From Phyllobates terribilis (lineage: Eukaryota), in the NCBI RefSeq assembly GCF_046119375.1, contig NW_027362762.1, forward strand, positions 779,092,001 to 779,156,000: a DNA stretch of 64,000 bases, written 5' to 3'. The notes beneath the pieces are model-generated. The model made no database searches. It was not told the DNA's origin and saw nothing but the letters and a program-made list of their open reading frames with translations. The position numbers and the translations under genes are program-made. The stretch's first letter is position 1. Each line of letters starts with the position of its first letter. Shown one piece after another: positions 1 to 64,000 of the stretch.

Positions 1-3000
1 AGGAAAAATGGTGAGTAACCTGTTGCATCGCTCTTTGTACAGTTATAGGCATGTACCACTTTTGACAGAGAACTCTTCCAGTCTTTCTTCTCGTCAGCTG
101 TTAAATTGTGCAACATCGACAATAATGTCCGGTTAAAACGTTCCACTTGTCCATTACCCTCTGGGTGATGGGGCATTGTGTGGGATCTCTGAATTCTACA
201 GTACTTTCCTAGCTTGGCGAAGAGCTGGTTCTCAAATTTACTTCCTTGGTCGTGGTGTAAGCTCGTAGGAAACCCAAACCTCAAAGCAAAATCATTGAAG
301 ATCTTCTCTGCTGCTGTTCGACCAGCTTTATTGGTGGTGGCATATGCTTGGGCAAATCGAGTAAAATGGTCCATCACCACCAATATGTATTCGTAACCAC
401 CCTTGCACGTCTCGAGATGTAGAAAGTCTAGTGAGATCATCTCAAGCGGATACGTAGTTTGGATGTTGCTCATAGGTGCCTGGGTTGATGTGTTGGGACG
501 TTTATCTTTCAGACACCCACACTCCCTGGTCACATACCTTTCATTATCTCTCTGCATGTACGGCCAGAAGAAACGTTCACGGATCAATTTGGTTGTCCTT
601 TCCACTCCGAGGTGTCCCATGTTTTCATGGTGTTCTTTGAAGGCCAACGTAAGGAATACTCTGGGTAGTACCAACTGCCGGTTTTGTCCTCCTTTACGAT
701 ACAGGATACTGTCTTCACTGAGGTAGAGCTTTGTCCATTCTTCAACTAAAACAGATACTGCTGGTGACTCATTATCTCTCTCCCGTTTGCTTGGAAACCT
801 ATTTTGGTCCACATAAAGTAGTATTCTACGAATTATCTGATCTTCCCGTTGTGCTCTACGGATTTTTCCGTTTGGTAGTTATTGAATGGACAGGGGGTGA
901 TCTTGTTCTCTTGCTTTTATGGTGATTTCCACCGTCAACGGACACCACAATGGTGTGTCTTCCTCTTGATAAGCTTGCACTGCTTGGGTAGTGCTCTCAA
1001 TTGCTTCCAGACTGACTTCCTCCGAGCATTCTTGCATAAACTCCTCAGACTCTAATGGCATTCTCAACAATCTGTCAGCATCTGCATTGCATTTTCCTGG
1101 CCTGTACTTGTTGCTGAGATTGAAGTCAGCTAGTTCAGCGACCCATCTCTGACCCATTGCATTCAGTTTGGCTGTAGTGAGGACATAGGTCAAAGGGGTT
1201 GTTGTGAGTGTATACCTCAAACTCTTTGCTGTAGTAGAGATAATCTCTAAATAGTTCACAGATATCCCATTTCAATGCCAGGAACTCCAATTTTTCGGAA
1301 TATAGATGGTAAGTCTTCTCAGCGTCTGTCAATGTTCTAGAACCGTAACTGATGACTCGCAATTTTCCAACTTGATGCTGATACAGGGCAGCTCCCAGTC
1401 CAACTTGAGAAGCGTCACAATGAAGACAAATGGTAAGTTGAAATCAGGATATACCAAGATGGATGGTTTTACCAGGTAGCCTACTAGTTCTTCCAATAAC
1501 TCCTGGTGGCCTGCTGTCCAGAGAATGGGCTGTTGGGACGAAACGGCTTTGTTTCTTTTAAGTCCGGTCCTACCCGCATTCTTCTTTTTCTCCGTGGGTG
1601 TTGTTGACTCTGTCGTCCCCCCCAAGAGGAGGTATAGCGGGGCGGAAATCCTGGAGAAGTTCGGAACGTAAGTACGATAGCAGGAGAGGAATCCTAAGAT
1701 CGGCCTCAACTCCCTGACGGTAGAAGGACGCTTGTCTTTTAAGGCCAATACCGGAGCAATTTCTGCTGGGTCCATGGTATATCCTTCTCTGGACACAATT
1801 TTCCCTAGAAATTGGACTTGCCTTTTGAACAGTTCACACTTCTTTTCAGCTTAACTCTGTGTTGTTGATACTGCTGTAATACGGTCCTCACGTGTTCAAC
1901 ATGCTCCCGGAAGGTTTTGCTGGGTACCACATTGTCATCCAAGTATTGCTAGCAAAAATCACCCCTCAGTCCTTCCAAACAGGTCTCCATGCTCCTCTGA
2001 AATTCTGCTAGAGCTGAACTGAGCCCAAACGGTATGCGGATCCACTCATATAACCCCCACGGTGTGATGAATGCTGGCAAGGGTCTACTGGACTCTTCAA
2101 CAAACCCTTGTAGGTATGCTTTACCCTGATCGAGGACAGAGAACCAGGTACTTCCTGATAGGCTATCCAGCATATCTTGAATCTTTGGTATCGGGTGCCG
2201 ATCAGGTACTCACTTTCTGTTTTGTTCCCGGTAATCACAGCAGAGTCTCAATGTACCGTCTTTCTTCCTAACACAAACAATATGAGAGGAGTAAGATGAC
2301 TTCGATTTTTGGACCCAACCTCTGTTGATTAGATCTTGTAAATACTCTTTCACTTCACGATGTAATGATTTCGGCACAGACATGTAACTTCTGGTTACTG
2401 GGGTCGTGTCTTTCAAATTGATTTTCAATTGCAATGACGGGATAGAGCCTATATCAGAGTCATCTTTAGAGCATGCATGACACTCTTCTCTCAGCATCTG
2501 TTTTGCTATCGCTATATCTTCAGCACACAAGTGTTCCAGGGATACTGGGGAATCCCAGGACCCTGAGGTGGGTCATGCAATTTCCTCCCCTGGGCAACTC
2601 CTGTTTCTTGGTAGGGAGACTGAATTCACGGTAGACCCCTGGGTGGGTCTCACACTGGCTGGATATACCGTTTTAACGGTTTCAATGTGACCTAACACAG
2701 TCTTTGGATCCAGTCTAATTTTGTGTTTTGTAGTATTCATCACCGGTACTGTCACTCGAGCAAACCCACCAGTAGGAATCGTAAGCACAGCCTCACCTTG
2801 AACTAGGCCTTCTGGAAGTTCTGAGGAGTCTTTTGGCACTAACAGTCTTTTCTGGACTTTTCTTCCCAGTCCTACCTGGACTCCACACCTCACCCCCACT
2901 ATTTGGTTTGCAGGGATGATGGTTGGGCGCCAGCCTGCCTTGACTTCTTTAAGGTCCATTGTATTTTGTTCTTTCTTTACTCTATGAATCATATTTTCCG

Positions 3001-3140
3001 CTATGGCAAGTGATGTGGCAATTGCATCCACCACCAGTGTCCCTGACTTGTGTTTCGTGATGCCCTCACTGATTACATTTTAACCCAGGATGGGATCCTC
3101 TGCCATGTTCTGATCTCTGGTCACTAGAAAAGGTACTTAA
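1..3140 (-). mobile_element. Ty3/Gypsy LTR retrotransposon pol (PR-RT-RH-IN), frameshifted and stop-disrupted; runs off the window start
   Basis: Minus-strand translations: protease tail VPFLVTRDQNMAEDPILG*NVI (~3140-3060); RT '[26 protein letters not shown]' and 'QYLDDN' (~2170-1930); RNase H 'LEFLALKW..FEVYT.NNP' (~1360-1130); integrase 'SLDFLHL..VMDHFTRF..HHDQG..GNGQVERFNRTL' (<500). Confidence 0.93.
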
Positions 3141-3149
3141 AGCTACAAT

Positions 3150-4020
3150 AACAAGCTCCCCATATTCCCCCTGGGGCTCTGTTAAAACACTCCCTGTCTC
3201 CTGTGACTGTGTTAACCCCTCTAGTTGCTGGATGCTTCTGAAGCACAACACTTCCTGTCTCCTGTGCTTGTGTTATTTGTAACAGTTGCTGGATGCTTAG
3301 CAACAGCACAACTTCTGCATGTCACAGACAGTTAACACTGGGTTTAGCCCACAGTTTGTGAAGGGTTAGAGGAGTTTACAGAAAAGGTTTTCTGGGTTGC
3401 TGGCAGTCGGTCAGGGAGTGGAGTCCATGACACACACACCAGAGTTTTGAGTCCATGAATCATACTGCACAGGATTATTATATGTCCTGTAAAAGAGAGT
3501 GGAGTGGTAGGAAGCAGGCTGAACAAGCAGGAAAACAGGTTCTAGAAGCAGATACAGCAGGAAAGGAAAGTGTTCTGTCAGTGTACATTTTCTGAGAAGA
3601 ATGAGGGCACATCCAATACTTCAACTGGACGCCTTGACAGTCTTGGGCTCACAGCCCGGTAGAGGGCCTGACAATAAGGACTCTGTCTCCCAGAAGAGGA
3701 AGATGTCGGTGGGGTCGCAGGGGAAGAGAAGGATAGTGAATCTCAGGACAGGATGGGGACAAAGACTGCTAAGACACAAAACAAAGGGAATATCACCACA
3801 AAAAGACTCTGTCTTAATCTGTATGCTGCAGCAGTGTGTAAATGAATTGCACAGTATAGACGAACCTGTTAACCCAGGCTCCTAGTCTACTGTCTGTTTG
3901 CAGCCGGTACCGGTCCTGAGGATAGGGAGGTAACGAGGACTTCCGAAGTAGCAGTGAGTAAAGAACAGATTCCAGCACACCAAACACTCCACTCTCCGTC
4001 CTTTTTAGCAGAGTGGTTAC
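3150..4020 (-). mobile_element. Probable 5' LTR of the element above, 3'-truncated and joined directly to protease
   Basis: Minus strand starts TGTAAC at 4020. Segment 3150-3315 is homologous to 24240-24405, part of an LTR-like unit whose minus-strand end is ...TGTAACA at 23619. No TSD checked. Confidence 0.55.
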
Positions 4021-4080
4021 AGGGCGCAGAGAACTCAATTCCGGCCACAGCATGTTGAAACCGGCCCTGTGCCCCTCTTC

Positions 4081-4310
4081 ATATCTAATCCCAGCGTGTG
4101 ATACATTTCGTCCATCTAATCCCATCATGTGATATACTATGCTGAGCCCTTTATCTAAACTTATTCTGAGTGGCACACTCCATATATTTCACCCCATCCA
4201 GTGTGATATACTCTGTGTATCTAATCCCATCCTGTGTGATACACTCTGCTGAGCCCTGCATCTAATGCCATCATGTGATCCACTACACTGAGCCCTATAT
4301 TTAACTTGGT
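4081..4310. repeat. Degenerate ~40-45 bp minisatellite (ATCTAATCCCATCCTGTGTGATACACTCTGCTGAGCCCTG-like)
   Basis: About 5 imperfect copies of atctaatcccatc..gtgata..ctgagccct. Confidence 0.55.
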
Positions 4311-5780
4311 CTTGTATATTTTAATGTATAATTGGATGCCATACGGATGCCCATTTTCTTTGTATGATACTCGGAACGATTTTTTTATACGCTTGCCTGA
4401 CAGCGAGAGAATGGTGAAGCATTCAATGCTTCGATGAAAATTTTATTCTAGCATTTTGTGCATTTCTTGGGAAAACCAGGTGGTAAATATGATCTATAGG
4501 GCTTATTTTACTTTGCAAGAATAAAACACACGAACAGATAATGCAATTAGTACTAATAATTCTAAGAACACTTAAGGATGTGGAAAGTTGTTGGATGGGC
4601 ATAGCTGCTTTCATCACATGTGATATGCTCCAGCGGCTTCATCTGATTAAGTGCTATAATGATAATAAGTAATTATGTTTCAGATTCTCTTACCATTTCT
4701 CAGTATGTGGAAATGTTGGTCAGTTCCAGTGACTAAATGCTTTTTGTTTCTGACTGCAGGAAGGGTTCCCAGTGATAAGCTCTTCTATTTCTGTCTATCT
4801 GATTGCATTACTTATTGGCTCATTAAACTACTTAATCATATGACATTAGGAGGATTCTTGTTCTGTTTGTGTTTGTACCAATGTAAGGTTTGACAATCAG
4901 CTACGAATATAGATTACGCAGCTGCAATATATTTTAATACATTATAGTGATATATTATTAATAGTAAATCGTGAACCTGTATCACAGGGCATTGACATGA
5001 TCAGCAGCAAACACCACTCTGTCTATAGTTGAGAGTGTGGTATTAGTGTTAGCCGAGCCTGTTGCTACTGTTATATAACATGAGCTGTAAATGTACAATA
5101 ACACTACCACATTCTAAGGTTAATGCTCAATTATCTCTTCTGTTCCTCAGTTCTTCAAAGTCAGATTGTATTTTCTCTACATCTAAACAAAGTCTCAGGC
5201 ACTTACTGACACATAATTCCCCAGGGACCTGAAGTATTTTTTATAATAAACAGAAAAAGGCACAATTTCCCTTTATGAGCTGTAATAATAGATTACATGA
5301 GTATAGTGTTAACATTGAAACAACTATTGTATTAAAATTCATAATATCCCACTGCTTAAATTGAGTTTGTCAGCTCAAAATGACAGTTAAAATCAGGCAC
5401 AGGCGCTCAGTGCACTCTTAGAATGTTACTTCTCCGTCCTCCACTGCCTACTGGAAAGTAAGAGTAGAGGGTAGGGTGGGGTTGGGGGCAAGGATAGATA
5501 AAAACAAGTAGGTGGGAAGGTGGACTGAACTACCATTCCAAGAGTAAACCTAGCACCTGTATTCTGTTTAAACAGTCAATTTATGCTGATACACTCCCTG
5601 TAAACCCCAAATAACTTTACAAGAAGTAGAGTGATTAGACTGCAGCAGAAAGGGGAAAGTTATTTTCTCTGTTGAAGCCCCCTTCTGACTGTTTTAGACA
5701 TCTGGAAGAATGAAGAATGATTGTCCAGAGAGGTAAAGGTGAGCGCTACCATGAGTTTTGTGCCACGCCAAAAGTAAAGC

Positions 5781-6468
5781 TGTCACAGGTATACTGTGAC
5801 AGAGAGGGGGCAGAAGACCGCTGTGTCTAATTTCACGTACTCCTGCACTGGTTAGAAGCACTCTACCATCATATTAAACAATGCAGGTTTTTTACTTGCT
5901 AGCAGCGTTCTATTCTGTTGAAAGCTCCTGGAGCTTTCCTGCTTAGATGGTCTCATCTGTTCAGTGTTGACCACTCTCCTCTGCTATATATTCTTTCCTC
6001 TGGCACTTAAGTGTTGCCAGTGTTAGTTCATACTGCTTGGCTCTGGAGTTGGAGGTGTACCTTGTGGTTGGAGGTGGCATTAGGAGATTTGTTCAGATGA
6101 CTGTTGCTTGGAGTTTTTGTGTGCACATCCTCATCCTCTCTTATTTGGTTTCTCCTTCCTTTAACTCCCTGGTGTTCTACACTGTTGTTTTGTGAGTGCA
6201 TTTTGTATGATTGATATTTTCATTTATCCCTGTCTGTCTTTCCTTGTTTGTCTTTTTAGTATATTCCCATACACTTCAGCTTCCCACCTCCCTGGGTGGG
6301 GGAGGGGACAGATAAGGGTTGATATAGGAAAATAGCATGGCATGTGACCCTGGAATCTTCACCATCAGAAGTAATCTGGGTGACAGGGATAGACTATGGT
6401 GCCCCTTAGCTTAAGGGTAAGGGAAGGAGCCCCTTTGCCCTGGGATATCCTACAACAGTGCTGTGACA
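5781..6468 (+). mobile_element. Solo LTR
   Basis: Termini TGTCAC...GTGACA; flanks AAAGC / AAAAC (5-bp TSD with 1 mismatch); no coding content. Confidence 0.55.
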
Positions 6469-6484
6469 AAAACATTCTGAGACC

Positions 6485-6745
6485 ATACATGTGTGAGGTT
6501 GCTTTTCATCCAAGGGAGTTGGCTCACTAACAATTTTGCCTAAGAACACTGCTATAAATAAAGAATAGGATCTAAACATCCTCTAAGAGCAACTTCTTCC
6601 AATGTTCCAGTAACAATTTGGTGATGCACCATGCTTTTTACAGCATGATGGAGCACCATGTCACAAAGCCAAAGTGATAACTAAGTTGATCGGTGAACAA
6701 AACATTGAAAGTTTGGGTCCATGTCCACAAAACTCCAGTCAGTCT
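6485..6745 (+). pseudogene. Tc1 transposase fragment (catalytic region)
   Basis: Reads ~CFSSKGVGSLTILPKNTA..QFGDAPCFLQHDGAPCHKAKVITK..EQNIE.LGP.P.NS, the Tc1 'QHDGAP..WP.NSPDL' region, degraded. Confidence 0.8.
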
Positions 6746-7074
6746 CAAAATTTATGCCAACAACTGTAGATGATGTGACAGCTGACCCTGCTCCTTCTCA
6801 CTGCAGTATAACCTTTGTAAAGAATCATTAGACACTAAAATACAAAAGATAGAGTCAGGATCCGAACATTGCGGCAATGTATATGTGACCTGTGTGAAAA
6901 ATTTAAAATTTCTATTTTGTGTTTTCAACACACATTGTGGTATGTGTAATAAAAATTGCCTAAAATAAAAAAAATACATGTAACAAAATCCTGTTTAAAT
7001 AGGTAATTTTCTGATGATGGCTTCCCTTTAAACAACTTGTGAGCAGCTGCACTACACATCTTTTGTAGGTGAAC

Positions 7075-7473
7075 TACAACAATGAAGTATTATAGGAGCT
7101 GTGGAGCAGAAAAGTGCAATAGGGTCTTACCCGGATTAACAATTAAATCAATAAAAAAGGTTACGTTAACCTGGTAGAGTTGTGATTACATAACAATAAA
7201 AGAGCATGAGCATCCAGCTGCTGCAGATCCACAGGTCATCCGACTGGTACAATTCATATAGAAGAAAAAATGTGGACTTTCTGTGCTGCTGATAAGTGGA
7301 AATTAGGATCCAAAGCCAAGAACTGTGTTAAATGTCGCGTTTCGAAGTACACACTTATGTGGTTATATCCTGAGGCTATCTAACACATTTCCTGACTTTT
7401 GGAACTGATTTCCACGTATCAGCAGAGCAGAAAGTCCACGTTTTTCTCCTATATCTATTACAACAATGAAGTA
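7075..7473. repeat. ~370-bp insert with 50-bp internal inverted repeat, flanked by 15-bp direct repeats
   Basis: TACAACAATGAAGTA at 7075-7089 and 7459-7473; inverted pair ~7256-7305 / ~7408-7455. Confidence 0.55.
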
Positions 7474-7495
7474 GCATACCATGCAAGTGAATGTA

Positions 7496-7901
7496 CAGTG
7501 GTGTGAAAAAGTGTTTGCCCCCTTCCTGATTTCTTATTCTTTTGCATGTTTGTCACACTTAAATGTTTGAGATCACAAAACAAATTTAAATATTAGGCAA
7601 AGATAACACAAGTAACCACAAAATGCAGTTTTTAAATTAAGGACTTTATTATTAAGGGAAGAAGAAATCCAAACCTACAGGGCCTTGTATGAAAAAGTGA
7701 TTGCCCCCCACTCCACTTAAAACATAAATTAACTGTGGTTTATCACATCTTTGGGAAGCTGAGTTCAATTTCCCTAGCCACACACAGGCCTGATTACTGC
7801 CACACCTGTTCTCATGTTTTGTGATCTGAAAAATTTAAGTGTGACAAACATGGAAAAGAATAAGAAATCAGGAAGGGGGCAAACACTTTTTCACACCACT
7901 G
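7496..7901. mobile_element. Internally deleted non-autonomous Tc1 element
   Basis: ~85-bp TIRs CAGTGGTGTGAAAAAGTGTTTGCCCCCTTCCTG...; TA on both sides. Confidence 0.9.
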
Positions 7902-8011
7902 TAACAGATGTTCCATACCATAGGTAGAATAAAAATATTGCCAGGAAAACATCCAAAAGCAGCAGTTACTCCAATTGTGTGCTATACAGGCAGGAACAGG
8001 TTTTTTTCACC

Positions 8012-8489
8012 TGTAAGGTGGCTAATGGTCGTGTAGTAGATGGGAGGTATGTATCGCAGAGATGGCTGATTTCTGTGATGCAAAGTGGTCTAATTGTTGC
8101 ACCTGGCAGCCTGGGTACAGGTGGCTAGGAGAGATGGGAGGGTCCAGCAACCCATATACCTCACCTCTGGGTGTGGTTAACAGCCTTTCTAATGGAGGCT
8201 GTTGTTTGTCACATGGTCTGTGTGGGTGGAGGGAAAGGCCTCCAGTGTATGTTTTGCCTACAGACCAAGCCAGGACACTGGACGCTACACCAGCCTGTGT
8301 GAGCACAGCGCTGTACATCTAGAGGTTTTGCTATAAGGACTGTTATCTTTGCTTTTGCCTGCACTAAAGGCTGTTTTGTTTGCATTTTCCTTTTGAACAG
8401 TTTATGAAGCCAATAAACCACTATGGACATTTAAAGGAACATGCCTCCTGTTTGCCTCAAACCGCACCTGAATGAGTACCATCCCTACA
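8012..8489 (+). mobile_element. Solo LTR
   Basis: TGTA...TACA termini, exact 4-bp TSD CACC (8008-8011 / 8490-8493), AATAAA at ~8410. Confidence 0.85.
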
Positions 8490-8589
8490 CACCATACACA
8501 GAAAATCAATCTAATAAATATGTCCAAACTGCAAAAGCATAATGTATAGATTAATAAATTAAAAAACAATATATATATGTCATAGAGAA

Positions 8590-9260
8590 AAATTTAAATC
8601 CATAAGAAATCTCCGGAGAGGGGTCATATCACCCTCACATTGAACATATGGGATTAATTATAGCTGAGGAAGAGAAAAACTAATTATAACTGGAGAAGAG
8701 AGAAAGAACTAACATTTCAATGTCCATTGAAGTAGGGGCCTCCTGCAGTGAACTTGTAATGACCATAGGAGATTTGCTCTGGGAAAAAGACACTAAGACT
8801 GAGATTCATTTACAAAGAGGCGGGGAAGTACACTTCTCAGAGATAGAGCATCCTCTGATCAAAGCACTGTTTTGAGATGTTTTGGAGCCAGTGCTCAAGG
8901 ATGAATATTGGGGTTTGCATCAATCCGATATTTATGAGAGATATATTTTTAGCATCGCAGCGAAGGGACGAACATAACCCATTCACTTGCATCACCATAA
9001 GGCCAGCAGAACCCCTCCAACTTAATATTGGTCCCATGGATGGTGCTATCCATGCATTGTTTCATCTCTATAGGCAGATAAAATCACGATAAGAAACATG
9101 ATGACAATATCTACCACATGAGACCTCCGGGGGCAAAGATATCCTGTAAATTGGGGATCTCATAAACTTTTAACAGACCTAGCACATCCCACATTCAGCC
9201 CCCACATGAGGTCACCAAGTGGAGGTATGCGGACGTAATCTTGATCTAATAAAAACCAGA
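8590..9260 (-). pseudogene. Possible highly decayed L1/Tx1-type LINE ORF2 C-terminal fragment
   Basis: Weak resemblance of 'LCSSLRCDAKNISLINIGLMQTPIFILEHW' to the L1 C-terminal Cys/His region; many stops. Confidence 0.25.
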
Positions 9261-9562
9261 GTTTGGGTTTCTGTCATTTATCAGTCTTGGAAGGTACAGC
9301 TTGCTGTAGTTCTGTCCATTTTACTAAGAAGTAATTCCTTCCACTAAGCTCTGAGTCATTTCCATGACATATTTTTAGCAATTTTCTTTTGTTATTCCTT
9401 TTATGGCATGTAACTGTATATACCGTATTGTTTTGTTCCCATTTTGAATCATCTTTGTATATTTTTTATAAACACTGCCTACCTTTCTGGATTGAATATA
9501 TAAAATGTAATAGCTCTGTTCTTCTTGCTCTGTAAACCGCTCTCCTGAAGCCATATGCCACT

Positions 9563-9907
9563 TGTAATGGTTTCCAATTGGTCTGTATAAGCGATTGGTC
9601 GTGGCAGCTAGTAGTTCATTATTGTGGAGTTGGCAGTGACCGTACCGGGGTATATATATATTCCATGCGTTGGAAGCAGAGGTGTATATATCATACGCTC
9701 ACTGGGAGTTCCCCAATAACCGACCTAGCAGCTGTGGTCTTGTCCGTCACTCATCAGTCCATTGTGTAATTGTCCTGACCATTGAAAATAGCATCCATTG
9801 GCAAACTAGTGACAGCGTTGGGATCAGCGCGACTCCCTTGGCTGTTATCCTTAACAATTGTTGGCAGCAGTGAGATCTGCGTGATCACTCCGGTGTGATC
9901 TGTGACA
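9563..9907 (+). mobile_element. Possible short solo LTR
   Basis: TGTAA...GTGACA termini and an internal TATATATA; TSD not recovered because a Tc1 inserted immediately 3'. Confidence 0.35.
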
Positions 9908-9910
9908 CTA

Positions 9911-10561
9911 CAGTCATGGCCAAAAGTGTTAACAACCTTGAAATTGTTCCAGAAAATAAAGTATTTCTCCAATAATTATTGCAATTACACATGTTTTGTT
10001 ATATACATGTTTATTTTCTTTGTGCATAATGGAACAACACAAACAACTGAGAAAAAAAGGGTATATTGGACATAATTTCACACAAAACACCAAAAATTGG
10101 CAGGACAAAATTGTTGCCACCTTTCCAAAATTGTGGGTAAACAACTTTGTTTCAATCATGTAATGCTTGTTCAAACTCACCTGTGGCAAGTAACAGGTGT
10201 GGTCAATATGAAAATCACACCTGAAACCAGACCTGCAGCAGTTTTCAATAGAAGAGTGGTCCAAAATTTGAGTTGAGAGGTATAAGAAGCTTGTTAATGG
10301 TTATAGGAAGCGACTGATTGCAGTTATTTATTCCAAGGGGTGTGCAACCAAATATTAAGTTGAAGTTGCCAACAATTGTCTGTCCATTTTTGGGGATGCA
10401 TGTGAAATGATGTCCAATTTACCTTTTTATCCTCTGTTTTTTGTGTTGCAATACACACAAAGGAAGTATAACAAAACATGTGTAATTGCAATACATTTGT
10501 TGGAGAAAAACTTCACTTTCTGGAACAATTTCAAGAGTGCCAACACTCTTGGCCATGACTG
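9911..10561. mobile_element. Non-autonomous Tc1 with long (~200 bp) TIRs
   Basis: CAGTCATGGCCAAAAGTGTT...AACACTCTTGGCCATGACTG; TA on the left; same family as 42229-42798. Confidence 0.88.
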
Positions 10562-10574
10562 TGTATATGTATAT

Positions 10575-10854
10575 AGAGGTGCATCTTACAAAATTAGAAT
10601 ATCATCAAAAAGTTAATTTATTTCAGTTCTTCAATACAAAAAGTGAATCTCTTATATTATATAGAGTCATCACAAACAGAGTGATCTATTTCAAGTGTTT
10701 ATTTCTGTTAATGTTGATGATTATGGATTACAGCCAATGAAAATGCAAAAGTCATTATCTCAGTAAATTAGAATACTTTCTAACAACAGCTTGAAAAATG
10801 TTTTTAAAATCCAAAATGTTGGCCTACTGAAATGTATGTTCAGTAAATGCACTC
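10575..10854 (+). mobile_element. Left end of another Tc1 element, truncated
   Basis: Begins (C)AGGTGCATC..AAAATTAGAATATCATCAAAAAG, a Tc1-type terminus; homology ends abruptly where the DD41D coding sequence starts. Confidence 0.65.
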
Positions 10855-11820
10855 TGAAACATTTGTTCAGAGTCCAAAAAAGTCCACCAGAAGAGCCTCT
10901 TTGGAATTGGGAATTTCACGAGCTTCTATCATGCGAATCCTGAAATCTATTAGGTGGAAAGCTTATCGTCCACGTCTAATTCATGGTTTATTGGAGGATG
11001 ATCCAGACAGGCGGCTGCAATTTAGTGAGATTATGCTTAACGAAATTGAAGAAAATCCAGTAATTTTAGATAACATCATGTGGAGTGATGAAGCTTCTTT
11101 CAAATTATCCAGCCATATCAACAAACATAATTGTATTTACTGGTATAATGAGAACATGCAATTTATCATTAGAGCAACAACTAAATGAGCCTGGTGTCAA
11201 TGTTTGGGGTGGTATATCAAGTTTTGGTGTTTTAGGACCAATATTTTTTGATGGAACAGTCACAGGAGATAAGTGTCTCGAAATTCTAATGAATCAAGTT
11301 GTTCCCCAGTTACAGCAACAGCCTAACTGAAATGACCTTTATTTCCAACAAGATGGGGCCCCTCCACATTATTCAAGAGTAGTCCGCGAGTATCTTGATG
11401 AAACATTTCCTAATAAATGGATTGGCCGAAGAGGCCCACTTGATTGGCCGGCACGTTCACCAGACTTGACCCCAATGGACTTTTTCTTTTGGGGAGTACT
11501 CAAGGACAAAGTTTATAATCGAAAACCAAAAAGTGTCAGTGATTTGAAAAATTACATAAGAGATGCATTTCAAGAAATTAATAACCAAAGAGACTTGTGC
11601 AAAAAAGTTTGTCAAAGCGTAAGAGGCAGACTTCAAAGCTGTGCAAATTGTAATGGAAAACAGTTGGAGCACATGCATTGATAAAATTTAAGGGCTTTTG
11701 TATTATTGTTCAGAATAAAATTTAATTGTCAATGTTATGCTTGTGTTAGTAAATATAATTTTATATATAAATCAAAATAAATGTTATTATTTTCTGGCCA
11801 CCTACTTTTTGACCACCCTG
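10855..11820 (+). mobile_element. IS630-Tc1-mariner DD41D (rosa/Visitor-type) transposon, 5'-truncated; one frameshift (~11160) and one stop (11328-11330)
   Basis: WSDEA (D at 11087), FQQDGAPPH (D at 11352), WPARSPDLTPMDFF (D at 11478), giving exactly 41 residues between the 2nd and 3rd D. Right TIR ...TTTTTGACCACCCTG followed by TA. Confidence 0.9.
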
Positions 11821-11828
11821 TATATATA

Positions 11829-13387
11829 CACTGCTCAAAAAAATAAAGGGAACACTTAAACAACAGAATATAACCCCAAGTAAATCAAACTTCTGTGAAA
11901 TCAAACTGTCCACTTAGGAAGCAACACTGATTGACAATCAATTTCACATGCTGTTGGGCAAATGGAATAGACAATAGGTGGAAATTATTGGCAATTATCA
12001 AGACACCCTCAATAAAGTAGTTGTTCTGCAGGTGGGGACCACAGACCACATCTCAGTACCAATGCTTTCTGGCTGATGTTTTTGTCACTTTAGAATGTTA
12101 GTTGTGCTTTCACACTCATGGTAGCATGAGACGGATTCTACAACCCACAGAAGTTGCTCAGGTAGTGCAGCTCATCCAGGATGGCACATCAATGCGAGCT
12201 GTGGCAAGAAGGTTTCCTGTGTCTGTCAGCGTAGTGTCCAGAGGATGTAGACGCTACCAGGAGACAGGCTAGTACACCAGGAGATGTGGAGGGGGCCATA
12301 GGAGGGCAACAACCCAGCAGCAGGACCGCTACCTCCGCCTTTGTGCAAGGAGGAACAGGAGGAGCACTGCCAGAGCCCTGCAAAACGACCTCCAGCAGGC
12401 CACAAATGTGCATGTGTCTGAACAAACGGTTAGAAACCGACTCCATGAGGGTGGTATGAGGGCCCGACGTCCACAGATGGGGGTTGTGCTCACAGCCCAA
12501 CACCATGAAGAACGCTCGGCATTTGCCACAGAACACCAGGATTGGCAAAGTCTCCACTGGCGCCCTGTGCTCTTCACAGATGAAAGCAGGTTCACACTGA
12601 GCACATGTGACAGACGTGACAGAGTCTGGAGACGCTGTGGAGAGTGATCTGCTGCCAGCAACATCCTTCAGTATGACCAGTTTGGCAGTGGGTCAGTAAT
12701 GGTGTGGGGTAGCATTTCTTTGGAGAGCCGCACAACCCTCCATGTGCTCGCCAGAGGTAGCCTGACTGCCATTAGGTCCCGAGATGAGATCCTCAGACCC
12801 CTTGTGAGACCATATGCTGGTGCGGTTGGCCCTGGGTTCCTCCTAATGCAGGACAATGCCAGACCTCATGTGACTGGAGTGTGTCAGCAGTTCCTGCAAG
12901 ATGAAGGCATTGAAGCTATAGACTGGCCCGCCAGTTCCCCAGACCTGAATCCGGTTGAGCACATCTGGGATATCATGTCTCGCTCCATCCACCAACGTCA
13001 CGTTGCACCACAGACTGTCCAGGAGTTGGCGGATGCTTTAGTCCAGGTCTGGGAGGAGATCCCACAGGGGACCATACGCAACCTCATCAGGAGCATGCCC
13101 AGGCGTTGTAGGGAGGCACGTGGAGGCCACACATAGTACTGAGCCTCATTTTGACTTGTTTTAAGGACATTACATCAAAGTTGGATCAGCCTGTAATGTG
13201 TTTTTCCACTTTAATTTTGGGGGTGACTGCAAATCCAGGCCTCCATTGGTTAATAAATTTGATTTCCATTGATGATTTTTGTGTGATTTTGTTGTCAGCA
13301 CATTCAACTTTGTACAGAACAAAGTATTCAATGAGAATATTTCATTCATTCAGATCTAGGATGTGTTATTTCAGTGTTCCCTTTATA
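11829..13387 (+). mobile_element. Near full-length Tc1 (DD34E) element; transposase pseudogene 12126-13136
   Basis: TIR CACTGCTCAAAAAAATAAAGGGAACACT; right end partial (AGTGTTCCCTTTAT). HTH N-terminus, FTDES, MQDNARPH (D 12852), SPDLNPVE (E 12957), 34-residue spacing; stops at ~12270 and 12645. Confidence 0.93.
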
Positions 13388-13446
13388 CATATATACTGAA
13401 TACATAGCCAATGTTAGTTTGTCAAGGAACAGATTGGTAAGCAAAC

Positions 13447-16400
13447 TTAAAGGCGTTCCACGAGTTAAAGCAATTCTCGGTGAATAGAAAACTTATTGGA
13501 AAATGTCAGCATGAATAAATTCCTAAATACCTTTAGTTAGCAAATCTTGTTCCTTTTCCTCCTTTTGTCTAGAGAAGTAATCACTATAGAACATTAAAGT
13601 GGCTACTATCTTGTTACACTGACAGAAACCTGTCCTAAAATGCTAATAGGACAGGTTCTGTGAGCATGTGCAGTAAGAAGCTCCACCCCCTCCTTTCATG
13701 TGCAGTAAGATGTTTTCCCAGTGCTCAGTCTCATCTCACACTGGGGATACCAGGGGTGATAAGGTAACGAGAAGCTGCTCACACTGTTGTCTACCCGGTC
13801 TATCTTATCTCATATTGGATATACCAGTGGTGCTGAGAAAAGAAGAGGCCACTCACACTGCTGTCCACCCTACCTATCTGATCTAATACTAGAGATACCA
13901 GAGGTGCTGAGGTAAGGAAATGCTGCTTACACTGTTGTCCACTCTGTCTATCTGATCTAATACTGGATATACCAGTGTTGCTAAGTAGAGATGAGCGGTG
14001 TTCGACTAGAACTGTTCGCCAATCTCAAATTCGAGCTGTTTTGGGCGGTGTTCGAGTTGTTCGACGAACCCGAACGATTTGCAAAAAATTCGGCTGTTCG
14101 AGGTTATGTTCGATAACTGTTCGTGCACCAAAAGCGTGTCCTGCATGTCTGGCGCTATTTAGAGCACCAATCATGCAGGGATTGTCTGCCACTCACTGTA
14201 ATGCCACAGCCATGGTGGTTGTGGCATTACAGTGATTGCCCAAATCGATGGGAACAGTGCCAACAGTGAAACATGAAAAGCCGGCAATTCAGCAGCGGCA
14301 TACACCTGTACCCGACAATTTAGAACCGAAAGAATAGAGCTTCACACATAGATTAGATAGATATAAACATGTCAGTCACATATATACGAAGTACAGTGAA
14401 AGTGCTGCTTACTGTACTTGTCATTTAGCGTAAAGGATTTATCAAAAAAAATAATAGTGTTTTCATGCACCGTCTCTTTAAAAAAGCCGGCCGGCAATTC
14501 AGCATCTGTACACGACAATTTATAACAGACAGAATAGAGCTTCACACATAGATTAGATAGATAGAAACATGTCAGCCACATATATACGAAGTACAGTGAC
14601 AGTGTTGCTTACTGTACTTGTCATTTAGCGTAAAGGATTTATCAAAAAAAATAATAGTGTTTTCATGCACTGTCTCTTTAAAAAAGCCGGCCGGCAATTC
14701 AGCAGCGGTACCCGACAATTTATAACAGACAGAATAGAGCTTCACACATAGATTAGATAGATAGAAACATGTCAGTCACATATATATGAAGTACAGTGAT
14801 AGTGTTGGTTACTGTACTTGTCATTTAGTATTAAAATAAAGGATTTATTATTAAAAAAATTGGCGTGGGGTTCCCCTTAATTTTAGGCTCTAGCGGAGGT
14901 TAAGCAGACGGCTGGGGCAGATGTTTAATACCCACGGAGCTTCCCAGGCTACGAATATCAGCCCCCAGCTGAATACATAGCCTTTACTAGCTATTAAAAT
15001 GGGGGACCCCCCCCAAAAAATGACGTGGGGTCCCCCCTAATTTAATAGCTAGCAAAGGCTAGGCAGACAGCTGGGGGCTGATATTAATAGCCCAGGAAGG
15101 GAGCCATGAATATTGGCCCCCTCCCAGGCTAGAAACACCAGCCGTCAGCCGCCCCAGAAATGGCGCATTCATAGGATGCGCCAATTCTGGCACTTAGCCT
15201 CGCTCTTCCACGCTGCCCTGGTGCGGTGGCAGGGGGTAATAGGGTTGGGGTTGATGTCAGCTTATAATGCCAGCTGACATCAAGCCCAGGTTAGTAATGG
15301 AGAGGCGTCTATAAGACACCCCCATTACTAACCCCATAGTCAAAGTTAAAAAAAACACAAACACCCAGAATAAAGTCCTTTAATTGAAATAAAGACACAA
15401 TCCTTTATTGTTCTAAATTAAACCATACTTACCGTCACGCCCATTCCAGCTGAAGCCAACGATCTCCTGCAATAAAAGAAAAATAATAAAGCAACCTCAT
15501 CCTTACCTTTCCATGGTTCCCACGACAGCTTCAGCTCTGCTACATCGAGATGACAGGCTGGACCGCACTGAGAAGCGCAGGCTTGCTTGCGCTGCTCAGC
15601 GTCTCTCTGTGACGACATCCAGATGAGCCGAGTTCATGTCCAATGAACTCGGCTCACCTCATGCACGTCACTGACAGAGTGGGAAAATTCTCACGCTGAA
15701 GCGGTGAGTGCAGGAGAATTCTCCCACGCTGTCAGTGACGTGCATAAGGTGAGCTCATGTCCAATGAACTCAGCTCACCTCCTGCACGTTACTGACAGCG
15801 TGGGAGAATTCTCCTGCACTCAGCGCTTCAGCGTGAGAATTCTCCCACGCTGAAGCGCTGAGTGCAGGAGAATTTTCCCATGCTGTCAGTGACGTGCATA
15901 AGGTGAGCTCATGTCCAATGAACTCAGCTCACCTCCTGCACGTCACTGACAGCGTGGGAGAATTCTCCTGCACTCAGCGCTTCAGTGTGAGAATTCTCCC
16001 ACGCTGAAGCGCTGAGTGCAGGAGAATTTTCCCACGCTGTCAGTGACGTGCATGAGGTGAGCCGAGTTCATTGGACATTAACTCGGCTCATCTGGATGCC
16101 CTCACAGAGAGACACTGTGGAGCGCAAGCAAGCCTGCGCTTCTCAGTGTCTGCGGGATGACAGGCTGGATGGCAGCGTTCTGCTGCGGTCCAGCCTGTCA
16201 TCTCGATGTAGCAGAGCTGAAGCTGTCATGGGAACCATGGAAAGGTAAGGATGATGTTGCTTTATTATTTTTCTTTTATTTCAGGAGATCGTTGGCTTCA
16301 GCTGGAATGGGCGTGATGGTATGGTTTAATTTAGAACAATAAAGAATTGTGTGTTTATTTCAATTAAAGGACTTTTTTCTGGGTGTTGTGTTTTTTTTAA

Positions 16401-19400
16401 ATACTTTACTAGAAATTCATGGTGGTCATGTCTAATATTGGCGTGACCCCATGAATTTCGGGCTTAGGGCCAGCTGATAATGCCAAGCTGGCCCTAACCC
16501 CTTTATTACCCAGTGAGCCACCACATCAGGGCCCTGGATGAGTTGGGTACAGCGCCAGAAGATGGCGCTTCTATGAACGCGCCATTTTCCGGGGTGGCTG
16601 CGGACTGCAATTTGCAGCGGGGGTGGCCCAGAAAGCTTGGGCCTCCCTGCGCTGCGGATTCCAGCCCCCAGCTGCCTAGTTGTACCTGGCTGGACACAAA
16701 AACAGGGCGAAGCCCCACGTCAATTTTCTTTAAATTATTTCATGAAATAATTAAGAAAAATCAATTTTTTTTAAATTATTTCATGAATTTCCTGAAATAA
16801 TTTAAAAAAATTGAAGTGGGGCTTCGCACTATATTTGTGTCCAGCCAGGTACAGCAGGCAGGAACGGGCTGCCCCCATCCACCAGCTGCCTATTTGTACC
16901 TGGCCGGACACAACAATATAGGGAAGCCCTTTTTTTCTTAATTATTTCATGAATTTCATGAAATAATTAAAAAAAATTGAAGTGGGGCTTCGCACTATAT
17001 TTGTGTCCAGCCAGGTACAGCAGGCAGGAACGGGCTGCCCCCAACCACCAGCTGCCTATTTGTACCTGGCCGGACACAACAATATAGGGAAGGCCTTTTT
17101 TTCTTAATTATTTCATGAATTTCATGAAATAATTAAAAAAAAAGTACGTGGGGCTTCGCCCTATTTTTGTGTCCAGCCAGGTACAACTAGGCAGCTGGGG
17201 GCTGGAATCTGCAGCGCAGGGAGGCCCAAGCTTTCTGGGCCCCCCCCTGCTACAAATTGCAGTCCGCAGCCACCCCGGAAAATGGCGCGTTCATAGAAGC
17301 GCCATCTTCTGGCGCTGTACCCAACTCATCCAGGGCCCTGGTGCGGTGGCTCACTGGGTAATAAAGGGGTTAGGGCCAGCTTGGTATTATCAGCTGGCCC
17401 CAAGCCCAAAATTCATGGAGTCACGCCAGTATTAGACATGACCGCCATGAAATTCTAGTAAAGTATTTAAAAAAAACACAACACCCAGAATAAAGTCCTT
17501 TAATTGAAATAAAGACACAATTCTTTATTGTTCTAAATTAAACCATACTTACCATCACACCCATTCCAGCTGAAGCCAACGATCTCCTGCAATAAAAGAA
17601 AAATAATAAACCAACCTCATCCTTACCTTTCCATGGTTCCCACGACAGCTTCAGCTCTGCTACATCGAGATGACTGGCTGGACCGCAGCAGAACGCTGCC
17701 ATCCAGTCTGTCATCCCGCAGACACTGAGAAGCGCAGGCATGCTTGCGCTCCTCACTGTCTCGCTGTGACGACATCCAGATGAGCCGAGGTCATGTCCAA
17801 TGAACTCGGCTCACCTCATGCACGTCACTGACAGCGTGGGAAAATTCTCACGCTGAAGTGCTGAGTGCAGGAGAATTCTCCCACGCTGTCAGTGATGTGC
17901 ATGAGGTGAGCTCATGTCCAATGAAGTCAGCTCACCTCCTGCACGTCACTGACAGCGTGAGAAAATTCTCCTGCAATCAGCGCTTCAGCGTGAGAATTTT
18001 CCCACGCTGTCAGTGACGTGCATGAGGTGAGCCGAGTTCATTGGACATGAACTCGGCTCATCTGGATGTCGTCACAGAGAGACGCTGAGCAGCGCAAGCA
18101 AGCCTGCGCTTCTCAGTGTCTGCGGGATGACAGGCTGGATGGCAGCGTTCTGCTGCGGTCCAGCCTGTCATCTCGATGTAGCAGAGCTGAAGCTGTCGTG
18201 GGAACCATGGAAAGGTAAGGATGAGGTTGCTTTATTATTTTTCTTTTATTGCAGGAGATCGTTGGCTTCAGCTGGAATGGGCGTGATGGTAAGTATGGTT
18301 TAATTTAGAACAATAAAGGATTGTGTCTTTATTTCAATTAAAGGACTTTATTCTGGGTGTTTGTGTTTTTTTTAACTTTGACTATGGGGTTAGTAATGGG
18401 GGTGTCTTATAGACGCCTCTCCATTACTAACCTGGGCTTGATGTCAGCTGGCATTATAAGCTGACATCAACCCCAACCCTATTACCCCCTGCCACCGCAC
18501 CAGGGCAGCGTGGAAGAGCGAGGCTAAGTGCCAGAATTGGCGCATCTTATGAATGCGCCATTTCTGGGGCGGCTGACGGCTGGTGTTTCTAGCCTGGGAG
18601 GGGGCCAATATTCATGGCTCCCTTCCTGGGCTATTAATATCAGCCCCCAGCTGTCTGCCTAGCCTTTGCTAGCTATTAAATTAGGGGGGACCCCACGTCA
18701 TTTTTTTTGGGGGGTCCCCCATTTTAATAGCTAGTAAAGGCTATGTATTCAGCTGGGGGCTGATATTAGTAGCCTGGGAAGCTCCGTGGGTATTACCCCC
18801 TTCCCAGGCTTCAAACATCTGCCCCAGCCGTCTGCTTAACCTCCGCTAGAGCCTAAAATTAAGGGGAACCCCACGCCAATTTTTTTAATAATAAATCCTT
18901 TATTTTAATACTAAATGACAAGTACAGTAACCAACACTATCACTGTACTTCATATATATGTGACTGACATGTTTCTATCTATCTAATCTATGTGTGATGC
19001 TCTATCTTTCTGTTCTAAATTGTCGGGTACCGCTGCTGAATTGCCGGCCGGCTTTTTTAAAGAGACAGTGCATGAAAACACTATTATTTTTTTAAATAAA
19101 TCCTTTACACTAAATGACAAGTATAGTAAGCAACACTATCACTGTACTTCATATATATGTGACTGACATGTTTCTATCTATCTAATCTATGTGTGAAGCT
19201 CTATTCTTTCTGTTCTAAATTGTCGGGTACAGATGCTGAATTGCCGGCCGGCTTTTTTAAAGAGACGGTGCATGAAAACACTATTATTTTTTTAAATAAA
19301 TCCTTTACACTAAATGACAAGTATAGTAAGCAACACTGTCACTGTACTTATTATATATGTGACTGACATGTTTCTATCTATCTAATCTATGTGTGAAGCT

Positions 19401-20290
19401 CTATTCTTTCTGTTCTAAATTGTCGGGTACCGCTGCTGAATTGCCGCTGGCTTTTTTAAAGAGACGGTGCATGAAAACACTAATATTTTTTTTAATAAAT
19501 CCTTTACACTAAATGACAAGTGCAGTAACCAACACTGTCACTGTGCTTCTTATATGTGTGACTGACATGTTTCTATCTATCTAATCTATGTGTGATGCTC
19601 TATTCCTTCTTGTCTAAATTGTCGGGTACCGGTGTATGCCGCTGCTGAATTTGCCGGCCGGCTTTTTTAAAGAGAGTGTCTTCTGAGCAGTTTGTCAGCT
19701 TTTGGACACCTTTGCAGGTGTTTTCTATGTGTTTCTATGTGTTTTTGTTTGCCTGCCATTGGTTTTAACGGTGTTCGACGGTGTTCTAAGGTGTTCGACG
19801 AACAGTTCGACGAACAGTTCCTCGAACATCCCGGTGTTCGACTAACCGAACCGAACCCGAACACTACGGGGGTGGCTCAACACTATTGCTAAGTTAAAAT
19901 GAGGCTGCTCACACTGCTGTCCATCCTGTCTATCTGATTTAACACTGTAGATACTAGAGGTGCTAAAGTAAGAAGAGGCCACTCACACTGTTGTGCAATC
20001 TGATTTTCTGAATGTTCAGTGGCTCCTGTGAGATGAAAGTAACTTCTACCCAGTATCGGGCATCTATTAAGGCATCCCCAGGTTATAGCAGTGGAGCTTC
20101 CTACTGCACATGCTCACTGGAATCTGTCCTATTATCATTCTAGAACAGGTTTCTCTAGTGTAACAAGCCATTTTAATGTACAATAGTGATTTCCTCCCTA
20201 GGACAAAACAAGTGCGATTTGCTAATTAAAGGTATTTAGGAATTTATAATGACATTTCTGTTATTTATTATTTGTTCTATTCCTAAAAAA
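13447..20290. mobile_element. Old MITE-like element with ~190-bp inverted arms and an internal 74-bp tandem repeat, split by the hAT foldback insertion
   Basis: ~13495-13690 is the reverse complement of ~20085-20260. 74-bp units (ctcacactg.. at 13778, 13852, 13926, then 19908, 19982) continue across the insertion. Confidence 0.6.
13986..19885. mobile_element. 5.9-kb non-coding hAT-ended foldback element made of nested palindromes
   Basis: Termini TAGAGATGAGCG / GGCTCAACACTA; perfect 8-bp TSD TTGCTAAG (13978-13985, 19886-19893); GTTCGA subterminal motif clusters at both ends; no transposase ORF. Confidence 0.9.
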
Positions 20291-20997
20291 TTGATTTAAT
20301 TAAAAAATATGCCCAACGCCACCAATATTGATAAAACAATCAAGGTATACACACCCATTTAATGTACGCCATTCCAGAGCTGTGTCTCTTATCCTCCCTG
20401 CCAGACCTTTTGTTTATTTCACTGCGGCAATGATTCATATGCCATATGAACGAGCATTGTCATATACATGGACATACTGTATTTGTACAGGGCATTTCAT
20501 TTCTGAGTTACTGTTCAGCTCTCTTTTTGATAACTGTATTAACACCTTTGTTTTTAACATGAAATTCTACACCTACAGACAATTTCTAGAGAAAATAGTA
20601 CGGTAATGCAATTACCAGAGAGACTGTAGAGCCGAGAACGGGTGATGACAGATGACTGTGTGCTGTAGATTGCATAGGAAATTTGTGTTTGACCTCTTTA
20701 AAGGTTTTCTAAGTTCAAGAACATTTAGTTTATACTTGATATGTTTCTTAATGGACTCCTGTAACACAATATAAGTATTAACCACTATTAATAAGATGCA
20801 CTTCAGCTTTCATATGAGCAGTTCTATAAGGAGCTCTAAAGCTATGGAAAAGTAAATGATCTGTAAGATTTCTTTAAATTTTCTCCACTATATACTTATG
20901 TATAGACATTGGCTATTTAAAGGGACTCTGTCAGCACAGAATGACTCTTTAAACTAATTACAGCCGCTCAGTGCTTCATGGTGGGGCCATTCATTTA

Positions 20998-21375
20998 CAG
21001 TTAGGTCCATATATATTTGGACAGAGACAACATTTTTCTAATTTTGGTTCTAGACATTACCACAATGAATTTTAAACAAAACAATTCAGATGCAGTGGAA
21101 GTTCAGACTTTCAGCTGTTATTTGAGGGTATCCACATTAAAATTTGATGAAGGCTTTAGGAGTTTCAGCTCCTTAACATGTGCCACCCTGTTTTTAAAGG
21201 GACCAAAAGTAATTGGACAATTGACTCCAAGGCTATTTCATGGACAGGTATGGGCAATCCCTTCGTTATGTCATTCTCAATTAAGCAGATAAAAGGCCTG
21301 GAATTCATTGTGGTAATGTCTAGAACCAAAATTAGAAAAATGTTGTCTCTGTCCAAATATATATGGACCTAACTG
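20998..21375. mobile_element. Tc1-type MITE
   Basis: ~75-bp near-perfect TIRs CAGTTAGGTCCATATATATTTGGACAGAGAC...; TA both sides. Confidence 0.9.
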
Positions 21376-21615
21376 TAATTTAAACTGCAACCAAAAGAAA
21401 TAGTCAATGCATAAAAATGCTCCTGTCCAGCAATATTTAGATGTGCTTGTGGGAGTAATAATCCAGATCAGCACCTTGTATTAAGTTCATATGCCTGCTG
21501 CGTGAAGTCAGCCAGACCTGCTCATCTGTGTGAATCCTCAATATGTTCTGCAAAATATTAATTCAGTAATTGAAACTGAGCACATTTTTCAGTAATTAAC
21601 TATGAGTGGTACATA

Positions 21616-21752
21616 CAGCGGATGAAATCAGTATTGAACACGTCAACAATTTTCTAAGTAAATGTATTTCTAAAGGAACTATTGACATGATATTCTCACC
21701 AGATGTCGGTAACAACCCATACAATCCACACAGGCAAAGAAATCAAACCATT
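21616..21752 (+). mobile_element. Tc1 terminal fragment
   Basis: TA + CAGCGGATGAAATCAGTATTGAACACGTCA, a Tc1-type TIR start; no partner end. Confidence 0.5.
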
Positions 21753-23306
21753 TAACCGTAGAACGGGGTGCACATTATTACCCTAGTCACCCAGGGATCT
21801 CTCTATTAACTATTTTTCTTAGGATCTCATTACAACAATAGAAATTGTTTGCATGTCGCATGACAGGGAAGTTTTCCACACCTTACAAGCAGGAGAAGGA
21901 AACACCTGGACTCTTCACAAAGTCTTCTATAATGACGTACTCTGAATGACACTGAAGTAAGCAGTACTTTATTATTCACACAAGTATAGTACATTTTAAC
22001 GTTTTAAGGAATGGGCTAATTTGCCTAAATCTGTAAATATTGCCATAGGCATGATAACTATTGTACTTACCAAAGCTGGCCATAGACATGATTGCTGTCT
22101 GCCAAATACTCATTTGGTCTACAGCCATCTCTCCCGACTTCCCCATGACATGAACGCTCAGATCTCTCACTTCTTAGGCTTTCTTCCACTGCCCAGTAAA
22201 AACACATATCTCACCGGAAAAAAAGCAAAACAAAAGGGATCTGCATTTGAATTTCGACTGCCCAATCATTTTCTTCCCAACATCATCCGTTGGAGGAAGA
22301 GTTGGAAAGTCCCAAAACATCAGATGGTCAACTGGCTAGACCCCTCCAGACCTTACTAAAGGCCTCCATACATATTAGTTTAAATCTGACCATCTAATGT
22401 GTATGGGGGTCTGCTGACTCTCCCCAACAAATAATGTGTGGTAGATAAGAATCCAGCATTTTGAATTAAATTGCCAATCCTTTTGCTCTACCTGGAGATA
22501 AGTCCCTGCCACATTAGTCAGGGAGCGGCCTGCCCTGCTCTCCCTATTGAAACCACATGAACGCCCAGCTGAGCGTCAACATAGGTCTATATGTATCTAT
22601 ACTCTGCATAGGATTAGTGAACGCACATGCATACAACTACTCCATTTATTTTTTCACCACTTTTTTTTTTTATAAAATATTTCTTTATTCAATTTTCTAA
22701 TAAAATCAGTTTCAATACAATATTGCTCCGTTCACCAGGGGGACTTTGAGCATACTGCGCTATTTAGTCTGACAATTTTGACAGAATCTGCGACAGTGGC
22801 TCCTAACAAAAGCCTCCGATGCAGATGTGAATGAAGCCTTAGAAGTATTTCTCTACTGTGGATAGACACTGAACAAACAGTTGAATTTCCACATTAATTA
22901 CATACATTTTTGTAATTACTGAATCTTACTTAGCTGCTAGAACAAAATTTTCTGCTTCTGCTTCCTCTCTTGTACTCCATCAAAGCATCATTGCTGCTGT
23001 AAAATAAAGGTTACATAGAATACATTTGTAGGAATATGAAATCAACATGAGAACGTATCATTGCTCATTTGCAATGCAGAACCTACTCCCTCAGAAACCC
23101 AATCATCTGAGCATATATTCATCTGCAGTCAACAATAGCAGTATTATGGTTCAACGTGTGATTCATATTCTTGAAAATAGAGTAGTATATTAAGCTATAT
23201 TGGTGTGTAAAAAGTGGAAAAAATGCACAATATTCTGAAAAAAATAGACAAAGCCAACTAGGCAGATACATTAGATAGATTAATAGATGGGATGGTTGGG
23301 ATAGAT

Positions 23307-23370
<64 letters not shown>
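23307..23370. repeat. (TAGA)16 microsatellite within a wider GATA/TATC-rich tract (~23260-23617)
   Basis: Perfect tetranucleotide run seen directly. Confidence 0.97.
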
Positions 23371-23618
23371 ATATTTGGGAAAGATTAGATGAATAGATAA
23401 ATAGTTACAAGACATACATAAATAGAAACTATCGGATAGACAGCAAGAGAGATAGACAGACACTAGATAGATAAATTATTACAAGATAGATACATAAATA
23501 GATACTAGATAGATATATACCAAATAGACTCTAACTATCTAGTATCTATCCATGCACTGTATCTATCTAATTATCTATCTATCTATCTATCTATCCCATA
23601 TCAATCTATCTATCTAGT

Positions 23619-24405
23619 TGTTACACACACGCCGCTAGGTTCAGATAGGGGCGAGACAGGTTACATGAATTCTTTGGAATCCTGGGGGAACCTTTACTCA
23701 GGGCGACCATAGACCATATGCTGCAGCTTCTCTCATGCACACAGGGGTATTGACCCTCAGGCACAGACACGTAGGTTGTTTCACTTGCAGACCACACACA
23801 CTTGACAAGAGTCCTCATAAACGGTAAAACAGTAGCATTTAATAAGAAGCCAAACAGCCAGTGCAAGTTAAATCTTATGAGTAACAGGTTGCAGTGACAA
23901 ATAGTACAGTTTCCTTAGCAGCACAGCAGTTCACAGTCTTCCCAGTAGTACAGGACAGCGCAGTTCTAATGCAAAGGCACAATGATGAACACAGCATTCT
24001 TTATAGCAGAGTGAGATGGAGGAAGGGGGGGAGAGTTTTCTGAGAGAGATGATCCCTGTGACATCATTTCTTCCAGTCCTTATCTTTCTGCCTGGCAATA
24101 CTCTGCACTGTTAGTTCAGGAACTCTACCTGACCTGTGCTTAGCTTCACTCCTGACTTGAATCCTTTTCACTTGCAGGGGCCTTCTGTGAGATACAGAAC
24201 ACACACACACTTTCTCTTTGGCTCCAGCCAGACAGTAAAGAACTTCCCCACAATCCCCCTTGGCTTCTGCTAAAACACTCCCCTTCTCCTGTAACTGTGT
24301 TAACCCCTCTAGTTGCTGGATGCTTCTGGAACACAACACTTCCTGTCTCATGTGCTTGTGTTACTTCTAATAGTTGCTGAATGCTTTTAAAGCAACAACA
24401 CTACT
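23619..24405 (-). mobile_element. LTR (3' portion) inserted in the TCTA tract and running into the assembly gap
   Basis: Minus-strand end ...GTGTGTAACA at 23619; ATTAAA on minus ~23840; 24240-24405 homologous to 3150-3315. Confidence 0.6.
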
Positions 24406-24616
24406 NNNNNNNNNNNNNNNNNNNNNNNNNNNNNNNNNNNNNNNNNNNNNNNNNNNNNNNNNNNNNNNNNNNNNNNNNNNNNNNNNNNNNNNNNNNNNNN
24501 NNNNNNNNNNNNNNNNNNNNNNNNNNNNNNNNNNNNNNNNNNNNNNNNNNNNNNNNNNNNNNNNNNNNNNNNNNNNNNNNNNNNNNNNNNNNNNNNNNNN
24601 NNNNNNNNNNNNNNNN
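24406..24616. other. Assembly gap (211 N)
   Basis: Run of N. Confidence 1.
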
Positions 24617-26419
24617 ATCTATTTCTCCATTGGACATCTTGTATCCGTGTACCTAGTCTGAAATTGTTTTCTTTGGATTCTATTAGCTTGATACTTTATA
24701 ATTTGTGCAGCTGCCAAACCTAAGTATCTCTCGGTATTACTGACTCTGTTTAACTGAGCCGCCGACCCCTATTTCGCACCAACTGTCAATGAACAGATGG
24801 CCGCATGTGCACAACTCTCTGTTCATTTCTATGGGAGTTTTGAAAGTAGAGAAGCAAGTGTGTTTAGCTCTATTTAGAACTCCTATGGAAGTGAATGGAA
24901 TATGCTGTGAATGGACACCCACCTCTCCATTCTGAGCAGATACCAGATGGGGGTTGGCCATTAATTTTAAAGTATTAGTCTCTTTCATGGTTTACCCTAC
25001 ACAGCTCTCTACTCTTTGGCATTTCCTATGCCACTGCTCACTCCAGTCGGGGACTAAAGTAAGATTTATGGCTTGGCACACGGGAGCACACGCCACTCGT
25101 CAGACACTCCAGGTTCATGAAGAGGTGTGCTTCTTGGCCACAGTGTAACAATGGGGAGGACACAGTGCTTGTCCAAATGTGGCTCCTTTAAACAGCTTAT
25201 TGCCCATGAATTTTAATAAACTGGAAATCTGCTTAAGCGCCAAAGTATTCAGAAAAATAAAGGTAAAAAATAGCTTGAGCAGAAGTTGTGGGACCAGCAA
25301 TTTATTGGTGATCAAAACAGAACTACAAAAATAAAAAAAAGTCTTATTGCTGGAAATATTTGTCAAGACCAAAAGCAACAGAGGAATAGTGTATAATACG
25401 ACATACAGTAAGCATGCTAGGAATGTATCGGGCAGCACCAACACTATTTTCATTTATATTACTCTTCTTTCTTTCAGAGTTGTATTTTCCTAATATTTAA
25501 ATTAACTTTAATCTCCATTAAATCTGGTCAGATCCAGCAATGAGTATGAGAATCCATTATTGTAAAACTGTAAAATAAACTCTAATTGCAATATCAAGCA
25601 AAATAAATATAACATTGAAGCCTTTGTTTAATTGGAAACTGGAAAACACAATGTTACACATAGAGATTGGCCGCTTAAAGCAATATCATGCGCATGTGTA
25701 TCATTGTGGAGGGCTCCATATGTGGAGAGGGCTAAGGTGCTGAGCTTTGTCCACACGTGGTTAATGCTACATTACATATTAGTGATGAGCGAGCACTAAA
25801 ATGCTTGGGTACTCGTTGCTCGGGTCGAGCAAATTGGAATACTCGGGTGCTTCTATGGGAAACTCGAGCATTTTTCAGGCGGCTCCCCCCGGCGGTCTGC
25901 AGAGGGCCTAAAAATTGCCCAAATCGATGGGAACAGTGCTCAAATGACATGGGAACAGCATGGGGAAGACCCCTGGAAGCATCTCTGACTCCCAGATCAC
26001 TGCTGTCAGCAACGTAGTCAGAGTATTATGCCACTTTTACGGACTCACAATAAAACATACAAAAACGAAACCAAAATGGATTTTCCTGGGAAATATGTTA
26101 AGGAACATCCTTTCCAGGGTAATGACTTGTATATAAGGCAAAATAAATAAACAAAAACAAAAATACTCCTTCACAACTTGGGCTATGTTCACACGTAGCG
26201 TTTTTGATGCGTTTCTGCACTTTTGAATTGCTTTCAACCAAGACAAATGCATTCACCAGGAAATGTCATTTTAGCATTTTACAACCTTATCTGGTCATGT
26301 GGTGTGTGACACATCATCAGACACAAGCATACAGTGCTGAAAAGACATGGGAACAGAATGGGGAAGACCTCTGGAAGCATCTCTGACTCCCAGGTCACTG
26401 CCTAAAAGTGTGCCCATCA

Positions 26420-27560
26420 TAAGAGATCCTTGGCGCATGCGAAGATGCCTCCCGCCATGCACCTGTCGTTGCAGACTTGCAACAATCACAGTCCACGTCC
26501 TTGTCCCACTGCAGCGTTCAATTGTCCCTACCCCATTCCTTGGAATGCAAGCGCAAGTATGCAGGCAGCCAGCCACCCACCCACAGGCTGCAATACTATA
26601 CTGCCAAATTTTTGACAGCAGCTTGCACTTGAAATGTGGCCTTTTAGGCTCGTGGAGGCGGAAGCTTTTCACAACCTCATGCCGGCGGTGGCCGGGTGTC
26701 CATACTTGGTCCCCAGCCGCCACTATATTTCCCCGTATCGCCTCCGCCTTCCACAAGCACGGGTCCCACAACATTACCCATGCCCTCCCCAGTGCACTTA
26801 CTGGGAAGGACCGCCTAACCACAAACACGTGAACAGGTGAATGTGGACAGAGACGGTACGGAGCCAGTCCACAACTTTTTTTGCTAAGAGTTGTATTTAG
26901 CTCGGTGAAAGGACTGGCATAGAGGGAAACCGTATCTACCCTGAGTCCAACATCAACTCGCACTTGTCGGTGGTGCTTTGACACACACACACACATCTTT
27001 CTTTGCGCATTTAATTTCATGAATTCAGAGTTGGACAATTGCCTGATCTGTAATGCGTTTTGAGAAATAACATGCATAAGCATGGCCGATCCACATTAAA
27101 AAATCAGCCATAGAGTGTCTGGGAACCTTCCCCCACACTTTTCTTAGCCAGGGCTGCTTTTCGGCAGGGTTGGATGGGCCCACCAGAGAACCGGAGACTC
27201 CTCCGGCGGGCCCTGGCTTCTCCTTCAGGAGAGTTCAAAGTGCTGAGGTGAGGCCATGATGATGATAGAGGCCACCATCTGCTTAGTTTTTTGTTACTTG
27301 GAATGCGAGTGCAAGTATGCAGCCACCCACCCACCCACAAGCTGCAACACTAAACTGGCGGAAGCTTTTCACAACCTCATGCCGGCGGCAGCTGGGTGTC
27401 CATACTTGGTCCCCAGCCGCCACTATATTTCCCAGTATCACCTCCGCCTTCCACAAGCACGGGTCCCACAACATTACCCGTGCCCTCCCCAGTGCACTTA
27501 CTGGGAAGGACCGCCTAACCACAAACATGTGGACAGGTGAATGTGGCCAGGGACGGTACG
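26420..27560 (+). pseudogene. Two tandem degenerate hAT transposase fragments (~26420-26870 and ~27300-27560), antisense to the copy-1 transposase
   Basis: 'LEMWPFRLVEAEAFHNLM..LVPSRHY' is homologous to 'LEMLPFRLMETEAFRNLM..SVPSRHYFSR' at 53780-53990. Confidence 0.8.
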
Positions 27561-27956
27561 GAGCCAGTCCACAACTTTTTTTGCTGAGAGTTGTATTTAG
27601 CTCGGTGAAAGGACTGGCATAGAGGGAAACCGTATCTACCCTGAGTGTCATTTCTCCCAGGAAGTCCTCTAAAGCTGCTTGCACTTGAAGTGTGGCCTGA
27701 ACATTACTGCCGGTACTTTTCTGAGGGAATTTGCTTGCCTCCTACCAGCCTGGAATATTTCCATCAAACTATGGTATGACACCATGGTATTAGCACTGCC
27801 CCCAGTACCAGTAGCGAAGCCATCCCCAATTTCCTTCTCAGGAATTTTATTTGGTAGACTGAGTGGCTGCCCAAATACATTTTCTCACAAAGGAGCTGAA
27901 GATAGAGTGGCAGTAGGTGCAAGTTTCTCCAGCCTGTTCGATATTAGATGGTGAAC

Positions 27957-28083
27957 GGCAGCACATTGGATCAGTGGTTAGCACTGAAGCCTTGCAGCGC
28001 TGGGATCCTGGGTTCAAATCCCAGCAAAGACAACATCTGCAAGGACTTTGTATGTTCTCCCCTTGTTTGTGTGTGTTTCCTCC
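27957..28083 (+). mobile_element. tRNA-derived SINE fragment (V-SINE-like)
   Basis: A-box-like TGGATCAGTGG (27967), B-box GGTTCAAATCCC (28011), followed by TTTGTATGTTCTCCCC..GTTTCCTCC, as in V-SINE-type elements; 3' truncated. Confidence 0.8.
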
Positions 28084-29179
28084 TCAGTAAAAAAGCAGCC
28101 ATAGAGTGTCCGGGAACCTTCCCACACACTTTTCTTAGCCAGGACTAGTTCTCGGCAGGGTTGGACGGTCCCACCAGAGAATCCTCTGGTGTGCCTTGGC
28201 TTCTACCTCAGGAGAGTTCATGATAGCGCTAACTTTGCAGCTGCTATGTGGCTCTTGAGCAGGTGAGAAAGGTTAGCTCTCAGAATCAAATCTTCTGGTG
28301 GGCACAATGTTTTTCAATCTGAAACAGCTACTCAGTGGGAGTTGTATTTCACCACAGCCATAGTCTTTAGCTCGGTGAAAGGACTGGCATAGAGGGAAAC
28401 CGTATCTACCCCGGCTGTCATTTCTCTGTCACCAGGTTCCGCCCATTGTCACACACGACCATGCCTGGCTGTATGTTCAGCGGTGAGAGCCACAGATCAG
28501 GCAGCTTTCAACAACTCTGCAGCGCTGGGCAGTTTGTCAATTAAGCATGTTATCTTCAGCACAGCCTGTTGCCACTTGGCTAAGGCAGTGCTGCAGTGCT
28601 GTCAGCTTGTGAATGATGTGATCATTTCGGAGATGGAGGAGGAGGTGCATGAGCTGAACAATGTGATTACATTGAGGTTAAATTGGTGACGCTGTTTTTT
28701 ATACTAAAGAAAGATCCTATTGTTTTGTTTTTTTAACGTTATTTTTTAAGACAAATGCTTTCACCGGGAAATGTCATTTTAACATTTTACAACATCACCT
28801 GGTAATGTGGTGTGTGACACATCATCAGACACATCCTTTTTTATTTATGATGGAGGGACTCTGAAAGTCATAAAGCCTATTTTTACAGGGACATCAGACG
28901 GCGCTTACTATTCTTAAAAGGCCAGCAGTTGGCCCTAGCTATTGTTAGAGAGCCATCAGCCGGCTATGCTTTGTTGTTCCCATTATTAACAAGTTGGTCT
29001 CCTATACTGTTATTGCGTATCCAGTGACTGCAAGGGCTGCCAAAAATTTACATGCAACCCAATACCCCTTTGAAGAGACATAGAGAAGGGTCTCAGTAAA
29101 AAAAATGTTCCCAATATAAAGGAGCGGGTCTCCTATAGTGGTAATGACCATGCTGTGACTGCAAGGGCTGCCACAATTT

Positions 29180-29683
29180 GGGAAAAACCCCAAGAAGAAT
29201 TTAAAGACACATAGAGCAGGGCCAAAGTAGCAAAGCACGACATGTTCCCATTAGAAAGGAGAGGGTCTGCTATACAGTTATAGGGTATGCAGTGAGTCCA
29301 ACGGCTGACCAATTTTAGGAAAAACCCCACTAAGAATTTAAAGACACATGGAGCAGGGCCACAGTAACAAGGTGCGACATGTTCCCATTAGAAAGGAGAG
29401 GGTCTGCTATACACTTATAGGGTATGCAGTGAGTCCAGCGGCTGACCAATTTTAGGAAAAACCCCACTAAGAATTTAAAGACACACAGAGCAGGGCCACA
29501 GTAACAAGTACGACATGTTCCCTTTAGAAAGGAGAGGGTCTGCTATACAGTTATAGGGTATGAAGTGAGCCCAACGGCTGACCAATTTTAGGAAAAACCC
29601 GACTAAGAATTTAAAGACACACGGAGCTGGGCCACAGTAACAAGGTATGACATGTTCCCATTAGAAAGGAGAGGGTCTGCTAT
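29180..29683. repeat. ~137-bp VNTR in the hAT 3' region; resumes at 35706-35950 after the LTR insertions (~6 units)
   Basis: GAATTTAAAGACAC anchor at ~29196, 29335, 29472, 29608, 35771, 35908. Confidence 0.85.
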
Positions 29684-30723
29684 TGTGTCACCCTGGCCTG
29701 GATGCCACAAATATAATAAAGCTGTGTCTGAGAGCAAGGGGGAGGTTCTCTGGTCAGGGGAACATTAGCATGCAATACCTCCTGTCTCAGGTCAGTAGGG
29801 GGAGCAGGCTGCCCCTATAAAAGCTGGAACTGTGGGCAGGGTTAGGGAGAACTGGACGACCTGTCTCTGGATTGAGAGGTGTCCCAGAGCAGTGAGGGAC
29901 AGTTGTATTGCACCCTATGAGGACGTGTGGCAGTAGGAGAGCCACAAGCCAGGGACAAGAGGTGAAGTGCACCTGTCCTGGCAGACAAAGAACCCAATTT
30001 ACCAGACTTTGGCGTCAGAGGCTGTGAGGACTCCACGTCCTACAGCAGATAACCAGCCCGCAGGGGACTGTATGTTCCTTGGCCTAAGAAGCCCGGAGGT
30101 TCTGCCACACCAGAAGGGACCAGCAAAGCCGTACCAGGCCGGGAATACAAAGGGACCCAAGTTGCAGGCCATACTGGCGAGAAGACACGGTGAGCTCGGG
30201 AACGTGGGCTGTTACCCTATAAGGAGGAAATAGCCAGAAGGAGCGCAGAGAGCACGGTAGGCCTACATCCTCACCCTGACCAGGGCCAATTTCCCATTTG
30301 CTCTCAGACGTCCAGGCCCCCCCCTTCCTAGCCGGGCCTGTTTGTGGGTCAGTTCACCTGTTCTAGTAAAGACCCTGGACTTCAACCTGTTGTCTGTGTG
30401 CTCCTTGCTCCTCCAGCACTAACAGCGCTGGGACGCCCTACACCATCACCCCCATCTTCTACTATACTGCCCTGGGGCCGCACTCCTCCCGTGGGGAGTT
30501 ATACAGTCTCAGCTGCACACACTATCAGCCCCAGCGGTCTGCACTGCAGCGGCGGTTAACCCTGACCGAAATCCACAGGTGGCATAGTCGGACATCACTT
30601 AAAACTTATAAAGGGACTACCACTGGTCTGACCACCCTGAGCCACGGACTGGGTCACCACTACTACCCCCGACGTCTCCCTATTGCCCGGTTCCGAGTGC
30701 CCCACGGCCCAGGGGGCGAGTCA
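29684..30723 (+). mobile_element. Solo LTR (1040 bp), same family as the LTR at 57028-57873
   Basis: TG...GGCGAGTCA; 4-bp TSD CTAT (29680-29683 / 30724-30727); colinear with 57028-57873. Confidence 0.9.
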
Positions 30724-31153
30724 CTATTGTTAGAACTCTCCTGTTAGCTTTTTTCTATTATGCTGGTCACATGACCGTTTTTGCCTATTTAATCCTGCTC
30801 TGCCCTTCTGGCCTTGCTGGACTTCATTGTAATTTCTACTCTTAAGCTAGCCAGGTGCTTTGTTACCTTTCTCAGTCAGTTTAGCTAGGTCTTTTGACCT
30901 CTATGTTCTATGTTGTTTGTTTGTCTTTTTACTGCTACAATTTCTGCTAGGAGGTGTCCATCTTTCTCCCAGTCCCTAGTTCTTGTAGGGATCCCTTCCT
31001 CACATCTATAGGTCTTCGTTCAGACTAGCTGAGGACTTTAGCGGGTCTGATCGCAGGATCAGGTTCCCCGTTACATCGTAGGGATCTAGCTTAGTTCTAT
31101 TGTAGGGACAGATCTCCTGTCTTTCCTTAGTGCTTGTAGCAGATCATAACAGT

Positions 31154-31162
31154 AAGTCCAGC
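31154..31162 (+). promoter_or_regulatory. Putative self-priming primer-binding site
   Basis: AAGTCCAGC, 2 nt after the 5' LTR, is the exact reverse complement of GCTGGACTT at 30816-30824, which lies 30 nt after TATTTAA (30786). It lacks the TGG of a tRNA PBS. Confidence 0.7.
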
Positions 31163-31201
31163 CCAAAAAAATTCTCTAAGGAAAGACCTCCAGTTTCCAT
31201 C

Positions 31202-34200
31202 ATGGTGTCGGTTCAGGATTTGGCTCAACGCCTGCAGGGACTCTCTTTGGAGGTGGCCGAGCTCCAACAACACGTGAGTAGCTGTTCTGGAGCGCATTTT
31301 GTGGAGCCAAAGGTACGATTGCCTGATTAATTTTTTGGTGAACAACAAGATTTTTTTTCCTTTAAAAATGCTTGTTTATTGTATTTTCGTTTGAGACCCA
31401 GATCCTCTGGTGATGAATCACAGCGCATAGGGTTCATAATGTCACTTTTGCGCAAAGAACCTCAGGGATGGGCCTTTTCTCTCCAACCTAGTGATCCGTG
31501 CTTTAGATCAGTGGATAGTTTTTTTTTCTGTTTTGGGGTTGTTGTATGATGATCCTGATCGTGTCTCATCAGCTGAGACGGAATTGAGACATTTGAGGCA
31601 GGGATCAGGTAATGTGGAAAATTATTGTACTCACTTCCGTCGGTGGTCTGCTCAGGTGGGGTGGAACGATTCAGCTCTGAAAAGTTTGTTTCTTGCTGGG
31701 CTAGGTGAAAGGGTTAAGGATTTGCTGATTGCTTATCCCACACCTGGAAACTTGCAGGAGGCAATGCAATTAGCTATACGGGTGGACAGGAGACAGCGTG
31801 CAAGGGTTAATGAGAGTAAATCCTCTGCCATGTCAGCTCCGAGTCTTGAGAGGGTCTGTACTGACACTGGAGAGCCGATGGAGATTGGGAAGATGTCACC
31901 CCGCTCTCAGGAAAAAGACCGCAGGTTTTCTGGAGGTTTGTGCTTTTATTGCGGCAAATCTGACCATTTCATTAAGAACTGTGTGCTTCGTATGAACAAA
32001 GAAAAAAAAAAGGTCAGTTACACCCGTATAGCCTGTTTAAACACTAAGGGTGTATTTCTTTCTGCTACTACCGCAGCTCAGGAAGAATTAATTGAATTTT
32101 GGGTATTTGTGGATTGTGGTTCAACTCTGAATGTGATTGATGGGAGATTCTTGGAAAAACTTAATTTAAAACCCAAACCTTTGTCATCCCCTATTGCCGT
32201 GGTTTCTGTCGATGGCTCTCCCTTGAAATGTGTTACTCACAAGGTTTATGAATTTCCCCTCACTATTAATGGTATTCACCAAGAAAATTTGGATTTGGTG
32301 GTATTAAATAATTTGCCTTCTCCAGTAGTTTTGGGGTTGCCCTGGTTAAAATTGCACAATCCTGTACTGGATTGGTCTACCAATGAAATCAAGTCCTGGA
32401 GCCCTAAGTGTTATGACAAGTGTTGTAACGGGCGCATTGCTGCTGTGGATAAAGAGGAATTACCTGTACCTATTCAGGATTTTTGGAAAGTTTTTTCTGA
32501 GGAGGAGTCGCAAATTTTGCCTCCCCATAGAGACTACGATTGTACCATTGAATTTGTCCCTGGAGCGACTCTTCCTAAAAGTCGTTTATTTAATCTGACT
32601 ATTCCTGAGAGAAAGGCTTTGGAGGAATACATACAGACGAGCTTGGCCGCCGGTCATATCAGACCCTCTAAGTCACCTGTGGCTGTTGGATTTTATTTTG
32701 TTAAAAAAAAGGACGGCGGTTTATGTCCTTGTTTGGACTTTCGCGAGATTAATAAAATTACTGTATGCAATCCCTACCCACTGCCATTGATTCCTGATTT
32801 GTTTAACCAATTAGTGGGGGCCAAGTGGTTCTCTAAAATTGATCTCCGGGGGGCATACATTTTGTTGCGCATGAAGGAGGGTGATGAATGGAAGACTGCT
32901 TTTAACACTCCTGTGGGTCATTTTGAGAATTTGGTTATGCCTTTTGGTCTTACCATTGCACCAGTATTTTTTCAGAATCTTATTAATGACATCCTTAGAC
33001 CTTTGATCGGCAAAAATGTGGTTGTGTATTTGGATGACATTTTGATTTATTCGCCTGACCTGGAGTCTCATTGGCGGAGCGTACGTGAGGTATTGTAGTT
33101 ATTGATTGACAATTCGCTTTTTGCTAAGCTGGAGAAATGTGAGTTCGCTGTACAGAGAATTATTTTTTTGGGCTACATTATCTCCAGCGAGGGCTTTGAG
33201 ATGGACCCGGTGAAAGTTCAAGCTGTGCAGGAATGGCCTAGGCCTATTGGTTTGAAATCGATACAGAGGTTTTTGGGTTTCGCCAATTATTACAGAAAAT
33301 TCATTAAAAATTTTTCTATTATTGTTAAACCACTGACCGATCTCACCAGGAAAGGTTCTAATATGGTTCAGTGGACTGCTGAGGCCATTGAAGCTTTTGT
33401 GTGTCTAAAGGAGAGGCTCAGCTCTGCCCCCATCCTTATGCAGCCTGATGTGACTAAGCCGTTTTTGGTTGAGGTTGATGCTTCTTCTGTGGGGGTCGGT
33501 GCGGTGTTGTCTCAGGAAAACAAGGATGGAGTACATCCCTGTGCCTTTTTTTCAAAAAAATTTTCTGAGACTGAACTTAATTACGATATTTGTAATCGGG
33601 AATTGCTGGCTATTAAACTCGCATTTGAACACTGGCGTCATCTCTTGGAAGGTGCTGATTTTCCAATTCAGGTTTTCACTGATCATAAAAATCTGATCTA
33701 TCTTGATGCTGCCAAGCGCTTGAATGCCCGTCAGGCTAGGTGGGCACTTTTTTTTTCGCTGTTTAATTTTTCTGTTACTTACATCCCGGGTACCAAGAAT
33801 GTTAAAGCTGATGCTTTGTCTCGCAGCTTTTCTCCCATGGTCGGTGCTGAGGAGGAGGAGAGCATTTTACAAGAAGGTGTTGAGATTGCTGCATTGGACT
33901 CCGTTTTGGAAGATGAGATTCTTAAAGCACAGGAGAATGCCCCATCTAACACTCCCCATGGGAGGTTGTTTGTGCCTAGGACCTTTAGGAGAGATTTGTT
34001 TGTTGAGTGTCATGAGTCTCGGTTGGCAGGTCATCCTGGAATTTCTGAGACCAAGAGACTTGTGGGTCGCAGTTTTTGGTGGCCTGGATGGCAGAAGGAG
34101 GTCATTAAGTGGGTGCGTCAATGTACTGTGTGTGCTAGATCTAAGTCTTCACAAACTCCTGCTGCGGGGTTGCTTTGCCCTCTGGAGGTTCCTAGTGCAC

Positions 34201-35270
34201 CTTGACACATCTGGCTATGGACTTTATTACTGACCTTCCCCCCCTCTGAGGGTTTCACGGTCTTCTGGGTGGTCGTGGACCGTTTTAGCAAGATGTGTCA
34301 CTTGGTTCCCTTCATCAAACTGCCCTGCGCTAAGACACTCGCTAAGGCCTTTGTCAAGGAGATTGTCAGACTCCATGGTGTTCCTACTGACATTGTTTCT
34401 GATAGGGGACCTCAGTTCGTGGCTCATTTTTGGCGTGCCTTTTGTGACAGGTTGGGAGTTCATTTGTCATTTTCATCTGGATATCATCCTGAGTCTAATG
34501 GCCAGACAGAAAGGAAGAACCAGGATGTTGAGCAGTTCTTGCGTTGTTTTGTGGCAGACAATCAAGAGGGGTGGTCTGAGTTTCTGCCGCTTGCTGAATT
34601 TGCTCTTAACAACCATACATCCTCTTCTGCTGGGTGTTCGCCTTTTTTTTGCTGTTCTGGGAGACATCCGTCTTTTGGGTCATTCTCCAAATTGGTATCG
34701 GCTGTGCCTGAGGAGGAGAGTTTTTCCGGTGATTTGGAAAGAGTTTGGACGGATGTGCGTGGCAATCTTCAGGAGGCTAACAAAAAATCTAAGAGGTACT
34801 TTGACAGGAAACGTCAAGAGGTTTTGTTTACGGTTGGTGACATGGTTTGGTTGTCCTCTAAGAATCTGCGGTTGAGGATTCCTTCTAAAAAATTGGGTCC
34901 CAAGTTTGTAGGGCCCTTTAAGGTGCTTCAGGTAGTTAACCAATCTGCTGTTAGGTTGGAGGTACCTACCTCCTGGAAGATTAATCCGGTGTTTCATATT
35001 TCTCTATTGAAAAAAGCTTATGCATCAGATAGAGACGCCACTGCCACTGTTCCTACGGTGGTGGAGGAAGGGGAATATGAAATTTCCCGCATCCTTAATT
35101 CTAGACGGTATGGAGGGAGTTTGCAGTATCTCGTCGCTTGGAAGGGTTTCGGTCCCGAGGATAACTCATGGGTGAGGGCAGATGATGTTTCTGCTTCCAG
35201 ACTTGTCAGAGCGTTTCACAAGAGCTTTCCTGATAAGCCTGGGCCTAGGGGATCCGGAGGATCCTCATAG
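31202..35270 (+). pseudogene. Chromovirus gag-pol (CA, CCHC knuckle, PR, RT, RH, IN, chromodomain) with stops at 31328 and 33096 and frameshifts at ~31520 and ~34205
   Basis: CFYCGKSDHFIKNC; FVDCGS; KIDLRGAY..YLDDILIYS; EVDASSVGVGAVL..ELLAIK; HESRLAGHPG..CTVC; VVDRFSK..SDRGPQF..NGQTERKNQ; EYEISRILNSR..QYLVAWKGFGPEDNSW. Confidence 0.95.
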
Positions 35271-36392
35271 AAGAGGGGGTACTGTTAGAACTCTCCTGTT
35301 AGGTTTTTTCTATTATGTGGTCACATGACCGTTTTTGCCTATTTAATCCTGCTCCGCCCTTCTGGCCTTGCTGGACTTCATTGTAATTTCTACTCTTAAG
35401 CTAGCCAGGTGCTTTGTTACCTTTCTCAGTCAGTTTAGCTAGGTCTTTTGACCTCTATGTTCTATGTTGTTTGTTTGTCTTTTTACTGCTACAATTTCTG
35501 CTAGGAGGTGTCCATATTTCTCCCAGTCCCTAGTTCTTGTAGGGATCCCTTCCTCACATCTATAGGTCTTCGTTCCGACTAACTGAGGACTTTAGCGGGT
35601 CTGATCGCAGGATCAGGTTCCCCGTTACATCGTAGGGATCTAGCTTAGTTCTATTGTAGGGACAGATCTCCTGTCTTTCCTTAGTGCTTGTAGCAGATCA
35701 TGACAACTATACAGTTATAGGGTATGCTGTGAGTCCAACGGCTGACCAATTTAAAAAAAAAAAACACTAAGAATTTAAAGACACACAGAGCAGGACCACA
35801 GTAACAAGTACAACATGTTCCCATTAGAAAGGAGAGGGTCTGCTATACAGTTATAGGGTATGCAGTGAGCCCAACGGCTGACCAATTTTAGGAAAAACCT
35901 CACAAAGAATTTAAAGACACACAGAGCAGGGCCATAGTAATGACAAATTCCCTTTAGAAAGGAGAGAGTCTCCCATAGTGTTGGCCTTTGCAGTGAATGC
36001 AAGGGCTGCCAAAAATTTGGAGGCACTTCAATGCCCCTTGGAAGAGACGTGGCGGAGGGCCTCAAAAATTTTTTTCCCATTAGAAAGGAGCGGGCCTCCT
36101 ACACTTGTAATGCCCATGCACTAAGTGTATGGGCTGACAAACATTTACCCCTGGGGGTATACATGAACATAATGTATAAAAAAAAAATTTCACGGGCATC
36201 ATAAACACCCTTTAAAAAAATTATGTGGGTGTTGCATCATGGATCAAGGTCACCCTGGTGATATGGTGGTGGAGAATGAGGAGAAGGAGGAGGACAAGAG
36301 CAAATAGACAAAATCAGGAAGCGTATACCCATGTGTGGGTGTGAAAAGGTGCATGGGAATACACCTCCCAAGAAATGACACTGGATTTGAGT

Positions 36393-39300
36393 TTATGTTA
36401 CTCTGTTATCATTCGGTGGTGTTGAGAAGTCTGGCCCAATCCAGCCCTTGTTCATTTTTATAAGAGTCAGCCTGTCAGCATTTTCAGTTGACAGGCGGAT
36501 GCGCTTATCAGTTATAATTCCACCAGTGGCACTAAAAACCCGCTCTGATAAAACGCTGGTGGCAGGGCAGGCCAGAATCTCCAAGGCATAGAGACAGTTC
36601 ATTCCACGTATCTAGCTTGCATACCCAATAATTATAAGGCACAGAGGAATCACGGAGGACGTTGGTACGGTCGGCAAGGTACTTCCTCAGCATCTTCCCA
36701 AACTTTGCACTCCTTCTGAGAGTACCCCGCGCCTCAGGGCCTGTGCGATGGGAGGGTCTGAGAAAACTCTCCCAGAACTTTGACAGTGTTCCCCTGCCTC
36801 TGCTGGATTGAAGTTGTGTCTCTCTCGCCTGTACTCCTTGGTTGTCCAACAAAGTGTGCCCTCTGCCGCCAGCGTTTTCAGATGGGAATTTTTTTAATAG
36901 TTCCGCAACAAGGGCCTTCTGGTACTGCCCCATTTTTGTACACCTGTCCACCTCATGAATAAGAGATATAAAGTTCTCCTTGTAGCGTGGTTCTAGAAGT
37001 GTCACCAACCAGTAATGACTGTCACCCCAAATTTTGAGAACGCGAGGGTCATGCGAAAGGCAGCGTAACATAAACTCAGCCATGCGTGCCAGACTATTAA
37101 CAGGCAAGACTTCCGTGTCCTCACCAAGAGGATGACTGACCATGCTCTCCTCCTCCTCCTCTCTGTCCTCTGTCCATTCACGCTAAACAGATGGTATGAC
37201 ATCTGTGCAGGTAGTACCGTCTATAGTGCATGAAACTAGCTCCTGTCCTTCCTCCTCCTCCTCCTCTTCCTCATTGTCACCCAATCCACGTTGGGATGAG
37301 ATGAGGCTTGGCTGTGTGTAATCATCCTGTATGGTTCCTTGCTCCATCTCATCGTGCTCCACCTGCCATGCATCCTCTTTGATTGTGAGCAGAGAGCATT
37401 TCAGAAGACAGAGAAGCGGGATGGTAACGCTAATTATGCTGTCATCGCCGCTCACCATCTTGGTGCAATCCTCAAAGTTTTGGAGGATGATACTTATGTC
37501 TGACATCCATGTCCACTCCTGAGGTCTTATGTGTGGAGTCTGAACTGAACACCGACGGCCTTGTTGATGCTGGTACTCAACAACTGCCCTCTTCTGCTCA
37601 CAAATCCTTCCCAACATCTGCAGTGTAGAGTTCCAACGTGTGGGGACATCACACACCAGTCTGTGAGCCAGAAGCTGCAAACGCTGCTGAAACACTGCAA
37701 GGGCGGTGGAAGCTGTAGCTAACTTTCTAAAATGGGCACACAGGCGGCGTACTTTAACAAGCAGATCCGGCAGCTCCAGGTAGGATTTGAGAAACCGCTG
37801 AACCACGAGGTTAAGCACATGGGCCAGGCATGGTACGTGTATGAGCTCACCTCGCCTCAGAGCTGCCACCAGGTTCCGGCCATTGTCACACACGACCATG
37901 CCTGGCTGTAGGTTCAGCGATGTGAGCCACAGATCTGCCTGCTCTTTCAGAGCTGTCCACAACTCTTCAGCATTGTGCGTTTTTTCACCTAAGCATATTA
38001 GCTTCAGCACAGCCTGTTGCCGCTTGGCCGAGACAGTGCTGCAGTGCTTCCAGCTTGTGACTGATGTGGTCATTTCGGAGATGCAGGCTGAAGAGGAGTA
38101 GGAGGCTGAGGAGGATGAGCTGCAGGAGCTGTAGACCGTGGGGGCAACCCTGATTGACCTAGGGTCCGCAATCCTTGGCGTCGGGAGGACGTGTTCCGTT
38201 CCAAGGTCCGACTGAGTCCCGGCTTCCACTATGTTAACCCATTGTGCCGTCAGCGAGATGTACCATCCCTGCCCACAAGCACTTGTCCACGTGTCCGTGG
38301 TTAGGTGGACTTTACCAGTAACTGCATTGTTGAGAGCACGACTAATGTTTTGGGACACGTGCTTGTGTAATGCGGGGACGGCACACCGGGAGAAATAGTG
38401 GTGGCTGGGGACAGAGTAGTAGTGTGGCCTGTGGGGTGTTGGCTGCATATTTGCGCTTGCGTTCCAAGGACTGGGGTATGGACAACTGAACGCTGCGCTG
38501 GGACAAGGACATGGACGTGCTTCCTGATGCTGCTACTTGAGAGTGTGCAACGACAGGTGCAGGTCAGGAGGCGTCTTTGCATGCACCATGGACAGGGGAT
38601 TGGCTTGCATGCACAACAGCGGAAGAAGCAATGGTGCCACCCGCAGACACTGTTCCTGGACCCTGGGGTTCGGCCCACAAAGTCGGGTGCTTTGCTGCCA
38701 TGTGCCTGATCATGCTGGTGGTGGTCAGGCTGGTTGTTTTGCCACCCCTGCTGATGCTGGCCTGGCAGGTGGTGCAAATGGCCTTTTTGGGGTTATCAGC
38801 AGAGTCTTTAAAAAACAACCAGACTCGGGAAGACCTAACATTTGTACTGGCATCTTCCTTCGTGTTGGTGTTACGGGAAACGGTTGCCTGCCTTCTGTCT
38901 GCGGCCACCACACTGCTTCTTCCTGCCTGTAGGGATGGTCTGCCTCCCTCCCCCTGTGTGCTCCTGTCCTCGCTCTGCATGTCCTCCTGCCAGGTTCGGT
39001 CAGTTACTATATCATCCACGACATCATCTTCCACTTCTGCACCCTGGTCCTCCTCCTGACTTTCTGGCAATTGTATCTCATCATCGTCCACCTCTTGTGA
39101 CACTTTCCCACCGTCGCCTTCGTGTGACTGTGGCTGCTCAAATATTTGGGCATCGCTACAGGTGATCTCCTCTTGCCCCGCTTCAAGTGAACCGGGCGAG
39201 AGGCCTGAATCTATAAATGGTAAAGTGAACAGCTCTTCAGAGTGTCCAAGTGTGGGATCAATTGTCTCTGGGTACTCGGCATGGTGGGAGGAAGAAGGAT

Positions 39301-39590
39301 CAGGGTGAGGAATATGCGGTCCAGACTCACGGCTACTGAGACTTGACTGTGTGGAAGACAGGGTGGTGGTGGTGGAGGCTAAGTGACTGGAAGCGTTATC
39401 CGCTATCCAACCAACAACCTTTTGACACTGCTCTGGGTTCAATAGTGGTGTGCTGAGGTCCCCTAGAAATTGGGACAGGCATGTCAGGCGAGAAGATGTG
39501 GATGTTTGTTGTGGCACAATTTCGGCTTGCCCACGGCCTTGTCCTCGGCCTCTGCATGCACCATTACGATCACGTCCAGTTCCCCGTCCC
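36393..39590 (-). pseudogene. hAT transposase (BED finger, DDE, dimerisation domain), copy 1; start codon deleted, several frameshifts
   Basis: VWLFFK..CTTC..SMIRHMAAKHP; VHLTTDTWTS; VVCDNGRN; PCLAHVLNLVV; PTRWNST; LSERVFSATGGIITDKR. Confidence 0.93.
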
Positions 39591-42228
39591 TGATAGAGAA
39601 AACAGAGTTTTAAATACCTGACCTGACCTGTTGGTATGTAGTTTGAACAGCAAACTGCGGTGAATTGCTTCAATGACACACTAAAGGAAATTTTTAATGG
39701 AGGCCAGAAATGGCAGTATTTTCTGACAATGTATATGTGATCCGTTTGACGGAGAAACCACAGTTTTAAATAGCTGGATTTCTAGCGCTCTAATATGGAA
39801 AGGACCTGGCTGTATTCTGCAGTGCCAACAACCAAATGGTGCAGAAAAAATGGTGTTCTCTGGATGGCTTTTTAAGCAATTAATGAGGATTAAGATCCAA
39901 AGAAAAGTATTCCTGGCCCCTGAGACCTGGGCCTTTGTATAGAAATATCTAACAGCAGCAGAAGGCAGAATTGGAATGGAGCCTCTTGTGCTATATGCAC
40001 TGCAGTCTGCTATATACACTGCCTGCCTATACACCCTGCCTGCCTGATATCTCTGCAGATGGATTAGTCCTCAGAAAGACTGTTTGTTAAGATGGATATG
40101 TGTAATGTATGGTTTTTCTCCCTACACTACCTAATACACAAGCAAATCTGTCCCTGACACAGCAGCACCTCTCCCAAAACAAACAAATGGCGCAGAAAAA
40201 CGGTGTTCTATGGATTGCTTTTTAAGCAAATTATGAGGATTAAGATCCAAAGAAAAGTATTCCTGGCCCCTGAGACCTGGGCCTTTGTATAGAAATATCT
40301 AACAGCAGCAGAAGGCAGAATTGGAATGGAGCCTCTTGTGCTATATGCACTGCAGTCTGCTATATACACCACCTGCCTATACACCCTGCCTGCCTGATAT
40401 CTCTGCAGATGGATTAGTCCTCAGAAGGACTGTTTGTTTAGATGGATATGTGTAATGTACGGTTTTTCTCCCTACACTACCTAATACACGATCAAATCTC
40501 TCCCTGACGCAGCAGCAGCTCTCCCTACACTGTCTGATCCGGAGTGACTGTGACGAGCATGGCAGTGCCAGGTCTGATATAGACCTGATGACGCTGTGCG
40601 GCCAGCCAATCACTGCCCACAACCAACATGGCTATGGCATTACAGTGCATGGCAGGCAATCCCTGCATGTTCATTGGCTCTCTAAAGTGCGCCAAACATG
40701 CAGGGAGGGGACCCTAGTTCCCTCCCGAGCAACCCGGAAATACTTGGCGAGCGCCGAGCATCTCGAGCAGTGAGATGCTTGGCAAGCACTGAGCAGTAGC
40801 GAGCATGCTCGCTCATCACTAATAGCTATGTCTAACTGCAGCGGCCCATAGCTGAGCTCCGATCACTGCTATAAACCATTTGAAAGTCACCCCCAAAACA
40901 CTAAGTAAACCACTTATACAAGGATATAGGGGACTTAGCGCCTACAGAAATACCTATAAAATTGCTTTGAGTTGTTTAGTTGCCTTAAAAAAACTATTTA
41001 TTTGGTATACAAATGAGGTATATTCCATGCGCCCTTAGCGTGACCATTGCACCATTATGCGCCCTTAATTTGCCTAACGAGCATCGTTATGACTTGATTG
41101 ACAGCACTCAAGTGAATGCTGTCTGAACTCAATGAGCGGCTTTCCATGGACATTCCAGCCACCCTATAATGTGGATATACGTGCAGGTGGTGGTCAGTGA
41201 GAGTGGTTGCCATTTGGCACAGACCTCATGGGAATGGGACATTATCCCCATGTTTGCACTGAGCACTTTATCACTATCTCCACTGCCACATCTGCGGAGC
41301 AGTTTGCACGAGACACCTTACTGAGAATACCAAAAAGATTCATCTAAGCTAAGTCTCTCTTATTAAGCATTCATATTATATTATCTGAATTTATAGGGTC
41401 TGTGGCTCCTGATGAGCCGATTAGCAGGAGAAACTCGCCCGCATGGAGCGATACATACCTGCATTTGTATTTGAACTTAGTGGTGTAGTTGTGGGGTTGG
41501 TCTATTTGCATTTCTGATCTTGTCCCTATGAATAGGAGGGTCCAAGGACAACTCCATACTTTATCTCTTGACTTTCTGGCTGACTAGTGAATCTTTTTAT
41601 GCTTATTGTACTTGAAGATTGGTCTATTGTATATATTGGTATAAAGTGACATCTATTTTCTGGTTTGGTGAGGGAAGCAGGAATATTCCATGTGATCATT
41701 ATTGTTACTAATACACATATACTTGTTCTGTATTTACAGCCAGATTGAGATCTATACACAGTATTATTGTTTGATGATTGATATCCTCTTGAGTATCTGG
41801 GCCATTAAGATAACTGACTGTTAGGAAATGAATACCCATTAATTTCCTATTTTTTGATTTACCAAACTGCAGGTACAGTGGTGGTGGCCCATTAGTCTTG
41901 GGGATTGAATGGTGATTACCCTCTTGCATCCCCTTACACTGATAATTGACTTCCACCACTCTCACCTAATCAGGGACTTATAGGGTGAGCTGACGAGGAG
42001 CGGGGGCGCCATTTGCGTTCAAGAGGGTGCCAACCTCCACTGTGAGGTAGGGACAGATTAGGGGTCAGCTTAGGGCATTGCCCCTTCCCCACTTTATGAG
42101 AATCTTTTTGGGCTGAGAATACTGTACGGCCTTTTAACCATTTTTGGTGTTTTTTGGGGGTTTTTTTTTGAGGGTCAGTTACAATTTAATTTTTAATGAT
42201 ACTAATAAACATAAAATTTTAGGTGTAC

Positions 42229-42798
42229 CACATCCAGGGAGATTAGCAACAGTGCCATGAGTTGTAAACTTCTTGATTATGTTGCGAACCATGGACAAAT
42301 GAACATCTCATGATCTCTTCAGATGGACTTGTAACCTTGAGATTGTTGATATTTTTCAACAATTTTTGATTCTCAAGTCCTCAGACAGTTCTCTTCTATG
42401 CTTTTTGCTCTCCATACTTAGTGTGGTGCACACAGACACACAATGCAAAGATTTAGTCAACTTCTCCCCTTTTTATCTGGTTTCAGGTGTGATTTTCGTA
42501 TTACTCACACCTGTTAATTGCCATAGGTGAGTTTGAACGACAATTACATTCTTGAAACAAAGTTGTTTACTCACATTTTTGGAAAAGTGCCAACAATGTT
42601 GCCCTGCCCATTTTTGGGGTTTTGTGTGAAATTATGTCCAATTTTCGATTTTTCCTTTGTTTTTTTGTGTTGTTGCAATACACACAAAGGAAATAAACAT
42701 GTATATAACAAAACATTTGTAACTGCAATCATTTTCTGGGAAAAATGCTTCATTTGGTGGAACAGTTTCAAGGGTGCCAACACTTTTGGCTATGACTG
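42229..42798 (-). mobile_element. Tc1 5' part (TIR plus transposase N-terminus)
   Basis: TIR CAGTCATAGCCAAAAGTGTTGGCACCCTTGAAA + TA at 42799; minus strand encodes ~RRELSEDLRIKIVEKYQQSQGYKSI..HGTVANLPG. Confidence 0.85.
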
Positions 42799-43121
42799 TA
42801 TATAGGACCACATTGTACCTCAGTTAGCCTCAGATTGTATTGTAATGTTTTTCTTTACTGATTTCATGAGAATTTATACAAAAAATTGCATCTTTCTCCA
42901 CGTTATAGGGCAAAATATGGTGCCTCATACAGTGACACATGAAGAGCCTGCGGGTCCATAACACAACTGTTTTAGGCTGTGCATATAGGCTTCATAAATC
43001 AGAGGAAGTAGGCACAGTAAAACAATAAAGTCTATAACGTGCCACTGATTTGTGAACAAATCTGTACATACTAAAGAAAGCAAGCACACATAAAATGGAA
43101 AAGAAAAAGAAGAACAGAGCA

Positions 43122-44525
43122 CATAGAATCATAGAATGTTAAAGTTGGAAGGGACCTCCAGGGTCATCGTGTCCATCCTTCTGCTCAATGCAGAATTCAC
43201 TAAACCATCTCAGGCAAATGACTGTCCAGCCTCTGTTTGAAGACGTCCATTGAAGGAGAACTCACCACCTCTCGTGGCAGCCTGTTCCACTCACTGATAA
43301 CCCTCACTGTCAAAAAGATTTTTCTAATATCTAATCTGTATCTTCCCTCTTTCAGTTTCATTCCATTGCTTTTCGTGTTTCCATGTGCAAATGAGAATAA
43401 GGATGATCTCTCTACACTGTGACATCACTTCAGATATTTGTAGACAGCTATTAAGTCTCCTCTTAGCCTTCTTTTTTGCAAGCTAAACATTCCCAGATCC
43501 TTTAACCTTTCCTCCTAGGACATAGTTTGCAGTCCGCTCACCATCCTGGTAGCTCTTCTCTGAACTTGTTCCAGTTTTTTGATGTATTTTTAAAAATGTG
43601 GTGCCCAGAACTGGACATGGTATTCCAGATGAGGTCTGACCAAGGAGGATTAGAGGGGGCTAATTACTTCACATGATCTAGACTCTATGCTTCTCTTAAA
43701 ACATCTTAGAACTGTGTTTGCCTTCTTTAGCTGGTGCATCACACTGTTGACTCATGTGCAGTCTGTCATCTATTAGTATACCCAAGTCTTTTTCACACGT
43801 GCTGTTGCTTTGCTCTATTCCACCCATTCTGTAGATGTCATTTTCTTTTTTCTTGTCCAGATGCAGAATATTGCATTTCTCCCATTCTATTAGTCCCTGC
43901 CCATTGTTCAAACTTATCTAGATTTTTCTGAATCCTTTCTCTGTCTTCTCTACTGTTAGCTATCCCTCCTAGCTTTTCATCATCTGCAAACTTGTCTAGT
44001 TTACCTTCAGTTCCCTTATCTAGATAATTTATAAAAATGTTGGCTGGGGCCAGGACCGAGCCTTGTGGTACCCCACTTGAAACACTCTTCCAATTGGATG
44101 TGCAACCATTTATTACCACTCTTTGAGTGCGATCACTGAGCCAGTTATGAATCCACCTAATCGTAGCCTTGTCAATCCCACACTTGGTACTTTTTTCAAT
44201 AAGGATAGTATGAGATATTTTATCAAATGCTTTGCTGAAGTTGAGATATACTATATCTACCACATTTGCCTGATCCACCCAGTCAGAGATTCCATCATAG
44301 AAGGAAATTAGATTAGTCTGGCATGATTTGTTTACTACAAACCCATGCTGGCTCTGGTTAATTACTGTATTCTTATCCAAGCAATTACATACAGTACATG
44401 CTGTTTAATCATTTATTCAAAGATTTTCCTGGTATAGAAGTAAGGCTCACTGGCCTGTAATTTCCTGACTCCTTTTTTGAAGATGGGACAACATTTGCCC
44501 TTCTCCATTCTTCTGGGACTTTTTC
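43122..44525 (-). mobile_element. CR1 LINE, 5'-truncated, degenerate RT
   Basis: QHGF..SCQTNLISFY..VYLNFSKAFDK..SGVPQGSVL..KFADD; 3' tail (ATTCTATG)2 at 43122-43137. Confidence 0.93.
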
Positions 44526-47500
44526 TGTTCTCCAGGATTTTTCTAAATACATACAAAATATACCAAATCTTTATTAAGTATAATTATACAGAGCAAACCA
44601 GACAAACATCCATATAAGTTAAAAGCATCTAAAAAAAAGTTCTAAATCCACAGGAAAACAGAAAATTCGTCTGTGACAATCCTGGACCAGATTATCCTGG
44701 ACCTTAAAAGGCAATACCCCCAATATTTGCCAATATTAGTGAATGAGAGACACAACGAAACTTATAATAGTATATCTGCAAAAGTCACAAGTAATAACAA
44801 CCCTGAAGCCACATAACAGTGCAGAAATAACATGGTAATATAAGAAACCTTCAAGTGAAAGCACATGTGAGAAAAAAGTCATTGATGAAATAAATACAAA
44901 TACTTAGCAGTGATGGGTAAGTAATTTCACGGAAATGCTGGAACCCCATGTGTATCGTTGTCTGCACAACTTCATCAGGGATACTATATAAGGTGTGCAT
45001 AAGAGATTATAAATACCTTTATGTCCAGTGACCAACTGATGATATTCTTTTGGAGATATAGAACTTCTTGGAGCATAGGACAATGTGCTGCAGAGAGCCA
45101 TGCATTTTTAAGCAAACCAAAAGATCATTTCACACGACAAACAAACATTTTGGTCATGCATCAGTTGATTGGCAGCCTGTTTTCACTACACAATTATTGG
45201 GAACTGACTGTTCCTAGAATAATTGTGCAGTGTAAATTTACTTTCACTCTTCCACCACTTGTCAGGGGTCTTGTTTTTTCGTAGTCTCTACAATGTCCCT
45301 GCGTTTATCCCTACTGGCACACAAGGATTTTGTTTCTCAGACTTATTTGCACCACTCAGATCCACATTGGTTCTTTACCTAGCTGATCATCCCCACAGCT
45401 GTGAGTAGACATACATAGCTAATCAGAAGGACTGAAGATACATCCCAGCCATTACTGGTTAAAGGGAATCTGTCATTAGGACCAACCCCCTAAGTCGTGT
45501 ATATGGGCATTTAGGTCATAGGAATCTGAATAAAATGATACCTTGTTATCTGTGATCCAATGTCTTATTCCAGAGAAAACCACATTTTTATTATATGTAA
45601 ATGAGCTGTTAAGATTTATGGTCCAGAGACTGAACTGCATGAGAATCTCCAGAGCTTAAATAAAAGGGGGCATTATCAGTGTAACACATGTGACTAACAC
45701 TGCACAGTAGAACTGAACTTTGTCTCCTTACAAACACATTTTCTGCATCTCTCACAGCTCTGCTATATTGCAACACTGTCTGCCTGTCGGATGGAAGCTG
45801 AAGCACTGAGAAGAACCTGCAGATATGTCAGGTATAGTCGCACAAAGATCTACAGTGAGATCAGCAAGCAAAGAGCAGCCATTTCACATCACACTGGTAA
45901 CACCCCCTTCTATTTAACTCCTTTACCCATGAATTGGGTTTGCATGTTAATAACCAGGCCAATTTTTACAATTCTGACCACTGTCACTTTATGAGGTAAT
46001 AAGTCTGGAACGCTTCAACAGATCCCACTGATTCTGAGAATGTTTTTTCGTGACATATTGTACTTCATGATAGTTGTAAAATTTCTTTGATATGACTTGC
46101 GTTTATTTGTGAAAAAATCTGAAATTTGGTGAAAATGTTGAAAATTTCGCAATTTTCAAAATTTGAACTTTCATGCCCTTAAATCAGAGTGTTATGTCAC
46201 ACAAAATAGTTAATAAATAACATTTCCCACATGTCTACTTTACATTATTTCCACTTTATTTTTATCAGCACAATTTTGAAACCAATTTTTTTTTGTTAGG
46301 AAGTTATAAGGGTTAAAAGTTGACGAAGGATTTCTGATTTTTCCAACAAAATTTACAATAACATTTTTTTAGGGACCACATCACATTTGAAGTGACTTTG
46401 AGGGGCCTTTATGACAGAAAATACCCAAAAGTGACACCATTCTAAAAACTTCACCCCTCAAGGTACTCAAAACCACATTCAAAACATTTATTAACCCTTC
46501 AAGTGCTTCACATGAATTTTTGGAATGTGGAAGAAAAAAATTACCATTTTTTGTTCACAAAAATGTTACTTCAGACCCAAATTTTTTTATTTTTTCAATG
46601 GGAAAAAATGGACCCCAAAATTTGTTCTGCAATTTCTCCTGAGCACGCAGATACCCCATATGTGGGGAAAAAACACTGTTTGGGCACATGGCAGGCCTTG
46701 GAAGAGAAGGAGCGCCATTTGATTTTTTGAATGGAAAATTTGTTTGAATAATTAGCAGACGCCATGTCACGCTTGGGGAGCCCCTAATGTGCCTAAACAG
46801 TGGAAACCCGCCACAAGTGACACCATTTTGGAAACTAGATCCCTCAGGGAACTCATCTAGATGTGTGGTGAACACCTTGAACCCCCAGGTGCTTCACAGA
46901 AGTTTATAACATTGAGGCGTAAAACTAAAATTTTCACATTTTCCCCACAAAATGTTTTTCAGCCCCAAATTTTGCATTTCCATAAGGGTAACGGGAAAAA
47001 TTGCACCATGCAATTTGTTGTGCAATTTCTCCTGAGTAAGCCGATTCCCCATATATGGGAGAAAACCACTGTTTGAGCGCACGGAAGGGTTCAGAAGGGA
47101 AGGAGCACCTTTAGACTCTTTGAATGTAAAATTTGCTTGAATAATAGCGGACATCATGTCGCGTTTGAAGAGCCCTTGATGTGCCTAAACAGTGGAAACT
47201 GCCCACAACTGACCCCATTTTGGAAACTAGACCCCTCAAGGAACTTCTCTCGATGTGTTGAGCACCCTAAACCCCCAGGTGCATCACAGAAGTTTATAAC
47301 GTAGAGCCATGAAAATAAATAAAATAAAACTTTTTCCACAAAAATGATCTTTTAGCCCTAAATGTTTTATTTTCACAAGAGTAAGAGGAGAAAATGGACC
47401 CCAAAAACTGTTGTGCAATTTCTCCTGAGTATGCCAATACCCCATGTGTGGGGAAAATTCACTGTTCGGGCACGTGGCAGGGTTGAGAAGGGAAGGAGCA

Positions 47501-47725
47501 CTGTGTGACTTTTTGAAAGCAAAATTGGCTGTAATCAAGAGCAGACGCCATGTCGCGTTTGGAGAGCCCCTGATGCACCTAAACAGTGGAAACCCCCACA
47601 AGTGACCCCATTTTGGAAACTACACCCCTCAAGGATTTTATCAATGGGTATAGTGAGCATTTTGAACCCAAAGGTACGACACAGAAATTGATAATATTAG
47701 GCCATCATATTGAATAATTTGTCAT

Positions 47726-48024
47726 TAGTCTTGAGCAAAAGTGCTTGCTACTTGAGTTTGCATCGGGTACTCGGGTATGCACCAAGTATCGCGGGTGCTC
47801 GTGTCCCTGCCCCGCATGTTTCACAGTTATTAGACACCCAAAAAAAAATATGCAAGGATCGCTCGTGCATGGCAGGCAATCCCCGTCAGTTTTCTTTGGC
47901 TGTATAACAGCCGTGAAACATATGGGGCGGAGACTCGTGCATGTCACTCGAGCACCCGCGATACTCAGTGCATACCCGAGCACCCGATGCAAACTCAAGT
48001 AACGAGCACTAGCGCTCAACACTA
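47726..48024. mobile_element. Short hAT-type MITE
   Basis: TAGTCTTGAGC ... CGCTCAACACTA with palindromic CTCGGG/CCCGAG-rich arms; 8-bp TSD not conserved. Confidence 0.7.
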
Positions 48025-48069
48025 GTCGACATATCGTCATCATTTTTTTTTTCTTTACTTTTGAAAAAT

Positions 48070-48147
48070 TCCCAACCCCAACACAACCCTAACCCAACCC
48101 TAGCACAACCCTAACCCTAACACAACCCTAATCCTAGCACAACCCTG
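48070..48147 (+). repeat. Telomere-like (CCCTAA)-variant tract
   Basis: CAACCCTAACCC / CACAACCCTA repeats. Confidence 0.7.
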
Positions 48148-51100
48148 AGAATCAGCTGACACGTGGCGGCGATCGCCCCACACAGCTTGTGTGCAAGCGC
48201 GATGGCGTGATGCGTAATAGTATGTACCTGGTCCAGTAGACCCAGGGCTGTGAGACGTACTATTACTGATCACGTCAGAAAGGGGTTAAAATAAGCTCTG
48301 GAGGCAGATACTCATGCAGATCTGAGTCCGGCCTATAGTCCTGAACAGCTCATTTACATATAAAAAAAACTTGGATTTCTAGGTATCATTCAGCTTCCTA
48401 TGACTTACAAGCTCATATAGATGACTCAGGCGGGTTGCTGCTACTGCCAGATTCCCTTTAAGTGGCAGCCCACATGAAACTCCCATGCCAACCTCCTATA
48501 TGGCACATTTTTTTCAGCACCAGACCACTGCTGTTCAAAGGTCAGCACTTGTCTGGTGGCATCTAATGTCATGTCCTCACAGGCCTTTCCATAACATCTC
48601 TGGTCCACTGGTAGCTCAGTCAAGCACATCAAATGATAAAACAGCACCACCTTTGGCGCCAAACTTCCACACTTTCTATTTAGCTCTAACACTTACCAAC
48701 CACTCTGATCCAGCCACTTTTCAGCGATTCTTCACCTCACTACATAGAGGGCAATTTCTACTTCCAAACATGACATTAGGCTATTCCTTGCTCAGATCAA
48801 CTGTCACCTGATCTAGTACATCATGCCATAAAAACAAGCACCCCTTATTAGAATCAAACCATCACAATTTATAGGCTTTCTCTAGTCCATTTCTACTTAT
48901 GTAGTAATGCAGTGCAACAGTGTCACCACACACCATCCTATAGCACTACTCTTACCCAAAACACTGACCGGCACTTAAAATTCCAGATGCAACAACTTTA
49001 ACCCAACATTCCAATAATTGCTAATAAAAAAAAGAATGCAAAAATGTACCTTTCCTGAGCAAACCACGAAGTATATTTTGTAAGAATCAGTTGCATTGTT
49101 ACTTTGAAACATGAATGTGTGTGTTAATTGTTCAGGGCAGTCTACTGGAACAAAATGGCTGACAATTGCATCTTAATTATGGTATCCTACCTCATCCCAT
49201 TATTAAAATAGCTTCCTTGTATAAAGCCATCAGATGAAATGTGAAGTGTTCTCTCTTGAATTGGATTTTAACACAATTAGTTTTTCTTGTTCTTTTTTAG
49301 TATATATGACATTACTAAAGAACATAGAACTAAATAAAGACAGTAGATTATGGGATTCTTGAGTCCAATCTACACCGTTAATGGGCATTCAACTGTCGGA
49401 CAATGTACTCGTACTAATGTTATTTTACTTTAAACTGACTTCCTGTAAGATATAGCTATAACTGGTAACATTTATTTGAGATTTATTTTAAAACTCATTT
49501 ACCATGTGGTGGAAAAAAATCTAAAATGTAATAATAATGTAATTGTAATGTAATAATGGGCAATTTTTGGTTGATAAAATGCAATAGTACTAGTAGATGG
49601 AGTCTAAACACATAGAAAAGGTAAAATAGATCAATGTGCTATTTACATGAGTTATTCACTAAAAAAGGGTTTTCTTAAATTGATGTTGTATGAATAATGA
49701 AATTTTGGTCCCAGTCATCCAGCAATTGGTAGTTGTGGAATTCCTACAATGAGGAGTAACTGAACATGACCGGGTATGGCCGACTCAGGTGGGTAAGGGA
49801 TCGCCCCATGATCCTACTTAACCCTCCCTACCATTGTCCCAAAATAAAACAACTCATTAAATCTTTTTGGACAATTTGGTCACAGCGGCCATTTATTTAA
49901 CAATACAATAACCATAATAAGTTAGAAAAGGAAGCTAAAAAGATCTGGCACATATTTAAATTTTTAACAAGCCATTTTACCCTCAGCCGTGAAACCCAAC
50001 TCAAGGGCGTCATTGTAACACACGTGCGTGGTATCTTCCACACCACCAACTCCCAGGGTAAAAACCCCATCCAGAGCAACCAAATGCCAGATCAACCCCT
50101 AATTACTTAATACCGTAGGGAATAATTAAATTTAATTCCCTCCACCACCAATTATATACCAACTCCAAGAACCCTGCCCCCCGCCAAAAGCCACTGCGGC
50201 AGAATTTTTATACAGAAATAAAACAGCTGCCTAAAAAGAGCGAGCGTGGGTGGTACTCTTTAGAAAGAATTCTGCTCCCAAAATGGCCCCCTTCCCCCAC
50301 ACTTTTACCTATATACCCCATAACCTCCGCTCCAAATCCTCCTCCGCCCCATTCCTAACCTAAAAGGGAACTTTATTTAAAACCTAGGAAAACCCTTCCA
50401 CCAGACCCAGTCATGGGGGGTTTCCTCCTACTTCCATACGTCTCCAGCCCCTTCTTGCAAGGTGACCACACTATGTTATTAATAGTTACAAAGCTTACAC
50501 TCTACAGGATCTTACATTCTACAGAGATTTGACCAGTGACTCTGGAGATGGAAAATTACTCTGCTGTACAGACTGTGCTCCACTTGGACCCACTGATCTG
50601 TGATAGCCAAGGTCCTGTCCACCACTGTACATGGTATGATAATCCACTAGATGCCATAGCTGTAGGGCATTATGGGGAAACCTGGGTGGCAATGCAATAT
50701 GATGTTTGCCTACTCTCTGATACTTCAGTAGTGTGGAAATTTTTGGAGGGATAGCTGTTTTTTATTTTGCAAACTACAAATTGAATCTTAAAATATTCAG
50801 GAAATTCAACTGAAACATGATCCTCCGCAAATTTATCTGCTCAAGTCTATTGAGGAGTTTATGGCTTTTAGTGTAAACCACTGTAAACTAAGAGAGTGCA
50901 TATGCTTTCGAGGTAGTGTGGATACGGCTGATTTTCATACATCAATATTTGCATAAAAACTGGATGTTGGGGCATTTTTATATTCTATATCCAGTTTTAA
51001 AAAATTACCCATTGACAAACGAGGAAAATATAGGGACTTTAGTGTATAAAAGTTTGACATCTGTGAACCATGTCTCATATCCAGGTTTTGCTGGAAAACT

Positions 51101-51270
51101 CTGTTGACCAGAAATCTACTGATTAACACTACTTAATTATATTCGTTTAAAAGTCAGAGCTATATGAATTAAACTCCATTATCACAAGAGCAATGTGGAT
51201 ACATATCTGGTTGGCCAACTTGTAATAATCAGATCATAATGCGTTTATTACTTAAAGGCCACTGCCCCAC

Positions 51271-51457
51271 TATCGGTATTTGGTCAGTATTAGGTCAGTA
51301 TTTTTTCTCAGGAGTGGGAGCCAAAACCAGGAGTGGGTGATAAATGCAGAATTGGTAACTTGTTTCTATTATACCTTTTATCTGATTGTTCCTCACCTGG
51401 TTTTGGCTCCCACTCCTGAGGAAAAAATACTGACTGAATACTGACCAAATACTGATA
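51271..51457. repeat. ~60-bp-arm hairpin (MITE core)
   Basis: 51271-51331 is a near-perfect reverse complement of 51396-51457. Confidence 0.75.
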
Positions 51458-51645
51458 CATATCCAAAAATGTAGTTTTATAAAAAAAAATATTTAAAAAT
51501 TAAAAATATAATTGTATGTGTGTATTTACTTATTTTAGATAGATACTGACTACTTTTAAAGTCAGTATCTATCTAAAAACTATTGTTTTTGTACCAATTT
51601 TTTAATGGAAATGTGTTGCCATTTTTGGATGGCACAGCTTCTCAC

Positions 51646-54600
51646 TAGTGATGAGCAAGCATGCTCGCTACTGCTCGGTGCTCGCCCGAGCATCTCACTG
51701 CTCGAGATGCTCGGCGCTCGCCGAGTATTTCCGAGTTGCTCGGGGGGGAACTCGGGTCCCTTCCCCGCATGTTTGGTGCTCTTTAGAGAGCCAATGAACA
51801 TGCAGGGACTGCCTGCCATGTACTGTAATGCCGTAGCCATGTTGGTTGTGTGCATTACAGTGATTGGCTGGCCACACAGAGTCATCAGGTCTATATCAGA
51901 CCTGGTGCCGCCATGCTCGTCACAGTCTACTCCGGAATCAGGCAGTGTAGGGAGAGGTGCTGCTGTGTCAGGGGAGAGATTTGATCGTGTATTAGGTAGT
52001 GTAGGAACAAAAACCGTACATTACACATATCCATCTTAACAAACAGTCCTTCTGAGGACTAATCCATCTGCAGAGATATCAGGCAGGCAGGGTGTATAGG
52101 CAGGCGGTGTATATAGCAGACTGCAGTGCATATAGCACAAGAGGCTCCATTCCAATTCTGCCTTCTGCTGCTGTTAGATATTTCTATACAAAGGCCCAGG
52201 TTTCAGGAGCCAGGAATACTTTTCTTTGGATCTTAATCCTCATTATTTGCTTAAAAAGCAATCCAGAGAATACCGGTTTTTCTGCGCCATTTGCTTGTTG
52301 GTACTGGAGAATACAGCCAGGTCCTTTCCATATTAGAGCGCTAGAAATCCAGCTATTTAAAACTGTGTTTTCTCCATCAAACGGATCACATATATGTTAT
52401 CAGAAAATACTGCCACTTCTATCCTCCATTAAAAATTTCCTTTAGTGTGTCAGTAAAGCAATTCACAGCAGTTTGCTGTTCAAACTACTTACCTACAGGC
52501 CAGGTATTTAAAACTCAGTTTTCTCCATCACACAGATCACATATAAGTTCGTTCCAAACTGAGTCACTTGTAGTGACCGTGGAAGATATTGTCCTCCATT
52601 TAAAATGGGCAAGGCACGTGGCAAGGGACGTGATGCTAATGGTGCATGCAGAGGCCGAGGACAAGGCCGTGGGCAAGCCGAAATTGTGCCACAACAAACA
52701 CCCACATCTTCTCGCCTGACCTTCCTGTCCCAATTTCTAGGGGACCGCAGCACACCACTATTAAACCCAGAGCAGTGTCAAAAGGTTGTTTGTTGGATAG
52801 CGGATAATGCTTCCAGTCACTTAGCCACCACCGCCCTGTCTTCCACACGGTCAAGTCTTAGTAGCCGTGAGTCTAGACCGCATATTCCTCACCCTGATCC
52901 TCCTTCCTCCCACCATGCCGAGTACCCAGAGACAACTGATCCCACACTTGGACACTCTGAAGAGCTGTTCACTTTTCCATTTATAGATTCGGGCCTCTCA
53001 CCCAGTCCACTTGAAGCGGGGCAAGAGGAGATCGCGTGTAGCGATGCCCAAATATTTGAGCAGCCACGGTCACACGAAGGCGACGGTGGGAAAGTGTCAG
53101 AAGAGGTGGACGATGATGAGACACAATTGCCAGAAAGTTAGGAGGAAGACCAGGATGCGTAAGTGGAAGACGAGGTGGTGGATGATATAGTAACTGACCC
53201 AACCTGGCAGGAGGACATGCAGAGAGAGGACAGGAGCACACAGGGGGAGGGAGGCAGAGCACCCCAACAGGCAGGAAGAAGCAGTGTGGTGGCCACAGAC
53301 AGAAGGCAGGCAACTGTTCCCCGTAACACCAACATGAAGGAACTGTTAGGTCTTCCCGAGTTGGGTTGTTTTTTAAAGACTCTGCTGATAACCCCAAAAA
53401 GGCCACTTGCACCACCTGCCAAGCCAGCATCAGCAGGGGTGGCAAAACGACCAGCCTAACCACCACCAGCATGATCAGGCACATGGCGGCAAAGCACCCG
53501 AACCCCAGGGTCCAGGAACAGTGTCTGCGGGTGGCACCATTGCTTCTTCCGCTGTTGTGCATGAAAAGCAATCCCCTGTCCATGGTCCAAGCGAAGATGC
53601 CTCCTGCCCTGCACCTGTCGATGCACACTCTCAAGTAGCAGCATCAGGAAGCACATCCATGTCCTTGTCCCAGTGCAGCGTTCAGTTGTCCATACCCCAG
53701 TCCTTGGAACGCAAGCACAAATATGCAGCCAACGCCCCACAGGCCACACTACTAAATTCTCACATTTCACGACTGCTTGCGCTCGAAATGTTGCCTTTTA
53801 GGCTCATGGAGACGGAAGCATTCCGCAACCTGATGGTAGCAGCAGTCCCTCGGTACTCGGTCCCCAGCCGCCACTATTTCTCCCGGTGTGCCGTCACCGC
53901 ATTACACAAGCAAGTGTCCCAAAACATTAGCCGTGCTCTCAACAACGCAGTTACCGGTAAAGTGCATCTAACCACGGACACGTGGACAAGTGCTTGTGGG
54001 CAGGGACGGTACATCTCGCTGATGGCACACTGGGTTAGCATAGTGGAAGCCGGGACTCAGTCGGACCTTGGGACGGAACATGTCCTCCCGACGCCAAGGA
54101 TTGCGGGCACTAGGTCAATCAGGGTTGCCCCCACGGTCTTCAGCTCCTGCACCTCATCCTCCTCAGCCTCCCCCTCCACTTCAGCCTCCATCTCCAAAAT
54201 GACCACATCAATCACAAGCTGGAAGCACAGAAGCACTGCCTCGGCCAAGCGGCAACAGGCTGTGCTGAAGCTAATATGCTTAGGTGAAAAACCGCACAAT
54301 GCTGAAGTGTTGTGGACAGCTCTGAAAGAGCAGGCAGATCTGTGGCTCACACCGCTGAACCTACAGCCAGACATGGTCGTGTGTGACAATGGCCGGAACC
54401 TGGTGGCGGCTCTGAGGCGAGACGAGCTCACACACGTACCATGCCTGGCCCATGTGCTTAACCTCGTGGTTCAGCGGTTTCTCAAATCCTACCCGGAGCT
54501 GCCGGATCTGCATGTTAAAGTACGCCACCGGTGTGCCCATTTTGGAAAGTCAGCTACAGCTTCCGCCGCCCTTGCAGTGTTTCAGCAGCATTTGCAGCTT

Positions 54601-57027
54601 CCGGCTCACAGATTGGTGTGTGATGTCCCCACGCGTTGGAACTCTACACTGCAGATGTTGGGAAGGATTTGTGAGCAGAAGAGGGCAGTTGTTGAGTACC
54701 AGCATCAACAAGGCCGTCGGTATTCAGTTCCACACATAAGACCTCAGGAGTGGATATGGATGTCAGACATATGTACCATCCTCCAAAACTTTGAGGACTC
54801 CACCAAGATGGTGAGCGTCGATGACGCCATAATTAGCATCAGCATCCCGTTTCTCTGTCTTCTGAAACGCTCTCTGCTCACAATCAAAGAGGATGCATTG
54901 CAGGCGGAGCACGATGAGATGGAGCAAGGTACCATACAGGGTGATTACACACAGCCAAGCTTCATCTCATCCCAATGTGGATTAGGTGACAATGAGGACG
55001 AGGAGGAGGAGGAGGAAGGACAGGAGCTAGTTTCATGCACTATAGACGGTACTACCTGCACAACTGTCATACCGTCTGTTCAGCGCGGATGGCCAAAGGA
55101 CAGAAAGGAGGAGGAGGAGGAGAGCATGGTCAGTCATCCTCTTGGTGAGGACACGGAAGTCTTGCCTGTTAGTAGTCTGGCACGCATGGCTGAGTATGTT
55201 ACGCTGCCTTTCCCATGACCCTCGCATTCTCAAAATTTTGGGTGACAGTCATTACTGGTTGGTGACACTTCTAGACCCACGCTACAAGGAGAACTTTATA
55301 TCTCTTATTCCTGAGGCGGAGAGGTGTACAAAAATGGGGCAGTACCAGAAGGACCTTGTTGCGGAACTATTAAAAAATTTCCCATCTGAAAACGCTGGCG
55401 GGAGAGGGCACACTTCGTTGAACAACCAAGGAGTACAGGCGAGAGAGACACAACTTCAATCCAGCAGAGGCAGGGGAACACTGTCAAAGTTCTGGGAGAG
55501 TTTTCTCAGACCCTCCCATCGCACAGGCCCTGAGGCGCGGGGTACTCTCAGAAGAAGTGCAAAGTTTGGGAAGATGCTGAGGGAGTACCTTGCCGACCGT
55601 ACCAACATCCTCCGTGATTCCTCTGTGCCTTATAATTATTGGGTATCCAAGCTGGATACGTGGAATGAACTGGCTCTCTATGCCTAGGAGGTCCTGGCCT
55701 GCTCTGCCGCCAGCGTTTTATCAGAGCGGGTATTTAGTGCCGCTGGTGGAATTATAACTGATAAGCGCATCCGCTTGTCAACTGAAAATGCTGACAGGCT
55801 GACTCTTATAAAAATGAACAAGGGCTGGATTGGGCCAGACTTCTCAACACCACCAAATGATAGCAGCGTAACATAAACTCAAATCCAGTGTCTTTTCTTG
55901 GGAGGTGTATTCCAATGCACCTTTTCACACCCACACATGGGTATACGCTTCCTGATTTTGTCTATTTGCTCTTGTCCTCCTCCTTCTCCTCATCCTCCAC
56001 CACCATATCACCAGGGTCACCGTGGTCCGTGATGCAACACCCACATAATTCTTTTAAAGGGTGCTTATGATGCCCGTAAAAAAAAAAATTTATACAGTAT
56101 GTTCATGTATACCCCCCAGGGGTAAATGTTTGTCAGCCCATAGTGCATGGGCATTACAAGTATAGGAGGCCTGCTCCTTTCTAATGGGAACATTTTTTTA
56201 TGAGGCCCTTCTCCACATCTCTTCCAAGGGGCATTGAAGTGCCTCCAAATTTTTGCTAGCCCCTGCATTCACTGCATAGGCCAACACTATGGGAGACTCT
56301 CTCCTTTCTAATGGGAATTTGTCGTTACTCTGGCCCTCCTCTATGTGTCTTTAAATTCTTAGTGGGGTTTTTCCCAAATTTTGCCAGCCCTTGCAGTCAC
56401 AGCATGGCCATTACCACTATAGGAGACCCGCTCCTTTATAATGGGAACATTTTTTTTACTGAGACCCTCCTCTATGTCTCTTCAAAGGGGTATTGGGTTG
56501 CATCCAAATTTTTGGCAGCCCTTGCAGTCACTGGATACGCAATAACAGTATAGGAGACCAACTTGTTAATAATGGGAACAACAAAGCATAGTCGGCTGAT
56601 GGCTCTCTAACATTAGCTAGGGCCGACTGCTGGCCTTTTAAGAATAGTAAGGGCCGTCTGATGTTCCTATAAAAATAGGCTTTATGACTTTCAGAGTACC
56701 TCCATCATAAATAAAAAAGGATGTGTCTGATGATGGGTCACACACCACATTGCCAGATAAGGTTGTAAAATGTTAAAATGACATTTCTCGGTGAATGCAT
56801 TTGTCTTACAAAATAAAGTAAAAAAAACAAAACAATAGGATCTTTCTTTAGTATAAAAAACAGCGTCACCAATTTAACCTCAATGTAATCACATTGTTCA
56901 GCTCCTGCACCTCCTCCTCCATCTCCGAAATGATCACATCAGTCACAAGCTGACAGCATTGCAGCACTGCCTTGGCCAAGCGGCAACAGGCTGTGCTGAA
57001 GATAACATGCTTAATGCTTAACTGACA
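51646..57027 (+). mobile_element. hAT DNA transposon copy 2 (5' end to 3' region, cut by the Gypsy LTR)
   Basis: TAGTGATGAGCAAGCATGCTCGC terminus, homologous to the 40821 end; colinear with copy 1. Confidence 0.9.
52605..55876 (+). pseudogene. hAT transposase copy 2 (~1100 codons: RG-rich/acidic N-terminus, BED finger, DDE, dimerisation domain), disrupted
   Basis: MGKARGKGR..; CTTCQASIS..RHMAAKHP; TTDTWTS; VCDNG; CLAH; TRWNS; LDPRYK; SERVFS; stops at 53139 and 55684 plus frameshifts. Confidence 0.93.
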
Positions 57028-57877
57028 ACCTGTCTCTGGATTGAGAGGTGTCCCAGAGCAGGGACAGACAGTTGTGTTGCAGCCTAAGAGGACGTGTGGC
57101 AGTAGGAGAGCCACGAGCCAGGGACAAGAGGCGAAGTGAGCCTGTCCTGGCAGATAAAGAAACTAATCTACCAGACTTTGGTGTCTGAGGCTGGGAGGAT
57201 TCCAAGTCCTACAGCAGATAACCAGTCCGCAGGGGACTGTATGTTCCTTGGCCTAAGAAGCCCGGAGGCTCCGCCACAGCAGAAGGGACCAGCAAAGCCG
57301 TACCAGGCCGGGAGTAGAAAGGGACCCAAGTTGCAAGCCATACGGGCGAGAGGACATGGTGAGCTCGGGAACGTGGGCTCTTACACTACAAGGAGGGAAA
57401 TAGCCAGAAGGAGCACAGAGAGCACGGTAGGCCTACACCCTCACCCTTATCAGGGTCAGCTTCCCACTTGTTCTCAGACATCCAGGCCCCCTCCTAGCCG
57501 GGCCTGTTTCTGGGTCATTTTACCTGTCCTAATAAAGACCCTGAACTGTTTAAGAGGCCTCCGTTTACTGGATATCGCGGTCGGAATCATCCCCTCCATA
57601 ATCCATTATATATACTGCCCTGGGGCCATACTCCTCCCGTGGGGAGTTGAACTATTCAGTGCTGCACATTTACATCAGCCCCAGCGGTCTGCACTGCAGC
57701 CGCGGTTAGCCCTGACTGCAATCCACGGGTGGCGTAGTCGGACATTACCTACAGCACATCGTAGACTACCACTGGTCTGACCACCCTGAGCTACGGAACC
57801 GGGTCGCCACCACTACCCCCATCGTTTCCCTGTTGCCCGGCTCCGAGTGCCCCACGGCCCAGGGGGCGAGTCAGCTT

Positions 57878-57896
57878 TGGCGTAGTCGGCAGGATT
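57878..57896 (+). promoter_or_regulatory. tRNA-Ser primer-binding site
   Basis: TGGCGTAGTCGGCAGGATT is the reverse complement of the vertebrate tRNA-Ser 3' end (..AATCCTGCCGACTACGCCA). Confidence 0.88.
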
Positions 57897-58293
57897 GTAA
57901 CCAACCCGCCACAAACGGGTATTGCGTGCCTGAAAAAGACTGTACACGTACCTGAAGAAGAGGTTTCCCGCCATCCGGAGCCGTTTCCCGCCATTTTCAG
58001 CCGTCTCCCGCCATCTTCCGTCGGTTCCCGCCATCTTCAGCTGTTTTCCGCCATCGGACGCCATCTTCAGGACGCCGCGCGGGAAGAAGAGGGGTGTGGA
58101 CGTCCAAACCGCGCGAGACCCGAAGCTCCGCCCCACGCACCGACGCTGCGCAAGGTTCTGAAAGGGAGAGGGAGCGACGCTGACGTCACCAGGACGCGAC
58201 GCAAGGTCCTCGTCCGGAGCAGCACCAGCGGAGCTGCGGCCTACAGAAGAGGATCGTCAGAAGGTAGGCCACGCTTAACAAGGGGGGAGGAAG

Positions 58294-59286
58294 ATGTCGG
58301 ACACGGAGCCGCCCACTACCACCAGCGCAGCTGCAGCAGCGGTGATGCCAATTTCCCTGCCCTACATCCCTGGAGCGGCCTGGCTGCCTAAGTATTCAGG
58401 GGAGCCCCATGCCCTAACTGACTTTATGGAAAGGCTTTACAGTTTGTTCCAAGTTTACCCCCTGACAGAGGAACAGAGGATTAGCATACTGACAGGGCAG
58501 TTAACTGGCGCAGCCCAGCGGGAGGTAAAGTCATGGCCCGCTGAGGAGAAAAGGACCATAAAGGACATTCTGGCCCGGCTGCGGGGTACCTTTGATACAC
58601 GTACCTCTGCTGAAATTAAAATGCGGTTCTACGGATGTAAGCAGCGGGCACAGGACAGCATCCGAGACTATGCCCTAAATTTGCAGGAAGCCTTGAGAGC
58701 CATCAAACAAGCTGACCCTGGCAGCGTGCAGGATACGGATAAGCTACTAACAGAACAGTTCATAGAAGGTCTGCTGTCTAGTGCCCACAGGACCCAGCTG
58801 CGCCTCATGTTCTTTCAGAACCCTGATCTGACTTTTGCCCAGTTTAAGGACAGGGCCATAAGGGTGCTTCGCGAACCCGCAACAAGTGGCGCTATAAACC
58901 CCCGGTGCCCTGCTCTCACCTATCACCAGGAGACAGCGCCCTCCTCTATGGACTCTGTGGGGGCTGACGCACAAGCCCTGAACCAAGCCCCATCGAAAGA
59001 TCTGCACCACCAAGTCCAGGAGCTGACCAGGAACGTCGCGGCGTTGACAAGGACCGTCCAGGCGTTGCAAGTGGACCAGTCAAGACCCATCAAGTTGGCC
59101 TCAAGTCCGGAGGATGTCCCGTGGGGTCAACAGAGGAGGATCCCGTTGTTCCGAGGGAGGCCCACAGATCACTAAGCAGAGGATGGACAGCCCATTTGCC
59201 GTCGATGCAACAAGCCCGGACACATCTCCAGGTACTGTAATTTAAACGGGTCCAACCTGGGGCAGAGGGCCAACCCCCAGGCATAA
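58294..59286 (+). pseudogene. Gag (PNMA-like capsid plus CCHC knuckle), one premature stop at 59173
   Basis: 293-aa ORF, then in frame CRRCNKPGHISRYC to a stop at 59284. Confidence 0.88.
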
Positions 59287-62200
59287 GATCACCAGGCCCT
59301 TATAATTGGCGTGATAAGTACGTTGGGGGGCGCCCGGTTTTACCCGTGGTGCTGGATGGCATCTCCATGAGCGCCTTGCTGGATACCGGGTCGCAAGTAA
59401 CTACTATCCCTTATGTACTTTTTAAGCAGTATTGGACTGATGCTGATATAACACGGTATCCGGACAGTGACTTGAGCATCATCGCCAGTAATGGCTTGCC
59501 CGTGCCGCAACTGGGGTTCAAGGAGATGACCATTAAAATTGGTAAAGTTGAACTACCGGCACAGGGAGTGATTATTGTGGACATTGACCGTCGTGAAAGT
59601 CACCCTAAAATAACTGTGGGTACTAACGTGATTGAAAACTGTCTTTCAGAGGTAATTGTAATTCTACAACAGGTGGCGGTGAATGCTAGTTCCAGCCAAC
59701 AGAGAGTCCTCAACAAGGAGATAAAAGCCCTGATGAGACGGCAGCAGGTAGAACTGTCTGGTGGTGAGATCGGTAGCGTAAGACTGAGTGACCCATTCCC
59801 CATTTCCATGCCTCCCAAAAGTGAAATGATGATCTGGTGTCGGACTGCAATCGGGTTGAGAGGTAGAGACTACCAAGCCATGGTAGAACCCGTGTACTCA
59901 GACAGCAGGCCCACCATTTTGACAGCCCGGGGGGTGGTTGATGTCCGTCATGGGAGGGTGCCCGTTCGCATTCTCAACATTGGGGAGAGGGAGGTACACT
60001 TACCCAGGTACGCTACACTTGCCAAACTGTTTGCTGTCGAACACAAAGCTATCAGGGCCGTGGAGCCTTTGCCTCCATCTCCACTGGCGGAGGGTAATGG
60101 CTCCCAGAAACAAAAGGAGGACTGGTGCCAGAAACTCCATGTGGGTGCTGACTCCACTCCCCTGTACCAAAAACAAGGAGTCTACCGGGTGGTCCAGGTG
60201 TACGAGAGAATTTTTAGTAAGCACCCGCTAGACTTCGGCAGATTAAAAGGGATAGAACACCATATCCCCACGGGGAGCCACCCACCAATAAAAGAGAGAC
60301 ACAGACCTGTACCCCCTGCACATTATCAGAACGCAGAGGGCATGCTAAGAGAAATGAAAGAAGTTGGGGTCATTAGAGATAGCTGTAGCCCCTGGGCAGC
60401 CCCCCTGGTTCTGGTAAAAAATAAAGACGGCACCATGAGAGTGTGCGTGGACTATAGACAAATCAACCGTATCACCCATAAAGACGTATACCCGCTGCCT
60501 AGAATAGAGGAGTCTTTAGCCGCACTAAAATCAGCTAACTTCTTTTCTACTTTGGACCTTACTAGTGGGTACTGGCAGGTTCCTGTGGCAGAGGCTGACA
60601 AGGAGAAGACCGCCATCACTTTTTCTATAGTGCCATTGCAGTAATTTCTGTCACTCCAAACCATTTTAGCTGATATTTTCTATGTTATATATCTATTATA
60701 TTAAATAAAATTTGTTACCTTCTTATAAACTGATCCCACAGTTTGTCTTAATTCCCGCTTGCCTTTGATCATATACTATTTGTTATACCATTGGGTTGGC
60801 GACATTGATCTGGGAATGTTTTGTTTTTTGGTTTCTCACTTAATTTGGAACTGTTTTCACTTTTTAGTGATACTTTTATAGGTTTATATGCCTAGAATAG
60901 AGGAGTCTTTAGCCGCACTAAAATCAGCTAACTTCTTTTCTACTTTGGACCTTACTAGTGGGTACTGGCAGGTTCCTGTGGCAGAGGCTGACAAGGAGAA
61001 GACCGCCTTCACCACCCCGATGGGACTGAGCGAGTTCAACTGTATGCCCTTCGGGCTCTGCAACGCACCAGGGACCTTCCAGAGGCTGATGGAATGCTGT
61101 CTACGGCACCGAAACTTCGAGATGGTCCTCCTTTACCTGGACGACGTGATCGTCTATTCGAAGACTTACGAGGACCATCTAAAGCACCTGGCCGAGGTGT
61201 TCGAAGCCCTGGCAGGCTATGGCCTGAAGGTGAAACCATCAAAGTGTCACCTGTTGAAACCGAAAGTCCAGTACCTAGGGCACGTGGTAAGTGCAGAAGG
61301 AGTAGCCCCCGACCCTGACAAGGTCACGGTAATCAGGAGCTGGCCAAGCCCCTCGAACATCAAAGAAGTGAGGCAGTTCCTCGGGTTGGTAGGCTACTAC
61401 CGAAGGTTCATCTCCGGGTTCACTAAGATGGCAGCTCCTATGCATGACCTGCTGATAGGACAGTCTAAGTCCAGATGCCAAAAGCCACCCTTCAAGTGGG
61501 ATAAACCGGAATAGGAGTCCTTCCGCCAGTTGAAGATGGCCCTCACAGGGGATGAGATCCTGGCCTACCCTGATTATGGCCAGCCTTTTATTCTCCACAC
61601 AGACGCCAGTAATGTGGGACTGGGAGCCGTACTGTCACAAAACCAACAGGGCAGAGAAAGGGTGATCGCGTACGCCAGCCGGAAGCTGAGGCCCACCGAG
61701 AGGAACCCGGAGAATTACAGCTCCTTCAAGTTAGAATTCTTGGCGGTGGTGTGGGCCGTAACGGAACGCTTCAAGCATTACCTGGCCTCCGCAAAGTTCA
61801 CTGTGTACACGGACAACAACCCGTTAACACACCTAGACAGTGCAAGACTTGGTGCCCTGGAACAGTGGTGGATAGCCCGTCTCTCCAATTATGACTTCGT
61901 GATCAAGCACCGGGCAGGCAAAACCAATGCCAACGCTGACGCCCTGTTGAGAATGCCTCACTTACCTGAAGGTGACGAAGACCCAGAAGAGCTGGAGGAG
62001 GTAGGACTCCCCGCGTTTCACCGGTATGGGGCCGCTCAATACTCCCACCGCGTGAAGGAGGAAGATTTAACAACCGTTATGATCAATCCCCTACCTCACC
62101 ACAGCTGGGCTGAGATCCAAGATAGTGACCCTGCAATCCGCCTGGTGAAAGATCTGCTGACCCAGGAAGACGCCCGCTTAGATCCGGATGCTCCAGAGGA

Positions 62201-63803
62201 AGCCAAGCAGCTATGGAAAGAGAAGAGCAAGCTGTTCCTCTATGAAGGCAAGCTGTGCAGAAGACTTGTCAACCACCGGACACATGAGCTGATCTGGCAA
62301 GTCGTGGTCCCAAGGCGGGATGCAGCTATGGTCCTGGGGGCTTACCATGACAGAGCGGGGCACTTCGGTTGGAAGAAACTGGAGTTCCTGCTAAGAGGAC
62401 GGTTCTTTTGGGTCGGCATGAGAGGGGCTGTAGAGAAGTGGTGCAGGGACTGTGGCCCTTGTAACTTAAGGAGAAAAGACCGCACCAGCCAGAAGACACC
62501 CTTGAAGCCCATTGTCACCCAGCAGCCTCTTGAGCTGGTAGCTCTGGACCACGCCAAATTGGCTCCAAGCCGGTCAGGATACGTCTACGCCCTGACAATC
62601 GTGGACCACTATTCCCGTTTTCTAGTGGTGGTCCCGGTAAAAGACTTGACAGCCCAAACGGCGGCCAGAGCCTTCCAGCTATACTTCTGCCGTCCACACG
62701 GGTATCCGGAACAGGTCCTGACGGACCAGGGTCCAGCGTTTGAAGCTGAAATCTTCCAAGAGTTCTGCAACCTCTATGGCTGTAAGAAGATTCGTACAGC
62801 GCCTTACCACCCACAAACCAATGGGATGTGTGAGAAAATGAACAATATAGTCATTGATCTCCTGAAGACGTTGCCCCTGGAGGAACGCAGCCTGTGGCCA
62901 GAAAAACTGCCGGACCTAATAGACTTATACAACCATATCCCGGTGAATGTTACAAACTGCACCCCGGCTTACCTGATGCGAGCCAGACCAGGTAAGCTGC
63001 CCATGGACGTGGAGATGGGAGTCCTAACACCTGAGGACACCTCCCCGGATGCGGACTGGGATACGGAAAGGCGACTGCAGTACAAGAAGGTACAGGAGAG
63101 TGTGGAGAAGAGCCTGGCCCAGGTGAGAGAAAGGCAAGAAAGACTCTTCAACCAACACGCCCCAGTTGGTCCCCTAGAACCTGGTGAGCAGGTCCTGATG
63201 CGAACGAGAAGGCTACATAAGTTGGACGACCAGTGGGAAAGGGAACCCTACACCGTACTGCAGTCTGATCACGACAACTCGAAGGTGTGCGTGATCACCA
63301 AGGATGGAGGAGAAACCACTAGTACCGTCTCCAGAGACCACCTAAAAAGGTGCCCCGAGCAACTCCGTAGTGCAGAAGAGGATCAAAGTGACCTTGAACC
63401 CGCAGAGGACAAGGAAGAAATGATCAGCACCGTTCTCGGAGAGTTCCCTCAGTCCTGGACTCGAATAAACGATGCCATAGTGGTACCTGTCCTGCATTTC
63501 CTGCAACCGACTCAGCAACAACCTGCACCAGAGCCGGAAGGTGAAGAAGAGCAAGCAGTTCCAGAGGCAGAAGAGCCGGTACCAGCAGCCCAGGAGAATC
63601 AACCCTCTGCTGACAGTGAGCCTGCCATGCCTGCGGTAAGCCAGAGGACCCGCAGACAGCTGCCTGCCTTGCCTGTAAGTCTAGCCAGTGACTGTACCCT
63701 AAATGGTAGTGAAGAAAACCAGGTCGGTCCACCACCAGACAGTGGGTTACGCAGGTCGACCAGGAGCACAAAGGGGCAGATACCCGCTTGCTGGAGAATA
63801 TAG
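59241..63803 (+). pseudogene. Pol (PR, RT, RNase H, integrase) in the -1 frame relative to gag; interrupted at 60620-60888, stop at 61512
   Basis: LLDTGSQV; TLDLTSGYW..YLDDVIVYS; LHTDASNVGLGAVL..KLEFLAVVW; HDRAGHFG..CRDC; ALDH..LTDQG..NGMCEKMN. Confidence 0.95.
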
Positions 63804-64000
63804 GGTGCACTAAAACTGTAAATAACCCTGTTGCCAAGTGTTGAAATGTTTGCAAAGTTACATGCATGATTAGTAATTGTGTATTTCAGTTTCTTACAGT
63901 TGCCGTACGGACTCAAAGGTTATGAACTTTTAATAACCGGGACTTTGTATGGACTGCGTTCGGAGCCTAACCAAGGAATGAACTAAGACTGTAAAGGACT

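What the first reader, a model, noticed from the sequence alone, without database searches (positions are those of the whole stretch)
13986..19885. 5.9-kb hAT-ended foldback element that folds into a three-armed cloverleaf of nested palindromes
Seen: hAT-type termini and a perfect 8-bp TSD show the whole block moved as one unit, yet it is non-coding. Its layout is T3-A-(B m B')-C-(d d)-C'-(B m B')-A'-T'4. T is a ~200-bp unit (3 copies at 14281-14850, 4 inverted copies at 18890-19665). A is 14850-15345 with A' at 18375-18890. The two B-m-B' hairpins lie at 15345-16395 and 17465-18370, and the central C-dd-C' hairpin at 16400-17465. The units d and m are themselves hairpins. As single-stranded DNA or RNA this gives a ~1.1-kb basal stem with three long arms. 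The left end shares blocks with the 5' end (51765-51870) and the 25915 region of the hAT family in this window, which suggests that family mobilises it. Inference: it arose by repeated fold-back template switching during gap repair. It resembles Foldback elements but has hAT ends and multi-level symmetry, and it would be a strong dsRNA source if transcribed.
Basis: partly seen in the sequence, partly recalled or inferred. Interest (0 to 1): 0.75.

Follow-up and report, generated by a model that had tools for sequence, protein, structure and literature searches.

The report
Non-coding hAT transposon carrying nested palindromes
This is a real, protein-less cut-and-paste (hAT-type) jumping gene of a frog-type genome whose 5.4-kb inside is a palindrome containing smaller palindromes. 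It is a striking variant of known foldback-like transposons rather than a new kind of element, and this scan had already met the family elsewhere in the same genome.

Summary
Window 13986-19885 is a discrete 5,900-bp insertion with hAT-type ends (TAGAGATGAGCG / TAGTGTTGAGCC) and a perfect 8-bp duplication, TTGCTAAG. Removing the element plus one duplication restores the host's 74-bp tandem repeat in perfect register. It has no ORF over 95 aa and no Pfam hit.

Three parts of the interpretation need correcting.
- The three-armed cloverleaf is not the preferred fold. The minimum-energy fold is one long hairpin, and the cloverleaf is about 1% less stable.
- The hAT family in the window is related and does encode Hermes-like transposase. 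Its subterminal motif is GCTCG, while this element has GTTCG, so it is not shown to be the mobiliser.
- Foldback origin is supported only in its order of events. 97 of 97 informative sites say the whole-element inverted duplication came last.

A roughly 0.9-kb tract is 99.3% identical between the arms, against about 95% on both sides (p=4e-9). That points to arm-to-arm conversion.

Short contigs from four runs in four studies, including a second species label, cover every part of the element many times. The family is therefore high-copy.

The scan found this family before on other DNA of this genome (s1-193827 and others). My verdict is a new variant of a known kind, of moderate interest.

The parts
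13978..13985 (.). Left copy of the 8-bp target-site duplication, TTGCTAAG
   Evidence: Identical to 19886-19893. It fits the hAT target pattern nTnnnnAn. Excising the element plus one copy restores the 74-bp host repeat register.
13986..14133 (+). Left end: the 12-bp terminal repeat TAGAGATGAGCG followed by GTTCG/CGAAC subterminal motifs
   Evidence: 7 GTTCG and 2 CGAAC in 150 bp, no GCTCG. Many contigs in three runs leave the element right after 14133, so relatives share this end only (table 7). In X10, contigs reach the terminus from differing flanks (loose ends at 13984).
14140..14263 (+). Block shared with transposase-encoding hAT elements of the window; it includes a 15-bp-stem dyad at 14194-14234
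   Evidence: BLAST gives 82-85% identity to 51764-51866 (+) and 40617-40704 (-), and 97% over 30 bp to 25914-25943. The sequences were read.
14281..14850 (+). T array: a 200-bp unit repeated in tandem (2.6 copies by TRF over 14306-14828)
   Evidence: TRF (14306-14828, 95% matches). It sits where the window's hAT at 40821(-) has its own 350-bp x 2 array, between the dyad block and the BED ORF.
14850..15345 (+). A: the outer arm segment, with its own small hairpin at 14940-15099
   Evidence: Its inner half is homologous to C/C' at about 60%.
15346..16400 (.). Left B-m-B' hairpin (1,055 bp). The m part is 154/121-bp units that are themselves inverted repeats. B lacks 37 nt that the other three arm copies have.
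   Evidence: On its own it folds with 91% of bases paired at -564 kcal/mol with DNA parameters.
16401..17465 (.). Central C-d-d-C' hairpin; d is a 166-bp unit x 2.6, each unit a hairpin. The centre of the whole palindrome lies near 16952-16956.
17466..18374 (.). Right B-m-B' hairpin (909 bp; arms 17466-17912 and 17929-18375, 95% complementary, 16-nt loop)
18375..18890 (-). A', the inverted copy of A
18890..19665 (-). T' array: the inverted T units, 199 bp (3.6 copies by TRF over 18910-19631)
   Evidence: TRF; inverted matches. Contig joints that skip 200, 201 or 398 bp here show that copy number varies among family members (table 5).
19666..19885 (+). Right end, which is not a mirror of the left end. 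It has GTTCG/CGAAC motifs and the terminal repeat (reverse complement TAGTGTTGAGCC).
   Evidence: Relatives join from 19676 onwards (table 7). The same right-end type, TAGTGTTGAGCG, occurs at 48013-48024(-).
19886..19893 (.). Right copy of the target-site duplication, TTGCTAAG
14734..15650 (.). Left side of the near-identical arm tract (partner 18035-19005)
   Evidence: 6 mismatches in 916 aligned positions (99.3%), against 55 in 1,152 (about 95%) in the flanking arm segments on both sides. Fisher p=4e-9; profile.

Best explanation
This is a non-autonomous hAT transposon. A transposase supplied in trans recognises the TAG(A/T)G termini and the GTTCG subterminal motifs, cuts the whole 5.9 kb out and pastes it in, leaving an 8-bp duplication. 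This copy landed in a 74-bp host tandem repeat.

Between two unlike ends (148 and about 210 bp shared with relatives) it carries 5.4 kb of non-coding cargo, which is a palindrome of palindromes. The left 865 bp keeps the order seen at the 5' end of transposase-encoding relatives: terminus, shared dyad block, tandem array.

The cargo was built in steps by inverted duplication:
1. Small hairpin units (m, d) arose first.
2. Then came a roughly 1.4-kb palindrome (A-inner, B, m, B', C).
3. Last came an inverted duplication of the whole left half. That step automatically produced two copies of the inner hairpin.

After that, a roughly 0.9-kb tract of the two arms was made alike again by arm-to-arm conversion. 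Tandem units (T, m) and a 37-nt piece changed in number on one side.

Shown here: the insertion, the ends, the absence of coding, the layout, the order of the duplications, the near-identical tract, and the family's high copy number.

Inferred: the molecular route of the duplications (template switching during repair of excision gaps or at replication forks), whether conversion happened in this copy or in its source lineage, and any effect of the palindrome on transposition or silencing.
For: - Discrete insertion: a perfect 8-bp duplication and restoration of the host 74-bp repeat register.
- hAT assignment: 8-bp duplication fitting nTnnnnAn. The terminal 12-mer matches 11 of 12 with window elements (25780, 40821, 51646). 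Two of those elements carry ORFs that match Hermes transposase (E=5e-5 and 2e-6), and one of them also carries zf-BED. They share a roughly 100-bp subterminal block with this element.
- Non-coding.
- Palindrome layout.
- Order of events: 97 informative sites group mirror partners and none support either alternative.
- Conversion tract: 99.3% against about 95%, p=4e-9.
- High copy, several individuals and a second species label: about 100,000 short contigs at 90% identity or more per DNA run, with all 30 bins covered in all four runs from four studies. Contigs reach the left terminus from differing flanks, and joints show T and m copy-number variants.
- Same order of parts (terminus, dyad block, tandem array) in a window hAT that has a BED ORF.
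Against:
- The reads were contigs of about 100 bp. They cannot span a palindrome centre or confirm the long-range assembly at this locus.
- The autonomous partner with GTTCG motifs was not found.
- The near-identical tract could also reflect a later, separate duplication event rather than conversion.
Confidence: 0.85

Rival explanations
1. The palindrome is wholly or partly an assembly artefact, for example a fold-back chimera in long reads or a collapsed or mis-joined repeat. On this reading the real locus holds a simpler element.
For: Long palindromes are hard to assemble. No read or contig laid here spans more than about 140 bp of the element (table 8), so the long-range structure at this locus was not independently confirmed.
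Against: - The two ends are different in kind. 13986-14280 has no inverted match to 19666-19885, so this is not one half folded back.
- The arms differ by 0.7-5% in substitutions, by 18- and 37-nt indels, by T copy number (2.6 against 3.6) and by hairpin length (1,055 against 909 bp). A chimeric fold-back would give exact mirror copies.
- Every segment is present many times in four independent runs.
- Earlier scan notes report similar 4.5-7.9-kb copies at other loci. I could not check these.
Confidence: 0.05
2. The structure is a pile-up of independent insertions. B-m-B' and C-dd-C' would be separate palindromic MITEs that jumped into a simple hAT derivative, not products of internal inverted duplication.
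For: In the second species label (X18) the summed contig depth is several times higher over B/m and the ends than over T, A and d (table 2). That could mean B/m has a life of its own. Both B-m-B' units are bounded by A/T runs that could hide a short duplication.
Against: - Both B-m-B' units sit at the same place between homologous flanks. A-inner and C are about 60% alike, in inverted orientation on each side, so flank and hairpin were duplicated together.
- All 97 informative sites pair mirror partners across the whole element.
- No part of the interior occurs elsewhere in the 64-kb window.
- No target duplication can be told apart from the palindrome itself.
Confidence: 0.08
3. The palindromic cargo is kept because it works. 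It might bring the two ends together and raise transposition, or it might be read from the retained 5' promoter-like region into a long hairpin RNA. Small RNAs from that hairpin could act on relatives that share the T leader array, much as the maize Mu killer locus acts on MuDR (the Mu killer comparison is from my own knowledge).
For: - The family is very abundant despite a length of 5.9 kb.
- The left end keeps the terminus, dyad block and tandem array order of transposase-encoding relatives.
- The T array is present in both orientations.
- As RNA, about 90% of bases would pair.
Against: - No run on record as RNA holds it. The 'RNA?' runs are guesses and their contigs cannot show transcription.
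- The T units carry no GTTCG motif.
- The most abundant relatives with the same ends diverge at 14133, before the T array.
- High copy number needs no function.
Confidence: 0.1

Closest known systems
Foldback-type DNA transposons (Drosophila FB, Galileo of the P superfamily, Tetris; PMC4079207, PMC4168063, PMC3688188)
   Same: They are non-coding copies of several kb made mostly of long inverted repeats that contain tandem repeats of about 200 bp. Repeat number varies between copies, and target duplications are 7-10 bp. [quoted passage not shown]
   Different: In those elements the long inverted repeats run out to the very termini and are the TIRs. Their tandem repeats may carry extra transposase-binding sites. 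Here the outer 295 bp and 220 bp are unlike each other, the palindrome is internal cargo, and the T units carry no GTTCG motif. Per PMC4079207 most foldbacks are assigned to Mutator and Galileo to P, whereas this one has hAT ends. Two further levels of palindrome inside each arm are not part of the classic description.
Non-autonomous hAT elements made by faulty repair, such as maize Ds deletion derivatives and 'double Ds' (from my own knowledge), and frog hAT-N families that carry captured DNA (hAT-N8_XT in PMC8277862)
   Same: They have hAT ends and an 8-bp duplication, encode no transposase, and are mobilised in trans. Their interior has been remodelled by repair synthesis with template switching. 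Captured or rearranged cargo is amplified by later transposition.
   Different: Typical derivatives are simple internal deletions or carry foreign fragments. This one carries a 5.4-kb near-perfect palindrome with nested palindromes, is very abundant, and has no identified foreign gene fragment.
Large genomic palindromes kept alike by arm-to-arm gene conversion (sex-chromosome palindromes; PMC3403216, PMC7023750)
   Same: A tract of the two arms is far more alike than its surroundings (99.3% against about 95%), as expected from intrachromosomal conversion between inverted repeats.
   Different: Those palindromes are tens of kb to Mb long, have spacers, carry genes and do not move. This one is a 5.4-kb, nearly spacer-free, mobile and non-coding unit.

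Membership tests
hAT superfamily (non-autonomous member) | 8-bp target-site duplication, commonly fitting nTnnnnAn | tested here: met
   TTGCTAAG lies on both sides, with T at position 2 and A at position 7. The empty site can be reconstructed in register with the host 74-bp repeat.
hAT superfamily (non-autonomous member) | Short imperfect terminal inverted repeats beginning (C/T)A(G/A)NG | tested here: met
   TAGAGATGAGCG and TAGTGTTGAGCC match at 9 of 12 positions.
hAT superfamily (non-autonomous member) | Ends shared with elements that encode a hAT transposase (BED finger, RNase-H-like core as in Hermes) | tested here: inconclusive
   Window elements with TAGTGATGAGCG termini (11 of 12 identical) and a shared roughly 100-bp block encode zf-BED (E=8e-8) and Hermes-like pieces (E=5e-5 and 2e-6). 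Their subterminal motif is GCTCG, not GTTCG. The true partner with GTTCG motifs was not found.
hAT superfamily (non-autonomous member) | Short subterminal repeats at both ends (transposase-binding sites) | tested here: met
   There are 9 GTTCG/CGAAC motifs in the left 150 bp and 10 in the right 150 bp. GTTCGA occurs only 3 more times in the other 58 kb. Binding itself was not tested.
Foldback elements in the classic sense (FB, Galileo, Tetris) | Very long terminal inverted repeats that reach the termini and make up most of the element | tested here: not met
   The palindrome spans 14281-19665. The outer 295 bp and 220 bp have no inverted match apart from the 12-mer and the short motifs.
Foldback elements in the classic sense (FB, Galileo, Tetris) | Tandem repeats inside the inverted arms, variable in number | tested here: met
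   T is 200 bp x 2.6 against 199 bp x 3.6. Joints that skip 200-398 bp in other copies show the variation.
MITE | Miniature size (usually under about 800 bp) | tested here: not met
   The element is 5,900 bp long.

The most novel reading that the evidence does not exclude
The nested palindrome is not just tolerated junk. It would be the reason for the family's success or its control. In this reading the retained 5' promoter-like block drives a hairpin RNA of more than 5 kb across an inverted copy of the hAT leader array (T/T'). That would make the element a mobile, self-amplifying trigger of small-RNA silencing against its own hAT relatives, and arm-to-arm conversion would keep the trigger double-stranded. 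A mobile 'killer' hairpin of this kind has not, to my knowledge, been described in a vertebrate.
Probability: 0.08. Interest if true: 0.8.

Novelty: new variant of a known kind. Interest (0 to 1): 0.42.

Why it matters
Long, nearly spacer-free palindromes are among the least stable DNA structures known in bacteria, yeast and mammals (PMC3855049, PMC4057610). Here a 5.4-kb palindrome is carried by a transposon that appears to be present in very many copies in a vertebrate genome, and it shows the expected footprints of palindrome dynamics: a conversion tract, one-sided loss of a small hairpin, and unit-number changes near the centres. The family is therefore a natural, many-fold replicated experiment on how a vertebrate genome tolerates, homogenises and erodes palindromes. 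It also adds hAT to the transposon lineages that have independently reached a foldback-like form. For genome annotation, such elements break short-read assemblies and can be mistaken for miRNA-like hairpins, as the sub-threshold Rfam hits show.

Tried and rejected
- Other copies in public collections. The exact 20-mer of the left terminus gave 0 hits in metagenome and viral contigs. A 16-mer gave 120 loci, but none shares anything else with the element (BLAST), so they are chance matches in microbial contigs.
- Earlier findings by sequence gave blanks.
- Rfam gave only sub-threshold matches to many unrelated miRNA precursor families, on both strands. These are generic long-hairpin hits, not family membership.
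- Pfam on the five longest ORFs gave nothing at E up to 0.1.
- Reads: all available runs were Logan contigs of about 100 bp. They could not test the long-range assembly, palindrome centres, strand, RNA level or true copy number. The joints that skip about 5.9 kb between the flanks are other units of the 74-bp host repeat, not a proven empty allele.
- Mirrored 'other letters' on the two arms (for example 14887/18852, 15040/18681, 15102/18619, 15169/18552) look like paired variants. About half of the contigs map to both arms, though, so I did not count them as independent evidence for conversion.
- I considered a head-to-head pair of two elements ('double' element) and rejected it, because the two outer ends are of different types.
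- The two poison-frog genome papers I searched mention hAT only in totals and never mention palindromes, foldback or MITEs. I did not verify the species of this window myself.
Full report
**What is there**

Window 13986-19885 is a 5,900-bp block. It starts TAGAGATGAGCG and ends with the reverse complement of TAGTGTTGAGCC (9 of 12 positions match). TTGCTAAG flanks it on both sides, at 13978-13985 and 19886-19893.

The block sits inside a host tandem repeat with a 74-bp period. When the block and one TTGCTAAG are removed, the units left and right of the junction line up in perfect register. That serves as an internal empty site and shows a clean insertion with an 8-bp duplication.

GTTCG/CGAAC motifs crowd both ends: 9 in the left 150 bp and 10 in the right 150 bp. 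GTTCGA occurs only three more times in the other 58 kb.

The longest ORF is 95 aa, and the five longest ORFs have no Pfam match at E up to 0.1. The element's CpG observed/expected ratio is 0.64, against 0.45 for the window. I read that as consistent with a fairly young repeat, though it is weak evidence.

**Layout**

| Part | Coordinates | Notes |
|---|---|---|
| T | 14281-14850 | 200 bp x 2.6 by TRF (14306-14828) |
| A | 14850-15345 | own small hairpin at 14940-15099 |
| left B-m-B' | 15346-16400 | 1,055 bp |
| C-d-d-C' | 16401-17465 | centre near 16952-16956 |
| right B-m-B' | 17466-18374 | 909 bp |
| A' | 18375-18890 | inverted copy of A |
| T' | 18890-19665 | 199 bp x 3.6 by TRF (18910-19631) |

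The m and d units are themselves inverted repeats of 81-89%.

- The palindrome is internal. The outer 295 bp on the left and 220 bp on the right have no inverted match beyond the 12-mer and the short motifs.
- The inner half of A and the C segment are homologous at about 60%, with conserved islands. Each B-m-B' is therefore the well-kept core of an older palindrome of about 1.4 kb (17238-18606 is self-inverted at 86%).

**Fold**

The whole 5,900 nt was folded with ViennaRNA.

| Parameters | Minimum-energy fold (one long hairpin) | Cloverleaf, evaluated on the full molecule | Difference |
|---|---|---|---|
| DNA | -3090.0 kcal/mol | -3049.3 kcal/mol | 41 kcal/mol |
| RNA | -4871.6 kcal/mol | -4820.1 kcal/mol | 52 kcal/mol |

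In the minimum-energy fold, 834 base pairs join the left B-m-B' to the right one, against 80 and 12 pairs inside them. The cloverleaf was assembled from the separately folded parts.

The two topologies therefore differ by about 1%. The cloverleaf is a legitimate alternative conformer, and local hairpins would probably form first for kinetic reasons (my inference). It is not the preferred fold and is not a special design. Any palindrome whose arms each contain a palindrome can adopt both forms.

**Superfamily and kin**

The window holds other ends of the same type: TAGTGATGAGCG at 25780(+) and 40821(-), TAGTGATGAGCA at 51646(+), and a right-end type TAGTGTTGAGCG at 48013-48024(-). Five matches were found against 0.93 expected.

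Behind the 40821 end lie ORFs with a BED finger (E=7.7e-8) and a match to Hermes transposase (E=5e-5). Behind the 51646 end lies an ORF that also matches Hermes (E=2e-6).

These elements share a block with ours at the same distance from the terminus. 14140-14263 matches 51764-51866 and 40617-40704 at 82-85%, and 25914-25943 at 97% over 30 bp.

In the 40821 element the order is terminus, block, a 350-bp x 2 tandem array, then the BED ORF. In ours it is terminus, block, T array. The left 865 bp of this element therefore looks like the 5' end of an autonomous hAT, and T' is an inverted copy of that leader array.

The hAT assignment rests on three things: the 8-bp duplication fitting nTnnnnAn, the terminus, and this kinship.

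The window family uses GCTCG/CGAGC as its subterminal motif (8, 6 and 4 per 150 bp) and never GTTCG. Ours is the reverse. The window family is therefore related but is not shown to be the mobiliser.

**Order of events**

I aligned the four arm copies: A+B, the reverse complement of B'+C, C'+B, and the reverse complement of B'+A'. All 97 informative sites group A+B with B'+A', and B'+C with C'+B. These are the mirror partners across the whole element. No site supports either other grouping.

The inner hairpins are therefore older, and the whole-element inverted duplication came last. That event alone explains why there are two B-m-B' hairpins.

The route by which the duplications arose is not shown by anything here. 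Template switching during repair of an excision gap, as proposed for Ds derivatives, or at a stalled fork would both fit.

**Uneven arm identity**

Left against right arm identity is not uniform.

| Arm segment | Partner | Mismatches | Identity |
|---|---|---|---|
| 14734-15650 | 18035-19005 | 6 in 916 | 99.3% |
| T flank 14308-14733 | 19005-19430 | 22 in 426 | 94.8% |
| inner 16022-16748 | 17119-17849 | 33 in 726 | 95.5% |

Fisher p=4e-9 for the tract against the two flanks together. A single duplication would leave even divergence. A tract of about 0.9 kb that is younger than both of its neighbours is best read as arm-to-arm conversion.

I cannot tell from this window whether it happened in this copy or in its source lineage. 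An earlier follow-up on other copies (s1-217963) concluded that such tracts were inherited from source lineages.

One-sided changes sit where slippage is expected:
- a 37-nt hairpin-forming piece is missing from the left B only;
- an 18-nt indel lies in A/A';
- the m and T arrays differ in unit number.

**Abundance and spread**

Twenty public runs from five studies hold the stretch or a part of it. I laid four runs from four studies, all kept as contigs.
- About 115,000 and 100,000 contigs of roughly 100 bp matched at 90% identity or more in the two DNA runs.
- All 30 bins were covered in all four runs.
- The fourth run carries a second species label, and half of its matching contigs are at least 99% alike.
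- Contigs leave the element after 14133 and enter it at 19676 with a consistent different sequence in three runs. Relatives therefore share just these ends.
- In X10, five contigs reach the left terminus from differing flanks.
- Joints that skip 198-398 bp show T and m unit-number variants in other copies.

These data show a high-copy, structurally variable family. They cannot give a copy number, confirm the long-range assembly or show transcription.

**Artefact question**

I rate an assembly artefact as unlikely. The ends are of different kinds, and the arms differ in substitutions, indels and unit numbers. Every part exists many times in independent data. No long read was available, so this remains an argument rather than a direct test.

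**Relation to earlier work**

This scan has met the family before on other DNA of the same genome:
- s1-193827: 5,913 letters, described as having a '5.4-kb palindrome';
- s1-217963: three copies of 5-6 kb;
- s1-204928, s1-238367, s1-225815 and s1-196866.

Sizes and descriptions match mine, but look-ups by sequence were blank, so I could not confirm identity.

The two poison-frog genome papers I searched do not mention palindromic or foldback hAT elements. The 'poison-frog-type' label comes from earlier notes and was not checked here.

The closest described elements are the Drosophila foldback-type transposons FB, Galileo and Tetris. They share long inverted repeats with roughly 200-bp tandem units and variable structure. 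They differ in that their inverted repeats are the termini and their superfamilies are Mutator or P.

**Verdict**

This is a new variant of a known kind, already seen by this scan elsewhere in the genome. Its interest is moderate: it is a natural, replicated case of a long mobile palindrome in a vertebrate, with a measurable conversion tract. It is not a new mechanism.

Noticed in passing
reads laid on window 13940-19930 (tables 5 and 5c): joint 19885 -> 13982: In both DNA runs (two studies), contigs of depth about 410 join the right terminus to the left terminus of the family with 8 bp between them (CTCA plus TAAG, which fits nTnnnnAn). This suggests head-to-tail element pairs sharing one target site that are themselves multi-copy, or joined-end circles. 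It is not present at this locus.
   Followed up: no
window 13690-13985 and 19894-20010: The host sequence is a 74-bp tandem repeat of about 5 units at roughly 79% identity. Many contigs in the reads match its units, so it is itself a dispersed or satellite repeat. Its origin is unknown.
   Followed up: partly
window 14194-14234, 51816-51856 and 40630-40670(-): A dyad (a perfect 15-bp stem, CACTGTAATGCCACA / TGTGGCATTACAGTG, in this element) lies about 200 bp inside the 5' end of three hAT elements with different subterminal motifs. It is less perfect in the other two. It may be a regulatory or binding site conserved across hAT families of this genome.
   Followed up: partly
window 36532-40821 (-) and 51646-55218 (+): Two hAT elements with TAGTGATGAGC termini carry BED and Hermes-like ORFs. 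The first is split over three ORFs (broken or spliced) and has a 350-bp x 2 tandem array between its dyad block and the BED ORF.
   Followed up: partly
window 47780-48024 (-): A hAT right end (TAGTGTTGAGCG) with CGAGC motifs. Its 8-bp flank (GTCGACAT) does not match the flank of the left end at 25780 (TTACATAT), so its partner end is unclear.
   Followed up: no
window 57136-63803 (+) and 31491-35270 (+): Long ORFs, some with reverse transcriptase, RNase H and integrase domains (Ty3/gypsy-type retroelements), fill much of the rest of the window. No host gene was seen.
   Followed up: no
window 24406-24616: A run of 211 N (assembly gap or masked). I left it untouched.
   Followed up: no
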